Assembly (NCBI GenBank): GCA_038840695.1
Contig: JAWBVE010000005.1
Location: forward strand, 586 to 64,585
Origin: Candidatus Pacearchaeota archaeon
Lineage (GTDB): Archaea > Nanobdellota > Nanobdellia > Pacearchaeales > JAPDKA01
DNA: 64,000 nt
Reading direction: 5' to 3'
Shown piece after piece: positions 1 through 64,000 of the stretch. The notes beneath the pieces are model-generated. The model saw only the letters and a program-made list of their open reading frames with translations. It made no database searches and was not told the origin of the DNA. Positions within the stretch are counted from its first letter, which is position 1. Each line of letters starts with the position of its first letter. The position numbers were made by a program, and so were the translations under genes.

Positions 1-393
1 TTTTAGTGCTTGAACAAGTTCAGCTAGAGTGATTTTTCTTTCTCTAGCGAGAGGTATTCTTGGCAGAAGCTCTGAGGCATAGTCAATATTTAAGGCATTA
101 AAGGCTAGCTCTTGTTCCTTCTTTACTTTTTCTTCTTTTTTTATTAAACTGCTCAGCAAAAGTTCTGTCTTTAACTTTAAAAGTAAAGCTGCTACAAGCA
201 AGACCTTGGAGGAAATAAAAAGCCCGGCCTTATCTAATTCTTCTATCTTGCCTAGAAAGCTATTTGTTAGGGCTATTATATCAATGTCCCAGGGATTAAT
301 TTGATTGCTTTTTACAAGCTCAAGCAGTATATACTGCCAGCTTGCATCATCTTTTTCTATCAAATCACTAACTAAGCCTTCCTGGAAATTCAT
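1..393 (-). CDS. scpA: Segregation and condensation protein A (ScpA/kleisin), N-terminal 131 codons; gene continues past window start
   Basis: Not in supplied ORF track (no stop inside window). Reverse-strand ATG at 393 opens a frame that stays open to base 1: MNFQEGLVSDLIEKDDASWQYILLELVKSNQINPWDIDIIALTNSFLGKIEELDKAGLFISSKVLLVAALLLKLKTELL... The NPWDIDI...F(L) and LLxAAxLLxLK pattern matches the ScpA N-terminal domain as I recall it. Confidence 0.55.
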   Translation of the reverse strand, partial: MNFQEGLVSDLIEKDDASWQYILLELVKSNQINPWDIDIIALTNSFLGKIEELDKAGLFISSKVLLVAALLLKLKTELLLSSLIKKEEKVKKEQELAFNALNIDYASELLPRIPLARERKITLAELVQALK

Positions 394-567
394 TCTTTAC
401 TCATGTTTTTTTCTTTTAATTTTTTTCTTTTGTTTTTCCTTTTCTTTTCTATTTCTTTTTATTTCTATTTCTTTCCTATTTTTTTCCTCACTTGGTAGAA
501 ATAAGGAAACAAAAGCTTTTTAAATAGATAATCTATAAGGTTTAAATTAAAATAATAGAAAGGAAGA

Positions 568-1389
568 ATGGTGCTGAGAGATGATTTTTTGAGCAGGCTT
601 AGAGAAATCTTTGGCTTAAATCTTTATGAAGTTAAAATATGGACTGCTTTGCTCTCCAGACATGTTAGTACAGCAGGCGAGCTTAGTAATATGAGTGGTG
701 TGCCAAGAAGCAGAACTTATGATATACTAGAGAGTCTAGAAAAGAAGGGATTTGTAATAATGAAGCTTGGTAAGCCAATAAAATTCATGGCCCTAAAGCC
801 TTCAGAAGTCATAGATAGAGCAAAGAAAAATTTCATCGAAATGGCAAAAGAAAAAGGTAAAGTGTTGGATGAAATAAGGAATTCAGAGCTAATGGATCAG
901 CTTGAGGCACTTTATGCGAAGGGCACAAAGTATGTTGAGCCTCACGAGTTAAGTGGGGCACTGAGGGGAAGATATAATATAGTTAATCACATCGATTCAA
1001 TTATCGCAAAAGCACAAAAAGAGGTTGTTCTTGTGACTACTGAAAATGGCTTTGAAAGAAAAATTGATTCGCTTAAGCCTACTTTAGAGAAGATAGCAAA
1101 AAAAGGAGTTAAAATAAAGATAGGGGTACCAATAACAAAAAGCACCACAGCAAAAATAGCTAAAGAAGTAGCAAAATTTGCAGAGGTTAGAAATTTACCA
1201 ATAAATGCAAGATTTGTTATGGTTGATGGCAAGGCAATAGTGTTTATGTTGCTTGATGATGCAGAAATACATCCTAACTACGATCTTGGGGTGTGGATAA
1301 ACTCAGAGTTCTTTATAAATGCGCTGCGTAAGATGTTTGAGGAAAGTTGGAAAAACGCGCCGAGCATGTCTAAGATAAAGCTCGAGTAA
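568..1389 (+). CDS. TrmB-family transcriptional regulator
   Basis: 273-aa ORF. The N-terminal winged HTH LYEVKIWTALLSRHVSTAGELSNMSGVPRSRTYDILESLEKKGFV is a TrmB-type DNA-binding signature, followed by a ~170-aa C-terminal domain. A paralog with the same layout lies at 47883..48695. Confidence 0.75.
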   Translation: MVLRDDFLSRLREIFGLNLYEVKIWTALLSRHVSTAGELSNMSGVPRSRTYDILESLEKKGFVIMKLGKPIKFMALKPSEVIDRAKKNFIEMAKEKGKVLDEIRNSELMDQLEALYAKGTKYVEPHELSGALRGRYNIVNHIDSIIAKAQKEVVLVTTENGFERKIDSLKPTLEKIAKKGVKIKIGVPITKSTTAKIAKEVAKFAEVRNLPINARFVMVDGKAIVFMLLDDAEIHPNYDLGVWINSEFFINALRKMFEESWKNAPSMSKIKLE

Positions 1390-1663
1390 GAGAGAAAAAA
1401 AGAGGTAAAAATAGGGGTAAGAGCAGAAAGCAGGAAGAGAGGTAAAAGAAAAGAGCGAAAAGGCAGCAAGAAAAGAGCGAAAAGCAAAAAGCGAAAAGCA
1501 AAAGAAGTAAGAGGCATAGCTTATAAAAGCAGGATTTGTTGGGGGGAAGTTTGTTGAGAGAAGTTTATCAAAGAGATAGCTTATTTTGTTGATTTTTTGT
1601 CCAGTTTTGTGTTTATGCATTTGCGCTTAGCAGAACATGCATGCGTAGGCGCACGCAGGCACA

Positions 1664-3037
1664 TTAAGCAATTAAAAAATTAGAACAGGCTGCTTTTATT
1701 TTTAATTTGTAAAAATTACCAGGTCGGAAGTTAGTATCTGTTGTGTCCGTTGTATCAGTTTTGGTTGTATCAGTTTTGATTGCTACTAGCCTGTAATTTT
1801 GATCTCTTGCAAGATAACTTCCTGGATAGCCCTTTTGCTCAATCAACACTTCTAGCTCTTTTCCTATAAAAGCACTATTTCTCTCGAGAGCAATTTTTCT
1901 ATGCAAAGTATGAAGCAACTTTGAGCGAGATTTTGCATTTTCAAATAGCTCCTTTAATTGTTCCTTACTTAGCTTTTGTATTTTCTTATAGGCTTGAGTG
2001 CCTGGCATCGGCCAAAATCGACTTATGTGTAGCACATCTGGTCTAGCCTTTTTTATCACTTCTAACGTTTCATTGAATGCTTGCTCTGTCTCATTATAGA
2101 AGCCTGTTATAATATCGGTTGCTATAACGCCATTAGGAAATCTTTTTCTAAATTCGAGCACAAGCTCTAACCAATCATCAACACTATAACCTCTTGCCAT
2201 CTCAGCAAGTACTTCATTACTTCCCGATTGAAGCGGAATATGTAGGAACTTAAATAGCTTCTCATCATTATAGCAATCAAAGAGCTCGTCTGAAAATTGT
2301 TTTAAGTAAGTTGGGTTCATCATCCCAAGTCTTATCCAGAACCTGCCTTTTAATTTAAAAAGCTCTTTGAGCAAGTCAGGAAGTGCTAGTTTGCCCTTAT
2401 CAAGTCCATAGCAGCTTAAATCAGTCGCTGTAAGCCATATTTCCTTGCAACCTTCCCTTAAATCCTGACAAACATTTTTTACAATCAGCTCAATAGGATA
2501 ACTTCTTATTTGTCCTTTAACAAGCTTGGTAACACAAAAGCTGCAGTTTGAGGCACAACCTATTCCTATTTGACTTATGCCAATAATTTTGTTGAGCCTT
2601 CTTTTTGGCACCATCAGCTTTGGTGCTAGAGAGCCTGTTTCATTCTCTACTGTCTCTTTTCCTTCGAGAAGTTTAGATATTATTTGCTTTATATTAAGTA
2701 AGGCTGAATTTGTGTTGATTATGCTAACATAGCGCTTTCCATGAGCTTGCTCTATTTTTTGCTTTATTTGCCTAATCCGATCAGCAAAAAGGCTCATGCA
2801 ACCAGCAACAATGAGCTTTTGATTTACTTTTAGAATATCAGCTATCCTTCTTTCCATCCTTTTTACTGTTGGCCCCTTAACTATGCATGTATTAATTATT
2901 GCAATATCAGCTTGCTTTGTTGCATCTCCAATAATTACATTGCAGCCAGCTTTCTCGAGAGCACCGACGAGAAGCTCTAAGTCATTTTGATTGGCAGAAC
3001 AGCCATAGCCTTCAACAACTATATTTATTGTACTCAT
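1664..3037 (-). CDS. Radical-SAM tRNA methylthiotransferase (MiaB/MtaB/CDKAL1-like)
   Basis: 457-aa ORF. N-terminal MTTase domain (VEGYGCSANQNDLE), radical-SAM cluster motif CASNCSFC (CxxxCxxC), and a C-terminal TRAM-like region. An in-frame 15-nt tandem duplication near the C-terminus yields TDTTKTDTTDTTDTN. Confidence 0.8.
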   Translation of the reverse strand: MSTINIVVEGYGCSANQNDLELLVGALEKAGCNVIIGDATKQADIAIINTCIVKGPTVKRMERRIADILKVNQKLIVAGCMSLFADRIRQIKQKIEQAHGKRYVSIINTNSALLNIKQIISKLLEGKETVENETGSLAPKLMVPKRRLNKIIGISQIGIGCASNCSFCVTKLVKGQIRSYPIELIVKNVCQDLREGCKEIWLTATDLSCYGLDKGKLALPDLLKELFKLKGRFWIRLGMMNPTYLKQFSDELFDCYNDEKLFKFLHIPLQSGSNEVLAEMARGYSVDDWLELVLEFRKRFPNGVIATDIITGFYNETEQAFNETLEVIKKARPDVLHISRFWPMPGTQAYKKIQKLSKEQLKELFENAKSRSKLLHTLHRKIALERNSAFIGKELEVLIEQKGYPGSYLARDQNYRLVAIKTDTTKTDTTDTTDTNFRPGNFYKLKIKAACSNFLIA

Positions 3038-3057
3038 TTTTAACTCTATCTTAATTT

Positions 3058-3516
3058 TTATTCACTCTTGTCTTCAATTGCATCGATTGTTCTTGCATAT
3101 TCTAAAATTCTCTCACTTATGCTTTTCAATTTTATAGAAAAAATTCGAGAAGTAATGTTTGTTAGACTATCAAATTCAGAAAGTCGATAGCTATTTTTTA
3201 TCTTTTCAACAATCATTAAATCTCTTAGCCTTTTTAGTTGGCGCCTTATATTTGGTTCTGATATGCCCTTACATTCAAGCCCATAGCTTTTTCTTATTTG
3301 CTCCACAAGCTTTGCAAGTTCAATGCTTTCCAGAGTCTTTCTTTGCTTTTTTGCATCGAGCAAAGCAAGCAAGATGTCAACTATTATGTCTCGACTATCT
3401 CCTTCCTGGAGTAAGCCAAGACTTAGGCAGTATTTTCTAATCATTTCTCGTCTGTCAGCCTTGCTTGGCATTTCATATTTTCTTAATGTTAGTCCATCTA
3501 GCGCTATGTCTTTCAT
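3058..3516 (-). CDS. Hypothetical protein, possible winged-helix DNA-binding protein
   Basis: 152-aa ORF with a clean start and stop and no catalytic motif. The C-terminal half (ISEPNIRRQLKRLRDLMIVEKIKNSYRLSEF) looks like a recognition helix plus wing. Pattern-level call only. Confidence 0.35.
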   Translation of the reverse strand: MKDIALDGLTLRKYEMPSKADRREMIRKYCLSLGLLQEGDSRDIIVDILLALLDAKKQRKTLESIELAKLVEQIRKSYGLECKGISEPNIRRQLKRLRDLMIVEKIKNSYRLSEFDSLTNITSRIFSIKLKSISERILEYARTIDAIEDKSE

Positions 3517-3660
3517 AAATTGCTATGCTTATTCATTTTAAAATTTTGATGCTAAAATAAGTAAAAGTAAAAGAAGCAAAAGTAAAAGCAAAAATAGGCA
3601 AAAGTAAAAAGCAAATAAATTTAAAACCTAAATGCTTTAAAAAAGCAATAAGCAAGCAAA

Positions 3661-4023
3661 ATGACGCAAAAAGGAAAGGTGTGGGGCCAACTCCTTTCTC
3701 TCGATCTGAGAGGATGTGATGTGGCTTTACTAAAAAGCAAAAAAGCAATTGAGCTTTTTTGTGTTAAGCTATGTAAGGAGATTGGTATGAAGAGAGTTGG
3801 AAAACCAATTATAAAGAGGTTTGGGGAGGGCAGGCTAGAGGGCTATTCTGCTGTTCAATTTATTGTCACTTCTTCCATAACAATTCATGCCGATGAATAT
3901 GGCTCAAGAGCATTTATTGATATTTTCAGCTGTAAGCCCTTTAATGCAAAGAAAGCAACCAGCTTTTGCAAAGCCTTTTTTAAAGCAAAAAGGCTCAGCT
4001 CGAGGAACTTTTATAGATTTTAA
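3661..4023 (+). CDS. speH: S-adenosylmethionine decarboxylase proenzyme-like (pyruvoyl, SpeH/SpeD small type)
   Basis: 120-aa ORF. GQLLSLDLRGCD ... GYSAVQFIVTSSITIHADEYGSRAFIDIFSCK follows the small prokaryotic AdoMetDC layout. It has an N-terminal ..L.D..GC motif, an internal Ser-containing self-cleavage strand (canonical ESH(I/L)..HT, here TSSITIHA), and a (V/I)D(V/I)F(S/T)C motif near the C-terminus. Confidence 0.55.
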   Translation: MTQKGKVWGQLLSLDLRGCDVALLKSKKAIELFCVKLCKEIGMKRVGKPIIKRFGEGRLEGYSAVQFIVTSSITIHADEYGSRAFIDIFSCKPFNAKKATSFCKAFFKAKRLSSRNFYRF

Positions 4024-4030
4024 GTTAAGC

Positions 4031-5203
4031 CTAAGTGATAAATCGTTCCAGCCTTTTTAGTGCATCAAGCTTATCTCTTTTGCCAAGCTCAGCATTTTTT
4101 ATCGCATCACTTAGCATTACTATGCTTTTTTCATATCGCAGCTTGTTTACAGGATAAGGAACACCATCCTTGCCACCGTGAGCAAAGCTATAGCTTGCAG
4201 GATCTTCCCAACTCGGCTCTTTACCATAAATTAGTGAACTTATCAAGGCTAAAGCTCTTAAATTTGCCTTTCCCATTCCTTCTATGCCTAACAAAGCCTC
4301 AAAACTTGATGGCTCTTGCTCATAGGCCTTTTTGAATGCTCTATAGTTAATTCTCTTTGGCATGGAAAAGATTTCATGCTCACTTTGCATAATCAGCCTC
4401 TTTATTTTCTCTTTGTCTTCTTTTTGAATTATTTCTTTCTCTGTTGGCTCTTGCTTTAGCCATTTTTGTAATGTGAGCTGAGCTGATGGAAGCTTTAGCT
4501 GTTCAACCAGCCTTCTTATTCTCGATGGATTTTCTTTTGCCAAATCAAGAATCTCCTTTCTTGAATCATGACTTTTTTTGCTCGAAAGATCAATAACTCG
4601 AGCAAGTCTAAAGGCAGTTATTATACCAGAGTGGCTGTCATTAAAAAAACCTTGCTCATCAATCTTCTCAGAAAGCCAGTGATAACGTCGGGCATACTTG
4701 CTAAAAATGTTCATGCCTTGTTGCACAACAGCATATCTTGCCTTATCATCAAAAATGAGCACATGATGATAAAGCTCATAGCTATCTTGGAGCACTGCAT
4801 TGTCTATTTTTGCAATAAGCTTGCTACTTGCAACTAGTTTATTTACTTTCCATTCAGGCATATTTAGGCTTTGGCAATAGTTTTTAATATGTTGTGGCGT
4901 TTTCTTGCTTGTTTTGCCTTTGCCCCCAGCAACATATAGCCCTATTTCAGCTTTCCTAAATGCATCACGTAGTGAGGCAGTGAGAGTTGTAGTTAGACCA
5001 CTTGAATGCCAATCAAAGCCAAGCACACAGCCAAGTGCCTGAAACCAGAAAGGATTGCTAAGTCTCTTTAAGATTTCACTTTCGCCATATTCATAAGCAA
5101 TGATCTTGCTTATTGCACTTGCTAACTCAACCATTTTTGCATAAAGCCAAGCAGGCATTTTGCCATAGTGCAAAGGAAGCTCAGCAATTCCTTTTAGTGC
5201 CAT
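4031..5203 (-). CDS. DUF763-family protein
   Basis: LPLHYGKMPAWLYAKMVELA...LSNPFWFQALGCVLGFDWHSSGLTTT matches my recollection of the conserved DUF763 N-terminal block. I moved the start from track position 5251 to the second Met (5203) because the first 16 codons overlap tRNA-Asp. Confidence 0.6.
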   Translation of the reverse strand: MALKGIAELPLHYGKMPAWLYAKMVELASAISKIIAYEYGESEILKRLSNPFWFQALGCVLGFDWHSSGLTTTLTASLRDAFRKAEIGLYVAGGKGKTSKKTPQHIKNYCQSLNMPEWKVNKLVASSKLIAKIDNAVLQDSYELYHHVLIFDDKARYAVVQQGMNIFSKYARRYHWLSEKIDEQGFFNDSHSGIITAFRLARVIDLSSKKSHDSRKEILDLAKENPSRIRRLVEQLKLPSAQLTLQKWLKQEPTEKEIIQKEDKEKIKRLIMQSEHEIFSMPKRINYRAFKKAYEQEPSSFEALLGIEGMGKANLRALALISSLIYGKEPSWEDPASYSFAHGGKDGVPYPVNKLRYEKSIVMLSDAIKNAELGKRDKLDALKRLERFIT

Positions 5204-5221
5204 TTTAAAAAAAGTGCAAAG

Positions 5222-5293
5222 CGCCCCGGCCGAGATTTGAACCCGGGCCACAAGCTCGACAGGCTTGTATGCTAACCACTACACCACCGGGGC
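5222..5293 (-). tRNA. tRNA-Asp (anticodon GTC)
   Basis: Reverse complement GCCCCGGTGGTGTAGTGGTTAGCATACAAGCCTGTCGAGCTTGTGGCCCGGGTTCAAATCTCGGCCGGGGCG folds by hand. Acceptor stem is GCCCCGG/CCGGGGC and the anticodon stem is CAAGC/GCTTG with loop CTGTCGA. The T-loop is TTCAAAT. No intron and no encoded CCA. Confidence 0.92.
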
Positions 5294-5389
5294 ATAAAAT
5301 AAAGAAGAATTTTTGATTTTAAAACTTTTTTAATTAACTTTTTCACTTTTCGAAAAATTTTTATATTGCTTCAGTTTTTGATTACGAAA

Positions 5390-6199
5390 ATGGCAAAAGT
5401 GAGTAAGGTTGTCGGAGGAATTTTGCTTCTTTCGTCTCTTACATGGCCAAGCCTGCTTAGAGCAGATTTTGATACAACTTTCAGCTATCAAGGCAAGCGC
5501 TATTTCCTTCAGAAAAGAGGACAAAGTTGTAATCTAATCCAGATTGAGCGCTCAAATGTGCCATCGAATGCGCCATCAAAGGAGCAAGCTCAGCAAGTTC
5601 AGCCTCTCGAAGAAATTGTGCTTGCAGGCCTTTCTCACTTTTATACAACCATGCTAACTGAAGAGATGCGAGAAGTGGAGAGCAAAAAATGGAGTTTTTA
5701 TGAGAGAGCAAAGATCAATATTGCTTTAGAGCATTTATTGAGTGCTCCGCTTCCATATGTTAATGTGGGCTCTTTATTGAGTGCAGGAATTGCCGATTTT
5801 ATAAGAAATATTGCAACAATAGTTAATACTGTTGGCAGGCCTTTTTATGAAATAGCTGCTGATCCGAGAATAGCTGCAGCAAGACTTTTTGAGCCCTATT
5901 ACAATGCAACAAAGCAATTTTTGCAGAGCCACCATTATGATGCAAGAGCTACATATGAAGAAGTGAAAAAGCTCTATCCTCTTTTCTGGCCTTTGTGGGA
6001 GGTAGTTGAATGCATTTTTAATCGCAATATAGGACCTTATCCTGATCTTGTTGATGGCTTATTAAAAGAGAAAATTACTCCTAATGAGGCAGGTAGAATA
6101 CTAGGAGAGAGAATAAGGGCTGAATGCTCGAATCAATTTAATGAAATTGAAAGAAGGACAAGAGAAATGGAAATGTGTACGAGCATAAATTTAAGGTAA
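5390..6199 (+). CDS. Hypothetical secreted protein (N-terminal signal peptide)
   Basis: The track ORF starts at a TTG (5366). The ATG at 5390 gives MAKVSKVVGGILLLSSLTWPSLLRADF, a plausible signal peptide, and lies ~30 nt downstream of a TATA-like aaaaatttttatatt (5353-5367). No recognisable domain. Confidence 0.5.
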   Translation: MAKVSKVVGGILLLSSLTWPSLLRADFDTTFSYQGKRYFLQKRGQSCNLIQIERSNVPSNAPSKEQAQQVQPLEEIVLAGLSHFYTTMLTEEMREVESKKWSFYERAKINIALEHLLSAPLPYVNVGSLLSAGIADFIRNIATIVNTVGRPFYEIAADPRIAAARLFEPYYNATKQFLQSHHYDARATYEEVKKLYPLFWPLWEVVECIFNRNIGPYPDLVDGLLKEKITPNEAGRILGERIRAECSNQFNEIERRTREMEMCTSINLR

Positions 6200-6235
6200 A
6201 ACAAAAATTGGAACAAAAATTGGAACAAAAATTAG
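6200..6235. repeat. 12-nt x3 tandem repeat immediately after a stop codon
   Basis: aacaaaaattgg at 6200-6211 and 6212-6223, plus aacaaaaattag at 6224-6235. It starts one base after the TAA at 6197-6199. Confidence 0.95.
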
Positions 6236-6314
6236 CCAACATTCACTTTGCCCTTCTTCTCTTACCCTCTGCTCTGCTTACTCTTCCCTCAAGTCGATTC
6301 GTCGAACGCGCTTT

Positions 6315-7952
6315 TTAATCAACCTCTTCTGGCATGCTACTTCCTTTGCTTGCACTGCTTGCTGTTCCTGTTCCCTTGCTCGCAATTACGTCATCTATTC
6401 TGAGCAGCATCATCGTAACTTCAGTGGCTGATTTTAAGGCCTGTGTTTTTATTTTTGTTGGCTCGACGATTCCAGCTTTTAATGCATCAACTATATAGCC
6501 TTCCTCTTTTCTTAAGTCAAGGCCAATATTTGGATTTTTTTCATGTCTTGCTTTTAACTCAGTTAGCACATCAATTGGATCAAGGCCTGCATTCTCTGCA
6601 AGAGTTCTTGGTATTACTTCAAGTGCATCGGCAAATGCTTCTATGGCTAGTTGCTCTCTTCCCTTAAACTTGCTTGCATATTCTCTAAGTCTCTTTGCAA
6701 GCTCTATTTCAACAGCCCCGCCACCCGGCACCACAGAACCTTCATTGAGTGCAGAGGCAATATCGCCTAAGCCATCTTTAATTGCTCTCTCAATCTCACT
6801 CGTGACATGTTCGGTGCCACCCCTAATCACAATTGTCAAAGCCTTAGGATTTTTACAGCCCGTAATATAAATAAAAGTCTCATTACCTTCCTTAACTTCC
6901 CTGACCTCTTGAGCAAAGCCTAGTTCAGCCTCACTAAGCTCCTTAATATTACTTACTATCTTTGCACCTGTTGCCTTAGCCAATTTATCCATATCACTCT
7001 TTTTTATCCTTCTCACAGCAAGAATGCCTGCTTTGGCCAAATAATACTGCGCCATATCATCAATTCCTTTTTGGCATAGCACAACATTAGCTTTGGTAGC
7101 CTTAATTCTTTCTACCATATCTTTGAGCATTGCTTCTTCCTGATCTAAAAATGCTTGAAGCTGTTCTGGGCTTGAGATTTGGATTTTTGTATCTGTTTCA
7201 GGAGCCTTAATCTCGAGAGCAGCATCGATTAATGCTATTCGAGCATTTTTAATATAACTTGGCATTGCCTCATGAACCTTTTCTTTATCAAGTAAAATGC
7301 CCCTAATTAACTCGCTATCTTCTATACCCTTTCCCTTTCTTTTTTCAAGCTTTATGTTATCAAGATCAATTATAAGCTTCTTATCTTTATACTCTGCAAC
7401 TTGCAATATAGCTTCTACAGCAAGCTCGGCAAGCTTTTCTTTTGCTATCTCAGCCCCTTTTCCAGTCATCGCAGTCATTGCTATTCTCTTTAGCAATTCT
7501 CTATCTTTCTCGCTTATTTTTATGCTAAGCTCCTTTAGTATTTCTGAAGCTTTTTCCTGTGCCTTTTGATAGCCCCTTACAATTACAGAAGGATGTATCT
7601 TTTCATCAAGTAGCTTTTCAGCATTCTCAAGCAGCTTGCCAGCAAGCACTACAGCAGTAGTTGTACCATCTCCAACCTCTGCCTCTTGCGTTTTTGCTAT
7701 TTCAACAACCATTTTTGCCGCAGGATGCTCAACATGCATTTCTTCAAGAATTGTTACGCCATCATTTGTAACTGTAACATCTCCTAAGCTATCAACGAGC
7801 ATTTTGTCCATACCCTTTGGCCCTAGAGTAGATTTAACCATATCTGCCACTATCCGAGCAGCAGCTATGTTATTGCGTTGTGCATCTCTGCCGATAAGCC
7901 GATAAACATTCTCTGGCAGCACATAAATTGGTTGTCTCTCAGTCTCCACCAT
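6315..7952 (-). CDS. ths: Thermosome subunit (group II chaperonin, Cpn60/TCP-1 family)
   Basis: 545-aa ORF with hallmark motifs [22 protein letters not shown] and VPGGGAVE, and a Gly/Ser/Met-rich C-terminal tail. Confidence 0.95.
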
Positions 7953-8124
7953 TTTAAAAAATTTATCAAATTTATTTCAGTGCAAAATTCTTAGTGCGCT
8001 ATTCTTTTCTTGCTATTCTTTTATTTCTTTTAACTCTTTAAAAATTTTACGTTTAACCAGTAAGGAAGAAATGTTATAGGCAAGTGGTAAACAAACTTTT
8101 AAAAAGGAAAAGGCTAGTTACTTT

Positions 8125-8607
8125 ATGAAAACAAACATAAAGGTAGGCGACATAATGACGAGAAATTTTGTTGCATGTAGCCCAGAAACGAGTGTTGTGG
8201 AGGCAGCAAAGATGATGGTCAAGGCAAAGACAGGATCGATAGTTGTGCGAACAGGCGACAAACTAGAAGGAATTCTGACAGAACGGGATATTTTACATCT
8301 TGTGGCAGAAAGGCCTTCTTCTTTAGAAGGATTAAAAGTTAAGGATGTTATGACAAAAAGGGTTGTAACAATAAGCCCATCTAAAGATATCTATGATGCA
8401 ATCTTGCAGATGAAAAAAAAGTATAAGAGAAGACTTCCTGTCGTTGAAAATAAGAGGCTTGTTGGTATTATAACAGTAAGGGACATAATAAAGATATTTC
8501 CATCACTATTTGATGTTTGGGCAGAAGCGATAAGAGTTAAGGAGGAAAGTGAAAAGTTAAAGAGAATTGGAAGAGAGGAAGAATATTATGAGCGTTATTT
8601 GAAATGA
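8125..8607 (+). CDS. CBS-domain pair protein
   Basis: 160-aa ORF with two CBS-like repeats (VGDIMTRNFVACSPETSVVEAAKMM...GILTERDIL and VKDVMTKRVVTISPSKDIYDAILQM...LPVVENKRLVGIITVRDII). Confidence 0.8.
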   Translation: MKTNIKVGDIMTRNFVACSPETSVVEAAKMMVKAKTGSIVVRTGDKLEGILTERDILHLVAERPSSLEGLKVKDVMTKRVVTISPSKDIYDAILQMKKKYKRRLPVVENKRLVGIITVRDIIKIFPSLFDVWAEAIRVKEESEKLKRIGREEEYYERYLK

Positions 8608-8641
8608 GCTCTGACAAGAGCCCTCTCAAGCTTGCTCTCTC

Positions 8642-8691
8642 GAGCTTTTTTGATGGAGCTTTTTTGATGCTTGCTTGATGCTTGCTTGAAG
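8642..8691. repeat. Two adjacent tandem micro-duplications (14 nt x2, 11 nt x2) in a convergent spacer
   Basis: gagcttttttgatg at 8642-8655 and 8656-8669. cttgcttgatg at 8670-8680 and cttgcttgaag at 8681-8691. Confidence 0.95.
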
Positions 8692-8724
8692 TTCGCTTGA
8701 GTGTATGCAAGTGATGCAAAGCAT

Positions 8725-10029
8725 TTAAGTGATGCTAAGGTTAAGCCTTCTTATTTTATAGCTCTCGTGTTGTGCAATTTTTTTAATTTCTTTGTTTATG
8801 GACTTAGGCTTTTGCTTTGCATAAATAAATTTGCCCTTCACAAAAGTGCTTTTATGTGCTTCTTTAAATCTAATGACAGCCTCTTTGAGGCTAAGTGGGG
8901 GGCCTCTTATGTTGAGCAACTTCAGCTCTTTGAGCATAAAAAAAATCTTAGCAGAATTTTTAGTTTCATCAAACTCAAAGCCAGAGTCAATAAGCAAGGA
9001 ATTTTTTTCGACGAGCCTCTTAATCTCTTTATAAAATTTGAGTGCTTTTGCTCCTGCTACATCAGCCTTTGCCTTCATGCTTGCCTCTATCCAAATAAGC
9101 CTTGCTTTTTTTTGCCTTGCCTTCCTTGTCAGTTTTTCTCTATCGAGAGACTTTTTTTCAAAGAAAGCCAAGCTTGGCTTTTTCAAAAAAGCTTCACAGC
9201 TATTAATGAATTTATTAAAGCATTCATTACTCAAAGCCGCAAGAGCATTTCTGCTTGGTTGAACTGGATCAACAAGCAAAATAGGACTTAGCTTTGATGC
9301 ATTTATTTTTTTAAGTGCATCCTGCTTGCTTGCATAATGCTTTGCTATATCTATGTAGATAGGCAAAGCTACCTTTTTCCATTTTAACGCATTCCTTAGC
9401 AAATTTATAAATGAGCCATATTTTGCAATAAGAAGCTCGAGGCTATATCCACTAAATCCTCTTATATAACTCTCTGCTCCATAACAGCCAATTGAATGCA
9501 CAAAAGCTTTTAGCAGCTTTACTTCTTGCTTTTGTTTTTCACTTAAGGCTTGCTTTATAAAATTAACATGATGTGGAGAAATGTCTATGCTGTTCTTAGC
9601 CTCTGTGGGTTTTACATTTAGTGCAGGTACTATCTCAATAGCAATATTTCCAATCTTGCTCTTATAGTTGAGCACAAAGTAATCCCTCGAGCCATGCAAA
9701 ATTTGGAGCTTTTGTCGCGTAACTTTTTTGAGCAGATCATAGGAAAGCGCTGCTATATCCTTATTTTCAAACTTTTTATCAAAGATTAAGAAAATATCAA
9801 CATCAAGACGGGCCTTTTTTAGTATCGTGCCTTTAGCCAGGCTTCCGCCAACAAGAACTTTGCCATATCTAAATTTTTTTTGAATCTCTTGTCGAAACTT
9901 TTCTATTTCCCTTGCTATTAAATTCTCCTCCTCCTTGCTAAATGAAATTTTTGAATAAGCTTTTTTTAATATTTCGCCTATCTTTTTGTTGTCTATCTTC
10001 TTGTTTACGCTTTTATTCCCTTTTTTCAT
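8725..10029 (-). CDS. cca: CCA-adding enzyme (archaeal class I tRNA nucleotidyltransferase)
   Basis: 434-aa ORF. Nucleotidyltransferase motif VGGSLAKGTILKKARLDVDIFLIF (GS...G...DxD), with length and layout typical of archaeal Cca. Its start codon overlaps the stop of the upstream pilin-like gene in an ATGA junction (10026-10029). None of the four tRNA genes here encodes CCA. Confidence 0.8.
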   Translation of the reverse strand: MKKGNKSVNKKIDNKKIGEILKKAYSKISFSKEEENLIAREIEKFRQEIQKKFRYGKVLVGGSLAKGTILKKARLDVDIFLIFDKKFENKDIAALSYDLLKKVTRQKLQILHGSRDYFVLNYKSKIGNIAIEIVPALNVKPTEAKNSIDISPHHVNFIKQALSEKQKQEVKLLKAFVHSIGCYGAESYIRGFSGYSLELLIAKYGSFINLLRNALKWKKVALPIYIDIAKHYASKQDALKKINASKLSPILLVDPVQPSRNALAALSNECFNKFINSCEAFLKKPSLAFFEKKSLDREKLTRKARQKKARLIWIEASMKAKADVAGAKALKFYKEIKRLVEKNSLLIDSGFEFDETKNSAKIFFMLKELKLLNIRGPPLSLKEAVIRFKEAHKSTFVKGKFIYAKQKPKSINKEIKKIAQHESYKIRRLNLSIT

Positions 10030-10502
10030 TTAGGCCATAAAAAAAGAATTAGTTTTGTTGCATTAACATTGCCACCATCAACATAAGATATAAGCAGAGA
10101 GCTAACATAGATATCTTTTTTTTCTGGTAGTATAGGTAAGCAAGTGTTTTCGCTTGCAGTTAAACAAAAATTGAACTCATATCTTGGGGCTAATTTAGTG
10201 AGCATGGCAGCTATCGAACTATTGAGCTCATTGATATTGTTATATTGCACATAGCTTCTGAGTGTGGCATTCTTTTCAATTTCATCAAGAATTATTGTTG
10301 CAATCTCTTTAACATGCTCTTTTCTGCTTAGTTGCTTTGTTTGTTGTGAGACAAAATAAACTAGGCCAAGCAAAATTATGAGCAAGCCTATTATGGCTTC
10401 AATTATTCTTAAGGCCGATTTCCTTGATTTTTTCAATTTTTTTATTGATTTTTTCATTTTCACTTTCATTTTTTTCTTTTTTCTTCTCAAGCCATTTACC
10501 AA
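10026..10502 (-). CDS. Pilin-like protein (short basic N-terminus, hydrophobic helix, Glu near +5)
   Basis: 158-aa ORF. A K-rich leader is followed by SA|LRIIEAIIGLLIILLGLVYFV. This layout of leader, small residue, then a hydrophobic helix with Glu at about +5 resembles bacterial T4P/TadE-type prepilins. It is the last structural gene of the filament operon. Confidence 0.45.
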   Translation of the reverse strand: MVNGLRRKKKKMKVKMKKSIKKLKKSRKSALRIIEAIIGLLIILLGLVYFVSQQTKQLSRKEHVKEIATIILDEIEKNATLRSYVQYNNINELNSSIAAMLTKLAPRYEFNFCLTASENTCLPILPEKKDIYVSSLLISYVDGGNVNATKLILFLWPK

Positions 10503-11182
10503 ACATAAAATCTTACTTTCACTGTTTCAATTTTATTAGCAATTAAGGCCTTGTAGGCTTTTTCTCTTGCAAAAACATTCAAGCTAGGCACACTTTTTCC
10601 GATCGAGGCTTGTTGGCCATCATAAAGAGTTATATTGAAATCAAGTTTTAGGCCTGGCAAAAGCTTGTCCCTTAGCCAACCATAAGTTTCTTGCTGTGCT
10701 TGCTGCAAAGCAGTCATGTTAAGAAGCCTTTCCTCTCTTGCAGGAGAGAAATAAACCTTAGCCTCATTTGAACTGCTGCAGCCCGAGCCATCAAGGCTAG
10801 AGCTAATGCCATTCAATAAATAAAATATCTGCTCATTGCTATTGAGCACTATTTTATTACTTGTTACATCAAAAGCCATGGCCTCAAAGCTACTATTAAG
10901 AAACATAAAGTCTGTTAAGCCTGGTCTTGTAAAATTGATGCATCCTGTTTTATTGACAACTACAGTAATGAAAGAAACATTCATTGTAAAGTCTTTTTCA
11001 AAACGCTCCTCCATTAAATCAAGAGCCGTTCTTAGTTCTGGCCTAAAAAAAGGAATAAAGAAGTAGCCTATCAAAGCAATTCCTAATAAAAAAACAGAAA
11101 AAGCAATTATAATTTCGACATAACTTATTCCTTTTATGCCTTTTCCTGTACTTTCACTACTTTCACCCCTTTTTTCTTGCAT
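10496..11182 (-). CDS. Pilin-like protein (class III-type signal, Glu at +5)
   Basis: 228-aa ORF. N-terminus ...GKGIKG|ISYVEIIIAFSVFLLGIALIGYFF has Gly at -1, Glu at +5 and a ~20-residue hydrophobic helix, followed by a soluble domain. Confidence 0.5.
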   Translation of the reverse strand: MQEKRGESSESTGKGIKGISYVEIIIAFSVFLLGIALIGYFFIPFFRPELRTALDLMEERFEKDFTMNVSFITVVVNKTGCINFTRPGLTDFMFLNSSFEAMAFDVTSNKIVLNSNEQIFYLLNGISSSLDGSGCSSSNEAKVYFSPAREERLLNMTALQQAQQETYGWLRDKLLPGLKLDFNITLYDGQQASIGKSVPSLNVFAREKAYKALIANKIETVKVRFYVW

Positions 11183-11251
11183 TTTTATTTTTCCTTTTTC
11201 TTTACTTTTTCTTTCCTTCTTCTCTTTATCTCTATTTACTTTTCTTATTTT

Positions 11252-12115
11252 TTATTTTATAAAAAGTTTTGCACCTTCAAGAATTAAGAAGGAGAGAGCC
11301 ATAAGTATAAAAGAATGTTTTAAGCCAGCAAAAAGTTTGCCCTCTGAGAGTTTACTTATAACAAAGCCAGTAAAAAAGCCCTGCATAAGAATCAATGCAA
11401 GCACTAAATTATTAATAAATTCTACATCGGTTGTAGCTGGTGTTAAGCCAACTCCAAAAGCTCCAAAACCGCCAACCTGAGTGCCTGCCGCTTCCAAGCC
11501 ACTAAGCGTTGAAAGAACTGCAGGTATAAATTTGAGCTGAACAAAAACCATAATGATCAAAAAAATAAAAAAAATAATATAGCCCTGCATTACCATTCCA
11601 TGAATTGCAGCAGTTCTTTTCTTTTTTATTTCAGATATTTCCTGAACATTTACTAAAGCTGATTCGAGGATACTCTCTATTTTGCCTCCAGCGCGCTCTG
11701 CTTGGCTTATTAACTCTATGGTTCTTGCAATAATATTGCTTCTCGAATCTCTTGCAAAAGTCTCGAGAGCTTTTTTTAAAGGAATTCCTAGCATAATTTG
11801 GTTTGCAAGCTTTTTTACATGCACATCAAGAGCTTTATAATTTCTCTTTGATATGTTTAGTATGGATTTTGAGATGGGAATTCCTGTCTTGACTGATTCA
11901 TTTAAGTCTGAGACAAATTCGATGAACATTTCCTCTTTTTCTTTTTCTTTCTTTGCTCCATAAACTAAATCTATAAAAAAAGGTATGAGGCTGAGTAATA
12001 TGGCTAGTCCAAAAATAAAGAAGAATGTTTTTGTTTTTAAAAAAAAGATAAAGTCAAGGATAATTATGCCTAGCCCGACTAGTATTGCAATGTAATGTGG
12101 CTTTCTTAGTCTCAT
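11252..12115 (-). CDS. Type IV filament platform protein, single T2SS-F domain (TadB/TadC/FlaJ-like), copy 2
   Basis: 287-aa polytopic membrane ORF. N-terminal TM helices are followed by a cytoplasmic helical domain (FVSDLNESVKTGIPISKSIL...LGIPLKKALETFARDS...IELISQAERAGGKIESILE) and then C-terminal TM helices. This is the GspF/TadB/TadC repeat pattern. Confidence 0.65.
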   Translation of the reverse strand: MRLRKPHYIAILVGLGIIILDFIFFLKTKTFFFIFGLAILLSLIPFFIDLVYGAKKEKEKEEMFIEFVSDLNESVKTGIPISKSILNISKRNYKALDVHVKKLANQIMLGIPLKKALETFARDSRSNIIARTIELISQAERAGGKIESILESALVNVQEISEIKKKRTAAIHGMVMQGYIIFFIFLIIMVFVQLKFIPAVLSTLSGLEAAGTQVGGFGAFGVGLTPATTDVEFINNLVLALILMQGFFTGFVISKLSEGKLFAGLKHSFILMALSFLILEGAKLFIK

Positions 12116-12188
12116 TTTGCTCGCTTTTGCCCCTTTTCTTGCTTTTTCTTTTTTATTTTTCTTTTACTTTTCCTTTACTTTTATTTCT

Positions 12189-13169
12189 TTAAGTAGGCGG
12201 TGTTACGATTTGTAAATATATTATGAATATTATGTTGAGGAGTGCAAGAATGGCTATGCCTATTATTGAGATAATGGGCACTGTCAAGCCGGCAATTGTG
12301 CCTCCAAAAGCATTAATAAGCACTAAGACAAGCATAAAAATGAGGGGAGCTGCAATAAGCAAGCCAGTGTAGATATCAGAGTAAATGCCAGCTGACTCAG
12401 TAAATTTTTCTCGTGTTATTTTATAATCAGTTAAAGCAATTTTTGCTTGCTCCTCAAGAAATGCTTTGAGATCACCTCCAGTTACAATGTTTGTTGCTAG
12501 CCCATTAAGTATATCTTGTAGTTTTTTGTTGGCTATAATTTTGTTTGTAGCTTTTATTGCACTTACAACGTCCATGCCAAGTACATTTATTTGGTTTGTA
12601 ACCTTTTTAAGTTGCCTTGCAATGGCACTATATTCTTTTGACTCAGCAATTAAGCCGAGCACCTTTATTGGTTGTACGCCGGCAGAGGCTATAGATGCCA
12701 TATAAAGAGTTGCAAATGGCAACTCAGCTTCAATTTTTCTCTCCTCAGACTTTATTAAAATACTTGGATAAACAAAGAGAAATATAAGGATGGCAAAACT
12801 AAAAACAAAAGCTATAGCAACATTTCTTAAAACAATTGGCCAAGGTGAGCCTATTGATAAAATGCTAGCAAGAATGAGTGAAAAGATGAGTGCAAGAGAA
12901 AAAATAAAAAAAATTAAGCTTAAGTAACTTGAGGCAATCAAAGGTATGCTAGCCTTTCTTAACTTTACTTTATAACTTTCCAGCCAGGGCTTGCTTAGAA
13001 GCTTTAAAGATAGCTTTCTAAAAAGAAAATTTGCTATTTTAACAAAAGAGCTTACTTTTTCTTCTTTTATTTTTTCTTTTTCTTCCTCTTCACCAGGCTT
13101 TATTTTCTTTATTCTCTTTAACGATTCCTCCCTTATTTTTAGTTCCTCAAGCAACTCTTTTTTAACCAT
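12189..13169 (-). CDS. Type IV filament platform protein, single T2SS-F domain (TadB/TadC/FlaJ-like), copy 1
   Basis: 326-aa ORF. A charged N-terminus is followed by TM helices, a cytoplasmic helical domain (SIASAGVQPIKVLGLIAESKEYSAIARQLKKVTNQINVLGMDVVSAIKAT...TGGDLKAFLEEQAKIAL) and C-terminal TM helices. It lies directly downstream of the ATPase. Confidence 0.65.
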   Translation of the reverse strand: MVKKELLEELKIREESLKRIKKIKPGEEEEKEKIKEEKVSSFVKIANFLFRKLSLKLLSKPWLESYKVKLRKASIPLIASSYLSLIFFIFSLALIFSLILASILSIGSPWPIVLRNVAIAFVFSFAILIFLFVYPSILIKSEERKIEAELPFATLYMASIASAGVQPIKVLGLIAESKEYSAIARQLKKVTNQINVLGMDVVSAIKATNKIIANKKLQDILNGLATNIVTGGDLKAFLEEQAKIALTDYKITREKFTESAGIYSDIYTGLLIAAPLIFMLVLVLINAFGGTIAGLTVPIISIIGIAILALLNIIFIIYLQIVTPPT

Positions 13170-13213
13170 TTTTAACTCTTAACCATTCAACCATTTTAGC
13201 TTTTTAACCTTAG

Positions 13214-14779
13214 TTATTTCAAAAATTCGGCTATCACAGCCTTTGGATTTTTGTAATATCTGTTTATTATTTTTTGCACTTCATAAAAATCAAATATCTT
13301 TCTTTTGTAAAGCTCATACAAAAGCCTTGTTCTTACTTTAAATTCATTCTCTATCTCTTCACTACTCAAACCGAATCTATCCTTGATTTTTTCAAAAACT
13401 TTTATTTTTGTTTTATAATAAAATTTGTCCTCTGCAGGATCCCAGAAAAATGGAGTATTCGTTGTGGCTGTGCCATCTTCAGCTACTTCAATTATTTCAG
13501 TAATTTTCCCAAGCCTCCTCGTTTCTTGACCACCTACTAAAGCATGCTGCATTATTGCTATTGCATCAAGTACATTTAACAAAGTAGGGCTTAGGCTTAT
13601 TGGTGGTGTTTGAAGCCTCTTTATGACTGCCTCAACACTATCAGCGTGAATTGTGCTTAAGCTTGGATGCCCTGATGCCATGCCCTGAAAAAGCACAAAA
13701 GCCTCTTTTCCTCTAACCTCTCCAACGATAACATAATCTGGCCTTTGTCTAAAGCTCTCTTTGAGTAAAGTAAAAAGATCTATCTCCTCAGCTCCTCCCA
13801 AGCCAGTCCTAGCTACACTTGGAAGCCAGTTCTCTCTCGGTATATTTAACTCTCTCGTATCCTCTATGCTCACTACCCTCGCTTCTGGCGGGATGAAAAA
13901 AGTTATTGCATTTAACAAGCTTGTTTTACCACTTCCTGTACCCCCAGCAATAAGCAAATTCATTTTATATTGAATTAAAAGCCAAAAATATGCCATCATT
14001 TCAGGACTTACTGTTTTAAAGCTGATAAGCTGTATCGGGCTCCAAGGAATTTTTGTAAATTTTCTTATTGTGAATGTTGGCCCTTTTGTTGTTATCTCTG
14101 TTGTGTATGTTGCATTCACACGCGAGCCATCAGGTAAAGTGCCATCTAGCAAGGGATTAGCATAGCTAATATATTTTCCACATCGCTGAGCCAATTTTTC
14201 AACAAGACTTGCAAGATATTCCATGTCATAGAAAATAAGTGTAGTGCGCAAATTTCTATAGATACGATGCACTACATAGACTGAGCTATTAATACCATTA
14301 CACTCTATATCCTCTATAAAATAATCTCTTAACAGTGGCTCTATTTCATTCAAGCCAATAAAATCTCTATAGATATAGTAAAAGAGCTTGCTGTAGCTTT
14401 TTTCTGGAATTGTTAGAGAAAGTTCATCAGCAATAAGCTTGATTGCTTTATCAATATAGTCAAGAATTTCCTCTTGTGTTTTTTCGCTTAGATAGCTTAT
14501 ATTTATAACTTCCTGAAGAGCATCTCTTATTAGCTTTAGTATCTTTCTTTCCTGCTCATTTAAGAGTGGCTCTTCAATTTCATAAACAAGCTCTGAGGCC
14601 TTCGCGTCCCAGTAAATATGGGCATAGGCATAAGGACTAATTAGTGGATATCTTACATTTACCTTTGTTTTGTCCTCAATTTTTTTAATGGGAGGTATTG
14701 GCGGATTTAGATTGATTGAAGGATATGATTTTGTCATTTTGCTTATTTGACAATTTCGATTTACAATTTTGCCTTTCAC
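13214..14779 (-). CDS. Type IV filament/secretion ATPase (FlaI/PilB/TadA, GspE superfamily)
   Basis: 521-aa ORF. Walker A LIAGGTGSGKTSLLNA, Asp box VSIEDTRELN, Walker B-region RQRPDYVIVGEVRGKEA and His box GHPSLSTIHA. The N-terminal domain length is typical of archaeal FlaI-like ATPases. Confidence 0.88.
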   Translation of the reverse strand: MKGKIVNRNCQISKMTKSYPSINLNPPIPPIKKIEDKTKVNVRYPLISPYAYAHIYWDAKASELVYEIEEPLLNEQERKILKLIRDALQEVINISYLSEKTQEEILDYIDKAIKLIADELSLTIPEKSYSKLFYYIYRDFIGLNEIEPLLRDYFIEDIECNGINSSVYVVHRIYRNLRTTLIFYDMEYLASLVEKLAQRCGKYISYANPLLDGTLPDGSRVNATYTTEITTKGPTFTIRKFTKIPWSPIQLISFKTVSPEMMAYFWLLIQYKMNLLIAGGTGSGKTSLLNAITFFIPPEARVVSIEDTRELNIPRENWLPSVARTGLGGAEEIDLFTLLKESFRQRPDYVIVGEVRGKEAFVLFQGMASGHPSLSTIHADSVEAVIKRLQTPPISLSPTLLNVLDAIAIMQHALVGGQETRRLGKITEIIEVAEDGTATTNTPFFWDPAEDKFYYKTKIKVFEKIKDRFGLSSEEIENEFKVRTRLLYELYKRKIFDFYEVQKIINRYYKNPKAVIAEFLK

Positions 14780-14834
14780 AATTTTGCCTCTTTTAATTAA
14801 TAAAAAATCACGCTTTTTTAAGCCTTTTTAAATG

Positions 14835-15431
14835 CTATGCAGAAATGAGAATTGTATTGTTAACACTGCCGAGAGGGGTTCCAAAATTTTTTATGCTTAT
14901 TTTATATGGCGTAGGAGCTTGAGTTAGTATAAGCTCATTGCCCTCACCATCAATAGCTGTTGTTATGTTTATTGGCTCAGTATAATTTAAAAAAAGCTTT
15001 GTTATAAATCGGCCGGCTTCTTGTGTTGTAATAAGATTGACTGTTCCGACGCTGATTAGTTGATTTAGCTCAGAAAATTTGAAATTAGTGCCAAGTTGCC
15101 ATTCAACTTTATCCTCTTGAGGCTTTATCCGAAGCTCGCCCTTGGCTATCTTTAGCTCGAAAAGCCTGGCAGAGCCTGGCATTTCATTAACATCAAGAAT
15201 AAGTCCATTTAAGCTATTAAGAGCATTTATCATATAATTGATTGTATATCTATCTTTTGCTTCTTCTATTTTTGGCCTTGTTGCAATGAGAAGAGCTGAG
15301 ATCACAGCAAGCCCTATCAAAATATAGATAACAGTTGATATCCAGATATCAGCTCTTTCTGCTTTCTCTTTTATTTTTTCTATTTTTTCTTTTACTTTTT
15401 TTTCTTTAACTTTTCCCGTTTTTCTTAACAT
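14835..15431 (-). CDS. Pilin-like or pilus accessory protein with class III-like N-terminus
   Basis: 198-aa ORF. A K/E-rich leader is followed by ERA|DIWISTVIYILIGLAVISALLIA and then a soluble beta-rich-looking domain. Confidence 0.5.
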   Translation of the reverse strand: MLRKTGKVKEKKVKEKIEKIKEKAERADIWISTVIYILIGLAVISALLIATRPKIEEAKDRYTINYMINALNSLNGLILDVNEMPGSARLFELKIAKGELRIKPQEDKVEWQLGTNFKFSELNQLISVGTVNLITTQEAGRFITKLFLNYTEPINITTAIDGEGNELILTQAPTPYKISIKNFGTPLGSVNNTILISA

Positions 15432-15631
15432 CTTTTTATTTTTTTATTTTGCCTTCCCTTCCTTCTTTCTCCCTCCTTCTTTTTTCTCCTTTTTTCCTAT
15501 TTTATCCTCTCTCCCTTCTAACTCCTACTTTCTCACTTCTCTTCTTCTCCTCACTTCTCTCCACTTCCGCTTCTCCTTTTCTTCCCACACTTCCTTACTG
15601 CTCCCTTTTACTCATCCCCTTTTACCCCCTT
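15432..15631 (-). repeat. 200-nt polypurine (sense, minus strand) / polypyrimidine (plus strand) spacer between two pilin-like genes
   Basis: The plus strand reads almost only C/T (ctttttatttttttattttgccttcccttccttctttctccctcc...). It fills the whole gap between the stop of 15632..16123 and the start of 14835..15431. Confidence 0.9.
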
Positions 15632-16123
15632 CTACTCACAAGTTCTAAGCACTACACTAGACTTCAAATTTTCGCATGTTATATCCTGAGTTCCGGCCCT
15701 AATTACAGGCACTACTTCAGCTCTCTCTACTCTCATTGGAGCACTAAAGTAGTATGTATTTGACTCGCCAGGACGTGGAATTGCCGGAGTCGTTGTTTCG
15801 TTGATCTCATATACTCTAGTTTTTCCTTCCCCACTCAGCATTACTTTTATTTTACTTAATGTGAACTGAGTAAGTGGTCTTTGTATTTGTATGAGTGTTA
15901 GGTTATCTGGGCTACTTGCATTAAAACAAGTATAGCCCTCTTCCAATATAGTAAGCTGCCTATCAAAGCTGCACTCCTTTGATGTTCCTATTCCTTTCTG
16001 TATAAGCGGCAAAATTGCCCCCCATATTATGCCTATCGCAGCTATCGTTATTAAAACAAGCAGTACAGTAGCCACTAAAGCCGATACACCTCTTTTTCCA
16101 CTTTTTTCAATTATTTTTTTCAT
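15632..16123 (-). CDS. Archaeal type IV pilin-like protein (class III signal peptide, DUF361-type N-terminus)
   Basis: 163-aa ORF. MKKIIEKSGKRG|VSALVATVLLVLITIAAIGIIWGAIL is a close match to the archaeal pilin/archaellin N-terminal consensus (basic-G/A | xSxV(I/V)ATVLL(I/V)xIT(I/V)). Confidence 0.8.
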   Translation of the reverse strand: MKKIIEKSGKRGVSALVATVLLVLITIAAIGIIWGAILPLIQKGIGTSKECSFDRQLTILEEGYTCFNASSPDNLTLIQIQRPLTQFTLSKIKVMLSGEGKTRVYEINETTTPAIPRPGESNTYYFSAPMRVERAEVVPVIRAGTQDITCENLKSSVVLRTCE

Positions 16124-16156
16124 TTTTATTTTGTTTTTTACTTATGCTTATTTTTG

Positions 16157-16675
16157 CTATAAGTATTTTATTTGAACTTTATCTTCACACGCATAAAGGT
16201 AAGCATTCTTGCTTTTAACTCCCTCGCCGAGCAATAGTGGAATTATTTCAAGTTTTTGTATGCTCTGAGGGCTTTGGCTTTCCATAATAATTCCAGTAGC
16301 ACCTGGCTCAAGAGCGCTCTCATCAGGATTTATGAAGTAATCCTTAATTTCTGAACGGCCTTCGTAAATATACTTAACTCTGATCTTATAAATTCTGACA
16401 TTGCCAGTGTTTGTTACAGTAAAATTTATTCCAGTTCCTTGGCCGACATCAACATCAAAGCCAACATTTGTGCATGCCTGCTCAATTGGGCTTCCGAACT
16501 TTGTGATTTGTTCAGCCACAAAGCTCCTGCTCCATATAAAAACAATTGCAAAAAGTGCAAGACTAATGCCAATTAAGCCGACTGTTGCAACAACAGGCTC
16601 AATAGCTTTTTTTGCCTTGCCTTTCTTACCTTTTCTTCCCTCTTTTTCTTGCATCTTAAAATAATTTTTAAGCAT
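16157..16675 (-). CDS. Archaeal type IV pilin-like protein (class III signal peptide, DUF361-type N-terminus)
   Basis: 172-aa ORF. ...GKAKKA|IEPVVATVGLIGISLALFAIVFIW has the same archaeal pilin N-terminal pattern. The true start may be the internal Met at 16654 (MQEKEG...). Confidence 0.7.
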   Translation of the reverse strand: MLKNYFKMQEKEGRKGKKGKAKKAIEPVVATVGLIGISLALFAIVFIWSRSFVAEQITKFGSPIEQACTNVGFDVDVGQGTGINFTVTNTGNVRIYKIRVKYIYEGRSEIKDYFINPDESALEPGATGIIMESQSPQSIQKLEIIPLLLGEGVKSKNAYLYACEDKVQIKYL

Positions 16676-16686
16676 TTTTAAAAGTT

Positions 16687-16716
16687 TCTAATTTAAAAGT
16701 TTCTAAGGACTAAGGC
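16687..16716. promoter_or_regulatory. Duplicated 15-nt TATA-like element in the pilin-operon / 615-aa-gene divergent spacer
   Basis: tttaaaagtttctaa at 16687-16701 and 16702-16716, located 12-40 nt upstream of the minus-strand pilin gene start (16675, or 16654 if the internal Met is used). Confidence 0.35.
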
Positions 16717-16816
16717 AAAGCTAGCAAAAGCAAAGTAAAAAGTGAGGCAAAAGTAAAAAGTGAAAATTTAAAAGTTAGAAAAAATTAAAATTTTATGTTT
16801 AAAAGAGGGTGAGAAA

Positions 16817-18664
16817 TTGGCAAAGATGAAACACATGAAAACGTTGCAAACACCACATACAAAAGCAACAAAAGCACAAAAAGCGCAAATAACGCTTTTT
16901 GTTATAATTGCGCTTGTAGTTATTGTGGCTGGAATAGCAGGCTATTTTTTAATAAAGCCAAGAGGCCCGAAGCTGCCACCTGATATTAAAGAGATTGAAA
17001 ACAGCTATGTTAGCTGTCTTGCTGATTTGACAAAACAAGCCATTGAGCTTGCAGAGCAGCGAGGAGGCTATATATATGAGCTCGAGCAAACTCAAGAGGG
17101 CCTTTATTTTAGCAATGCTCTCGATTTTATGGGTGAGAGAATAGCTTATTGGTTTTATTATGACTCGAGTGGCAAGCCAATTGAACAAGTTCCGAGCTTA
17201 AGCTTTATTGAAAGCCAGATAGCAAGATATGTAATGGAACATATTGAGCTATGTGATGATGTGTTAAGAGCAAGCGGGATAAGCTTTGAAAAAAAGCCTG
17301 TGAGGATTGAGATAGCAATAGGCAAAAAAGTTGAGGGAAAGGCACTGATTGATTTAAAGCTAAGCAAGCAAAATGCAACCTATCTGATTAGAGAGCATAG
17401 CTTTACTCTAGACTCTGAGCTAAAACAACTTTATGAAACAGCGCGAGCAATTTATGATTATGAAAGCTCAAGTCGTTTTCTTGAGAACTACACTCTTGAT
17501 GTTTTGACACTTTATGCCCCAACAACGGGCTTTGAGCTTCAATGCATGCCTTTAACTTTTGAAAAAGAAAAAATAAAGAAGGACATAATTGATGGCCTAA
17601 CTGTAAATCTTGAAAGGATAAAGTTTGCCGGTGATTACTTCAGTCTTGCGAGCGAGGAGAATAAATATTATGTCAATGATGTAAAAATTCCAAATGGCAT
17701 ATACGTTAATATTCTTGGCCCACTGAAGCCAATAAAGATAGAGATTTATGGCGATGAAAGAAATGGCATTTTTAAGTTTGATCCAATAGGTAAACAGCCA
17801 GGCTTAGCTATGTTAAATTCAATTGGCTTTTGCTATGTACCATATCATTTTGTCTATGATATAAAATATCCATTATTGATTGAAGTTAGTGGCAAAAAAG
17901 AGCTATTTAAGTTTCCAATCACTGTTGTGCTAGAGAGAAATGGTGTCAAAGAAATGCTCACTGAAGGCGAGAGCGTATCAGCAAGAATATGCAATAGCGC
18001 AATCACAGAAGCAATAATAAATGTATATGACGAGAGCGGCAAGCCGCTAGATGCTGAGTTGTATTTTAAGTGCTTAGATGCTGTCTGCTATCTTGGCAAG
18101 GCCGAGCAGGGCTATTTAGAAGCTAAAGTGCCAGAATGTGTTAATGGCTTTCTTATTGCGAGCTTAGATGGCTATGCACAAGAAAGCTTACAGCTTGATA
18201 GCACGCACAACTTTATTGGCACTCTTTTCCTAAGCCCTCTTTATTCAGTTAAGCTAGAGCTAAATTTAAGAAGCGATGAAAGCGCATTAATACTTTTCGA
18301 GGGCAAGACAACAGCATCAATAAATTATCCTGAACAAAAAGAAGTCAAGCTTGCTGAGGGCAGCTATGAGGTTAGTGTCTATGTCTTTAAACAAAAAAGT
18401 CTGAGCATAGTAAATAAGAGCGAGCTTTGCTATGATGTGCCGGTCTTTTTTGGCATGACAAGAAAGCAATGCGTTGAGCTAGAAGGGATGAGCTTTGATA
18501 ATGTAGTGGTTGGTGGAGGCAAGACAAGCATTGAGCTTAGCGAGGAAATGCTGGCTAGAGGAAAACTCAGAATTGATTTTGAACGCTTTAGTGAGCCGAG
18601 AGAAATTTCTGATCTAGAAACCAATTACGAGCTTGTCGATGCCAGTGAGCTAAAAATAAGTTAG
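16817..18664 (+). CDS. Hypothetical 615-aa N-terminally anchored extracellular protein (possible pilin-like N-terminus)
   Basis: The track start is a TTG at 16817, and an ATG at 16826 follows the SD-like gagggtgag. N-terminus ...KATKAQKAQ ITLFVIIALVVIVAGIAGYFLI is a basic leader plus one hydrophobic helix. The rest has no domain I recognise. It is divergent from the pilin operon and upstream of the giant gene. Confidence 0.6.
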   Translation: MAKMKHMKTLQTPHTKATKAQKAQITLFVIIALVVIVAGIAGYFLIKPRGPKLPPDIKEIENSYVSCLADLTKQAIELAEQRGGYIYELEQTQEGLYFSNALDFMGERIAYWFYYDSSGKPIEQVPSLSFIESQIARYVMEHIELCDDVLRASGISFEKKPVRIEIAIGKKVEGKALIDLKLSKQNATYLIREHSFTLDSELKQLYETARAIYDYESSSRFLENYTLDVLTLYAPTTGFELQCMPLTFEKEKIKKDIIDGLTVNLERIKFAGDYFSLASEENKYYVNDVKIPNGIYVNILGPLKPIKIEIYGDERNGIFKFDPIGKQPGLAMLNSIGFCYVPYHFVYDIKYPLLIEVSGKKELFKFPITVVLERNGVKEMLTEGESVSARICNSAITEAIINVYDESGKPLDAELYFKCLDAVCYLGKAEQGYLEAKVPECVNGFLIASLDGYAQESLQLDSTHNFIGTLFLSPLYSVKLELNLRSDESALILFEGKTTASINYPEQKEVKLAEGSYEVSVYVFKQKSLSIVNKSELCYDVPVFFGMTRKQCVELEGMSFDNVVVGGGKTSIELSEEMLARGKLRIDFERFSEPREISDLETNYELVDASELKIS

Positions 18665-18717
18665 CTTAAGCTAAAACAAAAAAGCCAAAATAAAACAAAA
18701 AAGCCAAAACAAAAAAG

Positions 18718-21700
18718 ATGAAAGACAAAAAAGAAGCAAAACAGTTAATTGCAATTGCAATCAGCCTAATTTCAGTGCTCCTGCTAATCGATCTTGCGGG
18801 AGCGCAGAGCTACTATACTTTCAATCCAAATCAGATTTATGGAGAAGAGTACAACACGCTTTTTCCAGGCGGCATCGGAGCTTATTGTAATACAACGCAA
18901 AATTTTCTAGTTTATGTTGATCCGCTCGAGGGCTGCCAGCCAGCTGTTGTTAGATCTGATCTGCTGGAAGAGCAGCCTGTGAATGTCTTCTGCAAGCTAA
19001 AGACAATAAATCTCAATCCTTTGCTTCAAAGTATATACATAAAGAATGTTAATATAAAAGTGGAAAATAAGAGTGACATTGTTAGAGGTGCAACTTTTCA
19101 TTTGCCTTATATCGGCGAGAGGCCACTTGTTAATGCCTTTAAGCCAGGCTTTAAATCTGGAATTGCTTATTGGGACAATTTAGGCTATGCAGTCATTATG
19201 CTAAAGCCAGAGCCAATCGAGAGAAAAATTCCTGAGCGAGCAGACGTTAATGCATCAATCGAGATAAGATATACAGCAAGCTATCTTTTTGGTATAGAGA
19301 AGAATACTTTTGATTTGCCAAAACTTAGTGATGCCGAATTTAGAGCAAGATACAATCAATTTAGTTTTTTTAATGGCAAGGGCTTTATAAGGGCTGTTGA
19401 TATAAGGCCGGAAAGTGCTGATGTGCTCGTCTATAAAGACTCCCCAAATGATCCAACGCCAATTCGTGTTACATTGCCTAAAAGAAAGCCGGTGCCCATT
19501 GGCTTCTGGGGCTTTTTCTGTGACAATCAAAATTTCGAACTTGAGCTAATTTCTTCTGAGCTTCCTGTAACAAAGGCAAGGCTAGTAATAAATAATGAAG
19601 AGTTCTTGCTTGGTAGGCTTGAGAAGGAGGCTGGATGTGAAGTGTTGAGTATAGATGAAGGCATTTTTGGAGGAGGTAAAGTTAGGCTTGAGTGTGGTGG
19701 CGAGCTCGTCGAGCTTGAGCTATTGCCTCTTTCAGTGCATCTAGTTAAGGATAATGTTGAGTATGTTTATGGCCTTGGCGAAAGTTTCATAATTGAGGAA
19801 CAAAAAAAACAAGAGCAAGAAACAGAGCAAGCGCAGCAAAAAAGGCAAGAAGCGCCAGAATCGCAAGAAAAGAAGGCAAGGATTGCTTATGTTATTTATG
19901 CTGATAAACGCAAGAAAGAAGCCTTGTTTGCTATTTCTGATGTACCTTTGCAAAATGAAATTATAGAAGAAATAGTAAAGATTGCAATTGATAAGAGCGG
20001 CGTTAAAAATAATGTTACGGCTGAAATAGCTTCAAGAAAGATAAAAGTTGACATAGTGCAGGCAAGCGAGAAAGGATATAAAGTTATTGATGTTGCAGGA
20101 GTTATTAATGTGCCTCTTGACCAAGAAACAGAAAGTTATTATCAAGAGGCAAGGAATAAGTATGAAGAGCTATTTTTTAAATATAAAGATGAAAAGGATG
20201 AAAGTGGTGAGTATATAGGGGCAAGGGCACTCTACTTACTTGCAGAGCTTGCAGGAAAAATTGGCAAAAATGCTGACAAAGCTCAAATCCTAAAAAAGCT
20301 TGTTGATAGCTATAGTGGCACTGATTCAGGACTTGTAAGTAAGGCTATGGCAGAGTTAAAATCAGTTTCCTATTATGATGGCGAAAAAGCAACAGCAAGC
20401 ATTTCAACTCCTGAAGGAATTTTTGTTGTTCAGCTTAAAGCCATCGAAGCGCCGAGAAGTGATGCAATATATGCAAGGCTAAAAGTGAATGGCATAGAAG
20501 GCAAGTATAGCTTAAAAAGTGATTTGGGTGAAGGTTGGATAATAAGTCAGATAGAGGAAAGAGGAATAAAGATAAAGAAATTTAATTATAGCTTAGGCTC
20601 TGTAACCAATGAAATTTATTTAGCTGTTGGCGAGAAAGAAAGACTCAGCGAGAAGCTTGAGATTGAACTTCTCGAGACAAAGCTTGAGAGAGTGGCTAGA
20701 GTTGTTGTTAGGCCTCCTGCTCTTGAGTTTGTTGCTGAATCCAATTTTTCTATACACATAGGAATAGAAAAGCGTGCAATTCAAATAGGCACTGAGAAAA
20801 CAAAAGAGTATATAAAAAAGCTTAATAGAACAATTGCAACATTGCAATCTATTAATGATAAGTTAACAAGCTTAATTAAAGGATGGAAAAAGGCATGCTA
20901 CATAGGTGGAACTGCACTATTCCTAAAAAATTTCTTGCAGGGGCTTGGTGGCAAGGCAACTGCGAGGCGGCTTGCGATGAGGGGCTTTGATGGCAAGGCT
21001 GGTTGGACTGAGTGGTGCAGGCAGCAAGTTAGCAATAAAGCTTATAGAAGCATAAGTCAATGTTTAAGAGAGAATTCAAAAGAAATAGAGAAGGATGTTA
21101 ACAAAATAAGCTCTAACCTCAAAACCATAAATAGCCAAATAAATGCTGCAAACAATGCTTGCAAAGATAAGAAGGGGCAAGAGGCAAATGAATGTTTCTT
21201 TAAGCAACTTAAATTTAATAAAATAGAGTGTGGAGGAGCACAAGCGCAAGAAAAAGAAAAATGCGAGAAAGCAAATAACTTTATTGCAAACATATCAAAG
21301 CTTGCAAATTCAGGGCTATATTATAAAGAGAATGCAAAAGATCTTTTGCTTCAACTTAACTTAATTGAATGTGTTGACTGCTCTGATACAATAAAGCAAC
21401 AAGCGCGAGAGAAGCTTTATGCTGATGCAAACTTTTATTTAAAACTTGCAGAACCAACAGCCTCTCTTGCTCAAGAGCATCTTATCTTTGCTGGTTCTCT
21501 CGGCAAATCAATAGAGCTTGTGCCTCAAACAGTGCAATGGACAACACTAATTGGGAAGCAGGAGGATAGTCTGCGAGTGAATAATGGAGGAGGAACAATC
21601 CAGAAGGGCACAGAATACTTTATAGCTGACATAGCTGGCTTGGGCTTGCATTATTTTGTCATAGGCCGTGAGCCAGGAAATATTCCTGTCATAAAAGAGG

Positions 21701-24700
21701 TTTATAAGTATGAAATTAAGAAGGGGGAAGCTACACTGTCAACGCCAGAAGCTTGCAATCAAATAGCTAAAGAACTTGGAAAGAATGATTGCTTGAATTA
21801 TCTTAGAGAAAAGCTAAGGATTGTTGAGAGCGAGTGTGGCATGGCAATAAAGCAGCAATTTTTGAGAGCAGAATTCTATGAGAGTGGGCAATGGAGAGGA
21901 AAGCTAGCTTATATGCCTCTCAACAGGCTCGAGCCAGGCCTTTATGTCTATATTCCTGACGAGTTCAAAGTTAAGAGCTATCTCGAGAACGGCATGCTCA
22001 ATGTCTTTTGGATATGCGACGCAGGAGCAAACGGCATTCCTGACCTAGCTCTTTATAAGCAGCCAGGAGATGATAGCTGCTTTAGAATAGACATAGAGGC
22101 AGGATGGCAGGCTTTAGGGAATAGCATAATATGCCAGGAAATGCCACAGCTAAGGCTCGGCAACATCATTCAACAAGTTCAGAGCTGTGTTGCAGATGCA
22201 AACAGACAAAAGCGCGAGGGAAGGCCTGTAATTAGCACGAGTTGCAATGGTGCTATTAAAGTGGAGAAAGCAGTAAATATACCTTCTGTGCAATGTGAGG
22301 ACTTTATGTCAAGCAAGGACTGCTGGCTTCTCTTTAATTTGTGTGATCCTGTGCTTTGCCCTCCTTCAAGATGTGATCTCGGCGGGAGATATCCAACAGA
22401 GAATGTTGTGGCTAGCGGCATCATAGGAAGCTTAGTTCTATGCTTGCCTAATTTCGAAGGAGGCAAAGGAACTCTTGTGCCATTTTGCTTAACAGGCATC
22501 AATGCTGGCTTGGATGGCTTGATAAGTATACTAAAGGCTAGTCAGGATTGTTTAAATGAAAGCTTGGCAAGTGGCAGAACAGTAGGCATATGTGATCAAA
22601 TTAGGAGCATATATCTTTGTGAGTTTATGTGGCGTGAGCTCATGCCTTTCATAAAAATTGGAATTCCATCAATTTTAGAGCGCATAGAAAGGAAGGGAGG
22701 AGGAGAATATGCGCTTTTTGCAGATACATGGAGAAGAACAACTGATAGCTTCAATTATTTTGTTCAGTATTATGGCACTACTGCAATTGAGGCATTTAAA
22801 ATAAGGAGCACTGCTGAGGTTGGCTCAATGCTATGTAAACGCTTTATAGGCTTAAGATATCCTAGCGTAGCAAGCTTGCTTGAGGAACTTGCTAAGCCAG
22901 AAAGTCCTTATCAGTTTTTTGCCACAGTCACAGAGCTTCCATATACAGAAGTAACAGCACCACCACAAAGCCACTACAAAGTTTACTATCATATCTATGC
23001 TGGCAAGGATCAAGGAGTTTATTATAGCGTTTATTTAAAAAGCCCAACAGTATACCCTGGCTATTATAGCCCTGAACAATATATAGTTGATACTGGATTT
23101 ATTCCAAGAGGCGATCAAAAGGATGTTAGCAAGGACTTTACGGCTCAGGCAGGCTATAAAGAAATTTGTGTTAATATAAATGCTAAAGAATATTGTGGCT
23201 TTAATGTTGTGACACAGAGCTTTGCTGCAAATTGGTTACAGGATAAATACTTAGAAAGTCAGCTAATGAATGTTACAAAAGCCAGTGAATGCACTGCAGG
23301 TAGACCAAGTTTGATACCAACTGCAAGCATATTAAATTTGCAAGCTGGCATAACGCAAGCATTGGAGCCAGCTATATATAAACAGGGAATAGTTAGAATG
23401 TGCTCAAGCAAGAATCCTGGCATAGGCGTTGAAGAAGCCTCTTGGGCACCTGTTGGCTATTGTGATAGTCCAGAAATAAAATGCTGGGTTTATATGCCAA
23501 GCATAAGCCAAGCCATAAAGGATGTTGGCTTTGTAAATCAGACAATAAAAAGTCTTGATGAGGCAAGGCGGCTTGAGCAGGCAAAAGCGATATTTGGCAA
23601 GGAAACAGAATTTATGAAAGCAGAGCAAATCGCAAGCTTTGCCGAAGCTCTTGACAAAAAAATTGGAGAGAATGATAAGATAATAAGCGAAATTGAGGAC
23701 GCGATCAGTGCAAGCAATGAGAAGAGAGTAGGAGAGCTAACCAAAGCCTTAAGCGAAAACAAAAAGCTAGACGAGCTCAAAGCCTTTATTAATGAAAAAG
23801 AAAGGCAGCTCATCTTAATTCTAGACCCCGAGTCACTGAAAAAAATAGAAATCAAGCTTGCTCAGCTCTTTGGCCAGCTCACCTTGCTAAAGTACTATGA
23901 AAAAAATGCGGCTAAGCTGGTTGAAAAGAGGATAGAAGAGGAGAGGGAGAGGGAGGGGAAGAAGGAGGGGGGAGAGAAAAAGGAGGAAGAGGAGATAGAA
24001 GAAGGAGAAAAGGGTAAAGTAAAACTAAAACCACTAGAAGAAAAGCCCCCTACCCCTAAAGTTGAAAAGAAGGAGGTAGTGAAATTAGGCCTACCTACGG
24101 TGAGAGAGAAGATTAAAAGTTGTAGTATTAGGAAAAAAGGAGCAAGAATAGAATTTACTTTCAACGAATCAATCGAGATAAAAGCGCTCATAGGAGGCAA
24201 TGTTACTAAAATAGCTACTCTTGGTAAAGATGAAGTAGAAGTTAAGAGTGAAGTAATAACAAAAATGGAAGCTGAAAGCAAGGTTATTTTAATTGAATAC
24301 GGCAAACTAGACAAAGCCAACGATAGCATAAAAGGAGAGCAGAGCATAAAAGAGGGAACAGTAATTGGAAAAAGCAAGCAGCTTTATTTAACATTGATGG
24401 AAGGAAAAGTAGAATGGAGTGAGCTACTTACAGAGGAGACATGGAATTACATAGAAAGAGGATGTCAGGCATTCGAAGCGCTTCTTTTCGTTGGAAAACC
24501 TGGTAGCCCTTATTCACGTCAAGGCCAGACAATTGAATATAATGATACCGAAACTGAAATTTGTCTGGTTTTTTTTGATCCAAAAACACAAATTTATTAT
24601 AATAATAAATCCATCTCTATAGAACCGCATTTATGGAGTGCCGCAAAACCAATTTCTACAGAAGTTTTACCTTATAGCATAACCATAACTTGGGAAGTGA

Positions 24701-25650
24701 TTTTACCAGTATTAAGGAAACCAACTCCAATTTTGTTTAAAAACTTTTATAAAGCAAGAAATATGAGTAAGGGACCAGATAGCCATTGGATAAAAATTAA
24801 CAATACTTATTATGAAATTATTGAATATAAGCATGAAGAGATGAATAAGAATAATAATCAATGGTGCATAAAACCTATAAATGAGAGTAGTGGGACATTC
24901 TGGTATAGGGCTCTTGGAACAATTATTATTAATGATAAAGAATACCATTTTAATACAGGCCCATATTTCGCAGATGAAAAGAATGATTGGAAAGGCCTAA
25001 TTTCTTCAGTTTATTTGAAGAATTTTTTAAGCAAGAGCGACTATTACAAAATTGAACCAGAACAAAATTGTGGAGGGGATATTTGCGCAGGCTTGTTAAC
25101 CATAGATCCGTCTAAGGCAATGCGAGTAAGCAGGAAATCTAATTTTTCAAATGAGCATCCAGAATTGTGCAAAAATAACAAAATTGGCTGTAAGCTCATA
25201 GAAACTGCAGAAAGCTTTTACAATGTGCCATATGTTTTCAGACATCCTCGAACAATATGCCCAGTGAATAGTGGGCACTATATTGCAAGTGATTTTATTG
25301 TAAGTGATTTAGGCTTAGCCGCAGATTGTGGAACTTTAGTAAAATCTGTTTTAGAGATGAATAATATTAAAAAAGTTACTGAGTTTGTTAGGGATACATG
25401 GAAAAATTTGCAATCAATGTCAATTGCGAATGGAATTTATGTAGGAGACATATTTGAAATACCACATGGAGCAGCATTTGTTTATAATGATAGTGATAAT
25501 GATCCAGGCACAATAAAACCTAACGATAAGCTTTTAGCTATGAGCAAAGAGTATGGTACTGTAGCAACCAAAGAAATAGAAGACATTGAATTTATTAAAA
25601 ATGAGACTACTGTAACCATATCGACTGCCAGAAATATTAAAAAACAATAA
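18718..25650 (+). CDS. Giant secreted, modular Cys-rich surface protein (2310 aa) with a C-terminal papain-like (NlpC/P60-like) module
   Basis: Single uninterrupted 6.9-kb ORF. Signal peptide MKDKKEAKQLIAIAISLISVLLLIDLAGA|QS. E/Q-rich linker (~19795-19880). Cys-rich core ~20890-23490 (e.g. CWLLFNLCDPVLCPPSRC, ECVDC). Coiled-coil/charged stretch ~23550-24110. Degenerate LytM-like segment ~24120-24410. AT-rich C-terminal region with PYVF...ADCGTLV...GDIFEIPHGAAFVY (Cys2204/His2250). Confidence 0.85.
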   Translation: MKDKKEAKQLIAIAISLISVLLLIDLAGAQSYYTFNPNQIYGEEYNTLFPGGIGAYCNTTQNFLVYVDPLEGCQPAVVRSDLLEEQPVNVFCKLKTINLNPLLQSIYIKNVNIKVENKSDIVRGATFHLPYIGERPLVNAFKPGFKSGIAYWDNLGYAVIMLKPEPIERKIPERADVNASIEIRYTASYLFGIEKNTFDLPKLSDAEFRARYNQFSFFNGKGFIRAVDIRPESADVLVYKDSPNDPTPIRVTLPKRKPVPIGFWGFFCDNQNFELELISSELPVTKARLVINNEEFLLGRLEKEAGCEVLSIDEGIFGGGKVRLECGGELVELELLPLSVHLVKDNVEYVYGLGESFIIEEQKKQEQETEQAQQKRQEAPESQEKKARIAYVIYADKRKKEALFAISDVPLQNEIIEEIVKIAIDKSGVKNNVTAEIASRKIKVDIVQASEKGYKVIDVAGVINVPLDQETESYYQEARNKYEELFFKYKDEKDESGEYIGARALYLLAELAGKIGKNADKAQILKKLVDSYSGTDSGLVSKAMAELKSVSYYDGEKATASISTPEGIFVVQLKAIEAPRSDAIYARLKVNGIEGKYSLKSDLGEGWIISQIEERGIKIKKFNYSLGSVTNEIYLAVGEKERLSEKLEIELLETKLERVARVVVRPPALEFVAESNFSIHIGIEKRAIQIGTEKTKEYIKKLNRTIATLQSINDKLTSLIKGWKKACYIGGTALFLKNFLQGLGGKATARRLAMRGFDGKAGWTEWCRQQVSNKAYRSISQCLRENSKEIEKDVNKISSNLKTINSQINAANNACKDKKGQEANECFFKQLKFNKIECGGAQAQEKEKCEKANNFIANISKLANSGLYYKENAKDLLLQLNLIECVDCSDTIKQQAREKLYADANFYLKLAEPTASLAQEHLIFAGSLGKSIELVPQTVQWTTLIGKQEDSLRVNNGGGTIQKGTEYFIADIAGLGLHYFVIGREPGNIPVIKEVYKYEIKKGEATLSTPEACNQIAKELGKNDCLNYLREKLRIVESECGMAIKQQFLRAEFYESGQWRGKLAYMPLNRLEPGLYVYIPDEFKVKSYLENGMLNVFWICDAGANGIPDLALYKQPGDDSCFRIDIEAGWQALGNSIICQEMPQLRLGNIIQQVQSCVADANRQKREGRPVISTSCNGAIKVEKAVNIPSVQCEDFMSSKDCWLLFNLCDPVLCPPSRCDLGGRYPTENVVASGIIGSLVLCLPNFEGGKGTLVPFCLTGINAGLDGLISILKASQDCLNESLASGRTVGICDQIRSIYLCEFMWRELMPFIKIGIPSILERIERKGGGEYALFADTWRRTTDSFNYFVQYYGTTAIEAFKIRSTAEVGSMLCKRFIGLRYPSVASLLEELAKPESPYQFFATVTELPYTEVTAPPQSHYKVYYHIYAGKDQGVYYSVYLKSPTVYPGYYSPEQYIVDTGFIPRGDQKDVSKDFTAQAGYKEICVNINAKEYCGFNVVTQSFAANWLQDKYLESQLMNVTKASECTAGRPSLIPTASILNLQAGITQALEPAIYKQGIVRMCSSKNPGIGVEEASWAPVGYCDSPEIKCWVYMPSISQAIKDVGFVNQTIKSLDEARRLEQAKAIFGKETEFMKAEQIASFAEALDKKIGENDKIISEIEDAISASNEKRVGELTKALSENKKLDELKAFINEKERQLILILDPESLKKIEIKLAQLFGQLTLLKYYEKNAAKLVEKRIEEEREREGKKEGGEKKEEEEIEEGEKGKVKLKPLEEKPPTPKVEKKEVVKLGLPTVREKIKSCSIRKKGARIEFTFNESIEIKALIGGNVTKIATLGKDEVEVKSEVITKMEAESKVILIEYGKLDKANDSIKGEQSIKEGTVIGKSKQLYLTLMEGKVEWSELLTEETWNYIERGCQAFEALLFVGKPGSPYSRQGQTIEYNDTETEICLVFFDPKTQIYYNNKSISIEPHLWSAAKPISTEVLPYSITITWEVILPVLRKPTPILFKNFYKARNMSKGPDSHWIKINNTYYEIIEYKHEEMNKNNNQWCIKPINESSGTFWYRALGTIIINDKEYHFNTGPYFADEKNDWKGLISSVYLKNFLSKSDYYKIEPEQNCGGDICAGLLTIDPSKAMRVSRKSNFSNEHPELCKNNKIGCKLIETAESFYNVPYVFRHPRTICPVNSGHYIASDFIVSDLGLAADCGTLVKSVLEMNNIKKVTEFVRDTWKNLQSMSIANGIYVGDIFEIPHGAAFVYNDSDNDPGTIKPNDKLLAMSKEYGTVATKEIEDIEFIKNETTVTISTARNIKKQ

Positions 25651-25677
25651 GAATAAAAATAAATAATTATTTAAAAT

Positions 25678-26325
25678 TTAAAAAATGTCGTAGGATTTCT
25701 TATATTCTTCTATGTCTTTTTCCTCAGGCTTAGGTTTTTCTCGCTGTTTAGGTTTGGAAGGCACGTAAAATTTAGCTTCTGGAGTTGGACACGGTGGGCA
25801 TGATGGGCATTGTGGGCATGATGGGCATTGCGGGCAATTTACTATGCAAGGTAGTTGCTGAGCTGGTTGAGTTGGTGCTTGATAACAAGGTTGAGCTGGA
25901 GTTTGCGGCTGAACTGATTGGGCAGGTTTTTGCTTTTCTGGCTGAACAGGTTGAACAGTAACATTTTCATATCTCTTTTCTTCTCTTCCTTCAGGAGTTT
26001 CTACAGCTACTTTTGCATACTCTGATATAACTCTCGCCGCAGTTGCATCACTTGGAAAAAAGCTCGTTGTTGCTGGTTGTGGATATTGCTCGCATGGAAT
26101 TTCTTTTATGTCTTTTACTCCTGTAAGAGGATTTATAACAGTTTTGTAACAGACATCAGGAACTTTAAATTTTTTTTTGATATCAACTCCATAAGAATTT
26201 TCTATTACTATATTTTCTCCTTCATACATCACAATAGGTTTTTTCACAGCGCATCCCATGCCTATTCCTCCGAGTATTCCAGCGAAGAGCAAGGCTTCAA
26301 GTGTTTTTTTAATTTTGCCTGCCAT
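25678..26325 (-). CDS. Putative lipoprotein/secreted protein with P/Q-rich region and CPxCPS repeat
   Basis: 215-aa ORF. N-terminus MAGKIKKTLEALLFAGILGGIGMGC is a signal peptide ending in a lipobox-like Cys. The C-terminal half is P/Q-rich and contains NCPQCPSCPQCPSCPPCP. Confidence 0.6.
   Translation of the reverse strand: MAGKIKKTLEALLFAGILGGIGMGCAVKKPIVMYEGENIVIENSYGVDIKKKFKVPDVCYKTVINPLTGVKDIKEIPCEQYPQPATTSFFPSDATAARVISEYAKVAVETPEGREEKRYENVTVQPVQPEKQKPAQSVQPQTPAQPCYQAPTQPAQQLPCIVNCPQCPSCPQCPSCPPCPTPEAKFYVPSKPKQREKPKPEEKDIEEYKKSYDIF
25786..25836 (-). repeat. In-frame 18-nt tandem repeat encoding CPQCPS x2 plus CPPCP
   Basis: The plus strand tggacacggtgggcatgatgggcattgtgggcatgatgggcattgcgggca translates codon by codon, on the minus strand, to CPQCPSCPQCPSCPPCP. 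Confidence 0.95.
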
Positions 26326-26418
26326 ATTTTAGTATATTTTTACCCTTTAAAAACTTTTCGGTTGTAACTACTTATAAGTTAACATAAGAAAAAGCTGTCT
26401 TTGCGCTTTGCTTTGCAG

Positions 26419-26502
26419 TGCGGGGAAGAGGATTCGAACCTCTGAAGGCACTAAGCCAGCAGGTCTTGAGCCTGCCCCGTTTGTCCACTCCGGCATCCCC
26501 GC
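26419..26502 (-). tRNA. tRNA-Leu (anticodon CAA), class II with long variable arm
   Basis: Reverse complement GCGGGGATGCCGGAGTGGACAAACGGGGCAGGCTCAAGACCTGCTGGCTTAGTGCCTTCAGAGGTTCGAATCCTCTTCCCCGCA. Acceptor stem GCGGGGA/TCCCCGC, anticodon stem GCAGG/CCTGC with loop CTCAAGA, variable arm stem GGC/GCC, and T arm AGAGG-TTCGAAT-CCTCT. Confidence 0.92.
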
Positions 26503-26546
26503 AGCCTTATAAAATATGTTTTTAAAGTTAAAAAGTTTTTTTGTTT

Positions 26547-26951
26547 ATGACGAAAGTGGAGAAAATTTTTATTTCAAAAGAGGCCTTGATTAGACAAAGC
26601 AAGGATAGATTTGTTACCGAGCATCTTGCAGATTTTTTGGATGAAATCAGACTAATTGCGCTTTCCGAAGGCAAAAGGCCAACAGAAAGAATAGGCGAGT
26701 TTAACATAAGCCCAAGAGGGCATACTAAAATTAGAATAGCCTGGCATCGAGAAGGCGAGGATATCTATATTGACGATTTTTTATATCATAAGGGAGAAGA
26801 TTATGTAGATAAGTGGAATATAAAAGCAGCAAAAGGAAAGATAACAAGAAAAGATTATAGCAGTTATACTAAACTTCCCATAAGTGCACTCCTTAAAGAT
26901 AATAAGCCCGACGTAGAAAGTTATAAAAATTTTTTGAGACAAGCAAGTTAG
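26547..26951 (+). CDS. Hypothetical protein (weak RelE/ParE-like C-terminal pattern)
   Basis: The track ORF begins at a TTG (26541), and an ATG lies at 26547. The segment HTKIRIAWHREGEDIYIDDFLYHKGE loosely resembles the RelE/ParE beta-strand motif (yRiiY...i.I..i.hr). No partner gene lies in operon orientation. Confidence 0.3.
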   Translation: MTKVEKIFISKEALIRQSKDRFVTEHLADFLDEIRLIALSEGKRPTERIGEFNISPRGHTKIRIAWHREGEDIYIDDFLYHKGEDYVDKWNIKAAKGKITRKDYSSYTKLPISALLKDNKPDVESYKNFLRQAS

Positions 26952-26958
26952 TAGTTAA

Positions 26959-27390
26959 TTAGTTAGTGGTATTTTCAATTTTAGCATTAAATCGATCGAT
27001 GAAAAAGTAGACTGTCCCTCTCACTATATTTAATTCTCTCGCTAATTCTTTTTTGAGGAATGCGGCAGTGATATAACCAGGTTTGCTTTCCTTGCTCAGC
27101 TCTTCAACCTCTTTCCTTAAACTCTTTATTGGCTCTTTCTCGAGATAGTGTGGTAGACCATGAGCTTTTAGCTCTTGCTCGCTAAATGTTGAGAGTGCAT
27201 TTGAGATGTAGAAAGTAGAGTAGTAAAGCTCTATCCTGTTCTTTTTATCATCGAAATCAACTTTTTCTATTCTTTCTATGTTATTTTTGTACAATATGAT
27301 TGAAAGCTCCCAATTATTTTTTAAAATTATTTCCAGATTTGTATTGCTCTTGTGCTTTATTTCTTCAAATATTTTTTTTAATATTGTCAT
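26959..27390 (-). CDS. Hypothetical protein with possible C-terminal HTH
   Basis: 143-aa ORF. The C-terminus ITAAFLKKELARELNIVRGTVYFFIDRF looks like a helix-turn-helix. No other motif. Confidence 0.35.
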   Translation of the reverse strand: MTILKKIFEEIKHKSNTNLEIILKNNWELSIILYKNNIERIEKVDFDDKKNRIELYYSTFYISNALSTFSEQELKAHGLPHYLEKEPIKSLRKEVEELSKESKPGYITAAFLKKELARELNIVRGTVYFFIDRFNAKIENTTN

Positions 27391-27470
27391 TTTAAAATAA
27401 TGAAATTAACTTTAAAAATCTTTCAAAACAAAAGCATCTTCAAGCCTCCTTTAAGCCTTTTCAAGAGCCT

Positions 27471-27704
27471 TTATGGTGCAGGCGAGATATAGAGAATTGT
27501 GTCACCTCTTATGAATGCGAGGCCAAGCTTCTTTTTTACTTCTCCATTCTCTATCTCTCTCGTGTCATCAAGCACTATGTTTATGTGTATATCAAAGGCT
27601 ATAAGCTTGCCAACAATTTGCCTATCATTCTTTAGATGAATTATTATCTCCTTGCCCTTTGATTTGTTAAGCAAATCAAGTGGCCTCTCGATGGAATTGT
27701 TCAT
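27471..27704 (-). CDS. Sm-like archaeal protein (SmAP/LSm)
   Basis: 77-aa ORF. Sm1 (RPLDLLNKSKGKEIIIHLKNDRQIVGKLIAFDIHINIVLDD) and Sm2 (LGLAFIRGDTILYISP) motifs. Confidence 0.9.
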   Translation of the reverse strand: MNNSIERPLDLLNKSKGKEIIIHLKNDRQIVGKLIAFDIHINIVLDDTREIENGEVKKKLGLAFIRGDTILYISPAP

Positions 27705-27781
27705 GCTTTTACATAAAAGCAGTATTTTTAAATCTTTCGAGCCTCGAGAAAAATTTTTAAGGCAAGAAAGCTAGGAAGAGT

Positions 27782-28141
27782 ATGGCAAGGGCAAGAAAGG
27801 CAAGTGGTGGAAAAATAAGACCGCATAGAAAGAAAAGAAAGTATGAAATAAAAAAATTTTTGAAAGAAGTTAAGCTTGGCGAGAGGAAAATAAAGAGACT
27901 TAGAGTGAGGGGAGGAAATACTAAGGTTGTATTACTTCAAGATAATGTGGCAAATGTTTGCAAGGATGGGAAAGTAAAAAAAGTCAAAATTCTCGATGTT
28001 CTGGCCACTCCATCTAATCCCTTACTTGCTAGATCGAAGCTGCTTATGAAAGGAGCTATAATAAAGACAGAGCTTGGAAAAGCAAAGATAACAAACAGGC
28101 CTGGCCAAGAGGGCTTTATAAATGCTGTTCTTATAGAATAG
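27782..28141 (+). CDS. rps8e: 30S ribosomal protein S8e
   Basis: 119-aa ORF. RKASGGKIRPHRKKRKYE...RVRGGNTKVVLL...ATPSNP is typical S8e. Confidence 0.88.
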   Translation: MARARKASGGKIRPHRKKRKYEIKKFLKEVKLGERKIKRLRVRGGNTKVVLLQDNVANVCKDGKVKKVKILDVLATPSNPLLARSKLLMKGAIIKTELGKAKITNRPGQEGFINAVLIE

Positions 28142-28180
28142 GCTTATAGAATAGGAAGGGCAACTGAAAGGGCAACTGAA
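28130..28180 (+). repeat. Two adjacent tandem micro-duplications at the S8e 3' end (13 nt x2 including the stop codon; 12 nt x2)
   Basis: cttatagaatagg occurs at 28130-28142 and again at 28143-28155, and the S8e TAG stop is 28139-28141. agggcaactgaa occurs at 28157-28168 and 28169-28180. Confidence 0.95.
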
Positions 28181-28225
28181 AGGCATTTAGGTTAATAGTG
28201 GACTAGGCAAACCAAGATGGCAAGG

Positions 28226-28236
28226 TTTTTAAAATA
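28226..28236 (+). promoter_or_regulatory. TATA-like box upstream of tfb (implies leaderless or very short leader)
   Basis: tttttaaaata is centred ~24 nt upstream of the tfb ATG (28255). The motif aaggtttttaaa is itself duplicated (28222-28233 and 28239-28250). Confidence 0.35.
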
Positions 28237-28254
28237 GAAAGGTTTTTAAATTTA

Positions 28255-29241
28255 ATGGTTAATCACAAGCGCAAGTGTCCAGAATGTGGCTCTGCTTCTT
28301 TTATTTATGATGAGACGAGAGGAGAATTAATTTGTAGCAATTGTGGCTTAGTTGTTGAGGAGCAGCCTATTGAGAGGGGCCGCGAATGGCGTGAATTTGA
28401 GGAAGGAAAGCGAAGAGGGCGTGCCGGAGCACCACTCAGCTTACAAAAATTTGATCTTGGGCTGAGCACGAGTGTGGGTAAAAATATCGATTTGTATAGG
28501 CTTAGTACTGAAAAAAAGACGAGAAAGTTTTTTAGGCTTAAAAAGTGGCAAGAGCGCGTTGGCACAAGCATTGAGAGAAATTTAAGACTCGCAATGGCAG
28601 AGCTAACTAGAATAGCAAGCTATCTTAATTTGCCAAATCTTATAAGGGATGAAGCGGCGAGAATTTATAATCAAATTCTGCAAAAAGGATTTATTAGAGG
28701 GAGAAATATGGAAAGTGTCGTGGCAGCTTGTATTTATTCTGCATGCAGAACTTACAGCATACCTAGAACTTTCGATGAAATTGCCGAAGCAACAAATGTT
28801 AGCAGAAAGGAGATAGGTAGAACTTATCGTTTTATTATAAGAAAACTCGGCGTAAAAATAAAGCCAAGTGATCCTAAAGACTATATAACAAGATTTGCCT
28901 CTATTCTAAAACTTTCTCCTAAGTCCTCGCAAGATGCAATAAAACTTCTAAAGAGAATAGAAAGTGCCGAATTCATAAGTGGGCGAGGGCCTGCAGGAAT
29001 TGCAGCGGCAGCCCTTTATATAGCTGCTTTACTCAATGATGAGCGAAGAACACAGCGAGAAGTTGCTGATGTTGCAGGAGTTACTGAAGTAACAATAAGA
29101 AATCGCTACAAAGAACTTCTCGATCATCTTGGCTTAGAAGAAAAAATAAAGATAAGAGAGAAGGAAAAAGAATTTGAAAGAGCAAGAAAAAAAGAAAAGG
29201 AAGAAAAAAGAAAAAAGAAGGAAGAAAAGAAAAAGGAATGA
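28255..29241 (+). CDS. tfb: Transcription initiation factor IIB (TFB) with K/E-rich C-terminal extension
   Basis: 328-aa ORF. N-terminal Zn ribbon CPECGS...CSNCG, B-reader/linker, and two cyclin-like repeats (...RGRNMESVVAACIYSACR... / ...GRGPAGIAAAALYIAA...TQREVADVAGVTEVTIRNRYKEL). The last ~35 residues are a K/E tail that runs into a polypurine tract. Confidence 0.93.
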   Translation: MVNHKRKCPECGSASFIYDETRGELICSNCGLVVEEQPIERGREWREFEEGKRRGRAGAPLSLQKFDLGLSTSVGKNIDLYRLSTEKKTRKFFRLKKWQERVGTSIERNLRLAMAELTRIASYLNLPNLIRDEAARIYNQILQKGFIRGRNMESVVAACIYSACRTYSIPRTFDEIAEATNVSRKEIGRTYRFIIRKLGVKIKPSDPKDYITRFASILKLSPKSSQDAIKLLKRIESAEFISGRGPAGIAAAALYIAALLNDERRTQREVADVAGVTEVTIRNRYKELLDHLGLEEKIKIREKEKEFERARKKEKEEKRKKKEEKKKE

Positions 29242-29368
29242 ATAGAGAAGAAGGGAAGAGGGAAGAAGCGAAGAGAGGAAGCAAGTAAAGCAAGAAAGCC
29301 GAGAAAGCAAGGAAAGAGGTAAGCAGAAGTTGGCCAGAAGTTGGTGGAAAGCAAATTTGGCTCAAGCC

Positions 29369-30256
29369 TTAGCTCAGACTTATTTTTAAAAAGTCTCTTG
29401 CCAAGTTGACATTTTTTAGGCCAATCTCTCGCAGTAATTCACTTTCCTTTCCTTCATAACGCTCACTAAAATGCGTTAAAAAAATTTTTTTCGGCTTCGC
29501 CTTCTTTATTATTTCTTTTACATCTGATGTTGTTAAGTGCCCATATTCTCTCGCTAAGGCTGAAATTGTTTTGCTATAAACACACTCAATAATAAGAATG
29601 TCTGCATTTTTAGCAAGTTGAATGGCATTTTGGCATAGCCTCGTATCAAGTACAATGGCTATCTTTTTTCCAGGAATGCTTATTGTGGCATCTTTTGGCT
29701 TTATCTTTTTTCCTTTATGTTCTATCGTCTTACCCTCTTTTAATAACTTAAAGAGAGGTGAAGGACCTCCGAGAAGCCTAACATAATAAGGCTTTATTTT
29801 TATCTTATCCCTCTCCTTAAAGGCATAGCCATAAGTTGGTGTAACATGATTTAAAGGAAGAGCCTCAATGCTATATTCCTTAAAATCAAAACAGCTTTCT
29901 TTTTTTATTTCGTTGATTTTTAACTTTAATGTCTCGACGATTGGAAAAAAATTCTTAATTGATTCGATATATGCATTAATTCCGACTGGCCCGTAAACCT
30001 CAAGCTCCTTAGCATAGTCTTTCATTGCTAATGTCTGTAGCAAGCCAGAAAGGCCAAGAATGTGATCAGCATGCAAATGGCTAATGAAAATTTTGTCAAG
30101 CCTTAAAGGACTTATTCCAGCTTTTACAAATTGGCGCTGTGTTCCTTCACCACAATCAAAAAGCAAGTACTGGCCGCTATAGATTAGTAGGATAGCACTA
30201 TGCCCCCTTTCGCTTGTTGGAACTCCGGCTGATGTGCCTAAAAATATTAGATCCAT
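29369..30256 (-). CDS. rnz: Ribonuclease Z (tRNA 3' endonuclease, metallo-beta-lactamase)
   Basis: 295-aa ORF. FLGTSAGVPTSERGHSAILL..., motif II SHLHADHILGL and C-terminal LTHFSERY. Confidence 0.85.
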   Translation of the reverse strand: MDLIFLGTSAGVPTSERGHSAILLIYSGQYLLFDCGEGTQRQFVKAGISPLRLDKIFISHLHADHILGLSGLLQTLAMKDYAKELEVYGPVGINAYIESIKNFFPIVETLKLKINEIKKESCFDFKEYSIEALPLNHVTPTYGYAFKERDKIKIKPYYVRLLGGPSPLFKLLKEGKTIEHKGKKIKPKDATISIPGKKIAIVLDTRLCQNAIQLAKNADILIIECVYSKTISALAREYGHLTTSDVKEIIKKAKPKKIFLTHFSERYEGKESELLREIGLKNVNLARDFLKISLS

Positions 30257-30283
30257 TAAAGCTTAAATTAACAAAATTTAAAA

Positions 30284-30325
30284 AGTTTGAGCAAAGTTTG
30301 AGCAAAGTTTAAGCAAGTTTAAGCC
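30284..30325. repeat. Tandem micro-duplications (11 nt x2, then 10 nt x2) in the rnz/endA divergent spacer
   Basis: agtttgagcaa agtttgagcaa agtttaagca agtttaagcc, read directly from 30284 onward. Confidence 0.9.
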
Positions 30326-30373
30326 AAAATTTATACAGAGATATATTTTTTAATCTTTCCAGCGTCTTATTTT

Positions 30374-30868
30374 ATGCTAATTGAAAAGCGAGGAAAAAGA
30401 TTTTTCTCTTTTGACAAAGCAGCTTTTGCTCTATTGCAGAGACATTTTGGTGAAGGAAAAGAGGGCTATGTTGTGTATACTCCTTATGAGGTTCTCTATC
30501 TTGTAGAGAATAAAAAAGCTATTGTTAAGGAAAGAGGCAAAGAGCTGAGCTTTAAGGCTCTTTTGAGCGCTCTCAATGAAGAAGAACTTCTTGAGTGGAC
30601 TGTTTTTAGGGATTTAATAAAGAGAGGCTATGCTGTAAAGCCAGGAATAAAATTTGGTGGGAACTTTATTATTTATGCCAAGGGAAAAAAGCCAGGAATT
30701 GATCACTCGGATTGGATAGGGATAGTGCTTAAAAAAACGCAAAAGTTAAAGGCAGAAAATATAATTAGCAAAGCCAGAATAGCACATTCAACCGCTAAGC
30801 GACTATTGCTCTGTGTCGTTGATGGAAGCACAGTACTTTATTATGAGCTTCAATGGAAAAAAATTTGA
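30374..30868 (+). CDS. endA: tRNA-splicing endonuclease (short homotetramer-type EndA)
   Basis: 164-aa ORF. VFRDLIKRGYAVKPGIKFGGNFIIYAKG...HSDWIGIVL...AHSTAKRLLLCVV matches the catalytic C-terminal domain with a Tyr/His/Lys triad pattern. Confidence 0.72.
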   Translation: MLIEKRGKRFFSFDKAAFALLQRHFGEGKEGYVVYTPYEVLYLVENKKAIVKERGKELSFKALLSALNEEELLEWTVFRDLIKRGYAVKPGIKFGGNFIIYAKGKKPGIDHSDWIGIVLKKTQKLKAENIISKARIAHSTAKRLLLCVVDGSTVLYYELQWKKI

Positions 30869-30936
30869 AATTTGAAAAATTTAAAAATTGAAAAGAAAAT
30901 CAAATTGGAGATCAAATTGAAAATCAAGAAAATCAA

Positions 30937-32073
30937 ATGGAAAAAAATTTCGATGAGATAAAAAACTATATTGTAGATTATATTTCGAGGAATGGTCCTA
31001 GCCTGCCAAGTAGCTTGGCAAGCAAGATAGGAAAGCCTTTATTAATTACTAATGCAATACTCTCTCAACTTGTCGAGGAGGGGCTTTTAAAAGCAACTTT
31101 TCTTAAAATAGGCTCAAGCTCTCTTTACTATGTTTCTGGCCAAGAGCCTGCACTTGAGAAATTTTTAAGTTATTTAAAAGATAAGGAAAAAGAGGCTATT
31201 GAACTTTTAAAAAGCTCAAGACTTCTTGAACATGAGAAGCTCGAGCCAGCCATAAGAGTTGCACTGAGCAATTTAAAGGATTTTGCAAAGCCAATAAAAA
31301 TTGCTTTTGATGGCGGCGAGAGAATATTTTGGAAATACTATCTTGTGGGTGATGAAGAACTTAACACTTTAATAAAGAATTTTAAAGAGAAGGAAAAAGA
31401 GAGAAAAGAGGGGGAAAAGGAAGAAAAAGAAATTGCAGGAGCTGAGGAGAAAATTGAGAAGGCTGAAAAAATTGAGAAAGGAGAAATAGAAATAACGAAG
31501 GAAAAAGAAGAGAAAGAAAAAGAAAAAGCAGAAGAGGAGAAAGAGAAAGTGGAGAAAATAGCGAAAGTAGAGAAAATAGAGAAAATCGAGAAAGAAAAGT
31601 TGTTACAAAAGCCCTTAACAGAGTTTGAGCTAAAAGAAGAAAAGAAGAAAGAAAAGCTGGAAAAGAAAATAGGAAAAGAAAGAGAAGGAAAAAAAGAGGA
31701 AAAGAAAGAAGAAAAAGAGGAAAGAGGAGGAGGGCGAATAGGGATAGGAAAAGAAAGTAAAAAAGAAAGCGAAAAAGAAGGCAAGCTTGAGAGCTATAAG
31801 AAGTGGATAGAGAGCAATTTTGTGGCTATTGAAAGACTTGGGCCTTGCATTTACAAAGGCAAAAAAGAAATCTTTGATAAGCTCATCGAATTTCTAATTA
31901 TTATCAATGATAAAAAGCGCATAAGCGATGTTGATCTGATCCTTGCACTGCAAGAAGGCCAAGAGCGAAAGATGCCAACAATGCTCCTAACTAACGGCGT
32001 GCTAACAAAAAAAGCCAGCGAAGTGTTGAAAAAAAGTGGAAGCCTGCTAATAATAAAAAATTTAAATCAATAA
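30937..32073 (+). CDS. Hypothetical protein: N-terminal winged-helix-like domain plus ~140-aa E/K-rich repeat region
   Basis: 378-aa ORF. The N-terminus IKNYIVDYISRNGPSLPSSLASKIGKPLLITNAILSQLVEEGLLKATFLKIGSSSLYYV is wHTH-like. The middle (~31380-31790) is E/K low complexity with internal EKIEK repeats, followed by a globular C-terminal ~90 aa. Confidence 0.5.
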   Translation: MEKNFDEIKNYIVDYISRNGPSLPSSLASKIGKPLLITNAILSQLVEEGLLKATFLKIGSSSLYYVSGQEPALEKFLSYLKDKEKEAIELLKSSRLLEHEKLEPAIRVALSNLKDFAKPIKIAFDGGERIFWKYYLVGDEELNTLIKNFKEKEKERKEGEKEEKEIAGAEEKIEKAEKIEKGEIEITKEKEEKEKEKAEEEKEKVEKIAKVEKIEKIEKEKLLQKPLTEFELKEEKKKEKLEKKIGKEREGKKEEKKEEKEERGGGRIGIGKESKKESEKEGKLESYKKWIESNFVAIERLGPCIYKGKKEIFDKLIEFLIIINDKKRISDVDLILALQEGQERKMPTMLLTNGVLTKKASEVLKKSGSLLIIKNLNQ

Positions 32074-32118
32074 AAAATCAAATCAATAAAAAATTTAAAT
32101 CAATCAACTTACTATTTC

Positions 32119-32481
32119 ATGGAATTTATTGCTTTACTTTCAACGGGAAAAGGAACGTGGGGGCAAGTAATAGGCTTGCTTAAGCGAGGAGAGTGGGAAA
32201 AGGCAATAATAATAGGTGACGACTTTGCCAAGAAAAGATTTTCTTCTTTCGATGAAATGAAAAATGTTGAATTTATCGAAGTAAATTTGAGTAGGTCTAT
32301 TAATGATTGCATAGACGAGCTAAAGAAAAAACTTAAAGGAAAAATAAAAGGTACAGAAGTTGCATTAAGCATAGCAAGTGGAAGTGGTAAGGAGCATATG
32401 GCCTTAATTTCTGCTTTACTCAATTTACCAGTCGGCATAAAATTTGCTGTATTAACAAAGAACGGTGTTGAGTTTTTTTAA
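32119..32481 (+). CDS. Hypothetical small protein (Rossmann-like pattern)
   Basis: 120-aa ORF. MEFIALLSTGKGTWGQVIGLL... and ...EVALSIASGSGKEHMALISALL suggest a beta-loop-alpha nucleotide/ligand-binding fold. No firm family assignment. Confidence 0.35.
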   Translation: MEFIALLSTGKGTWGQVIGLLKRGEWEKAIIIGDDFAKKRFSSFDEMKNVEFIEVNLSRSINDCIDELKKKLKGKIKGTEVALSIASGSGKEHMALISALLNLPVGIKFAVLTKNGVEFF

Positions 32482-32533
32482 TTTCAACTAACTTTCAACA
32501 ACTAAACTCAAAAGCAATCTTAAATTAGCTGTC

Positions 32534-33061
32534 TTAAATTAGCTGCTCAGCCTGCTTTATATTGAGTTTTTCTTTAATTATTTTGTAAAGTGTCTCTATT
32601 TCTATATCGCTTTCCACATCGCTTCTGTTTTTCCTTTCTTTAAGTTTTGTTTTAATTTTGCTTAAAAGAGGTCTAAGCTTTTTTAGGGCAAAGAGTGCAG
32701 CTGCAAGTGCGTCTATTTCATGCTTATTTCTTAGATGAATTTTTTTGCCTTTTTTTTCTAGCTCTTTTTCTATAAGAGCTCTTTTCTTAGATATTTTCAA
32801 ATCAATTTCAGGCTTTATTATGTGAGCTCTTAACTTTTTTGCAAGCTCGAGAAATTCCTTGCTTGGATTACTCTTATCTGAGCCAAGTGCTATTGGTATG
32901 CCAAAGCTAATGATGTCCTTCGTAAGATCCTTCCTACTTTTTCCAGAGATAACGAGGAGAGGCTCAGCATTTAACTCAGCATTTAAGCTTATTATTGCAA
33001 GACCAAAGATATTGCCAGGATCATAACCTACAATCACTTTTTGTTTTTTCTCTTTTTCCAT
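32534..33061 (-). CDS. Putative RNase H-fold nuclease (DUF460-like N-terminal domain)
   Basis: 175-aa ORF. VIVGYDPGNIFGLAIISLNAE ... IPIALGSDKSNPSKEFLELAKKL ... NKHEIDALAAALFA resembles the DUF460/RuvC-like pattern (GiDPG.t.GlA ... D ... H..DAlAAA). Confidence 0.4.
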   Translation of the reverse strand: MEKEKKQKVIVGYDPGNIFGLAIISLNAELNAEPLLVISGKSRKDLTKDIISFGIPIALGSDKSNPSKEFLELAKKLRAHIIKPEIDLKISKKRALIEKELEKKGKKIHLRNKHEIDALAAALFALKKLRPLLSKIKTKLKERKNRSDVESDIEIETLYKIIKEKLNIKQAEQLI

Positions 33062-33092
33062 TCTAAATCTTCCATTCTAAATATATTCATTT

Positions 33093-34538
33093 TTAAATTT
33101 TAAATAGCCAAACTCCAAACATAAGCAAAAGCAGCAATAATATGATAATACCAAAGACAGCATAAACTTTTCTCGCAGTTGTCTTTTTCTTAAAAATAGC
33201 AAGAGCTGTTAAATAGCAAACTTTGCCGCCATCAAAAATTGAGAAAGGAAGCATATTGAAGAGAGCAACACTTAGGCCGATAATGATTAGCCACAATATA
33301 AGGTCTTTGAAGAAGTTAATAATGGAATGTTGATTGCCAAATTTTGGCTTTGAGCTTATGCTTGGATTAAATCTTGGATAAATGAATGAAAGCGCTCTTA
33401 TTAAGGAGCCTTGCTTGAAAAAGGCTATCCCTAAAAAAGCTCTCGAGGAATTGCTTGGATGACTTGCGAGAATTAGCTCATAGCTCTTATTTTCAGTCTT
33501 TATTAAGATTGTTTGATTTGGTTTCTTTGATAAAAGAATTTTTTCTATGTCCTTGCTACTTTTTATTGGTTTGCCATCAATCTCGAGAATTGGGCCAGTC
33601 AGATTTGCATTGCGTGCAGGCGAATCAAAATAGGCAAAAATAAAACCTTTCTTTAAAAAGTCCTGTTTTTTTTGCTCTTGCCAGAGCCAGGAATCAAGTT
33701 GATAGCTTTGATAGCCACTTTGATTTTTTCCATTTTGATTTTTTACTTTTATTTTTATGCTCTTATTCTCAAGTTCTGAAAGATTTAGCCTTGAAAATGC
33801 ATCAAAACTTAGAGTTAAATTTTCGCCTGAATTTTCGATAGTTATGCTTTCAATTGATGAAATGTTTATTTTGTCGATGGCATGCATATAGCCTATAAAA
33901 CCCCCAAAGGTGTAGAATGCGAGAAAATACAGCTGTAAGAGAGCAATAAAAACTAAAGCAAGGATAAAATTGGCAAAAGAGCCTGCTGACAGAATTGCGA
34001 GCTGAGTTTTTATTGATTTTTTCTCCATAGCCTTTTCATCAGGCTCGACAAAAGCTGCTATAAAAGGCCCGAGAAAGCCAAAGCCAGTCGACTTTATCTT
34101 CAATCCGGCCCCTCTAGCTATAATGCCGTGAGCAAATTCATGAGAGATGGCTATGAGAAGAATTATTATTATCCAATATGTAAAGTAAAAAGGAGGCATA
34201 AAATCAATTTTAAAGATCGAGGTAAAATAAGGAATTACTGGAGCAAGAGGCGGAGCAGAAGGTACTTGAGTGGAGCTATAGAGTAAAGCAAGAGAGAAAA
34301 AGAGCAAGATAAAAGCAGAAAGCATTAAAAGATAGCCAAATACTATACTAGCCATGCCAAAAATTTTCAGAAACTTTTTATGCCTTGAAACTTTTTCAAT
34401 TAATTTCAAGCCAAACCTTGTGCGATAAATAAAAAGAGGTCCCTCTCTTGCAAGCTTTTGCCTTCTCTTATACAAAAAAACAACAACAAAAAGTATAAAC
34501 AAAGCAAGAAAAGCCAAATCAAAAAAAATAAACTTCAT
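33093..34538 (-). CDS. Site-2 protease family (M50) membrane metalloprotease with PDZ-like insert
   Basis: 481-aa polytopic ORF. Zinc motif HEFAHGIIARGAGLK (HExxH) and a distal NMLPFSIFDGGK (NxxPxxxxDG) motif, with a soluble insert between them. Confidence 0.82.
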   Translation of the reverse strand: MKFIFFDLAFLALFILFVVVFLYKRRQKLAREGPLFIYRTRFGLKLIEKVSRHKKFLKIFGMASIVFGYLLMLSAFILLFFSLALLYSSTQVPSAPPLAPVIPYFTSIFKIDFMPPFYFTYWIIIILLIAISHEFAHGIIARGAGLKIKSTGFGFLGPFIAAFVEPDEKAMEKKSIKTQLAILSAGSFANFILALVFIALLQLYFLAFYTFGGFIGYMHAIDKINISSIESITIENSGENLTLSFDAFSRLNLSELENKSIKIKVKNQNGKNQSGYQSYQLDSWLWQEQKKQDFLKKGFIFAYFDSPARNANLTGPILEIDGKPIKSSKDIEKILLSKKPNQTILIKTENKSYELILASHPSNSSRAFLGIAFFKQGSLIRALSFIYPRFNPSISSKPKFGNQHSIINFFKDLILWLIIIGLSVALFNMLPFSIFDGGKVCYLTALAIFKKKTTARKVYAVFGIIILLLLLLMFGVWLFKI

Positions 34539-34586
34539 TTTTTAATTTTTCCTTTTTGCTTTTTTATTTGCTTTTCCTTTTGCTTT

Positions 34587-34757
34587 TTACTTTCTTTCCT
34601 TTCTTCTTATAGGCCTTAATGAACTACTCTTGCATTTTCTGCATTTCACTTTGCCCTCCATTACTTTACTTGGAGGTGCTCTTATCTTTGCCTTACAAAC
34701 TCGACAAACGAAAATGTTCTTAAAAAGCCTATTTTGAGCAGCTATTATCTTCGCCAT
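34587..34757 (-). CDS. rpl40e: 50S ribosomal protein L40e
   Basis: Not in ORF track (56 aa). The reverse strand gives MAKIIAAQNRLFKNIFVCRVCKAKIRAPPSKVMEGKVKCRKCKSSSLRPIRRKERK, which has the L40e CxxC...CxxC zinc-ribbon layout and a basic tail. It lies 14 nt downstream of the aIF5A gene on the same strand. Confidence 0.8.
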   Translation of the reverse strand: MAKIIAAQNRLFKNIFVCRVCKAKIRAPPSKVMEGKVKCRKCKSSSLRPIRRKERK

Positions 34758-34770
34758 CTTTCTTTTGCTT

Positions 34771-35166
34771 TTATGCCTTTCTTTTTATAATCTTTGTGCC
34801 TTCAACATCCCAATACTCAACACTATCACCTTCTTTCAACTCTTGCCCTATTTCAGGATCAATTGCTGCATCAAAAGTTTCAAAGCTTTCCAGATCCATT
34901 ATGTTTGCCTTTTGCTCAGCAAGTGCTAAGATTTGGGCCCTTTTCTTTACAATGAGAGGAACTTCAAGCCGTTCATCGCCCGGCATAACAACAACGCGTT
35001 TTTTTCCATCAATAATGCCAACTGCCTCTAGTCTAACTTTACTAGCACCGTGCTTACCTGTTTTGCTTATGTCAATCCTCTTAACAGTGCATGGAGCTCC
35101 CTCAATAATCACATTTGTTCCCTCTTTTGCCTCAGTAGCACTAATCAGCTTGTAAACCATAAACAA
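34771..35166 (-). CDS. eif5a: Translation initiation factor 5A (aIF5A)
   Basis: 131-aa ORF with the hypusine-site motif SKTGKHGASKVRL (KTGKHG) and a C-terminal OB-fold region. Confidence 0.9.
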   Translation of the reverse strand: MFMVYKLISATEAKEGTNVIIEGAPCTVKRIDISKTGKHGASKVRLEAVGIIDGKKRVVVMPGDERLEVPLIVKKRAQILALAEQKANIMDLESFETFDAAIDPEIGQELKEGDSVEYWDVEGTKIIKRKA

Positions 35167-35221
35167 AGTTAAAATTTGATTTTTTAAATTTTTTTAATTT
35201 TAATATTATTGCTCATTAAAT

Positions 35222-35920
35222 TTAAATTATTCTAAGATGCCTAAACCTCGGATCTGCTTTAAGAGCATTTACATCGGCATAATTACTAACATAAATTTCT
35301 TCCAAGCTTTCTGGAAGTTTGTTTGGATCTAAACTCTGTATTGGAGATGCTATTAAAAAGAGCTTTTTTAAATTTTTTAAATTTGCGAGATCACAAGTCT
35401 TAAGATTTTTGCATGCTCTTGCATCAATTATTTCTAAGCTTTCAGGAAGCAAACTACCATCTAATTTCATTATTGCAGTTTCTGAAAAATTGATATAATA
35501 TAAATTTTTCAAGTTGCAAAGATCATAATTTTTTAGTTTTTCACATCCTCCAACGTCGATTACCTCTACTTTTTGAGGCAACTTTTTGCCGTCGAGGTTT
35601 AATATTTCGCCTACTAAATAAACATTTCTCAAATTTTTCAATTCTCTAAGAGCTCCACTTTCATAGGCTTTTTTGTCTGCCAATATTGCAATTATTCTTC
35701 CTCTTCTAATTCCATCAATTTTTACATGCTTTCTATATTTCTTAAGAAATTCGGCCTCCTCAGAACAAAGCTTTCCTTCATCTCCATAATCAAATCCACT
35801 TCTGAAATAGAACCTTCCTTTTTTATAATTTAATTCCCCTTCTTTTTCTTCTTTTCCCCTTTCTTTCCTCCCTTTTTCTTCATTTTCCCCCCTTCTTTCT
35901 TTATCTTTATTTTTCCTCAT
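35222..35920 (-). CDS. Leucine-rich repeat protein (Cys-containing LRR type), no signal peptide
   Basis: 232-aa ORF. A K/E/R/G-rich N-terminus is followed by repeating units LPQKVEVIDVGGCEKLKNYDLCNLKNL / LPESLEIIDARACKNLKTCDLANLKNLKKL / LPESLEEIYVSN. Confidence 0.7.
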   Translation of the reverse strand: MRKNKDKERRGENEEKGRKERGKEEKEGELNYKKGRFYFRSGFDYGDEGKLCSEEAEFLKKYRKHVKIDGIRRGRIIAILADKKAYESGALRELKNLRNVYLVGEILNLDGKKLPQKVEVIDVGGCEKLKNYDLCNLKNLYYINFSETAIMKLDGSLLPESLEIIDARACKNLKTCDLANLKNLKKLFLIASPIQSLDPNKLPESLEEIYVSNYADVNALKADPRFRHLRII

Positions 35921-36039
35921 TTTTTTTCTTCTTTTTCCCTTTCTTTTTTTACTTTTATTTTTTCCTTTTACTTTTATTTTTATTTTTGAATATTTAAATT
36001 TTTAAATTAAATTTTTAAATTTAAAATTGCTATTTTTTC

Positions 36040-36723
36040 ATGGCTTTTCTTCACGATTGGCCAAACTTAGTGCTTGCAATTGCGCTTGGCACACTTCTCT
36101 TTGCTCTTTTCGACATTCAAAAATACTTTTATTTTTTAATTCCAGTAGCCGCTTTTGTCCTTGTAAGCTATTTTGCAAAATTTCTTGCTGCAAGGCATTT
36201 TGGCTTTAAAATTAGAACAAGGTTAACTAGCTTGCAACGTTTTTGGTTTAGTGACCAATACAAAAGCCCTTTTCCTATTCCTGTTTGGCTTATCCTTCCC
36301 TTACTTATCGCTTTTCTAAGTTATGGCACAATCAAGCTAATGACTTTTATGGGAACACTTTACAAGCCAGAACCAAAGCGATTATTTAGAAAATTTGAGC
36401 TTGACGAATTTGACATGGCAAAAATTAATATAGCTAGTATTATTGCCTGTGCCTTTCTTGTTTTTCTTTTTCACGCTTTTTCATTGTATGATTTTGCAGC
36501 TGTGGGTGCATGGTTTATTGTAAGTAATTTAATCCCGTTTGGCTCTCTCGACGGAAGTCGGATTTTTTATGCAAGTTGGCTAACTTGGACTTTCCTTTTT
36601 GTTTTTTGCATAATAGCTCTCGCTTTAGTACATTTAACGAATGTAATTATCTCAGTAATTTTAGGTCTTCTCGTTGCGGTAATCGTTTTTGTTTATTTTC
36701 TTTATAAATACTTAGCAACTTAA
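36040..36723 (+). CDS. M50-like polytopic membrane protein lacking the HExxH motif (putative pseudoprotease)
   Basis: 227-aa ORF. It retains the M50 distal motif SNLIPFGSLDGSRIF (NxxPxxxLDG) and the ...AARHFGFK context. Where HExxH is expected it reads SYFAKFLAARHFG. Confidence 0.45.
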   Translation: MAFLHDWPNLVLAIALGTLLFALFDIQKYFYFLIPVAAFVLVSYFAKFLAARHFGFKIRTRLTSLQRFWFSDQYKSPFPIPVWLILPLLIAFLSYGTIKLMTFMGTLYKPEPKRLFRKFELDEFDMAKINIASIIACAFLVFLFHAFSLYDFAAVGAWFIVSNLIPFGSLDGSRIFYASWLTWTFLFVFCIIALALVHLTNVIISVILGLLVAVIVFVYFLYKYLAT

Positions 36724-36764
36724 CATAGTCGAAAAGCATAAGTTGTGATTAGAAAATTCGATAG

Positions 36765-36774
36765 CTTTAAAAAT
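36765..36774 (+). promoter_or_regulatory. TATA-like box upstream of the L1-P0-P1 operon (leader ~45 nt)
   Basis: ctttaaaaat is centred ~73 nt upstream of the L1 ATG (36843), unlike the 22-30 nt spacing at other genes here. Confidence 0.3.
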
Positions 36775-36801
36775 GCAATTCCTTTTATAATCCATTCAAT
36801 C

Positions 36802-36839
36802 ATCCTTAGACTACAGCTTTCTCCTGGCTGTAGGAGGAT
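36802..36839 (+). promoter_or_regulatory. Leader hairpin overlapping the Shine-Dalgarno sequence of the L1 gene
   Basis: Inner stem ctacagc (36811-36817) pairs with gctgtag (36827-36833). Outer stem atcct (36802-36806) pairs with aggat (36835-36839). The SD-like ggagg (36833-36837) lies inside the paired region, 5 nt before the ATG. Confidence 0.35.
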
Positions 36840-36842
36840 AAA

Positions 36843-37532
36843 ATGGCATCCAAAGCAAAAGAACAAGCTCAAGAGCTTCAAGAGATTGAGCCTAGAGAGC
36901 GCGAGCTCGAAATAGGGAGTGCTTTAGCAGAGCTTAAAAAACAAAAAAGAAATTTTGTTCAGACAGTCGAGCTAATCATAAATTTAAAGGATTTTGATTT
37001 TAAGAGAGAAAATATAAATTTTTATGTTGAGTTGCCTCACAAAGTAAAAGAAACAAAGATAGCATTTATTTCTGATAGAGCAATTAAACTTGACACCCAA
37101 GATTGTGATGTGCTTGACTGGAACCAGCTTCAAAACATAAGCCAAAAAGAATTTAAAAAAATTGCAGAGAAGTATAGCTTTTTTATTACTCTTGCCAAAC
37201 TTGTTCCTGAATTGGCTAAGAAATTTGGGAAAGTGCTTGGACCAAGAAAAAAAATGCCTGACCCCAAGCTAGGCACTATTCTTGCCGATTTTGATGCTGA
37301 AAAGATAAAAGAACTAGCCCAGCGCCTTAAAAAAACTCTCAAAGTGGTTAATGACAAAAATTCAATCAAGCTTGCAATAGGCAAAGAAGATATGCCAGTC
37401 AAGCAGCTTGAAGAAAATGCAAGAGCTATAATGAAAGAATTAAGTACAAAACTTATGGGAAAAGCTGGCATAAAAGAAGTGCTGATTAAACTTACGATGT
37501 CGAGGCCTTTAAGAATAAAAATTGAAAAATAA
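36843..37532 (+). CDS. rpl1: 50S ribosomal protein L1
   Basis: 229-aa ORF. ...FVQTVELIINLKDFDFKR...VELPH...GKVLGPRKKMPDP is typical L1. It is the first gene of an L1-P0-P1 cluster. Confidence 0.9.
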   Translation: MASKAKEQAQELQEIEPRERELEIGSALAELKKQKRNFVQTVELIINLKDFDFKRENINFYVELPHKVKETKIAFISDRAIKLDTQDCDVLDWNQLQNISQKEFKKIAEKYSFFITLAKLVPELAKKFGKVLGPRKKMPDPKLGTILADFDAEKIKELAQRLKKTLKVVNDKNSIKLAIGKEDMPVKQLEENARAIMKELSTKLMGKAGIKEVLIKLTMSRPLRIKIEK

Positions 37533-37543
37533 AAATTGAAAAA

Positions 37544-38443
37544 ATGGAGGAAAAAATAAAGGAAAAAACAAAAGAAAGAAAGAAGAAAAAGGAAGAGAGA
37601 GAAAGCGAGAAAGAAGAAAAATCAAAGAAAAAGGCAAGAGAAAGAATAGCACTTAAAGAGAAAGAAGTAGAGAAGCTTATTAAAAAATGTGAGGCTTACT
37701 CCAATCTTGTCATGTCAAATATTGAGAGAATACCAGCAAATCAATTCAAACAACTTAGAAAAAAGCTTAGTAGAGAGGCAGAAAAAGTGGAAATAAAAGT
37801 AATTAAGCGAAGTCTTGCTGAGAGATTGCTTGAAAAACTTAAGATAAGTACTGAAGGGCTTGATAAAATCTTAAGTAAGCCTCTCTGCATCTTACTTACT
37901 AATAAAGATCCCTTTTCTCTCGCATCATTACTTGAGGATAGCAAGGAGGAAGCATTCTTAAAGCCAGGGCAGAGTCCAGAGAAAGATTTAATAATAGAGC
38001 CAAAAAGCACAGATCTTCCTGCAACTGCTGTAGTTGAACTAAGCAAGGCAGGCCTCAAAGTTTCTGTTGAGAAAGGCAAAGTTGTTATAAAGGAAAAAAA
38101 AGTGATTAAGGCTGGAGAGAAAATTGATGAAGATCTTGCCCTTGCTTTGCAAAAACTTAATATAAAGCCATTAAGAATAGGCCTAAATGTTGATTTAGCT
38201 ATTGATTTAAAAAGTAAAAAAATTTACAAGAATATAGTAATAAATAAAGCTGAAGAACTTGAAAAGTTGAAAAGTGCTGCAAACAATGCCTTAAATCTTG
38301 CTCTTGGCATAGCTTATCCGTGTGAGCAGACAATAAGCTATCTAATAAGAAAAGCATTTTTAAGTGCTCAGAGCCTAAAAGGGCTTGAAAAAAATAAATC
38401 AGAGCAAGTGCAAGAGCAAGTACAAAGTGAAGCAAATAAATAA
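37544..38443 (+). CDS. rplP0: 50S ribosomal protein L10 / acidic ribosomal protein P0, with K/E-rich N-terminal extension
   Basis: 299-aa ORF between L1 and P1. ...IERIPANQFKQLRKKLS...VIKRSL... is the P0 N-terminal domain. The first ~35 residues are K/E low complexity. Confidence 0.8.
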   Translation: MEEKIKEKTKERKKKKEERESEKEEKSKKKARERIALKEKEVEKLIKKCEAYSNLVMSNIERIPANQFKQLRKKLSREAEKVEIKVIKRSLAERLLEKLKISTEGLDKILSKPLCILLTNKDPFSLASLLEDSKEEAFLKPGQSPEKDLIIEPKSTDLPATAVVELSKAGLKVSVEKGKVVIKEKKVIKAGEKIDEDLALALQKLNIKPLRIGLNVDLAIDLKSKKIYKNIVINKAEELEKLKSAANNALNLALGIAYPCEQTISYLIRKAFLSAQSLKGLEKNKSEQVQEQVQSEANK

Positions 38444-38606
38444 ACAGTCAAAAGAAATCAGACAAAATCAAAACTAAATCAATAATAAAAAATAATAATA
38501 AACAAAAAATAATAAAAAAAATATAAAACAAAATAAAAAACAAAAAAACAAAAAGAAAAAGCAAAACAAAAAAATAAAAAAATAAAAAATAAGCAAAAAA
38601 GCAAAA
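38444..38606 (+). repeat. A-rich sense-strand spacer between P0 and P1 genes
   Basis: 163 nt dominated by A with scattered C/G/T (aaaaataataataaacaaaaaataataaaaaaaatataaaac...). Confidence 0.85.
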
Positions 38607-38894
38607 ATGAAATACATATATGGAGCATTGATGCTTCATGAAAGTGGGAAGGAAATAAATGAAGAAAATTTGAAAAAGTTAGTAAGTGCTATAGGCGATA
38701 TTGATGAAGCAAGTGAAGCTAGGATAAGAGTGGTCGTTGAAAGCTTGAAAGGAGTTAACATTGAGGAAGTGATAAAAGCTGCAGCAGCTATGCCTCAAGC
38801 CGTAGCTCCTGCCGCTGAAGCTAAGAAGGAAGAAAAGAAAGAGGAAAAGAAGGAAGAGATGGCAGCAGAAGGCCTAGCAGCCCTTTTTGGTTGA
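38607..38894 (+). CDS. rpl12: 50S ribosomal protein L12 / P1 stalk protein
   Basis: 95-aa [29 protein letters not shown]... with an Ala/Pro hinge and a conserved acidic tail [21 protein letters not shown]. Confidence 0.92.
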
Positions 38895-39498
38895 GCTCTC
38901 GATGCCTTAACTTTAGCAACCAGAGAAAATCAGCTACTACCGGAATTTCGCTTATCTTAAAGATTTTTATGGAGAAGAGCCATATTAAAAAAACAAAAAC
39001 CGTTGAGCCAACATACCAAAATATTCTATGATAGAGCTCAATATTATAGCCAGCAAATTTTAATCCTATCAACAAAGCAAGGCGTAAAAAGTTAAAGGTA
39101 AAAAAAGCGGAGAAAGTAAAAATCAAAATCAAAAGTCTTTTTTTTATTTCTAAGCGTGGGGTCAGTAAATTAAGTAAAAAAAGCAAATAATATGCACTGC
39201 CACCAATGCATGCAGGAATTATTGCTATGGCCGTTTCCTTATATATTATAATTTCTTTATAAACCATAACAAAGTCAAAAAAAATTTTCAGAAATTTTTC
39301 AAGGAGAAATAAAGTTGGAGGTGTAAAAATAGAATAAAAGACCCAAATAAAAAAACCGACAATGATGGCTATAACATAGCGTGAGCAAAGCAAAATAAAC
39401 TGCTTTTCAATTGACCATTGCTTTTGCCACTTTTGCTGCTTTTGCTCTTTTTTCATTTTTCTTTTTATCTTGCAAATCTTTATTAACCTTTTGAGCAT
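38821..39498 (-). CDS. Small exosortase/archaeosortase-family-like membrane protein
   Basis: 225-aa polytopic ORF. Ordered motifs [14 protein letters not shown] (Cys), [12 protein letters not shown] (Arg) and [13 protein letters not shown] (His) match the Cys-Arg-His arrangement of the exosortase/archaeosortase domain. The 3' 74 nt overlap the L12 gene convergently. Confidence 0.45.
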
Positions 39499-39507
39499 AT
39501 TTAATTT

Positions 39508-40863
39508 ATGGGATTTAAGGAAGGACTAAGAGCGCTATTTAATAGAATTAGGAATGCTATAATGCTTAATAAGGCTGAGCTAGATGCAATTATAAAAGAT
39601 TTTGAAAAGACGCTTATTGAGAGTGATGTTGATGTTGAGCTTGTTCTCGAGCTTGAGAAAAAGATAAAGGCTAATGTGATGAAAGAAAATTTAAAGGCTA
39701 TAGAGAAAAAAGATCTTTTAACAAAGCTTATTTATGAGGAGCTTATTAATATTCTCGGCGAAAAAGCGCATGAGCTTAAGCTAAACAAAGGCAAAATATT
39801 GCTTATAGGCCTTTATGGAAGTGGTAAGACAACCACAGCAGTTAAGCTTGCAAATTATTATGCAAAAAGAGGCTTAAGAACAGCAGTCATTAGTCTTGAT
39901 GTTCATAGACCAGCTGCCCAAGAGCAACTTGAGCAATTTGCTGCTAAGGCGGGAATAAAAGCTTTTGTAAACAAAGAGGAGAGAGATCCACTTAAAATAT
40001 GGAAAGACTTTGAGCCTAAGTTAAAAAAATTTGATTTAGTATTTATTGATTCAGCAGGCAGAGATGCACTTAATGATGAACTTATCAAGGAGATAAAAGC
40101 TATTTACGAGCTAATAAAGCCAGAGCATACATTGCTTGTCATTCCAGCTGATATTGGTCAGGCAGCAAAAAAACAGGCAACTTTTTTTGCAAAGGCTATT
40201 CCAATAGAAGGCATAATCCTAACAAGAATGGATGGTACTGCTAAGGCAGGAGGTGCTCTTGCAAGTTGTAAAGAGGCTGGAGCAAAAGTTTATTTTATTG
40301 GTGTTGGCGAGAAAGTTAATGACATTGAGCACTTTGATCCTGCCCAATATGTCTCACGACTTCTTGGCTTAGGCGATTTAAAAAGTTTACTTGAGAAAAT
40401 ACAGCTTAGTCTTGGTGAGGAGGAAAAAAAGACTGTTGAGGCAGTTAAAGAAGGCAAGTTTAGCATGAGCGAATTCTATGAGCAAATAAGCGCAATGCAG
40501 AAGCTTGGACCATTAAGCAAGATAATGGAATTTATTCCAGGCCTTTCTGGAATGAAAATTCCTCAAGGCTTAATAGATGTGCAGGAAAAAAAACTAAAAC
40601 ATTGGAAGGCTGCAATCGATAGCATGACAAAGGCTGAGCGCGAGAGGCCAGAGATTATTGATAGCTCAAGGTTAAACAGAATATCAAGAGGCAGTCATGT
40701 TCCGATAAGCGAAATTAAAGACTTGCTAAAGCAATATAAGCTTGTGAAGGAATTTGTTGTTGGAGTTGGTGGGGGAAGCGGTTTGAGCAAAGAGTTAATT
40801 CAAGCTATGGATGAGAAAAAGCTTGCGAAGCTTGCAAAACGCTTCGGAATGAGGCTTAGATAA
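39508..40863 (+). CDS. srp54: Signal recognition particle protein SRP54
   Basis: 451-aa ORF. N domain, then G domain motifs GLYGSGKTTT, DSAGR and TRMDGTAKAGGAL, followed by a Met-rich M domain. Confidence 0.93.
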   Translation: MGFKEGLRALFNRIRNAIMLNKAELDAIIKDFEKTLIESDVDVELVLELEKKIKANVMKENLKAIEKKDLLTKLIYEELINILGEKAHELKLNKGKILLIGLYGSGKTTTAVKLANYYAKRGLRTAVISLDVHRPAAQEQLEQFAAKAGIKAFVNKEERDPLKIWKDFEPKLKKFDLVFIDSAGRDALNDELIKEIKAIYELIKPEHTLLVIPADIGQAAKKQATFFAKAIPIEGIILTRMDGTAKAGGALASCKEAGAKVYFIGVGEKVNDIEHFDPAQYVSRLLGLGDLKSLLEKIQLSLGEEEKKTVEAVKEGKFSMSEFYEQISAMQKLGPLSKIMEFIPGLSGMKIPQGLIDVQEKKLKHWKAAIDSMTKAERERPEIIDSSRLNRISRGSHVPISEIKDLLKQYKLVKEFVVGVGGGSGLSKELIQAMDEKKLAKLAKRFGMRLR

Positions 40864-40975
40864 TGCTAGCATAAGCATTAACTGTAGAACTGTAGCATTG
40901 TAACTGCCATTGTAACCATTGTAACCTCCGGCTTGTGAGAACAAAAATTTAAATAAAAAAAGAAAAAACTAATGT

Positions 40976-41122
40976 ATGGCAGACAAAAATTGTCCTAAAT
41001 GTAAGGGAAGAGGAATAGTTAAAGAAAGTGATGGCACTGTTCATACTTGTTGGGATTGCCTGGAGAAGGGCGAACTAGATCAGCATTCAAAAGAAATTAA
41101 GGAAACCAAGATAATTATCTAA
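40976..41122 (+). CDS. Small zinc-ribbon protein (48 aa)
   Basis: Not in ORF track. MADKNCPKCKGRGIVKESDGTVHTCWDCLEKGELDQHSKEIKETKIII has CxxCxGxG (DnaJ-type zinc-finger spacing) plus a second CxxC. Coding status is inferred from the Cys pattern only. Confidence 0.35.
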   Translation: MADKNCPKCKGRGIVKESDGTVHTCWDCLEKGELDQHSKEIKETKIII

Positions 41123-41236
41123 ATTTGATCTCTCTAATCTTCCTTGCCCTCTTTGTTTTTGAATAGTAACATATAAATAGCCTGAATTCTTTGTAAAAAA
41201 ATTGCAAAAAATCAAAAAATTGTAAAAAGATAAAAA

Positions 41237-41311
41237 GGTCCCGTAGCTCAGCCAGGTTAGAGCACCGGACTCTTAATCCGGGTGTCGCGGGTTCAAATCC
41301 CGTCGGGACCG
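41237..41311 (+). tRNA. tRNA-Lys (anticodon CTT)
   Basis: GGTCCCGTAGCTCAGCCAGGTTAGAGCACCGGACTCTTAATCCGGGTGTCGCGGGTTCAAATCCCGTCGGGACCG. Acceptor stem GGTCCCG/CGGGACC, D arm GCTC/GAGC, anticodon stem CCGGA/TCCGG with loop CTCTTAA, and T-loop TTCAAAT. Confidence 0.92.
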
Positions 41312-41334
41312 CTATCACTCATTATCATTCATCT

Positions 41335-41898
41335 TTATCGCTGTGTTTTATTCTTTTTTATTCGCTTTATTTTACTTATGAGATCAAGACATTTATTTAT
41401 CATTTCTTTTTTGCTTAGCTTGGTTGTATCTATGATAATATCAAAATTCTTTATTGCATATACATCAGAAATACCATAATAGCGCTTGTATCTTAACTTA
41501 TCGCTTGCCATTCTTTTCCTTATTTCTCGCTTTACTTCGTTAATATTTTTGTAGCTCTCTTCACTCTTTCTTTTTGCCTTTAAAATTCGCCTTGCTGCAA
41601 CATCTAAGCTGCAAGTTAAAAAAATTTTTATGCTCTTCGGAAAAAGCCACCACCCAAGCCTTGCATCAAGTACAAAATCTTTTTTTAAGAGCCTTGCAAT
41701 TAGCTCATCAACAAGCCTATCAGTAACAGCAAACTTCTCGCCTATTTTATTCAACTGATCTATGGTTAGCCCAAATGCACTTGCTATAGCTCTTCTTATG
41801 TTCCCGCTAGAAAAATAGCTTAGTCCTAGCTTCTTTGCAAGCCCCCTTGCCAGTGTCGACTTTCCACTCCCAGGAATTCCGCTAATTGTGATTTCCAT
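41335..41898 (-). CDS. cmk: Cytidylate kinase (archaeal type)
   Basis: 187-aa ORF. P-loop ITISGIPGSGKSTLARGLAKKLGL with ...DARLGWW..., ...VAARRI... and ...RYKRYYGI...D motifs follows the archaeal CMP kinase family layout. Adjacent to tmk. Confidence 0.65.
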   Translation of the reverse strand: MEITISGIPGSGKSTLARGLAKKLGLSYFSSGNIRRAIASAFGLTIDQLNKIGEKFAVTDRLVDELIARLLKKDFVLDARLGWWLFPKSIKIFLTCSLDVAARRILKAKRKSEESYKNINEVKREIRKRMASDKLRYKRYYGISDVYAIKNFDIIIDTTKLSKKEMINKCLDLISKIKRIKKNKTQR

Positions 41899-41901
41899 TT
41901 T

Positions 41902-42654
41902 TTAACTTCTTTGCCTATTTCTTTGTTTAAATCTTTCTAAAGCATCGTCGATAATCTTCTTAACATCAGAAAAAACTTTTTTGAGTGGCTGATTGGCATC
42001 AATCAAAAAAATATTCTCATCAAATTGTCTAGCTTTTTTAAAAAAAGTCAAATATTTTTTTCTAACTTTAACTAAAAAATTTTCTCTTTCGAAAATTGCT
42101 TTTTTCAGGCCTCGTTTAGCTGTCCTTTCTATTCCTATTTTTGGATCCACATCCAAAATAAAGGCAATATTTGGCTTAACAAAACGATATTTTTCTAGAT
42201 AATTTTTCCACTCATTTTCATTTAATTGATAAGCCAAAGTGCTATAGTAATATCTATCGACTAAAACAATAAAGCCTTCTTCAAGCTTTGGCAAAATAAT
42301 ACTTTTTGTGTGCTCTAACCTATCTTGTGTAAAGAGTGTGAGCCAAAATTGTCGAGAAAATTTTTCTGAGCCCTTTTTCCTTACAAGTTCTTTTATCTTT
42401 TTTCCTGTAGTTGTTTCGCTTGGCTCGTGGGTTAGTAAAACTTTATAATTTTGCTTTTTTAAATAATCTCTTATTAGTTTTGCGATGCTACTCTTGCCAC
42501 ATCCATCTATTCCATCAAACGCTATCAACAATCCCAACAGTCCCTTTCCATCCTCTTTCCTGCCTCCTTCTCCGTCTCCTTTTCCATTCCCATCTCCTTT
42601 TCCATCCCCTTTTCCTTTTTCTCTTTTTATCCTCTTCTCGTTTATTTTTTCCAT
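41902..42654 (-). CDS. tmk: Thymidylate kinase with G/K/D-rich N-terminal extension
   Basis: 250-aa ORF. P-loop IAFDGIDGCGKSS, ...THEPS...G, and DRYYYSTLAYQ (DR(Y/F) motif). The N-terminal ~40 aa is a repeat, KGKGDGKGDGNGKGDGEGG. Confidence 0.8.
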   Translation of the reverse strand: MEKINEKRIKREKGKGDGKGDGNGKGDGEGGRKEDGKGLLGLLIAFDGIDGCGKSSIAKLIRDYLKKQNYKVLLTHEPSETTTGKKIKELVRKKGSEKFSRQFWLTLFTQDRLEHTKSIILPKLEEGFIVLVDRYYYSTLAYQLNENEWKNYLEKYRFVKPNIAFILDVDPKIGIERTAKRGLKKAIFERENFLVKVRKKYLTFFKKARQFDENIFLIDANQPLKKVFSDVKKIIDDALERFKQRNRQRS

Positions 42655-42686
42655 TAACTTTTTATTTTTATTAGTATTAAAATCTT

Positions 42687-43505
42687 ATGAAAGAGAAGAA
42701 AAAAAGTGGGAAAAAAAGTGCAAAAGCAAAAAAGCTATTTGTCATAATAAGTAAAAAAAAGCAAATAAGAGGCAAAGCGCGAAACTGGAAAGTTCTTTAC
42801 TGCTATGAAATAGACTTAAAGGATGCAGAAAAAATTGACATTAAGAAATTAGTAGCTAAAATTCAAGCAGAGAAAAAGGCAAGCACCTTATTTATTAATT
42901 TTCCAAACAATCTTAAATTTGCAGAGAACTTTCTTTACAAACTATTTCAGCTAAAACAAGAAAAAAATTTTTTGATTGCTGTTAAGGGAATAGGTTATGA
43001 TGCTGACAAGGAATTGTTAAAATTAAAAAGAAGAGGAATTCCGATAGTTGACATCTTTTTTCCAAGGTTTGAATCTGGAAAAATGCATTGGGCAGGAGGA
43101 GGCTTAAATCATGTGTTACTCAATCTAATGAAGAAAAATATAATAGCTCTAGGCATTAATCTTGATGAGCTTCTCGAGAGAATAGCTGTGCATGATTATG
43201 GCTACTTTAGTAAGCTTTTGCAAAATATTGCATGGGCAAGAAAACGAGGCGTTAATCTCTGCCTCTTTAGCTCTGAACTTTTTGATCCTCTTGATTGCTT
43301 TCACTTTTTACTTTGCTTTTGCTCAACTCAGCAAGCCTTAAGTGCATTAAACTATGCTCAGTTCAAGCTCAAATTCAATAAAGAGATTTTCGAGCATAAA
43401 GCCGGAGAAGTTTATGTTTATAAAAGCAAGGAAAAAATAAAACTTGTTGAGCTACTTAATGCTCTTTCCTCTCTATCCTACTCAAAAAAGCCTATTGAGG
43501 CATAG
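42687..43505 (+). CDS. Putative RNase P protein component 3 (Rpp30-like TIM-barrel)
   Basis: 272-aa ORF. GGLNHVLLNLMKKNIIALGINLDELLE ... NIAWARKRGVNLCLFSSELFDPLD resembles the Rpp30 C-terminal pattern (..hvl..la.kn.va.Ei.l..ll ... a.k.gv.i.isS.A....lR.P.d). Pattern-level call. Confidence 0.4.
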   Translation: MKEKKKSGKKSAKAKKLFVIISKKKQIRGKARNWKVLYCYEIDLKDAEKIDIKKLVAKIQAEKKASTLFINFPNNLKFAENFLYKLFQLKQEKNFLIAVKGIGYDADKELLKLKRRGIPIVDIFFPRFESGKMHWAGGGLNHVLLNLMKKNIIALGINLDELLERIAVHDYGYFSKLLQNIAWARKRGVNLCLFSSELFDPLDCFHFLLCFCSTQQALSALNYAQFKLKFNKEIFEHKAGEVYVYKSKEKIKLVELLNALSSLSYSKKPIEA

Positions 43506-44392
43506 CTAACGATTCCATCTGCTATATAGTCAACATCCTTTGTTATATCTGAGCTTGTGTAATAATCAAGAAGTTTTGGTTTTAAGTTAAGCTCCCTTGC
43601 AATTAAAATTGCAAATTTTATTACACTTGTTCCACAAATGGTTGTTTTTAGTGCTTCTCTTTCAAAGCTTTCATAATCAAGGGCCAATATTGCATCAATA
43701 GCTGCTCTATCGAGCTCATATATTTTTTGTTTTAACTCTTTCTTTTTCGCTTCAAATGGAACAAAGCCATAAGCAATGCCATAATGAGTAAAGTCACTTG
43801 AAAAAATAAGTTTATCTTGAGGCTTAATAAGCTCTGCAATCTTGCTTGCAAGATAGCCAAGCTCCTCTCTTTCATCTGTATTGACAAGGATTGGAACAAC
43901 TTTTACTGCTTTTTCTTGACTCTCTTTGCCTTCTTTGCCTTTACCTTTGCTTTGCATTTTTAAATATTGCAAAAAAGGAAGTTGAACTTCTATGCTATGC
44001 TCTCTCGCAATTTCATCATTTTTTTCAATTTTGTCTGTAAGCTTGGATTGAAGCTCTGAAATAAATGCTTGGTCAATCTCAACAATACCAAGAGGACTTT
44101 TTATTTTATCAGCTTTTGGTACGATGAAAGGCTTTATACCAATACCTTGATGATTTGTGCCAGCAATTATGACTCTTTCAAAGCCATTCAAGCTTTTATA
44201 AGCAGTTGCCATGGCTTTTCCAGAAAAGGCATAGCCTGCATGCGGAGCTATGATAGCTTTTGCCTTTGTTTCTTTTTCTGTCCTCTTTTCTGTCCCTTTT
44301 TCTTTTTTCCTACTCATTAAAGAGCTCAATTGCTTAAGCAAAGCCTCTTTACTTGCTGGGTAAAAACTTCCTGCATATCTTGCAATGAGCAT
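43478..44392 (-). CDS. MEMO1-family protein (AmmeMemoRadiSam system protein B-like)
   Basis: 304-aa ORF. YAGSFYPASKEAL...AIIAPHAGYAFSGKAMATAY...GTNH... are hallmark Memo-family motifs. It contains a K/E/G-rich insertion (QSKGKGKEGKESQEK). Confidence 0.8.
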   Translation of the reverse strand: MLIARYAGSFYPASKEALLKQLSSLMSRKKEKGTEKRTEKETKAKAIIAPHAGYAFSGKAMATAYKSLNGFERVIIAGTNHQGIGIKPFIVPKADKIKSPLGIVEIDQAFISELQSKLTDKIEKNDEIAREHSIEVQLPFLQYLKMQSKGKGKEGKESQEKAVKVVPILVNTDEREELGYLASKIAELIKPQDKLIFSSDFTHYGIAYGFVPFEAKKKELKQKIYELDRAAIDAILALDYESFEREALKTTICGTSVIKFAILIARELNLKPKLLDYYTSSDITKDVDYIADGIVSYASIGFFE

Positions 44393-44409
44393 AATGTTAA
44401 AATATAGCC

Positions 44410-44448
44410 AAAGCTTTTAAATTTTAGGTTAAAGCTTTTAAATTTTAG
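44410..44448. promoter_or_regulatory. Duplicated 18-nt TATA-like element in the memo/mre11 divergent spacer (candidate bidirectional promoter pair)
   Basis: aaagcttttaaattttag at 44410-44427 and 44431-44448. The copy centres lie ~28 nt from the memo ATG (44392, minus) and ~22 nt from the mre11 ATG (44463, plus). Confidence 0.4.
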
Positions 44449-44462
44449 CCACATCTTTTTTT

Positions 44463-45782
44463 ATGAAATTTCTTCATCTTGCAGATTGTCATCTTGGAGG
44501 TTGGCATGATGAAAGACTAGAGCATTTGAACTTTAAAGCTTTCGAGCTAGCTCTTAATTTAGCTATAGAGAAAGGAGTTGATGGTATTTTAATAAGTGGC
44601 GATCTTTTCGATTCACCGATGCCAAATTTGCAAATAGCTATAAAAGTATTTGATAAATTAAAGGAAATAAAAAAAAGAGGAATAAGGCTCTATGCAGTTG
44701 CAGGAAGTCATGATGTAGCGCATGAAGTTGGCATAATAAATTTGCTTGCAGCAAGTGAAATAATAAAGAATGTGGCTTTTAATGATCACAAGCAAGAAAA
44801 AGATATTAATGATTTCATTGAAAAAATTGGTGAAGAAGAAGTGCTTATTATTGGTATTTCTGGAAAGAGAAAGGCAAGAGAGATAGAGGATGTCAAAAAA
44901 TTAAAGGAATTTTTAGAAGCAAATAAAGAAAAGCTAAAGAACAAGAAAAAAATCCTTTTGCTTCATTCAGCAGTAAGTGAACTTTGTAATTTGCCAATTG
45001 AAAGCATATCAATTGCTGAATTGCCCAAAGGCTTTGATTATTATGCACTTGGCCATATTCATAGTCCTTCGATAATGAAAAAATACTGCTATCCAGGGCC
45101 AACTTTCCCAAACAACTTTGAAGAGCTAGAAAGACTGAATTTTGGAAGCTGTGTTCTTGTTGATTTAAAAAGTGATGAGCCAAAAATAGAGTGCTTTAAG
45201 CTTAAAAGTCATGAAATAAAAACCTTCTTTTTTGATGCAAATAATAAAAATCCCTTCGAGCTAAATAAAGAAATATTAGAAAAAATTGAAGAGAGCGAAA
45301 TAAGGCAAGGAATAATTACATTAAGATTAGAGGGAACTTTGTCAGAAGGCAATATAGCTCAGATTGAATTTAGTAAAATAAATGATAGCTTTCCAGACTT
45401 AATTGTTCTTAAAAATATTTCAAAGCTAAGCTCTAAGGAGTATGAGCATGAAGAGCTAGAAATAAGTGCTTCAAGCATTGAAGAGCTCGAACAAGAAATA
45501 ATAATGAAAGAAATTCGAAGAGAAAAGCTGAAAGATGGAAGTGAGAAACTTATGTTTGAAATTATACTTGAGCTTATCAAGTGCTTTGATAAAGAGAAAC
45601 TAGAGGGAGAAACAAATAGTACGTTTGAAGCTAGGCTATTAACTGAGCTTAGAAGCAAGGAGGATAGTTTAATTAGATCTTGGGAAAAAATAAATAAAAT
45701 GAATCTTGCCCACAGCCAGACGTGCAACCAGCACAATAGCACAGCCAACATAGCCAACGCAGCTAGCTTTGCATCAAAATGA
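44463..45782 (+). CDS. mre11: DNA double-strand break repair nuclease Mre11
   Basis: 439-aa ORF. Phosphoesterase motifs HLADCHLG, SGDLFD, AGSHD and LGHIH. The stop overlaps the rad50 start (ATGA at 45779-45782). Confidence 0.88.
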   Translation: MKFLHLADCHLGGWHDERLEHLNFKAFELALNLAIEKGVDGILISGDLFDSPMPNLQIAIKVFDKLKEIKKRGIRLYAVAGSHDVAHEVGIINLLAASEIIKNVAFNDHKQEKDINDFIEKIGEEEVLIIGISGKRKAREIEDVKKLKEFLEANKEKLKNKKKILLLHSAVSELCNLPIESISIAELPKGFDYYALGHIHSPSIMKKYCYPGPTFPNNFEELERLNFGSCVLVDLKSDEPKIECFKLKSHEIKTFFFDANNKNPFELNKEILEKIEESEIRQGIITLRLEGTLSEGNIAQIEFSKINDSFPDLIVLKNISKLSSKEYEHEELEISASSIEELEQEIIMKEIRREKLKDGSEKLMFEIILELIKCFDKEKLEGETNSTFEARLLTELRSKEDSLIRSWEKINKMNLAHSQTCNQHNSTANIANAASFASK

Positions 45783-47845
45783 TAATCAAAAGCATCGAAC
45801 TTTATAATATAAAAAGCCACAAAAAAAGTTTTATTGAATTTCCAAGAGCATCAATTCTTTTAGCTGGCGATATTGGAAGTGGCAAATCGAGCATTTTACA
45901 AGGCTTGGAATTCGGCCTCTTCGGATTTCAGAGAGGTGAGCTCGAAGGTAGAAATCTCTTGCGAGCTGGAACAAATGAGGGCTATGTTAAGGTCAATTTT
46001 GAAGTTAATGGAAAAAAAGTTTCAATAAAGCGTGAAATAGCTAGGAAGAAAGATTCATTTTTGCAAAGTGATGCGTGGCTGGAGATAGAGGGCAAGCTTC
46101 AAAGACTTAGTGTAGAAGAAATAAATGCAAAAGTTGTCGAGCTTCTTAATTTTCCAGATCCAAAGAAAAAAAATCTTATTTATAGATTTACTGTATATAC
46201 CCCTCAAGAGCAGATGAAGCGAATTTTGCTTGAGAAGCCAGATGTTAGGCTTGATATTTTGAGAAAGATATTTAATATTGATAAATATAAGCGAGTTAGT
46301 GAAAACCTTGGGGTTTATTGTAAAGAGCTTAGAGAGAGAATCAGGATTTTGAAGACAGAAGTTAAGGATATTGAAAGTATAAGGCAAAAAATTAACGAGT
46401 TAAAAAAAGTATTACAAGAGTTGAGTGGAAAGAAGCAGCTTCTCGAACAGAGGCTTGAAAAAGAAAAAAAGCTCAAAACAACTATTGAAATTTCAATTGA
46501 AAGCTTAAAGGAGGAGAGTGAAAGCATAGAGAAGCAGCTTATTGAACTAAATAGACTTAAAACTGCATTAAATGAGAAGAAAAATAGCTTAGACTATATC
46601 GATGAAGAAATAAAAAGTTTTGGAGAAAAAAAGATCAAGAAAAGAGAGGAATTGATTGCTGAAAGACAAATTCTTAAGAACAAACTAAATTCAACCCTAC
46701 AAAGCATAGAAAAAATAAGTGATGAAATAAACAAGCTTAGAGAAGAAAAAGAAAACATTAGCAAAATTATTTTTCTCAATAAAGAAAAGATTTCACAGCT
46801 TAAGCAAGAGATAGAAGCAAGCTTAAAACTTAATGTATGCCCAAAATGTAAGCAGCAAGTTAGCGAGGCCCATAAGAATAAGGTTATTTCTGAACTACAA
46901 CTTGCAATCAAGAAATCAGAGCAAATAGTAAGTGAGGAGGAAGAAAAACTTAAGAGCATTAATTCTAAAATAAAAGCTAAAGAGCAAGAGGCTGATGCTT
47001 TAAACAAAGCTATGAGAGAGCTCGAATTAAAACTGAAAGATGCTGAGCATGCACTTTCTCAGCTCGAGGCTTATGAAAGGAAGCTTTCATTGAAAGAAAA
47101 GCTAGCTAAAGAGATAGCAAAGCTCCAGGCAGAATTGGCAGAGATAAAAATTGATGAGAAGGCTTATGAGGAGAAAAAGTTAGAGCAAAAGAAAAAGCTT
47201 GAAGAGCTCGATAAAGTTAATACTAGCATAACTTCAATTCTGACAGAGATTGCTGGGATTGATGAAGGAATTAGGCTGAGGAGTAAGCAACTTACTGAAG
47301 AGGAAGCACAACTTAAGCAAAAAGAATCCTTACTAGATAAAATTCAAAAGCTTAGCTTGTTTGAGGCTTGGCTTAGTTCATCTTTTTTGTCAATTATTGA
47401 AAAAATCGAGAGAGCAATGCTTTATAAAATAAATAAGGAAGTGGGAACTTTATTAAAAAAATGGTTTTGTATGTTTGTTGATAGTAACATTGATGTTGCA
47501 CTTCTCGACGATTTCACCCCTTTAGTAGAGGAAAATGGCTATCAGCGGGATTATGCAGATCTTTCGGGAGGAGAGAGGACAGCTCTTGCACTAGCCTATA
47601 GACTAGCATTAAATCAGCTCATAAACTCTTTAACCAATCTTGGCACGAAGGGGCTTATTATTCTCGACGAGCCTACAGAGGGCTTTAGTCAAAAACAGCT
47701 TGAAAAAATGGCTGATGTTTTTAAAGAAATTAGGGCTGAACAGCTCCTAATAGTTAGCCATGATCCAAAGATTGAGAATTTTGTTGATCATATAATAAGG
47801 CTCAGAAAAGAGAATGGCATAACGAGCATCATAAGGCTTCGTTGA
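45779..47845 (+). CDS. rad50: DNA double-strand break repair ATPase Rad50 (compact, 688 aa)
   Basis: Walker A GDIGSGKSSILQGL, long coiled coil with zinc hook CPKC (~46843-46854), signature LSGGERTALALAYRLAL, Walker B LIILDEPT and H-loop VSHD. Confidence 0.9.
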   Translation: MIIKSIELYNIKSHKKSFIEFPRASILLAGDIGSGKSSILQGLEFGLFGFQRGELEGRNLLRAGTNEGYVKVNFEVNGKKVSIKREIARKKDSFLQSDAWLEIEGKLQRLSVEEINAKVVELLNFPDPKKKNLIYRFTVYTPQEQMKRILLEKPDVRLDILRKIFNIDKYKRVSENLGVYCKELRERIRILKTEVKDIESIRQKINELKKVLQELSGKKQLLEQRLEKEKKLKTTIEISIESLKEESESIEKQLIELNRLKTALNEKKNSLDYIDEEIKSFGEKKIKKREELIAERQILKNKLNSTLQSIEKISDEINKLREEKENISKIIFLNKEKISQLKQEIEASLKLNVCPKCKQQVSEAHKNKVISELQLAIKKSEQIVSEEEEKLKSINSKIKAKEQEADALNKAMRELELKLKDAEHALSQLEAYERKLSLKEKLAKEIAKLQAELAEIKIDEKAYEEKKLEQKKKLEELDKVNTSITSILTEIAGIDEGIRLRSKQLTEEEAQLKQKESLLDKIQKLSLFEAWLSSSFLSIIEKIERAMLYKINKEVGTLLKKWFCMFVDSNIDVALLDDFTPLVEENGYQRDYADLSGGERTALALAYRLALNQLINSLTNLGTKGLIILDEPTEGFSQKQLEKMADVFKEIRAEQLLIVSHDPKIENFVDHIIRLRKENGITSIIRLR

Positions 47846-47882
47846 GCCTTGTTAGGCCTAGTTAAAGCCTAAAGCTTGAGCT

Positions 47883-48695
47883 TTAAAGCTTACTATTTTG
47901 AGAATTGTTGAGATAATTGTTAAGAAGATTTATCAAAGAAGAGGCGAAGAAAGGACTTTTAATGTAAATTGCAAAGTCATTTCTTGGCTCGGTTCCTTCA
48001 CTTGGCATTAAAAAAATCTCTTTTCCATCTATAATGCAAAATCTTGAATCAAAATCAATTTTTCTAATTTTTATGCCAAGCTCTTTTGATAGTAGTTTAC
48101 CAGCCCTCTCATCACCCTTAGCTGCTATAAGAATCTTAACTTTTGCTTTGTTTAGCTCTGGCATAAGTGGCTTTAGGAGCCTTATTTTATCATTAAGCTT
48201 AACCAAATTAGTTACAATTATAACACTCTTCTTCGCTCCTCTTATTGCTGTCTTTAAATTATAATTTATGTTATTTCTGCCCTTTATTAATTGCGTTGTT
48301 TCATCGAGATTGATAGGCTTTATTCCTTGATTAAACAATTGCTCAAGCAATAAATATTCTTCAGTGCTCTTTATGTTATCAAAAATTTTTATCTTTTCTT
48401 TTGCACTAGCCATTAAGTTTGCTTTAAGTCTCTCTATAACCTCAGCCGGCTTCAGTGCCATATACTTAATAGGCTTGCCAAGTTTCATAATAACAAAACC
48501 CTGCTTTTCAAGGCTTTCTAGAACATCATAGACTCTACTTCTTGGCACTCCTGAAATCTCAGCAATCTCTCCAATACTTGCAGTTCCTCTCATTAAGAGG
48601 GCTATCCACACCTTTGCCTCATACTCATTAATTCCAAAGGCAGCTTTTATCTTTGCTATGAATTCTTTGCTTAAAGTTTCTTTAGTTTCTTTCAT
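47883..48695 (-). CDS. TrmB-family transcriptional regulator (paralog of 568..1389)
   Basis: 270-aa ORF. EYEAKVWIALLMRGTASIGEIAEISGVPRSRVYDVLESLEKQGFVIMKLGKPIKYMALKPAEVIE is collinear with and highly similar to the N-terminus of the 568..1389 product. Confidence 0.75.
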   Translation of the reverse strand: MKETKETLSKEFIAKIKAAFGINEYEAKVWIALLMRGTASIGEIAEISGVPRSRVYDVLESLEKQGFVIMKLGKPIKYMALKPAEVIERLKANLMASAKEKIKIFDNIKSTEEYLLLEQLFNQGIKPINLDETTQLIKGRNNINYNLKTAIRGAKKSVIIVTNLVKLNDKIRLLKPLMPELNKAKVKILIAAKGDERAGKLLSKELGIKIRKIDFDSRFCIIDGKEIFLMPSEGTEPRNDFAIYIKSPFFASSLINLLNNYLNNSQNSKL

Positions 48696-48860
48696 TTTAG
48701 ATTTTCTTCTTTGCTTTGTCTTTACAAAGTAATAAAAAATTTAAGGTTTAAAAATCTTTCGTTTTTGCTATGCTGGAGTGAAGTCAAAATTAGCACTAAG
48801 CAAGCTGCCAGCCAAAGTGAAGCTAGCCAGTGAAGCTGGCCAGGTGAAAGAAAAACTGGC

Positions 48861-50003
48861 TTATGGTTTGTAAATAAACTTATCTATCTTGCTCTTTGCT
48901 GCCTCTCTTGCTTTTTGATGAGCCTTGAGAAATGAATTAACTTTCTCTATTAAAATTTCTTTTAGTTCAGAAGTCAGCAGAGCACCACTTTTATAATCAT
49001 TATAGATTTTCTCAAGTTTTTTGTCATCTGGCTCAAAAAACATTCTCAAATACTGATAAGCAACATCAATATCGGGATTGCCGCCGAGCTTTCTATGAAG
49101 TTGAACTGTTGGCTGACCTCCACTGAAAGCATGCTTGATTATTTTTTCCCTAACAACTTCCTCGCTATCTGTTGTGAATATAACTTCTTTTTCAGTTGCC
49201 GAAGCACTCATTTTGCCAAATCCTGCAAGTGATGGAAGGAAAATTGATTGAATAGATGCCGGCTTATAATAGCCAAGTTTTGGCAAAATATCGCGTGTAA
49301 GCCTAAAGTGTGGATCTTGATCTACTGCATGTGGAATTAAGCATGGAATATTTTTTTTCTTGATTATTGAAGGCAAGAAAGCTGGCACAGCCTGCATTGC
49401 AGTATAAAATACTTGCCCAGGATTAGCTTCATCAGTTAAACCAAATGCAGCCTTCACTGTTGATAATGTAAGCCGCTTTGCTACTCGACATGCATGTTTA
49501 TACATCAAACTTGCATGCTCTGTATCAATTAAGAAATGTGTTCTCTTTTCATCAAAACCAAGAGCAATGATATCAAGCATATTATCATGCAACCATTTTT
49601 CAGCTTCCTCTAGCTCAAGTTCTCTTTTGAAAAGAAATTTTTCCTCATCTGGAAACTGAAACCAGAGTTCAGCTTTAAATTTATCTTGTAACCATTTTGT
49701 GAAAATCCATACTAAAAGATGGCCAAGATGAACTGGGCCAGAAGGAGCACGACCAGTATAGAGAAAAAACTTATTTCCTTTTTCATATTCATCAAGCAGC
49801 CAGTTCAAATCACGATGAGCAAAGAAAATCTTTCGCTTTAACATAAAATGTATCTCACCAGTAAATTTCTTTATTCTTTTCAGCAATTTTTCATCAATTT
49901 CAGAAATTCCGAATTGTGAAATTAGTCTTTTATAATCTATCTCTCCACTTACTTCCCATGGCGTAACTTTCATTCCAACTTCTTTCATTATTTTTGCCAC
50001 CAT
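48861..50003 (-). CDS. trpS: Tryptophanyl-tRNA synthetase (archaeal/eukaryotic type)
   Basis: 380-aa ORF. Class I motifs YTGRAPSGPVHLGHLL (HIGH region) and KMSAS, with length and context typical of TrpRS. Confidence 0.85.
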   Translation of the reverse strand: MVAKIMKEVGMKVTPWEVSGEIDYKRLISQFGISEIDEKLLKRIKKFTGEIHFMLKRKIFFAHRDLNWLLDEYEKGNKFFLYTGRAPSGPVHLGHLLVWIFTKWLQDKFKAELWFQFPDEEKFLFKRELELEEAEKWLHDNMLDIIALGFDEKRTHFLIDTEHASLMYKHACRVAKRLTLSTVKAAFGLTDEANPGQVFYTAMQAVPAFLPSIIKKKNIPCLIPHAVDQDPHFRLTRDILPKLGYYKPASIQSIFLPSLAGFGKMSASATEKEVIFTTDSEEVVREKIIKHAFSGGQPTVQLHRKLGGNPDIDVAYQYLRMFFEPDDKKLEKIYNDYKSGALLTSELKEILIEKVNSFLKAHQKAREAAKSKIDKFIYKP

Positions 50004-50102
50004 CTTTTAAATAGACATCATCTTTCGAGTAGTGATAGCTGGATAAGCTAGATAATAAGTTAGATCAAATAAATTTAAAAAGTTTTTTTGGATTTGAGTT
50101 AA

Positions 50103-51113
50103 ATGAAACATCAACTAAGGATAGCCTTACTCTTAATAGTGCTCTTTGTGCTAGCACAGCTTGCAGGACTTGCTGTTACGGCTTCATACAAAAAGCATTT
50201 TGAGACAGAAAAAATAAGCACTGAAATAAAGGAAGCAAAAGAGCTAGAAAAAAATGTTTCAGAGGAAAGAAATGTTTCTGTAATAAAAGAAGTTATTCCT
50301 GAGAAGATTGAGATTAAGAGAAGTGTTGACATAATCTCACTTATAGCAAGCTTTTTTGTGGCTCTAATTATGGCAACAGTTATTTTTATTTTGCTCATGA
50401 AAATTGGAGTAGTTAGGTTTATGCGTTTTTGGTTTTTTCTTGTCGTATTCATAGGCCTTTTCATTTCTTTTTCTCTTCTTTTAATTGATTTTATTATTGC
50501 AAAAGTTAAGATCGGCTCGCTTTATTTTAGCGTGGCCGAAATAGTAGCCTTTTTTCTAGCCATATTGCTTGCCTTCTATAAAATCTATCGAAACGAAGTG
50601 CTAGTACACAATTTAACAGAAATTTTCATTTATCCAGGAATAGTTACCCTTTTCTTGCCAATTGTAAATTTGCCAATTGTCATCGGACTTCTTTTAATAA
50701 TTTCCATTTATGACTTTGTTGCTGTTTTTAGGACAAAGCACATGCAAAAAATGGCAAAGTTTATGTTGAAAGATGTTAAAGTATTTTCAGGATTGATGCT
50801 TCCATACATTTCAAAAAAAGAAAAAGAAAGGCTCGAGAGAATTAGGCTTAAAAGGAAAAGAAAAGCGAGAGAGTTAAAGATTAAAGTCAACTTGGCAGTG
50901 CTCGGAGGAGGGGATATTGCATTTCCAATGCTTCTTTCTGCAGAGGCTTTGCTTAGCTATGGCTTGCTTAGTTCTGCCTTCGTGATTGCTTTCTCCACGC
51001 TTGCTCTTTTCTTTTTGCTTGCTCTCGGCGAGAAAGGAAAGGCCTATCCTGCCATGCCCCCTCTTAGTGTTGGCGGACTAATCGGATTTAGCTTGAGCCT
51101 GCTTTTCATATAA
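50103..51113 (+). CDS. Presenilin/signal-peptide-peptidase homolog (GxGD intramembrane aspartyl protease, A22)
   Basis: 336-aa polytopic ORF with ordered motifs ISIYDFVAVF (YD), LGGGDIAFP (GxGD) and YPAMPPL (PAL-like). Confidence 0.7.
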   Translation: MKHQLRIALLLIVLFVLAQLAGLAVTASYKKHFETEKISTEIKEAKELEKNVSEERNVSVIKEVIPEKIEIKRSVDIISLIASFFVALIMATVIFILLMKIGVVRFMRFWFFLVVFIGLFISFSLLLIDFIIAKVKIGSLYFSVAEIVAFFLAILLAFYKIYRNEVLVHNLTEIFIYPGIVTLFLPIVNLPIVIGLLLIISIYDFVAVFRTKHMQKMAKFMLKDVKVFSGLMLPYISKKEKERLERIRLKRKRKARELKIKVNLAVLGGGDIAFPMLLSAEALLSYGLLSSAFVIAFSTLALFFLLALGEKGKAYPAMPPLSVGGLIGFSLSLLFI

Positions 51114-51163
51114 CTTTTTTTAAACTTTTATAGCATCTAAGCTCAAAAAGAGCAAAGAAGCTT

Positions 51164-53053
51164 TTAAACTATTCTTATCGAGTCAAGCAAGTTAGGTGCT
51201 ATTGTTTCAACTTTAAAAAGTTTGTGGAGTGTTGATGTCAGATCTTTTATTTTGTTTAATTCACCATGTTGCAGTATTATTCTTTTTGGCTGAGGCTGCA
51301 AGCTACTTACAAAAGAGACTAACTGTGAGCGATCACTATGCCCACTTAAGCCTTCTATAGAAAGCCTTTCAAGAGCTATAGGAATTGTGCGCTCCTCTCC
51401 GTCTATTTCTGCCTTAAATTCAGTTAGACCTTCTTTCACTTTCCTTCCAAGGCTTCCTGCTGATTGATAACTTGTGAAAATTATTGTATTGACTTTGCTA
51501 CTTGCTAGCTCCTTAAAATATTCAAGACTTGCTCCTCCAACAAGCATCCCAGAAGTTGCAATTATTATACAAGGTCCACCCTCAATTACTTCTCTTCTTT
51601 CATTCGGTGAGCCAACTTTCTTGAAAACCTCACTTGAGAAAATGTTCTCTCCACTATATACTTTACTTCTAAGGCTAAAGCCGAGAAATTCTGGGTAAGC
51701 TGTGTGAATAGCTGTGATATCCCAAACCATTCCGTCAATATAGACAGGAACTTTTGGTAAAGTGCCAGCTTCGATGGCTTCTTTTATTATCAACATTACA
51801 TCCTGACTTCTTCCAACGCCAAGTACTGGAATTAGCACTTTTCCCTTTCTCTCTATAGTCCTCTTTATTCCTTCTATTAGCCTTGCCTCACTTTCAGCTC
51901 TGCTCGGCTGTCTATCTTCTCTACCTCCATAAGTTGCTTCCATTATCAAGCTCTCCAGTCTTGCAAACTTTGTCACAGCAGGATCAAAGAGCTTTGTTTT
52001 TGCATATTTAAAGTCAGATGTATAAAGTAAATTGTGAAGGCCATTTGCAATATTTATATGTGCCATTGCAGAGCCAAGAGAATGACCAGAGCGATAAAAA
52101 GTTAGCCTTAAATCAGATGTTATATCAGTTACCTCATTATAATCAAGAGCTATAGAATGTTTTATCATTGTTTTTATGTCAGAGATAGAGAAAAGAGGCT
52201 TTGTAGCTTGTTTATATGTTACTCCGATGAAATCAAGTGCAAGTAGGGCCGTTGTATCTCTCGTCGGGGCTGTCATATATGTAGGCCCTCTATAGCCTAT
52301 CTTATATAAATAAGGTACAAGTCCACTATGGTCAAGATGGGAGTGTGTCACTATGATTGCATCGATTTCCTTTATATTAAACTCGGGCACATTCAAAATA
52401 GGAAATTTTTCTGTCTCACTTGCAAGATCGATGCCACAATCAAGCAGCACACGCGAGTCTGGAGTATGCAATAGTAAGCAACTTCTGCCAACTTGCCGTG
52501 CGCCGCCAAGAAAAGTTACTCTTGCCCAAGTAACCTTTTCTTTTTTCTCCCCCCACTCTCTATATATCTTTTTTCCAATCCCGTTCAGAAATTTTTTTCT
52601 ATATGCAGAGCTTTTATAAATAATATTAGTTATTCCCTCACTAATCTTGCTTCTTATCATTGCTATCCTTCTTATCTCTGGCTTCCAGAAAATCTCTTTT
52701 TTAATTTTTTTTAGCAGCTCAGCATTATTTTCAACAAGAGGAGTAGGATTTAAACAGTCTAGTATAACAATACCTCTTGCTTCATCAAAATGAATTCCTT
52801 CTAAGCCAGCCTCTTTTGGTACTCTTTCTCTTATTATTTCTTCACACTTCTCTTGTTCAAGCAAAAGCTCTTTGCTAGCTCTAAGCTCAATCCTCTTTTT
52901 TATTTCATTTACTATCTCCCTAATTTTTTCTTCCCCTCCAAGAAAAAATTCCTTGTTTGAAGTATAAGCTATTATATTACTTCCTTCAAAATAGATTGAA
53001 CTTACTGAATTAGGTGGCAATTTCTCTAGAATTGTTTTTAAAATATCCGCCAT
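51164..53053 (-). CDS. aCPSF1-type beta-CASP ribonuclease (KH + metallo-beta-lactamase + beta-CASP)
   Basis: 629-aa ORF. An N-terminal ~180-aa KH-like region is followed by the MBL motif THSHLDHSGLVP and beta-CASP/C-terminal His motifs (...LSGHSD...). The length matches archaeal CPSF1. Confidence 0.88.
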   Translation of the reverse strand: MADILKTILEKLPPNSVSSIYFEGSNIIAYTSNKEFFLGGEEKIREIVNEIKKRIELRASKELLLEQEKCEEIIRERVPKEAGLEGIHFDEARGIVILDCLNPTPLVENNAELLKKIKKEIFWKPEIRRIAMIRSKISEGITNIIYKSSAYRKKFLNGIGKKIYREWGEKKEKVTWARVTFLGGARQVGRSCLLLHTPDSRVLLDCGIDLASETEKFPILNVPEFNIKEIDAIIVTHSHLDHSGLVPYLYKIGYRGPTYMTAPTRDTTALLALDFIGVTYKQATKPLFSISDIKTMIKHSIALDYNEVTDITSDLRLTFYRSGHSLGSAMAHINIANGLHNLLYTSDFKYAKTKLFDPAVTKFARLESLIMEATYGGREDRQPSRAESEARLIEGIKRTIERKGKVLIPVLGVGRSQDVMLIIKEAIEAGTLPKVPVYIDGMVWDITAIHTAYPEFLGFSLRSKVYSGENIFSSEVFKKVGSPNERREVIEGGPCIIIATSGMLVGGASLEYFKELASSKVNTIIFTSYQSAGSLGRKVKEGLTEFKAEIDGEERTIPIALERLSIEGLSGHSDRSQLVSFVSSLQPQPKRIILQHGELNKIKDLTSTLHKLFKVETIAPNLLDSIRIV

Positions 53054-53250
53054 CTTAGCTCAACATTAGCTTTCTATTTTAGCTTTCTATTGGCTTTCTT
53101 ATCCTAAGCTTATCCTAGTCTTAGATTTACAAATTTAATTTACAATTTTTGCAAATTTTTTCAATCTTTTACTAATTTTTACTAATTTTTATTAATTCTT
53201 AAAACAATTTGAAGCAATTTTACAATTTTGCTATGCTAATTTTTTACTTA

Positions 53251-53289
53251 TGCTTATTTCTTTACTTATCTTTGCTTATTTCTTTACTT
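53251..53289 (-). repeat. Duplication of the psmB 3' terminus including stop codon
   Basis: tgcttatttctttactt occurs at 53273-53289, overlapping the last psmB codons and its TAA (53276-53278), and again at 53251-53267, 5 nt further downstream on the coding strand. Confidence 0.9.
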
Positions 53290-53935
53290 CCTTCATAATC
53301 ATCGTTATTTCTCCTTCCATTACTTTCCTTGCACCCTTCTCATCTATAACAACAATATCAAGGCCACTTCCCGTAGCCGTATCTCGTTGCATTGCAGCGT
53401 TTAATGCTTTTACAACAAGTTGTATTGCTTCATCTCTACTTAGCTCTGGCCTATAGCCTGCCTCGAGCACTCCATAGGCTACAACAGAGCCAGAACCCAC
53501 AGAGACAAAATCTTTATGCTCCATGATACTTCCATCTATTCCTATATCATAAAGCCAACTTCCTTTCACATCTCTGCCACCCATAACAAATGCTGTTATA
53601 GCAATCAAAGGAGAGAGCTTTCTTATGTTTTCATAAGTTAATGTTGCAAAAAGATTTGCAGCCTCTCTTACACTTGGCTCAACTTTAGTGCGAAGCTGTT
53701 TGAGCCTAAGTTCAGCCTTAGTTATTTTCAAAAGTAACTGCACATCACTAACATTACCTGCCGTTGCAACAGCTATCTTATCAGTAATTATAGCTATCTT
53801 TTCAAATTTTTTATGCGCTATCCATATGCCCCCAGCTGTTACTCTCTTGTCTGCACCGATTACAACTCCATCCTTTGTTGCCACACCAATAACAGTCGTT
53901 CCTGTTTGCAGGATTTTATCATTTACACTATCCAT
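53276..53935 (-). CDS. psmB: Proteasome subunit beta
   Basis: 219-aa ORF with a short propeptide followed by TGTTVIGVATKDGVVIGADKR (catalytic Thr after processing). Confidence 0.92.
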   Translation of the reverse strand: MDSVNDKILQTGTTVIGVATKDGVVIGADKRVTAGGIWIAHKKFEKIAIITDKIAVATAGNVSDVQLLLKITKAELRLKQLRTKVEPSVREAANLFATLTYENIRKLSPLIAITAFVMGGRDVKGSWLYDIGIDGSIMEHKDFVSVGSGSVVAYGVLEAGYRPELSRDEAIQLVVKALNAAMQRDTATGSGLDIVVIDEKGARKVMEGEITMIMKEVKK

Positions 53936-54051
53936 TTTGTGATTTTAGAATTTCTAATAAAATATTTTGGATTTAAAAATATTGTGGTTCAAAGAAAAAT
54001 TTTATGATTCAAAGGCAAAAGCTGGCAAAAGCTGAAAGATTTTGCTTTGAC

Positions 54052-54066
54052 AAAATTTAAAAATAG
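54052..54066 (+). promoter_or_regulatory. TATA-like box upstream of the aEF-2 gene
   Basis: aaaatttaaaaatag is centred ~26 nt upstream of the ATG at 54085. Confidence 0.35.
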
Positions 54067-54084
54067 CCAAAAAGAAAATTTAGA

Positions 54085-56259
54085 ATGGTAACAGAGGCAG
54101 AGCTAGTTGAAAAAGTAAAAGAGCTGATGCGAAAGCCTGAAAGAATTAGAAATATAGGGATAGCAGCTCATATAGATCATGGCAAGACGACAATGACAGA
54201 CTCACTGCTTGCAGGAGCAGGAATGATAAGTGAGGAGCTTGCAGGAAAGTTACTTGTTATGGATTTTCACGAAGATGAAAAGCAACGAGGAATAACTATC
54301 GATAGTGCAAATGTTAGCATGGTACATAATGTTGAAGGAGAGGATTATTTGATAAATCTCATTGACACGCCGGGCCATGTTGATTTTGGTGGTGAAGTAA
54401 CAAGAGCTATGCGAGCCATCGATGGAGCTGTCGTGCTTGTTGATGCAGCAGAAGGCATGATGCCGCAGACAGAAACAGTGCTAAGACAAGCTCTAAGAGA
54501 GCGCGTTAAGCCAGTGCTTTTTATTAACAAAGTTGATAGGTTGATAAAAGAGCTAAAGCTAAGTCCTGAAGATATGCAAGCAAGACTAGCCAAAATAATT
54601 ACTGACATAAATAAATTTATTGATTCGATAGTGCCACAAGAGCTGAAAGGAAAGTGGCTTGTGAATGTTCAGGATGGAAGTGTTTGTTTTGGTTCAGCAA
54701 AAGATAAGTGGGCACTTAGTTTTCCTTATATGAAAGAAACTGGCTTAAAGTTTAGTGATGTAATAAATGCTTATTACTCAAATAAGATAGATGAGTTTAG
54801 GAAAAAGGCTCCACTTCATGCTATAGTGCTTAATATGGTTGTTAAGCATCTACCAAATCCACTCGAGGCGCAGCGTTATAGAATACCAAAAATATGGCAT
54901 GGTGATCTTGAGAGCGAAGAAGGCAAGGCTCTTTTAAATTGTTCTCCAGAAGGCCCAGTCGTTTTTATACCTACAAAGATTGTCGTTGATAGGCATGCCG
55001 GCGAAGTAGCTGGTGGCAGACTTTTTAGTGGCACGATAAAGAAGGGCCAAGAGCTTTATTTAAATCTAGCCAAGAAAAAAGTTAGAGTACAACAAGTGAA
55101 TATCTATAAGGGTCCACTTAGGCTTATTGTTGATGAGGCAGTTGCAGGCAATATAATCGGCTTAGTTGGCCTAGAAGGCATTTTTGTCGGCGAGACTGTA
55201 AGCTCATATCCAATTGAGCCATTCGAAGAGCTAAAGCATATATTTGAGCCTGTTGTGACATGTAGCGTAGAGGCTAGGAAGCCTGTTGATTTGCCTAAGT
55301 TAATAGAGGTTCTTAGAGTAGTTCAAAAAGAAGACCCGACAATAAAAGTTGAAATAAACGAGGAGACAGGCCAACATTTGATTAGTGGAATGGGAGAGCT
55401 GCACTTGGATGTGATCACAAATAGAATTAGAACTGAAAAGGGTGTTGATGTAGTTAAGGGAAATCCAATTGTTGTTTATAGAGAATGCCCAACAAGACGC
55501 TCAGGAATTATGCAAGGAAGAAGTCCAAATAAGCATAATGATTTTTTTATTTTTGTCGAGCCGCTCGAGGATGCAGTGTATAATGCAATAAAATCAGGTG
55601 AGCTTCCAGAAATGAAAATTAAGAAAAAAAGTGAGGAACTAATAAATAAGCTTATGGCTCTAGGCATAAGTGGTGACGAGGCGAGGCAGTACAAAGAAAT
55701 TTATAAAGGTTGTGTTTTTCAGGATAGAACGAGAGGAATCATTGCTATAGGTGAAGTCATTGAACTTGTTATGCAAGCTTTTGAGCAAATTGTTGATGCT
55801 GGAATTCTTGCTAAGGAGCCATGTACAAAGCTTAAAGTTTGTCTCGTTGATGCTAGGCTCCATGAAGATGCAATTCATAGAGGGCCGAGCCAAGTAATTC
55901 CTGCTGTTAGACAAGCAATAAGTGATGCACTTAGAGATGCCAATACAATTCTTTATGAGCCAGTTCAGATAATGCAAGTTGAAAGCCCAATAAAGTTTAT
56001 AGGAGAAGTTACTGGAGTTATACAAAGTAAAAGAGGCCAGATATTAAATATTGAGCAAGAGGCAGAGCATGCAATAATAAAAATAAAAATTCCAGTAGCT
56101 GAAACATTTGGCTTGAGCAATGAGCTTAGGGGAGTTAGTGAGGGACGAGCTAATTTCTATGTTATTGATCAGCTCTTCGAGCCTTTGCCTAGAGAGCTTC
56201 AACAAAAGCTAATAAAGCAAATCCGAGAAAGAAAGGGCTTGCAGGGTGTTGTGGATTAA
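54085..56259 (+). CDS. fusA: Elongation factor 2 (aEF-2)
   Basis: 724-aa ORF. GTPase motifs AHIDHGKTT, DTPGHVDF and NKVDR. The domain IV region has the diphthamide-type His context (HEDAIHRGPSQ). Confidence 0.95.
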   Translation: MVTEAELVEKVKELMRKPERIRNIGIAAHIDHGKTTMTDSLLAGAGMISEELAGKLLVMDFHEDEKQRGITIDSANVSMVHNVEGEDYLINLIDTPGHVDFGGEVTRAMRAIDGAVVLVDAAEGMMPQTETVLRQALRERVKPVLFINKVDRLIKELKLSPEDMQARLAKIITDINKFIDSIVPQELKGKWLVNVQDGSVCFGSAKDKWALSFPYMKETGLKFSDVINAYYSNKIDEFRKKAPLHAIVLNMVVKHLPNPLEAQRYRIPKIWHGDLESEEGKALLNCSPEGPVVFIPTKIVVDRHAGEVAGGRLFSGTIKKGQELYLNLAKKKVRVQQVNIYKGPLRLIVDEAVAGNIIGLVGLEGIFVGETVSSYPIEPFEELKHIFEPVVTCSVEARKPVDLPKLIEVLRVVQKEDPTIKVEINEETGQHLISGMGELHLDVITNRIRTEKGVDVVKGNPIVVYRECPTRRSGIMQGRSPNKHNDFFIFVEPLEDAVYNAIKSGELPEMKIKKKSEELINKLMALGISGDEARQYKEIYKGCVFQDRTRGIIAIGEVIELVMQAFEQIVDAGILAKEPCTKLKVCLVDARLHEDAIHRGPSQVIPAVRQAISDALRDANTILYEPVQIMQVESPIKFIGEVTGVIQSKRGQILNIEQEAEHAIIKIKIPVAETFGLSNELRGVSEGRANFYVIDQLFEPLPRELQQKLIKQIRERKGLQGVVD

Positions 56260-56282
56260 GATTGACGCTGGATTAAGGTTGA

Positions 56283-56365
56283 CGCCCGGGGTGGGACTCG
56301 AACCCACACGGGCAAAAGCCCACTGGCTCTCAAGGCCAGCGCCATACCAATTAGGCGACCCGGGC
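56283..56365 (-). tRNA. tRNA-Ser (anticodon TGA), class II
   Basis: Reverse complement GCCCGGGTCGCCTAATTGGTATGGCGCTGGCCTTGAGAGCCAGTGGGCTTTTGCCCGTGTGGGTTCGAGTCCCACCCCGGGCG. Acceptor stem GCCCGGG/CCCGGGC, anticodon stem CTGGC/GCCAG with loop CTTGAGA, variable arm GGGC/GCCC, and T arm GTGGG-TTCGAGT-CCCAC. Confidence 0.92.
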
Positions 56366-56417
56366 TTCAAAATGAAGGCAAGAAAGTTTTTAAAATTTTT
56401 AAAATTAAACAATAAGG

Positions 56418-57113
56418 ATGAGTTATTGGATAAAAGATGCAATAGAAGGCAAAGAAAGCGCGCACAAATATTTTTTGCGTTTTGGAAGAGGAAGCTATGG
56501 TGGGAGAGGGCTGTTAAGTGCTAACATTGAAAAGCGCATTGTTAAGGGAAGCTTTGAAAATGTGCCAGGCATTCTTGTATGGCTTTCACAAAATTCAAAA
56601 TGCTCAGCTAGTGGAAAAATATTAAGCAAGGATGAAATAGACAACATTATTACAAAATCGGGTCTTAAGATTATAGACAAAAAAAAGAAAGGCCTGCTTT
56701 TTGAGTATAGCGTGAGTGGGCAATGCTCTGAGCTAAGTGAACTAGGCAATAAAGCTTATTTTCTCTTGCTCGATGCTAACTCTGACAATTTTAGTTTTAA
56801 ATGTAAGAAGGTCTTGCCAAAGCCTTCTATGAAAGGAGAGATGAAAATAAAGCCAGATTTTTTTACCTTGAACTTTAAAAAGCCAGAGCTCTTTGAAAAT
56901 TTCAAAAAAGAATTTTTCTTTGATTTAGATAAAGAAGCAAAAAAAATTGAAATAACTCACGATATAATTATAGAAAAAATAAACACAGAAGGCTTAGAGC
57001 ATATAAAAGATTTTGAAGCGCTCAGAATTGCAGCAAAAAGAGAAGGTAAAATAATAAGAAAGATAAAAATTAATAGTACAGAATTGATTAAGGAATACAA
57101 AATAAAAATATAA
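56418..57113 (+). CDS. Hypothetical protein
   Basis: 231-aa ORF with ordinary composition and no recognisable motif. It sits between tRNA-Ser and gatE, 11 nt upstream of gatE. Confidence 0.45.
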   Translation: MSYWIKDAIEGKESAHKYFLRFGRGSYGGRGLLSANIEKRIVKGSFENVPGILVWLSQNSKCSASGKILSKDEIDNIITKSGLKIIDKKKKGLLFEYSVSGQCSELSELGNKAYFLLLDANSDNFSFKCKKVLPKPSMKGEMKIKPDFFTLNFKKPELFENFKKEFFFDLDKEAKKIEITHDIIIEKINTEGLEHIKDFEALRIAAKREGKIIRKIKINSTELIKEYKIKI

Positions 57114-57124
57114 TAAAAATAAAG

Positions 57125-58768
57125 ATGGTAAATGTTAAAATTGGGATTGAAATTCATCAGCAGCTCGACACTCGAAAACTTTTTTGTCATTGCCCGAGCT
57201 TGATAAAAGAGAAAGCAAGGCCAGATGCAATCATAAAGAGAAATCTTTTTGCTGTTGCAAGTGAGCTAGGAGCTATTGATGTGGCAGCACTCTTTGAGCA
57301 AGAGAAAGCCAAAAATCATTTTTATTATTTCTATAATGATTGCTGTTGTCTTGTTGAACTTGATGAAAGGCCACCATATCCAATCAATGAGGAAGCTTTG
57401 AAGATAGCTATACAAATAGCGCTCTTACTTAAAGCTGAACTTTTGCCTGTCACACAAGTTATGAGAAAAATTGTGATTGATGGAAGTGATGTGAGTGGTT
57501 TTCAGAGAACAATGCTTATTGCAAGAAATGGCTCGGTTGAGTATGAATGGAATGGCCGGAAAAAGCTTAAAATAGATTCTATATGCCTTGAAGAGGAAGC
57601 AGCAAAAAAGGTTAAGGAAGAAGGCAATGCTGTTTATTGGTCTCTCGACAGATATGGCATTCCTCTTATTGAAATTGCCACAGAGCCGAGCATAAGAGAT
57701 CCAGAAGAGGCTAGGGCAGCAGCTCTTGCTCTCGGCGAATTGCTTAGATCTTGCAAAGTTAAGCGAGGCATAGGAACAATTAGGCAGGATTTAAATATCT
57801 CTGTTGAGGGAGGAGTTAGGACTGAAATAAAAGGTGTTCAAGAGCCAAGGCTAATTCCTAAAGTTCTCGAGAATGAAATAAGCTATCAGCTTAAAAAAAT
57901 TGAGAGAGGCGAGAGACTTGAAGAAAGTGTAAAAAAAGCAGAAGAGGACGGAAGTCTAACTTTTTTAAGACCTCTTCCAGGCTCTGCCAGGATGTATCCT
58001 GAAACAGACCTTCCTTTAGTTGAGATTAGAGCATTTATCGAAGAGGCAAAAAAGAGCCTACCAAAAAGCCTAACTGAAATAAAATCTGAGCTTCTAGCTA
58101 TGCTTGGCAATGCTGATTTGGTTAATGGATTAGCAAGAAGTAGCCAGAAGCTTGAGCTTTGGCAAGAGCTTGCGAGAGAGGTGGAGGCACGAGAGGCAAG
58201 GAAGGCACGAGAAACACGAGAGGCACGTGAGACACGAGAGAGAGGTGAAGTTAGGGGGCTAGAGCCAGGAGAGCTTCATAGAGAGCTTAACATTTTGTTT
58301 GCCGATTTACTTGTGAATGAATTAAAAGCGATCAGTAGAGAGCTCAGGCAAGAAGAAGAAAAGCTTATTCCAATTTCAAAGCCAATTCTGCATAGCATGC
58401 TTCATGATATTATAAGAGGAGAAATTTCAAAGCATGCTGCAAAACAAATTTTGCGAGAATGTATGAAAGATGCAATTGAGAAAGGCCTTGGTTTTGCTTA
58501 TGGTGAGACAAACTATAATGAGATAAAGAAAAATTATTCTATGCTATCAATCGCTCAACTCAAACAAGAAATAGCCAAGCTCTCAGCAAGCATTAAGCCA
58601 GGCTATTTGATGCAAGAAGCAATGAAAAGATTTAAATTAAGGGCTGATGTTAAAAATATCATAGAGATTGTAAATAGCTTGAAAGGAATAGAAGAAAAAG
58701 AAGAAAAAGAAAAGAAAAAAGGGAAGGAGAAAGGGGAGGAGAAAGGAAAAGAAGAGAGAAGGGAGTAG
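57125..58768 (+). CDS. gatE: Glutamyl-tRNA(Gln) amidotransferase subunit E (GatE)
   Basis: 547-aa ORF. KIGIEIHQQLDTRKLFCHCPS, CLVELDERPP, MRKIVIDGSDVSGFQRT, LDRYGIPLIEIATEP and KRGIGTIRQDLNISVEGGVRTEIKGVQ are GatE hallmark blocks. It contains an EAREARKARETREARETRE insert and a K/E tail. Confidence 0.87.
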   Translation: MVNVKIGIEIHQQLDTRKLFCHCPSLIKEKARPDAIIKRNLFAVASELGAIDVAALFEQEKAKNHFYYFYNDCCCLVELDERPPYPINEEALKIAIQIALLLKAELLPVTQVMRKIVIDGSDVSGFQRTMLIARNGSVEYEWNGRKKLKIDSICLEEEAAKKVKEEGNAVYWSLDRYGIPLIEIATEPSIRDPEEARAAALALGELLRSCKVKRGIGTIRQDLNISVEGGVRTEIKGVQEPRLIPKVLENEISYQLKKIERGERLEESVKKAEEDGSLTFLRPLPGSARMYPETDLPLVEIRAFIEEAKKSLPKSLTEIKSELLAMLGNADLVNGLARSSQKLELWQELAREVEAREARKARETREARETRERGEVRGLEPGELHRELNILFADLLVNELKAISRELRQEEEKLIPISKPILHSMLHDIIRGEISKHAAKQILRECMKDAIEKGLGFAYGETNYNEIKKNYSMLSIAQLKQEIAKLSASIKPGYLMQEAMKRFKLRADVKNIIEIVNSLKGIEEKEEKEKKKGKEKGEEKGKEERRE

Positions 58769-58939
58769 GAAAAGGAAGAAAGAGAAAGCAAGAAAAGAAA
58801 AAAAGAAAAGGAAAAGAAAAAGAAAAAGGAAAAGAAAGGAAAAGAGAAAAAAGAAAAAGAAAAAAGGAAAAAATAAGAAAAATAAGAAAAAAGAGAAAAA
58901 ATAAAAAATAAAAAACAAAAAATAAAAAAGAAAAAAGAG
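58690..58939 (+). repeat. Polypurine tract spanning the gatE 3' end (K/E tail), its stop and the whole spacer to the next gene
   Basis: ~250 nt of almost pure A/G (gaagaaaaagaagaaaaagaaaagaaaaaaggg...aaaaaagaaaaaagag) ending at the ATG at 58940. Confidence 0.9.
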
Positions 58940-60043
58940 ATGGAAATTGATATAAGACGCGTTAGAAATCTTATTGGATTGACTTTATTTATCTTATTTC
59001 TAGTCCTTTCTTTGCTTATCCTCAAACCTCTTGCAAGCCCTTTTATTGCAGGAATTTTACTTGCCTATACCTTTTATCCTCTCTATACTTTCTTGCTTAG
59101 ATGGCTTAAGTTCAAAAATTTAGTTGCGCTTTTGATTTGTGCGCTGCTTATTGTTGCTTTTGGCGCCGGGATTTGGTATAGTGCAAAGAAGCTTAGCGAT
59201 CAAGCAGTTTCTTTTTATAAAGATGTTAGAAGATATGATATAGCGGAAAAAGTAGCCAGCTTCGTTAGTAAATTTGTTATTACAAAAGAAGAGCAGGAGC
59301 TCAGAGAAGATCTTGAGGCAAAGATAAGGAGCTATGTTAAGGAGGCATCAAACATAGTAACTAGAAAAGTGGAGGATTTTGCTAAAGGCTTCTTTCTTTT
59401 TATCTTGCAACTTTTTGTTACTTTTTTTGTAATGTTCTATTTCTTGAGGGATGGCAAGGAACTTTATACTTCGCTCTATGAGCTTTTGCCTTTTGATGAG
59501 CGGATAAAGAAAGTTTTTGAAAAGAGAAGCGAGGAAGTGACTAAAGGAGTTATCTATGGCAGAATAGTGCTTGGCATGATTCAGGGCTTATTTGCTGGCA
59601 TAGGCTTTTGGATTTTTGGGGTAAGACAGCCATTGCTTTTTGGCCTTCTTGCAACTTTTTTTGCCATAATTCCTTTTATTGGTGCATGGCTTGTTTGGAT
59701 ACCAGTAGGAATTAATTTATTTTTCATGGTAAATTGGAAACTTGCACTTGGCCATTTGCTTTATCAATTTATTATTACAAGCAATGTAGATAACTTACTT
59801 GCTCCTCTCATAGTTGGAAAAACTGGAAGAATGCATAATTTAGCAGTGCTTATAGGAATGATAGGTGGCATGCTTGCTTTTGGCATTATTGGCCTATTCA
59901 TAGGTCCTCTAATTCTTGAATATTTCTTCCTTTTCATTAAAGTCTATCGAGATTATCTCGAAAAAGAAATGGCGAGAGAAAGGAAAGAAAGGGAAGAGAA
60001 GGAAAAGGAGAGAGAAAGGGCAGAAAGAGAAAAAGAAAAATAA
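58940..60043 (+). CDS. AI-2E family transporter (PerM/UPF0118-like) with K/E/R-rich C-terminal tail
   Basis: 367-aa polytopic ORF. TM topology with a central soluble loop, and ...IIPFIGAWLVWIPV... and ...PLIVGK... segments typical of UPF0118/AI-2E. Confidence 0.6.
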   Translation: MEIDIRRVRNLIGLTLFILFLVLSLLILKPLASPFIAGILLAYTFYPLYTFLLRWLKFKNLVALLICALLIVAFGAGIWYSAKKLSDQAVSFYKDVRRYDIAEKVASFVSKFVITKEEQELREDLEAKIRSYVKEASNIVTRKVEDFAKGFFLFILQLFVTFFVMFYFLRDGKELYTSLYELLPFDERIKKVFEKRSEEVTKGVIYGRIVLGMIQGLFAGIGFWIFGVRQPLLFGLLATFFAIIPFIGAWLVWIPVGINLFFMVNWKLALGHLLYQFIITSNVDNLLAPLIVGKTGRMHNLAVLIGMIGGMLAFGIIGLFIGPLILEYFFLFIKVYRDYLEKEMARERKEREEKEKERERAEREKEK

Positions 60044-60173
60044 AAGGAAAAATAATAAAATCAAAAAATAATAAAATAAAAAAAATAATAAAATAAAAAA
60101 TAAAAACAAAAAACAAAAATAAAAAACAAAAAACAAAAAACAAAAACAGTCAAAATAAAATTCAAAAACAAAA

Positions 60174-61673
60174 ATGTTTGTCAAGACAAGAGCTTTAAAT
60201 TTGCTTGCAGGAAGGCCAGTAGCAATTTTGCCAAATGAGATAGCGAAATGGCTTAATGTGCACATTGGGGATAGAATTATAATAAGGAAATATGGAGAGG
60301 CAAAGGAAATTACGGCTGTGGTTGATATAACAAAGATAGAAGAAAAGGCAGAATATATTTTTGTATCGAATGAAATTCTTGATTTTTTAAGGTTAAAGGA
60401 AGGTGATTTACTTGAAATAAATCCTGCGCCACGGCCTACAAGTACACTTTACATAAGAGAGAAGCTTGATGGAAAAGCCTTAAGCTATGAAAAACTCTTT
60501 GAATTAATGCGCGATATTGTGAGAAATGAGCTTACAGAGGCAGAGATAGCTTATTTTGTTTCTGGAAGCTATATTAGAGGAATGAGTACTGAGGAAATTT
60601 TTAATTTGACTAGGGCAATGGTTGAGGTTGGAAATAAATTAAGTTTTAAAGAGAGATTTGTTCTTGATAAGCACTGCATTGGAGGCATTCCTGGTAATAG
60701 AACTACACCGATTGTGGTAAGCATCATAGCAGCTGCAATCAAAGAGCTAAAGCTTAATGCTGTTATGCCAAAAACATCAAGCAGAGCTATAACGAGTGCA
60801 GCAGGCACAGCAGATGTGATAGAGCAAATAGCAAGAGTTGAGTTTGAGCCAAGTGAGATAATGAGGATTGTGAATAAAGTGAAAGCATGTCTTGTTTGGG
60901 GAGGTAGCTTAGGCATAAGTCCTGCAGATGATAAAATAATTCAGGTTGAGCGTTTCTTAAATCTTGATCCAAAGTGTCAGCTAATAGCTAGTATAATGTC
61001 TAAAAAAATTGCTGTTGGAAGCAATATAGTGCTCATTGATATTCCTTTTGGTCCTGGAGCTAAAGTAAAGACAAGGGAAGAAGCTCTCGAATTTAAAAGG
61101 CTGTTTGAGCTAATAGCTAAAAAATTTAAAATAAAGCTCAAGGCAGTGCTTACAGATGGTAGCCAGCCAATTGGAAATGGTATAGGGCCAATGCTCGAGT
61201 TGCTCGATGTGCTGGCAGTTTTGAAAAATAAACCAACAAAACCAATCGACTTGGCTGAAAAGGCCAACTTTATTGCAAAGCAGCTTCTTTCATTGATAGT
61301 TAGCAAGGAAAGGGCAATTAAGACTGTGGATAAAATAATAAAGAATGGAAAGGCCTATGAGGCATTCAAAGCCATTATTAAAGAGCAACAAGGCAGCATT
61401 GATGAAAAAAAGCTTTCGCCATCGTCAATCTTTAATGAGTTGAAAGCAGAGAAGCCAGGCATAATTAAAGCTATAGACAATAGAAAACTCAACTTAGTTG
61501 CTCGATTTGCTGGATGTCCTGTTGATAAACTTGCAGGAATTTATTTGAAAGCTCATCTTAATGATAGGGTTGAGAAGGGTGAGCCTTATGCAATCATTTA
61601 TGCCGAAACAAAGGAAAAGCTTGATCAAGCAACTACTCTTTTCAACGAAATAAAGCCGATTGAAATAAAATAG
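60174..61673 (+). CDS. deoA: AMP phosphorylase (archaeal DeoA-type thymidine phosphorylase family)
   Basis: 499-aa ORF. The N-terminal extra domain (LNLLAGRPVAILPNEIAKWLNVHIGDRIII) is characteristic of AMP phosphorylase. This is followed by DKHCIGGIPGNRTTPIVVSIIAAA and ...TSSRAITSAAGTAD... glycosyltransferase-family-3 motifs. Confidence 0.75.
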   Translation: MFVKTRALNLLAGRPVAILPNEIAKWLNVHIGDRIIIRKYGEAKEITAVVDITKIEEKAEYIFVSNEILDFLRLKEGDLLEINPAPRPTSTLYIREKLDGKALSYEKLFELMRDIVRNELTEAEIAYFVSGSYIRGMSTEEIFNLTRAMVEVGNKLSFKERFVLDKHCIGGIPGNRTTPIVVSIIAAAIKELKLNAVMPKTSSRAITSAAGTADVIEQIARVEFEPSEIMRIVNKVKACLVWGGSLGISPADDKIIQVERFLNLDPKCQLIASIMSKKIAVGSNIVLIDIPFGPGAKVKTREEALEFKRLFELIAKKFKIKLKAVLTDGSQPIGNGIGPMLELLDVLAVLKNKPTKPIDLAEKANFIAKQLLSLIVSKERAIKTVDKIIKNGKAYEAFKAIIKEQQGSIDEKKLSPSSIFNELKAEKPGIIKAIDNRKLNLVARFAGCPVDKLAGIYLKAHLNDRVEKGEPYAIIYAETKEKLDQATTLFNEIKPIEIK

Positions 61674-61752
61674 AAAGATAGGAAAGAATAAAAAACTCGA
61701 CGGAAAAAATTTCTATGAAAAGATTTTTAAATTCTCTAAGAATAATATTTAG

Positions 61753-62025
61753 ATGGCAAAAGTAACTGGTTCTGAGATTTTTTTTAGAAAAAAACCAGCA
61801 TTAATGCTTGTTACTTTGCTAACAGATGATAAGGCAAGATATGGCTCGATTCTTGCTAAGAAGATTGATTGCACATATAGTCATGCCGTGAAAATTCTAA
61901 AGAATCTTGAAAAGATGAAACTTGTTGAGCTCGAGAAGAAAGGCAGAACAAAACTTGTCCATCTCACACAACAAGGCAAGCAAGTTGCAGAAAGCATAAA
62001 AAAGATTAAAGATTTGATTGGTTAA
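61753..62025 (+). CDS. Small winged-helix transcriptional regulator
   Basis: 90-aa ORF. ARYGSILAKKIDCTYSHAVKILKNLEKMKLVELEKKGRTKLVHLTQQG is an HTH plus wing pattern. Confidence 0.55.
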   Translation: MAKVTGSEIFFRKKPALMLVTLLTDDKARYGSILAKKIDCTYSHAVKILKNLEKMKLVELEKKGRTKLVHLTQQGKQVAESIKKIKDLIG

Positions 62026-62069
62026 AGGCCAAGGGCCGCCAACCTCGCAATCTGTTATCTCCTTACTCC

Positions 62070-62111
62070 ATCCTCTTTAGATCCTCTTCAATCCTCTTTA
62101 GATCCTCTTCA
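62070..62111. repeat. 21-nt x2 perfect tandem repeat in an intergenic spacer
   Basis: atcctctttagatcctcttca at 62070-62090 and 62091-62111. Confidence 0.95.
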
Positions 62112-62165
62112 CTCCACCCTCTTTACTATCTCTTATCTACACTTGCTTCTATCATTGCTCAGCAT

Positions 62166-62201
62166 TTGCATTTAAACTTGCATTTAAACTTGCATTTAAA
62201 C
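62166..62201 (-). repeat. 12-nt x3 tandem repeat spanning the stop codon of the DUF99 gene
   Basis: ttgcatttaaac occurs at 62166-62177, 62178-62189 and 62190-62201. The gene's TAA (62196-62198) lies in the third copy. On the coding strand the copies read GTT TAA ATG CAA, giving repeated in-frame stops. Confidence 0.95.
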
Positions 62202-62825
62202 TCTCCCCTTATTTTCTCCGAGCACAATGCCAGTAGCAATTATATGCGCCACTCGAAGGGGCTCAGGAATGTTGCCAAATCTTATGCTACTTTTTATAAG
62301 CTCTGAAGCTTTTTCCTTGTCAAGGCCATAGCACTGAAAGTAAATTGACTTCCCATTAATTTTAATTTCATTCGGCTTTCCAGCCTCTTCGATAAATTTT
62401 ATTTTTTCCTTCTTACCAATTTTTTTCAACACAGCCTTTATAAGCTTAATTCGAGGCTTTTTTCTACTTACAACAACTACTGGAATTCCTGTTTTAAGAC
62501 AAATTTCCTTAATGTTAAGTACATTAAAGCCACCAAGAGCAATTCCATTAATCATTATAACGCTAAGCTGTTCTTTGTGCTTGCTTCTATTTACAGCCTC
62601 GATGAGCTTTTCTGTGCCATCATCGCCGTCAACTTCAACATAAAAGCTTATTAAGCCATCAAGAGCTTGTGCTCCTCTAAAGATTGTGCCAACAACCAAG
62701 CATTTAGCAGAACTAAATTTCTCGAAGTGCCCATCATCAATGCCAAGAATTCTTATCTCTGGCTTAATGTGCTTTATTTTCTTTATTTTTTTTACCTCCA
62801 AGCTTGCCATAAAAAAGAATGGCAA
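62196..62825 (-). CDS. DUF99/UPF0215-family protein (endonuclease V-like fold)
   Basis: 209-aa ORF. ILGIDDGHF...VVGTIFRGAQALDGLISFYVEVDGDDGTEKL matches the UPF0215 N-terminal pattern. The stop lies inside a 12-nt x3 tandem repeat. Confidence 0.6.
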   Translation of the reverse strand: MPFFFMASLEVKKIKKIKHIKPEIRILGIDDGHFEKFSSAKCLVVGTIFRGAQALDGLISFYVEVDGDDGTEKLIEAVNRSKHKEQLSVIMINGIALGGFNVLNIKEICLKTGIPVVVVSRKKPRIKLIKAVLKKIGKKEKIKFIEEAGKPNEIKINGKSIYFQCYGLDKEKASELIKSSIRFGNIPEPLRVAHIIATGIVLGENKGRV

Positions 62826-62855
62826 TCTATTTAAAATTATTAACTAAAAAGAATA

Positions 62856-64000
62856 ATGAAAAAAAGAGCTCAGAGAGCTCAGAGAGTCGAGACAGCTAAG
62901 AGAGCGGGAGCAAGAGTAACCGGAGTGGCTAGAGCAAAGCAGGGAGCAATTCTTTTTAATATAATTTTGCTAGGCATAGTTAGCTTGATTACTGATTTTA
63001 GTAGTGAAATAATAAAGCCAATTTTACCTGCATTTTTACTTTCTCTCGGCGCAAGTAGTGCTGTGATTGGTCTTGTAGGTGGCTTTATTGAAGGCATTCC
63101 AAACTTGCTAAAAGTTTTCTCTGGCTTTATTTCAGACAAGATCAGAAAGTATAAACCATTTGTTGCCTTTGGCTATGGCTTTTCAGCTATTTTTAAAGCC
63201 CTTTTGGCTGTAGCTAAAGCACCTTTACAGGCAATAGCTTTTATAAGCGCTGAAAGAGTTGGCAAAGGCATTAGAGAGGCTCCTCGTGATGCATTGGTGG
63301 CAAGATATAAGGAAAGGGGCTATGGCTTTGGAATTCATCGAGCTTTTGATACAAGTGGCGCAGTTCTTGGCAGCATAGCTGCTTTTATTTTAATTTTCTT
63401 TGGCTTTAGCTTAAGATCCATGATAGCGCTTGCAGGCGCCCTTGCCTTCCTTGCCCTAATCCCAATAGCCTTTGTCCGAGAGGCCAAAGAAGCAAGAGCA
63501 AAGGAAGAAGCAATTCCCAAAGCAAAGCTTAGAAGCCTTGGAATCTTTTCTGAACTAAGCGCATTTCCTAAAGAGCTAAAGATATTTTTTGTTATTGCAG
63601 CCATCTTTGCACTTTCAAACTTTAGTTATATGTTTTTTGTGCTCAATGCAATGAAAACGATCAAAACTGGTTGGGGCAATTTAGGTTTAGGCAATTTAGG
63701 CAGCTTTGGCAATTTAGGCAGCTTAGGCATTCCTATAGCTCTTTATGTCCTATTCAATATTTTTTATGCAGCATTTTCTATTCCTCTCGGCAAGCTTTCT
63801 GACAAAATAGGAAGAAAAAAATTGCTTATTTTTGGCTATGGAATTTTCTCTTTTATATGCTTGTTGTTTATTTTTTTCAGTTCTTTAGCTATATTTATAT
63901 TAGGATTTGCTCTCTATGGCATTTCGCTTTCAGCTATCGAAGTAAGTCAGCGAGCATATGTGGCAGATCTCGCAAGAAAAAAAGCAACAGCACTCGGCGC
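62856..64000 (+). CDS. MFS-type transporter, 3' end beyond window
   Basis: Not in ORF track (no stop). The ATG at 62856 gives MKKRAQRAQRVETAKRAGARVTGVARAKQGAILFNIILLGIVSLITDFSSEIIKPILPAFLLSLGASSAVIGLVGGFIEG..., with multiple TM helices and MFS-like loop motifs (G..SD(K/R)IGRKK at ~63790-63830). It contains an in-frame GNLG repeat. Confidence 0.55.
   Translation, partial: MKKRAQRAQRVETAKRAGARVTGVARAKQGAILFNIILLGIVSLITDFSSEIIKPILPAFLLSLGASSAVIGLVGGFIEGIPNLLKVFSGFISDKIRKYKPFVAFGYGFSAIFKALLAVAKAPLQAIAFISAERVGKGIREAPRDALVARYKERGYGFGIHRAFDTSGAVLGSIAAFILIFFGFSLRSMIALAGALAFLALIPIAFVREAKEARAKEEAIPKAKLRSLGIFSELSAFPKELKIFFVIAAIFALSNFSYMFFVLNAMKTIKTGWGNLGLGNLGSFGNLGSLGIPIALYVLFNIFYAAFSIPLGKLSDKIGRKKLLIFGYGIFSFICLLFIFFSSLAIFILGFALYGISLSAIEVSQRAYVADLARKKATALG
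63675..63727 (+). repeat. In-frame tandem repeat inside the MFS gene encoding GNLGLGNLGSFGNLGSLG
   Basis: ggcaatttagg recurs at 63675, 63690 and 63708, with periods of 15 and 18 nt. Confidence 0.9.

Follow-up and report, generated by a model that had tools for sequence, protein, structure and literature searches.

A giant Cys-rich secreted protein and its co-encoded upstream partner as a putative two-component surface apparatus of Pacearchaeota and Woesearchaeota

The 64,000-nucleotide stretch of a Candidatus Pacearchaeota archaeon genome that we analyzed (contig JAWBVE010000005.1; here called the window) encodes a giant Cys-rich protein and, directly upstream of it, a smaller protein with a prepilin-like N terminus. 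We put at about even chances the reading that the two products form a two-component, disulfide-stabilized surface apparatus specific to Pacearchaeota/Woesearchaeota-type DPANN archaea, in which the body of the giant would be a stalk held by the partner and would present a C-terminal payload to the envelope of a host. The partner as an obligate, always co-encoded component is new here, and the giant, judged by its homologs, is a typical member of a family that had been noticed yet was uncharacterized. The giant ORF is present with the position and length given to it in a preliminary description of the window, and all eight sequence strings cited there (8/8) were found in the protein. The features of the region are collected in Table 1.

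Table 1. Features of the giant gene, its partner, and the adjoining pilus-like cluster (positions in the window; aa numbers refer to the giant unless stated otherwise; the slash marks the predicted cleavage site)
Feature	Positions	Strand	Residues	Details
Type IV pilus-like cluster	10026..16675	-		ATPase, two PilC-like and five small pilin-like ORFs; T2SSE and two T2SSF Pfam matches
Partner gene	16817..18664	+	615 aa (partner) by first start codon	identical entry P0248 is 609 aa
Giant ORF	18718..25650	+	2310 aa	>200 homologs of 1.6-3.1 kaa
Sec-type signal peptide (cleavage site predicted)	18718..18804	+	aa 1-29	AGA/QS; 12-aa Kyte-Doolittle maximum 3.1
Conserved N-terminal domain	18835..19752	+	aa ~40-345	6 invariant Cys: 57, 73, 92, 268, 307, 326
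E/Q-rich linker	19795..19875	+	aa 360-386	within poorly conserved stretch aa ~350-450
Conserved middle region	20035..21117	+	aa ~440-800	by homolog coverage, Cys conservation, and model
Lineage-specific insertion	21118..21864	+	aa ~801-1049	helical bundle and beta strands (model)
Conserved Cys-rich core	21865..23517	+	aa 1050-1600	19 conserved Cys
Helical K/E-rich segment, then linker	23518..24117	+	aa ~1601-1740, then aa ~1741-1800	linker charged/Pro, low complexity
Lineage-specific C-terminal module	24118..25647	+	aa ~1801-2310	

A homolog search with the giant returned 202 matches at E <= 1e-3, with 30 to 60% identity over up to 75% of its length. A profile of the core found at least 1,099 clusters at 50% identity, the best 150 of which are all giants or giant fragments; the family occurs in at least 542 species genomes, and its core is 40 to 45% identical throughout. 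The source names of the homologs are all Pacearchaeota, Woesearchaeota, Nanoarchaeota, or "archaeon," and the 80 record titles listed nearly all carry the same names, with one "bacterium" and one "Aenigmarchaeum" among them. The entry P0001, which is 98% identical to the giant, bears the NCBI name DUF2225; this match was rejected, as its score (19.3 bits) is below the cutoff (21) and it is limited to a TPR-like stretch (aa 451 to 536), and the label is uninformative on the function of the giant. Such large proteins were reportedly first noted by Rinke in 2013 and Castelle in 2015. The preliminary description recognized no family for the first ~1,600 residues; profile searches agree, yet the giant is no orphan, and its family is already in the literature (PMC8204110, PMC9723730), where such proteins are read as extracellular, cell-wall-binding or -degrading, and serving contact with bacteria. 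The one name that the literature has for the family is "large lytic murein transglycosylase" (Vigneron et al., 2022; PMC9723730). Both papers annotate the SLT domain only and leave the Cys-rich body, its pattern of invariant Cys, the variation of the tail, and the obligate partner undescribed. By the description in PMC8204110 alone, the family is probably the published fam00969, whose proteins share with the giant their lineages, their size (up to ~3,000 aa), and a proposed extracellular role. The window's giant differs from fam00969 as published in that it has no SLT/GH23 or other recognized hydrolase, and SLT is not universal in the family; the SLT-carrying homolog P0017 shares the ~1,600-aa body with the giant (750 bits).

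The conserved blocks of the body (aa ~50 to 1600) are covered by 113 to 120 of the 120 homologs. Conservation of the Cys among homologs was the check that the preliminary description had itself proposed, and it came out in its favor: the body has 28 invariant or near-invariant Cys, which is an even number and divides into 6 + 22 (the family was aligned at full length with 45 homologs, and Cys conservation was scored over 120). The giant has 50 Cys in all (2.2%), and their fraction reaches 4.5% in aa 1100 to 1589, compared with 0.89% in the window's other long ORFs. The N-terminal domain, which contains the near-invariant motif P.VVRSDLLEEQ.V.VFC, gave no profile match to PDB sequences or Pfam. 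The middle region consists of the TPR-like helical stretch, a beta-rich part, and a long helix (aa 692 to 743), and it has three invariant Cys (727, 767, and 782). The core comprises a helical Cys-rich domain (aa ~1140 to 1395), a beta-sandwich (aa ~1399 to 1499), and an alpha/beta end; it carries an invariant GGGEY motif (aa 1327 to 1331) and, in CWLLFNLCDPVLCPPSRC (aa 1202 to 1219), the dense and invariant spacing C-x6-C-x4-C-x4-C.

A single Cys-rich core had been drawn at nucleotides 20890 to 23490, that is, aa 725 to 1591. The richness in Cys stands, but the stretch is not one unit, as it runs from a conserved stretch through the lineage-specific insertion into the conserved core proper. 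The insertion is covered by only about half of the homologs, and its Cys (815 to 1040) are identical in just 3 to 14 of the 120. Two of the five Cys motifs cited for the core, ACKDKKGQEANEC (aa 814 to 826) and ECVDC (aa 884 to 888), fall into this insertion (aa ~800 to 1050), where the Cys are not conserved; the others are CWLLFNLCDPVLCPPSRC, CDQIRSIYLC (aa 1292 to 1301), and CDSPEIKC (aa 1582 to 1589). The hydrophobic stretches that had been pointed out, of which VVASGIIGSLVLCLPNF (aa 1230 to 1246) is one, are present; they reach a Kyte-Doolittle value of only 1.51 and are modeled as short helices within a helical domain (pLDDT 77 to 85) rather than as membrane spans, and a membrane hairpin at aa 1230 to 1272 was accordingly rejected.

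Nothing reached threshold when the whole giant and its pieces were compared with Pfam, NCBIfam, PHROG, and PDB sequences, and phmmer and profile searches of the N-terminal domain, the core, and the C terminus against PDB sequences were likewise without a match. When a model of aa 640 to 1640 (pLDDT 71) was submitted to Foldseek against PDB and BFVD, no match was found beyond a generic beta-sandwich of ~110 aa. The body (aa ~40 to 1600) is thus without a match to a known family by sequence profiles, and for aa 640 to 1640 the model finds none by fold either, which is the extent to which the earlier statement about the first ~1,600 residues holds. As modeled, the body offers no structural clue to an activity, and this counts against the surface-apparatus reading.

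The giant begins with a Sec-type signal peptide; a signal peptide had been proposed from the string LIDLAGAQS (aa 23 to 31), and the Kyte-Doolittle maximum in Table 1 supports it. The predicted cleavage site was read from the sequence rather than with a dedicated predictor, and a twin-arginine motif is absent from the signal peptide. An N-terminal hydrophobic h-region is found in 118 of 120 homologs, a C-terminal transmembrane segment or anchor in none of them (0/120), and a strongly hydrophobic internal segment in 2 of 120. Since relatives of the giant carry peptidoglycan hydrolases, which are active only outside the cell, the family is expected to be surface exposed. Given this, the signal peptide, and the conserved Cys, we infer with good support that the giant is a secreted, surface-exposed protein, in line with the preliminary description.

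That description also called the protein disulfide stabilized. The Cys on which this rests are indeed conserved, and the disulfides themselves are probable given that conservation. We regard it as very improbable that the conserved Cys instead serve as ligands of metals or Fe-S clusters, which would make the giant a cytoplasmic or membrane redox protein devoid of disulfides. The dense, invariant Cys spacing at aa 1202 to 1219 is the one feature that would suit such a protein, which is at odds with the Sec-type signal peptide, as cofactor-loaded proteins usually need Tat export. It also sits poorly with the absence of any match to a ferredoxin or other metal-cluster family, with the even number of conserved Cys in both proteins (28 in the giant and 10 in the partner), and with the extracellular cell-wall hydrolases that homologs carry.

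The partner gene ends 53 nt upstream of the giant gene, and in every related locus (68 of 68) the gene immediately upstream of the giant is a partner in the same orientation; the window's partner is 33% identical to that of the distant homolog P0017. Pfam searches of the partner were without a match, and a search for domains common to partner and giant was negative. Its N terminus reads KAQ followed by ITLFVIIALVVIVAG, a prepilin-like (class III) signal or anchor, and the protein has 10 Cys. In terms of a class III signal, KA followed by QITLFVIIALVVIVAGIAGY provides a charged residue at -2, G/A at -1, and a hydrophobic helix of ~20 aa. The pattern [KR][GA]Q plus a 20-aa hydrophobic stretch occurs in 61 of 67 partners, with Q at +1 always, and all 10 Cys as well as Q24, F28, I30, and A32 are invariant in 120 homologs.

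These features raise a variant of the preferred reading that differs in its anchoring, namely, that giant and partner assemble as the tip or minor-pilin part of a type IV pilus-like fiber, with the partner as a large minor pilin (compare GspK and PilY1-associated minor pilins) bearing the giant at the end of a retractable filament. The invariance of Q24, F28, I30, and A32 exceeds what a generic signal anchor needs, and the operon in the window divergently adjoins a complete pilus cluster, in which pilin-like N termini were seen. Conserved linkage to such a cluster was nevertheless rejected, since only 4 of 84 loci have pilus genes close to the giant; the pilus cluster is local context and no conserved part of the system. 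Pilin_N and Class_IIIsignal models gave no match to the partner N termini at E <= 10, and those window ORFs that were scanned yielded no prepilin peptidase. We know of no archaeal pilus tip protein of this kind, and we judge this variant to be decidedly unlikely. The missing pilin-profile match and the rarity of adjoining pilus genes count against the surface-apparatus reading as well.

The rest of the genomic setting is that of a chromosome. The ORF downstream of the giant is on the opposite strand and was found in 1 of 84 loci only, and the downstream genes in two other loci (L001 and L003) are unrelated. The neighbors of giant loci are chromosomal housekeeping genes, the window itself encodes TFIIB, thermosome, and EF-2, and the core was absent from viral contigs; a viral or mobile origin of the giant was therefore rejected.

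Universal conservation beside housekeeping genes fits a structural envelope protein equally well, and the pair could be the cell's main S-layer-type envelope, with the giant as canopy, the partner as membrane-anchored stalk, and the C termini as decorations, as in SlaA/SlaB. Three findings would be expected of such an envelope: the two genes, for a large secreted protein and for a protein with a single membrane helix, form a strictly conserved operon; this operon occurs in at least 542 species genomes amid housekeeping genes; and the body revealed no enzymatic signature. We nonetheless consider this unlikely. No similarity to S-layer proteins was detected by Pfam, NCBIfam, PDB-sequence, or Foldseek searches, and the family-wide core identity of 40 to 45% is out of keeping with S-layer proteins, which are usually less conserved and Cys poor. 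To our knowledge, no S-layer has swappable cell-wall hydrolase tails. In Woesearchaeota, moreover, S-layer genes have annotations of their own and are reported to rank among the genes with the highest expression (PMC11606122).

In contrast to the body, the tail after aa ~1600 is hypervariable, and the last ~500 to 700 residues are exchanged far faster than the body: pairs of homologs with 40 to 70% core identity have a homologous tail in only 2 to 13% of cases. A peptidoglycan-active Pfam domain is found in 32 of 120 homologs, SLT being present in 23 of the 120 closest. The domain types seen in about a quarter of the relatives are SLT, M23, amidase, glucosaminidase, YkuD, and SleB, sometimes two per protein, and in P0007, P0017, P0053, and P0095 the hydrolase domains lie C terminal of the body. 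No enzymatic payload is recognizable in 82 of 120 relatives, nor in the window's giant, and this too counts against the surface-apparatus reading.

In the window's giant, the tail opens with a segment that had been described as a coiled-coil/K/E segment. The stretch from aa 1595 to 1740 is helical and K/E rich, as claimed, but its periodicity (1.7) is barely above that of shuffled sequences (95th percentile, 1.51). The "C-terminal enzyme-like modules" proposed to follow it were unconfirmed by every profile or fold method used. Residues 1920 to 2306 are common only to P0002 to P0005, P0007, and the fragment P0121, and a homolog search with the C-terminal module added one new fragment only, so that the module is confined to the closest relatives. 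C-terminal pieces gave no match to SLT (PF01464) even at E <= 10. A degenerate M23/LytM domain at aa ~1811 to 1886 was rejected: Pfam gave 14.4 bits against a cutoff of 28.7 (E 0.046), the PHROG "metallo-endopeptidase" match had an E value of 0.047, hhalign against the family's own M23 domains gave a probability of 0.9%, and the stretch has no His, so that the metal ligands HxxxD and HxH are absent.

The payload of the window's giant is a lineage-specific module, possibly a papain-like/NlpC-P60-like peptidase, rather than a recognized peptidoglycan hydrolase. In the candidate stretch (aa ~2150 to 2290), C2204 and G2243-D2244 are invariant in 7 sequences, and hhalign against Escherichia coli MepS/MepH/NlpC gave a weak match (probability 11%, P 0.0027) in which the PYV, DC, and GD motifs line up. 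None of the 7 members matched NlpC/P60 in Pfam at E <= 10, and the PDB profile search was empty. The candidate His2250 is present in the giant and P0002 and is replaced by K, L, S, or V in P0003, P0121, P0004, and P0005. An AlphaFold model of aa 1790 to 2310, built from 7 sequences, had a pLDDT of 52, which is too poor for a fold search to be meaningful.

The combination of a constant N-terminal body and a fast-changing C-terminal module could also be that of a released bacteriolytic or polymorphic effector, used for competition or for "vampiristic" scavenging of bacterial biomass. Its body would serve in delivery or targeting, as in the toxins Rhs, CdiA, and LXG, and it would not be an attachment device bound to the cell. 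That many tails are peptidoglycan hydrolases, at times two per protein, and that the giant itself lacks a membrane anchor are consistent with this, and a predatory reading of such proteins has been put forward (PMC9723730). We find it rather improbable, however. The obligate partner has a membrane/pilin-like helix, which speaks for a protein kept on the cell; searches for known pre-toxin or delivery domains were negative; and most tails, the window's included, are without a recognizable toxic or lytic domain. Neither an immunity-like gene nor orphan tail cassettes were found downstream. Where payloads are recognizable, they are cell-wall hydrolases, for which an archaeon needs no immunity protein.

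Taken together, these results bear out part of the preliminary observation (the ORF, the motifs, the Cys richness, and the lack of a family match) and qualify the rest, and they partly support its interpretation: "scaffold" suits part of the giant but misses the exchangeable C-terminal payload and the obligate partner gene. In the two-component surface apparatus that we favor, the giant would be exported via its Sec-type signal peptide, and its body would then form about 14 disulfides and take the shape of an elongated stalk. The partner would hold this stalk on the cell, either as a membrane anchor or as part of a type IV pilus-like fiber, and the stalk would display the C-terminal payload toward the cell to which the episymbiont attaches, whose envelope the payload may bind or locally open. 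More tentatively, and with more doubt than confidence, the operon could encode a lineage-defining host-contact machine of Pacearchaeota and Woesearchaeota, disulfide locked, built of new folds, and mounted by a pilin-like subunit on the cell or on a pilus-like fiber, with a payload matched to the chemistry of the host envelope (peptidoglycan hydrolases for bacterial hosts and other modules, that of the window's giant among them, for others).

Pacearchaeota and Woesearchaeota rank among the most diverse and widespread groups of DPANN archaea, and the operon bears on their hosts and their attachment. Until now, the SLT domain of some members has determined how the family is read, namely, as a hint of attack on bacteria by some such archaea. 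Our analysis makes that domain one of many interchangeable tails on a ~1,600-aa Cys-rich body with a constant pilin-like partner, and it would recast the family as a general two-component surface apparatus, more than an enzyme. The operon, the invariant Cys of giant (28) and partner (10), and the prepilin-like [KR][GA]/Q site offer targets for structure work, metaproteomics, and cryo-electron tomography, and body and partner together would add several new folds to the known set. We suggest tail type as a proxy for host type; if the host-contact reading is true, the payload could predict the hosts of hundreds of uncultured DPANN species.

Several known systems resemble the pair in part. Polymorphic toxins and effectors (Rhs, CdiA, LXG, and MafB) likewise join a long conserved N-terminal region to a rapidly exchanged C-terminal module, whereas the giant family has no domains homologous to theirs, no downstream immunity genes, and no orphan cassettes. 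Phage tail lysins and tape-measure proteins and the Gram-positive conjugation hydrolases PrgK, TcpG, and CwlT resemble the giant in being long helical or extended proteins whose ends, combinations of SLT, M23, NlpC/P60, or amidase domains, open the bacterial wall locally where a contact is made; the body of the giant shows no relation to them by sequence or fold, and its family is chromosomal and absent from viral contigs. At the tips of bacterial type IV pili and type II secretion systems (PilY1 or PilC with minor pilins; GspK), a class III-type pilin-like protein is also co-encoded with a large non-pilin surface protein, but there is no homology, the partner lacks a pilin-profile match, and linkage to pilus genes is not conserved (4/84). 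SlaA/SlaB of the Sulfolobales, like the pair described here, form an operon of a large secreted protein and a smaller protein with a single anchor. No similarity connects the two systems, and the anchor, which is C terminal in SlaB, is N terminal and prepilin-like here; unlike its Sulfolobales counterpart, the giant family is Cys rich, highly conserved, and equipped with variable enzymatic tails.

The open reading frame at 18718..25650 had the position, strand (+) and length (2310 aa) assigned to it in the preliminary description, and the eight strings quoted from it were all found where they had been placed. This giant contains 50 Cys (2.2%, compared with 0.89% in the window's other long ORFs), rising to 4.5% within aa 1100-1589. 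A homolog search covering 5.8 billion proteins returned >200 relatives of 1.6-3.1 kaa each, one of them 98% identical, all from MAGs labeled Pacearchaeota, Nanoarchaeota or "archaeon." A profile of the core identified 1,099 clusters at 50% identity (954 with E ≤ 1e-30), of which the best 150 were all giants or giant fragments carrying the core at about aa 1000-1800. The core is encoded in at least 542 species-representative genomes, and nearly all of the 80 genomes listed among these are labeled Pacearchaeota, Woesearchaeota or Nanoarchaeota; none was found on viral contigs. The window is an unremarkable piece of archaeal chromosome, with genes for TFIIB, thermosome, EF-2, ribosomal proteins L1 and L10, SRP54 and Rad50, and housekeeping genes likewise surround distant homologs. 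The giant is typical of its family, which is very large and already noticed, though uncharacterized.

Coverage by 120 homologs was used to divide the giant into the segments listed in the table; in these homologs, 28 Cys of the giant are strictly or almost strictly conserved. The Cys-rich core originally proposed (nt 20890-23490) corresponds to aa 725-1591. Conservation did not refute that proposal, since the body keeps its Cys, although the core as drawn is a composite: Cys in the lineage-specific insertion are unconserved, including those of two of the five Cys motifs quoted (ACKDKKGQEANEC and ECVDC). Given that the conserved Cys of the middle region and core add up to an even number, the helix region at aa 690-800 and the core appear to be one disulfide-linked unit broken by the variable insertion. 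A metal- or Fe-S-binding protein would be another reading of these Cys, but we consider it highly improbable; the extracellular, disulfide-stabilized scaffold inferred previously is reasonable, albeit incomplete. A weak local profile-profile match was also observed between aa ~215-285 in the N-terminal domain (window ~19360-19572) and aa ~623-695 in the middle region (~20584-20802; hhalign probability 28%, P 6e-4, 63 columns), which may reflect a small beta domain that was duplicated within the protein long ago.

Pfam, NCBIfam and PHROGs gave no match at threshold anywhere in the giant, and profiles of its N-terminal domain, core and C-terminus matched no PDB sequence. NCBI names the 98% identical homolog P0001 "DUF2225 domain-containing protein"; since this TPR-like match (aa 451-536, window 20068-20325) is subthreshold (19.3 bits versus a Pfam gathering score of 21) and covers only ~85 of 2310 aa, the name is uninformative. 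When an AlphaFold2 model of aa 640-1640 based on a 45-sequence alignment (mean pLDDT 71, pTM 0.61, core mostly 70-90) was compared with the PDB and a viral structure library using Foldseek, no match reached E ≤ 1e-3, the top matches being local (~110 residues) and limited to the beta-sandwich, with ApaG and GH2/GH3 accessory domains. Since neither approach gave a match at threshold, the statement that the first ~1600 residues belong to no known family stands: for all of these residues on sequence evidence, and for aa 640-1640 on fold evidence as well. One of the family's most conserved stretches, aa 1288-1332 (window 22579-22713; C1292, D1293, C1301, W1305 and an invariant GGGEY at 1327-1331), has a pLDDT below 50 despite its conservation, making it a candidate for a flexible loop with a function or for a site of interaction. 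The two segments called "hydrophobic stretches" (aa 1230-1272; Kyte-Doolittle score, 1.51) are modeled as short helices inside the helical domain (pLDDT 77-85) and are therefore not membrane spans.

Features of the giant, its homologs and its neighborhood (aa, protein residues; nt, window positions)
Feature	Position	Strand	Detail
Conserved body	aa ~50-1600		Blocks aa 50-340, ~450-800, 1050-1600 (coverage, 120 homologs)
Poorly conserved linker	around aa 350-450		Coverage, 120 homologs
Lineage-specific insertion	aa ~800-1050		Coverage, 120 homologs; helical bundle + beta region (AlphaFold2)
Variable tail	after aa ~1650		Coverage, 120 homologs
Conserved Cys, N-terminal domain	aa 57, 73, 92, 268, 307, 326		Six
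Conserved Cys, middle	aa 727, 767, 782		Three
Conserved Cys, core	between aa 1100 and 1589		Nineteen
Helix of 52 residues	within aa 640-1640		AlphaFold2
Helical Cys-rich domain	aa ~1140-1395		AlphaFold2
Beta-sandwich	aa ~1399-1499		AlphaFold2
Alpha/beta end	within aa 640-1640		AlphaFold2
M23	aa 1908-2005		Homolog P0007
SLT	aa 2075-2183		Homolog P0017
Amidase_3	aa 1992-2203		Homolog P0053
YkuD	aa 2146-2293		Homolog P0095
Type IV pilus-like cluster, complete	nt 10026-16675	-	Divergently adjacent to partner + giant operon
T2SSE-type ATPase	nt 13214-14779	-	Pilus-like cluster
Two T2SSF/PilC-like proteins	nt 11252-12115, 12189-13169	-	Pilus-like cluster
Five small pilin-like ORFs	within nt 10026-16675	-	N-termini: charged residue, G/A/S, hydrophobic helix
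215-aa ORF	nt 25678-26325	-	Directly downstream of giant gene

The K/E-rich coiled-coil segment described after the core is indeed helical at aa ~1595-1740, but its periodicity barely exceeds that of shuffled sequences, and its second part (aa ~1740-1800) is a low-complexity linker of charged residues and Pro. Every domain recognized in the giant's relatives follows the body on its C-terminal side. In the 120 closest relatives, Pfam identified SLT (23), M23 (6), M10 (4), Amidase_3 (2), glucosaminidase (2), YkuD (2), SleB-type (1) and SGNH (1) domains; peptidoglycan-active domains, one or more per protein, occur in 32 of these relatives, and 82 carry no Pfam domain. In many relatives, the payload is a bacterial cell-wall hydrolase. 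Tails range from 84 to 1362 aa and are replaced far more rapidly than the body, with a homologous tail segment (≥100 aa) in only 2-13% of pairs at 40-70% core identity and in 27% of pairs at 70-80%. Outside the giant itself, its tail (aa ~1920-2306) occurs only in the nearest relatives (P0002-P0005, P0007 and one fragment).

An enzyme-like C-terminus was not established for the giant itself. A weak M23/metallo-endopeptidase signal (aa 1811-1886; E ~0.05 in each of two libraries) was not borne out by comparison with the family's own M23 domains (probability 0.9%), and the stretch lacks His. NlpC/P60-like motifs in the last ~150 residues (NVPYV...DCGTLV...VGDIF) align in register with Escherichia coli MepS, MepH and NlpC, at a probability of only 11% (P 0.0027); the candidate catalytic His varies among relatives, no member sharing this tail matched Pfam NlpC/P60 at E ≤ 10, and the C-terminal region is poorly modeled (pLDDT 52). 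The preliminary description was of something real and mostly accurate, except that its core was composite and its C-terminus was not shown to be enzyme-like.

Strong hydrophobicity in the giant is confined to its N-terminal segment (Kyte-Doolittle). An N-terminal h-region is present in 118 of 120 giants, those inspected resembling Sec-type signal peptides. Since a C-terminal anchor is absent from all 120, and an internal segment of strong hydrophobicity is present in only 2, the giants need something else for retention at the cell. They could alternatively be released as bacteriolytic or polymorphic effectors, which we judge improbable.

A candidate for retention is the partner, a 615-aa ORF (16817-18664, +) that ends 53 nt upstream of the giant gene. 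Of 68 related loci with sufficient sequence, all 68 have a partner homolog directly upstream of the giant and in the same orientation, and the pair is a two-gene chromosomal unit. The mechanical call begins at a TTG (16817-16834 region); since the identical database entry P0248 has 609 aa, the true start is probably 6 codons downstream. This operon, typical of Pacearchaeota/Woesearchaeota, was also seen in L076 (DAITPU010000001.1, titled "bacterium") and L078 (DYHK01000005.1, titled "Candidatus Aenigmarchaeum sp."), both probably taxonomically mislabeled MAGs. The partner family is uniform in size (~600-650 aa), always annotated "hypothetical" and devoid of Pfam domains, and the partner is 33% identical to that of the distant homolog P0017. 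All 10 partner Cys, together with Q24, F28, I30 and A32, are invariant across 120 homologs, and the partner's only hydrophobic segment is N-terminal. In 61 of 67 partners, [KR][GA]Q precedes a hydrophobic helix of ~20 aa at the N-terminus, and Q is always at +1. In archaeal class III signal peptides, such a pattern is that of prepilin peptidase cleavage. The invariance within the partner's helix exceeds what a generic signal anchor requires; curated pilin models, however, did not match the partner.

Pilus-tip assembly would be a specific mode of anchoring, and a pilus-like cluster adjoins the operon in the window. Pilus-type genes occur near the giant in only 4 of 84 loci, however, and we consider this mode rather unlikely. 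Among the five small pilin-like ORFs, Pfam Pilin_N gave no more than a subthreshold match, on one (E 0.054), and DUF7507 on one scored slightly under its curated cutoff (25.8 versus 27 bits). Homolog P0004 is encoded on contig L003, where an intein (Intein_splicing and LAGLIDADG matches) interrupts a gene for a T2SSE-type ATPase (23790-26186) that lies ~7.6 kb downstream of the giant. In the window, the 215-aa downstream ORF resembles a lipoprotein at its N-terminus (…GGIGMGC…), is rich in P and Q in the middle, contains a CPQCPSCPQCPSCPPCP Cys-Pro repeat and has no Pfam match; since just 1 of 84 related loci contains it, it falls outside the conserved unit.

Taken together, partner and giant each carry a predicted export signal and an even number of invariant Cys, and a conserved body matching no known fold bears an exchangeable C-terminal payload. 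An envelope pair of S-layer type is the foremost alternative for two such proteins, though an unlikely one. The most likely mechanism, in which we have middling confidence, is a disulfide-built stalk held by the partner that presents the payload to an attached cell's envelope. The giant would be exported via Sec and then fold into a long, robust stalk containing about 14 disulfides; this would bind the partner, whose N-terminal helix would retain the stalk either at the membrane or within a pilus-like fiber, and the payload would face the envelope of whichever cell the episymbiont attaches to. If the operon is the host-contact apparatus of these lineages, its interest would be high.

Giants of this kind are already known in the literature, but through one domain only. 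Castelle et al. proposed an extracellular role for them, attaching to bacterial walls (PMC8204110), and Vigneron et al. (2022) named them "large lytic murein transglycosylases" and used them as an argument for a predatory lifestyle (PMC9723730); no description of the giant outside that domain was found in the literature searched. Beyond that literature, our analysis defines the conserved body with its 28 invariant Cys, finds no fold or family match for it, and adds the rapid turnover of the tail and a strictly conserved, Cys-rich, prepilin-like partner gene.

Follow-up and report, generated by a model that had tools for sequence, protein, structure and literature searches.

A divergent NlpC/P60-like domain with an invariant cysteine at the C-terminus of a giant protein family of Pacearchaeota-like archaea

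Background

The NlpC/P60 endopeptidases (PF00877, clan Peptidase_CA) include MepS/Spr, MepH and NlpC of E. coli, the RipA/B/C proteins of M. tuberculosis, and domains found in phage tails and lysins. Another protein with an NlpC/P60 domain, RipD, was reportedly described by Both et al. in 2014. Canonical members of the family carry the signatures DCSG and GD and have either a Cys-His-His or a Cys-His-Glu triad; RipD (Rv1566c) of M. tuberculosis has a peptidoglycan-binding NlpC/P60 domain with an altered triad and no peptidase activity (PMC12067865).

Small papain-fold domains are found, for example, as the C39-like domain of HlyB and the C39 domain of PCAT (3zua, 6mpz). In ABC exporters, C39 domains make up an N-terminal, cytoplasmic part; the C39-like domain of HlyB is degenerate and non-proteolytic and binds the substrate. 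The pseudomurein endoisopeptidases PeiW and PeiP and the transglutaminase-like Cys-His-Asp enzymes fall broadly within the papain-like fold class, and they attack isopeptides of the wall with a Cys as nucleophile. Furthermore, modular peptidoglycan hydrolases have been described in archaea, and genomes of Nanoarchaeia are reported to encode enzymes of the M23 type (PMC12352652).

Here we describe the C-terminal domain, called domain B in what follows, of a giant protein that is encoded in a stretch of 64,000 nucleotides from a Candidatus Pacearchaeota archaeon, a tiny symbiotic member of the DPANN ("the window"). To our knowledge, the hosts of Pacearchaeota/Nanoarchaeota-type DPANN and their attachment machinery are essentially unknown. 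A previous reading of the window, made from the letters and their translations (the sequence-only reading), had proposed a papain-like Cys-His module at the C-terminus of the giant protein, with a lytic or remodelling role. We find that domain B is a divergent version of the known NlpC/P60 family and not a new type of system; the Cys is kept in all domain B sequences, and the His is not.

Results

Layout of the giant protein

The giant open reading frame lies at 18718-25650 on the forward strand and codes for 2310 residues, 50 of which are Cys. It has a single N-terminal hydrophobic segment (residues 10-28, nt 18745-18801), and the protein is predicted to be secreted or anchored at its N-terminus. 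An identical copy of the 2310-residue protein is present in the NCBI MAG GCA_038818895.1. Orthologs at full length have 2081-2090 residues (P0001/L004) or 2834-2843 residues (P0003/L005), and the complete orthologs have even Cys totals (50, 48 and 78). Upstream of the giant gene there is a partner open reading frame (16817-18664, forward strand) of 615 residues with one N-terminal transmembrane segment; the synteny of the two genes is kept in L004 and L005.

From the N- to the C-terminus, the protein is made up of a Cys-rich core, a coiled coil, a linker rich in Lys, Glu and Pro, a possible degenerate M23-like segment, domain A and domain B. The core (22255-23637, forward strand) is conserved in the giant protein family, with 25 relatives. 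Four of the 25 have a source name, and these are records from Pacearchaeota, Nanoarchaeota or a TARA ocean metagenome. We were not able to find a Pfam domain inside the core in any of the 25 relatives. The coiled coil and the low-complexity linker that follows it (23815-24087, forward strand) separate the core from the C-terminal modules, and L008, L009 and L011 share this layout.

The segment at 24151-24378 (forward strand, residues 1812-1887) is possibly a degenerate M23/LytM-like domain, specific to the present ortholog. Its match to Pfam Peptidase_M23 has an E-value of 0.029 and 15 bits, below the gathering cut-off of 28.7, and an inspection of the sequence found neither the HxxxD nor the HxH metal ligands. 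The true M23 domain of P0003 likewise lies in the C-terminal part, after the core and ahead of domain A, but a BLASTP comparison of it with residues 1735-1934 was not significant. Domain A (24529-25032, forward strand, residues about 1938-2105) is beta-rich, conserved and of unknown function. It precedes domain B in every case, and P0007 has domain A without domain B.

Domain B occupies 25069-25647 on the forward strand (residues 2118-2310, about 190 residues) and is NlpC/P60-like and papain-fold-like, with a divergent sequence. The peptide on which the sequence-only reading had been based is the exact translation of 25180-25560 on the forward strand, in frame within the giant open reading frame, and forms the core of domain B.

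Distribution of domain B and cell-wall modules in relatives of the giant protein

All homologs of domain B are C-termini of one giant protein family from Pacearchaeota-like archaea, and we were not able to find any of them in viral contigs. In searches of the literature, no account of this protein family turned up. Some of the relatives of the giant protein bear genuine cell-wall domains. For example, P0003 matches Pfam Peptidase_M23 at 57.4 bits with both HxxxD and HxH present, as well as Amidase_6 below the threshold, and P0032 has a C-terminal SLT domain (Pfam, 50.9 bits). Because the relatives carry these M23 and SLT domains, a cell wall is a plausible target of the giant protein. The idea that domain B arose by duplication from the Amidase_6-like module seen in P0003 was rejected, as the hhalign alignment of the two covered only 15 columns (P 0.039).

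Homology of domain B to NlpC/P60

We compared a profile of 15 domain B sequences (residues 2118-2310) with a profile of 13 NlpC/P60 sequences using hhalign. The two profiles, both of them shallow (Neff about 3-4), align in the expected register with a probability of 92.8%, a P of 4.1e-7 and a score of 48.3. For comparison, 150 column-shuffled controls had a mean score of 12.2 (sd 2.4, maximum 19.4) and the reversed alignment scored 12.3, which places the observed score about 15 sd over the shuffled null. In this alignment, VPYV falls on PY.GG, AADCG on DCSG and VGD on GDLVFF. The confident region comprises the first helix, the PY motif, the Cys motif with its helix and the GD strand, and it ends before the His strand. 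When single templates were ranked among 91 E. coli ORFs, MepS came first and NlpC third. With shallower input (three E. coli paralogs and a 9-sequence alignment) the match was weak, with a probability of 15% and a P of 0.0018. The resemblance to NlpC/P60 that had been noticed by eye is beyond chance.

On the other hand, standard searches do not recognise the domain. In Pfam, neither the whole protein nor its last 249 residues gave a match for domain B at E<=1; nine domain B sequences (the window protein and eight relatives) gave no recurrent family and no match to PF00877 at E<=10. There was no match to domain B in NCBIfam or PHROGs. The C-terminus as a single sequence found nothing with phmmer among the PDB sequences and nothing in a word-indexed set of 5.8 billion proteins. 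The domain B profile, run against the PDB sequences, retrieved only an uncharacterised protein (E 0.08) that looks GGDEF-like by eye and was judged spurious. Taken together, the profile comparison supports the view that domain B is a highly diverged descendant of NlpC/P60 (papain-fold) cell-wall peptidases.

Conservation of the candidate catalytic residues

All counts below refer to the alignment of 15 domain B sequences, the window protein included. The motif VPYV (residues 2170-2173, 25225-25236, forward strand), which aligns with the PY.GG of NlpC/P60, is invariant, and so is Gly2243-Asp2244 (25444-25449, forward strand), aligned with the GD of the GDLVFF strand. The insert between PY and Cys is long and variable.

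The sequence-only reading had proposed Cys2204 (25327-25329, forward strand) as nucleophile and His2250 (25465-25467, forward strand) as base. The coordinates of both, and their distance of 46 residues, are correct, but the conservation of the pair in homologs, by which that reading had asked to be judged, was found for the Cys and not for the His. Cys2204 lies in A-A-D-C-G, on the catalytic Cys of DCSG in the alignment. It is present in 15/15 sequences, and the residue before it is Asp or Glu in 14 of them. His2250, at the canonical position of the catalytic His before the strand GAAFVYN, is kept in 3/15 only, namely in the window protein, P0001 and L004. Its column reads HHHDRLRKKNFIQVA (H, H, H, D, R, L, R, K, K, N, F, I, Q, V, A). 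Inside one clade of closely similar domain sequences the residue drifts (D/R/L/R/K/K). The third triad position holds Ala2274 in the window protein and A, S or Y across the family, with no His, Glu, Asn or Gln. Judged from these columns, the domain B family has not conserved canonical catalysis.

It had also been suggested that the polar N/D residues after His2250 supply the third catalytic position. This did not hold, since Ala2274 occupies that position and the D/N run is misaligned with it. The run forms a hairpin loop, DSDNDPGTIKPND (25489-25527, forward strand), of 13 D/N-rich residues bracketed by Asp2258 and Asp2270, each of which is present in 14/14 sequences. A relaxed pattern, D-x-[DNSG]-x-[DNSGP]-x(2,3)-[LIVMF]-x(3)-D, is found in 13/14 sequences, and the strict EF-hand pattern PS00018, the 13-residue PROSITE pattern for EF-hand-type Ca2+ loops, in 0/14. 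The acidic loop is possibly a cation (Ca2+) site.

Further invariant polar residues are R2139, K2140, S2141, E2165, S2166 and Y2172. The first three of these (25132-25140, forward strand) belong to a conserved RISRKSNF motif, N-terminal of the first helix. Twelve sequences have a residue in the column of His2147, and 10 of them keep the His; P0003 has Asn instead and L010 has Tyr, and L009 is gapped at this position. The number of Cys in domain B is odd in most lineages, and there Cys2204 is the sole invariant unpaired Cys. Since the complete orthologs have even Cys counts, Cys2204 could be disulfide-bonded to Cys2181 in the subclade of the window protein, and in that case its role there could be structural.

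Predicted structure

An AF2 model of domain B, calculated from a 9-sequence alignment, reached a pLDDT of 66.9 and a pTM of 0.67, which is a moderate confidence, and only one of the five models exceeded a pLDDT of 50. Six closely related sequences had given a pLDDT of 33.5, and it was the nine more diverse ones that gave a usable model. In the model, Cys2204 lies two residues ahead of a helix (89-97) that is followed by six strands, and His2250 is at the turn preceding strand 134-140. The loop entering Cys2204 (residues 2171-2204) has a pLDDT below 50.

A Foldseek search of the PDB with this moderate model gave no significant match (best E 0.015). Nevertheless, more than 30 of the top 50 PDB matches, non-significant as they are, were papain-fold peptidases; the best ones were C39-like and C39 domains, UfSP, a papain-like toxin, NlpC1, USPs, Josephin and staphopain. 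The papain-like fold expected by the sequence-only reading is hinted at by the kind of match and not by its significance. Against BFVD, Foldseek found nothing significant, and the TM of the Foldseek matches was at most 0.39.

Discussion

Domain B shares with the NlpC/P60 family the order and spacing of the motifs (first a helix, then PY, then D-C-x-G where a helix begins, then the GD strand). Like members of the family it is, by prediction, extracytoplasmic and is combined with other modules of the wall-hydrolase type, and in the window protein the His is at the canonical place. In contrast to the family, it lies below Pfam detection, has the His in a minority of sequences, lacks the third triad residue, contains a long PY-Cys insert and, in the hairpin of the His, an acidic loop of 13 residues, and is found only at the C-terminus of the giant protein in one archaeal clade. 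The best precedent for a role in binding is RipD, which is likewise NlpC/P60-derived with an altered triad and shows that a domain of this kind can be kept for binding to the wall. Compared at the level of the family, the two differ in that domain B strictly conserves its Cys, the drift being limited to the His and the third position.

We also compared domain B with other systems. The C39 domains of HlyB and PCAT were the best Foldseek matches and are small papain-fold domains, as domain B is predicted to be, but the matches are not significant (E 0.015-0.1, TM 0.24-0.34), the motifs differ, and domain B, as a predicted extracellular C-terminus, is not a member of that group. A link to transglutaminase-like enzymes and to pseudomurein endoisopeptidases, which had been drawn from the sequence, was not found: unlike PeiW and PeiP, domain B has no Transglut_core or related match in Pfam, no homolog in viral contigs and no conserved His, and one of its relatives carries an SLT domain. 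The substrate of SLT domains is the glycan of murein rather than pseudomurein. A similar general design is seen in the modular peptidoglycan hydrolases of archaea (PMC12352652), which are also archaeal proteins with bacterial-type wall hydrolase modules, and in the giant proteins with which predatory bacteria reportedly degrade cell walls (bioRxiv 10.1101/2023.11.21.568195), which are also giant and contain such modules. Those enzymes are reported to have recognisable Pfam domains for catalysis and wall binding, whereas domain B is unrecognised by Pfam and its triad is incomplete.

With slightly better than even confidence, we favour as the best overall explanation an NlpC/P60-derived C-terminal domain that serves mainly for binding or for non-canonical chemistry. 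The family keeps the PY, D-C-x-G and GD motifs of NlpC/P60 and an invariant Cys, unpaired in most lineages; constraint on the catalytic His and on the third triad position has been lost; and an acidic loop, probably cation-binding, has been gained in the hairpin after the His position. Most likely, the former active-site groove would now recognise or attach to a stem-peptide-like ligand that a partner cell carries in its envelope, and the conserved thiol of Cys2204 would join in this binding or in non-canonical chemistry. The partner probably bears peptidoglycan, because the relatives carry M23, SLT or an Amidase_6-like module at the same end of the protein. Domain B, then, probably binds a cell wall or uses non-canonical chemistry and is not a standard lytic enzyme, while a role as a lytic effector, as first proposed, is plausible from the context. 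The Cys2204-His2250 dyad is at the canonical position in the window subclade, and for this reason residual or regained activity is possible there; we regard an amidase or peptidase activity in this subclade as doubtful, and it would not be a property of the family.

A different view of the same residues is that domain B is an active papain-fold amidase or endopeptidase at the tip of the giant protein, in which Cys and His (perhaps with Asp or Asn) cleave peptide or isopeptide bonds in the wall of a host or prey cell. The window protein and its two closest relatives have both Cys2204 and His2250 at the canonical NlpC/P60 positions, the former being invariant, and the M23 domain of P0003 and the SLT domain of P0032 look intact. 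For papain-fold enzymes, moreover, a Cys and a His can be enough. However, the His is absent from 12/15 sequences and freely variable within one close clade, the canonical third residue is Ala, and the D/N run is better read as a loop flanked by two invariant Asp; curated models do not recognise the domain, and the even Cys counts leave room for a Cys2204-Cys2181 disulfide. We consider an active enzyme rather unlikely. The unconstrained His column next to a Cys found in every sequence could also mean that the Cys acts without the canonical His, which would make the family a papain-fold variant with a new kind of catalysis or covalent capture (e.g. by forming a thiol adduct with a wall component, or with His2147, Glu2165 or Asp2203 as the base). 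The lack of any other invariant unpaired Cys in most lineages would fit, as would the other invariant polar residues and the frequent His2147, but the loop of Cys2204 has low confidence in the AF2 model and His2147 is replaced by Asn or Tyr, or falls in a gap, in three relatives. To us, a variant of this kind seems quite improbable. The same holds for the broader proposal, also improbable in our view, that such a Cys-invariant, His-independent domain is a new functional type, with which Pacearchaeota-type DPANN fasten the giant surface protein to the peptidoglycan of bacterial partners, or nick this peptidoglycan, by thiol-based capture or non-canonical catalysis. If it were true, the C-terminal end of the giant protein would be a site at which M23, SLT, Amidase_6-like modules and domain B are swapped, and the hosts or prey of the clade would be bacterial rather than archaeal.

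Potentially, the resemblance to NlpC/P60 could be convergent or spurious, domain B being an unrelated, lineage-specific fold with a structural Cys. The shallow profiles, the moderate model and the absence of significant matches in Pfam, PDB and Foldseek would agree with this, but hardly the hhalign score about 15 sd above the null with three separate signature motifs correctly ordered and spaced, nor the first rank of MepS in the null of real sequences, nor the weak Foldseek matches, which are overwhelmingly papain-fold. This makes a chance likeness very improbable in our eyes.

With an NlpC/P60-derived binding or non-canonical domain as the favoured reading, the distal end of a giant conserved surface protein would be built from descendants of bacterial-type cell-wall hydrolases, here the NlpC/P60-like domain and a possible degenerate M23 segment. 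This provides a testable handle on the question of whether these archaea interact with bacteria, namely whether the tip binds or cuts peptidoglycan. The domain B family is missing from Pfam, NCBIfam, PHROGs and PDB and is hence invisible to standard annotation. Furthermore, it may serve as a natural example of a papain-fold domain that retains the nucleophile while the histidine drifts.

Two points about the residues themselves speak against a role mainly in binding. The invariant Cys argues for some chemistry and against binding only; known NlpC/P60 pseudo-enzymes usually lose the Cys too. The window protein, with its His at the canonical place, could itself be a working enzyme.

Domain B and its relation to NlpC/P60

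The segment at 25180-25560 (+), which the sequence-only reading took for an NlpC/P60-like Cys-His catalytic module, lies in frame within a 2310-codon ORF (18718-25650). The peptide quoted for it is its exact translation, and the positions given for Cys2204 (nt 25327-25329) and His2250 (nt 25465-25467) are correct. The ORF is real. Both the NCBI MAG GCA_038818895.1 and, independently, a Logan assembly carry the identical giant protein, and full-length orthologs share 34-58% identity with it.

Searches with the C-terminus, both as a single sequence and member by member, gave no match in Pfam, NCBIfam, PHROGs or PDB sequences, and neither did a word-indexed search of 5.8 billion proteins. We compared a 15-sequence profile of domain B (the C-terminal residues 2118-2310) with an NlpC/P60 reference profile, which comprised E. 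coli MepS, MepH and NlpC as well as ten phage domains taken from different ranks of the tblastn list. The two profiles were aligned by hhalign over 79 columns with a probability of 92.8% (P 4.1e-7, score 48.3), in a register that matches helix 1 and sets VPYV on PY.GG, AADCG on DCSG and VGD on GDLVFF, in agreement with the sequence-only reading. As a null for this score, 150 column-shuffled templates gave 12.2 ± 2.4 (maximum 19.4) and the reversed template gave 12.3. With 91 E. coli ORFs as single templates, MepS ranked first and NlpC third. The confident region ends just short of the His strand; in a permissive alignment, GAAFVY follows directly on the canonical His, and LLAMS faces the third residue. 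One member of the reference profile, from phage contig MT835480.1 (58768-59208), has Asn for the catalytic Cys and Phe for the His, and this phage NlpC/P60 homolog appears from these residues to be a pseudo-enzyme.

AlphaFold2 predictions of domain B reached a pLDDT of 33.5 with six close sequences; with nine more diverse sequences, one model had a pLDDT of 66.9 and a pTM of 0.67. In this model, helix 38-48 is followed by a low-confidence loop (54-87). The Cys is found at position 87, two residues ahead of helix 89-97, after which come six strands, and the His at position 133, in a turn ahead of strand 134-140. The Foldseek matches were below significance both in PDB (the best was 3zua, a C39-like domain, with E 0.015 and TM 0.27-0.34) and in BFVD. 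Among the top 50 PDB matches, none of them significant, more than 30 are papain-fold cysteine peptidases (C39, UfSP, a papain-like toxin, NlpC1, USPs, Josephin, calpain, staphopain), and the weak viral matches include NlpC/P60 entries. The predicted fold is consistent with a papain-like domain, at a moderate level of evidence.

Conservation of the candidate catalytic residues

All sequences in the alignment of domain B have Cys2204 (15/15), and in 14 of them the residue directly before it is Asp or Glu. The column of His2250 reads H, H, H, D, R, L, R, K, K, N, F, I, Q, V, A: only the window protein and the two relatives nearest to it have His, and within one clade, the members of which differ very little elsewhere in the aligned domain, the position varies freely (D/R/L/R/K/K). 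Of the proposed module, the fold class is supported at the profile level and the Cys by every sequence, whereas the His is retained in three of 15 and the pair is not conserved among homologs. The polar N/D run proposed to supply a third catalytic residue was rejected as well, since the canonical third position is occupied by Ala2274 (A, S or Y across the family) and the nearby Asp2258 and Asp2270 flank a D/N-rich hairpin loop. This loop is probably a cation-binding loop: the relaxed pattern D-x-[DNSG]-x-[DNSGP]-x(2,3)-[LIVMF]-x(3)-D is found in 13 of 14 sequences, and the strict EF-hand pattern in none of the 14.

Further invariant positions are R2139-K2140-S2141, C2151, C2158, I2161, E2165-S2166, V2170-P-Y-V2173, G2243-D2244, D2258, D2270 and G2280. 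The additional cysteines co-vary as pairs (C2118/C2123, C2151/C2158 and clade-specific pairs), so that in most lineages no invariant Cys other than Cys2204 is left without a partner. In the window subclade, the variable loop preceding Cys2204 holds a further cysteine, Cys2181. Since the complete orthologs (the window protein, P0001 and P0003) also have even total Cys counts (50, 48 and 78), a C2181-C2204 disulfide, structural or serving as a redox switch, is possible in this subclade.

Homologs and shared architecture

Seven relatives came from a full HMMER scan of 1.84 billion representatives and three more from a profile search. Genome and metagenome contigs yielded a further six loci, of which L011 encodes P0006 itself; no homologs were found in the viral contigs scanned. 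Nearly all homologs are C-terminal ends of one giant protein family with a common layout: a conserved Cys-rich core, a coiled coil, a K/E/P-rich linker, the beta-rich domain A of about 170 aa and domain B of about 190 aa. Domain A (24529-25032; motifs TIEYxD, ITWEVI, YEIIEY and GTxWYRA) has no family match and always precedes domain B. The homolog that departs from the giant protein family is P0007, which lacks domain B and has another N-terminal region ahead of domain A. The core (22255-23637, e.g. CDPVLCPPSRCDLGGRYP...) has no Pfam domain; a core search gave 25 relatives, and the few named sources are Pacearchaeota, Nanoarchaeota or TARA ocean metagenome.

Two relatives carry wall-hydrolase modules. 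The 2834-aa ortholog P0003 (locus L005) contains a Peptidase_M23 domain (residues 1778-1894; L005 about 7373-7723; Pfam 57.4 bits) with visible HxxxD and HxH, and a sub-threshold Amidase_6 module of the NlpC/P60 clan (2235-2359; about 8740-9120), both as insertions that separate the coiled-coil linker from domain A. P0032, a partial protein from a Nanoarchaeota archaeon and one of the 25 core relatives, ends in an SLT lytic transglycosylase domain (483-604; Pfam, 50.9 bits), which is a third murein-hydrolase class attached to the family. In the window protein, residues 1812-1887 (24151-24378) have Peptidase_M23 as best Pfam match (E 0.029, 15 bits vs a cut-off of 28.7). This segment is restricted to the window ortholog, lacks the HxxxD and HxH ligands and lies, like the true M23 of P0003, in the C-terminal part between core and domain A; possibly, a LytM-like domain has degenerated here. 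Given these matches, the C-terminal end of the family repeatedly hosts bacterial-type wall-hydrolase modules with varied catalytic preservation. M23-type hydrolases have been noted in Nanoarchaeia (PMC12352652).

Possible function of domain B

The best description of domain B is an NlpC/P60-type domain that has diverged strongly and is restricted to its lineage. The nucleophile Cys and the hallmark structural motifs are kept, but neither the His nor the third residue is constrained across the family. We see in it a new, unannotated, divergent variant of this domain type in an interesting biological setting.

We divided our belief roughly among four readings. That domain B serves recognition or attachment, possibly with participation of the thiol, seems to us somewhat better than an even bet. 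Such re-use of papain-fold domains in binding has precedents in RipD and in the C39-like domain of HlyB, the latter a papain-fold domain re-used for binding. RipD is a non-catalytic peptidoglycan-binding NlpC/P60 domain (PMC12067865). The strict conservation of Cys2204 argues that its thiol still does something. Potentially, Cys2204 and His2250 of the window protein form a working hydrolase dyad, as the three sequences with His would allow; with the other 12 lacking it, we find this doubtful. A new chemistry independent of the His would accommodate both the invariant Cys and the variable His column, and is in our view unlikely. That the resemblance to NlpC/P60 is spurious would fit the lack of significant structural matches; considering the scores of the shuffled and reversed templates, we hold it the least probable of the four. 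The target of domain B is probably peptidoglycan rather than pseudomurein, because relatives carry SLT and M23 domains.

Genomic surroundings

The window encodes thermosome, FttA, aEF-2, GatE, TFB and SRP54 at a G+C of about 36%, which marks it as archaeal DNA. A tRNA-Leu(CAA) of 85 nt (26418-26502, -) was called by ARAGORN and is absent from the Rfam tRNA output at the gathering threshold. The giant protein has one N-terminal hydrophobic segment and 50 Cys, and is therefore taken to be extracytoplasmic, with the C-terminus as its distal end. The genome loci nearest to its gene are L004 (a 'Candidatus Pacearchaeota' MAG) and L005 (an unclassified archaeon), which suggests a DPANN archaeon as the source. 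Directly upstream in all three genomes is an ORF of about 600 aa with one N-terminal TM segment and no Pfam match (16817-18664, +; L004 2502-4298; L005 256-2058), so that the two genes form a conserved cassette. Divergent from it lies a type-IV-pilus-like cluster (11252-16675, -) with two T2SSF genes, a T2SSE ATPase (13214-14779) and three small pilin-like ORFs, one of which has a weak match to the archaeal Pilin_N (E 0.054).
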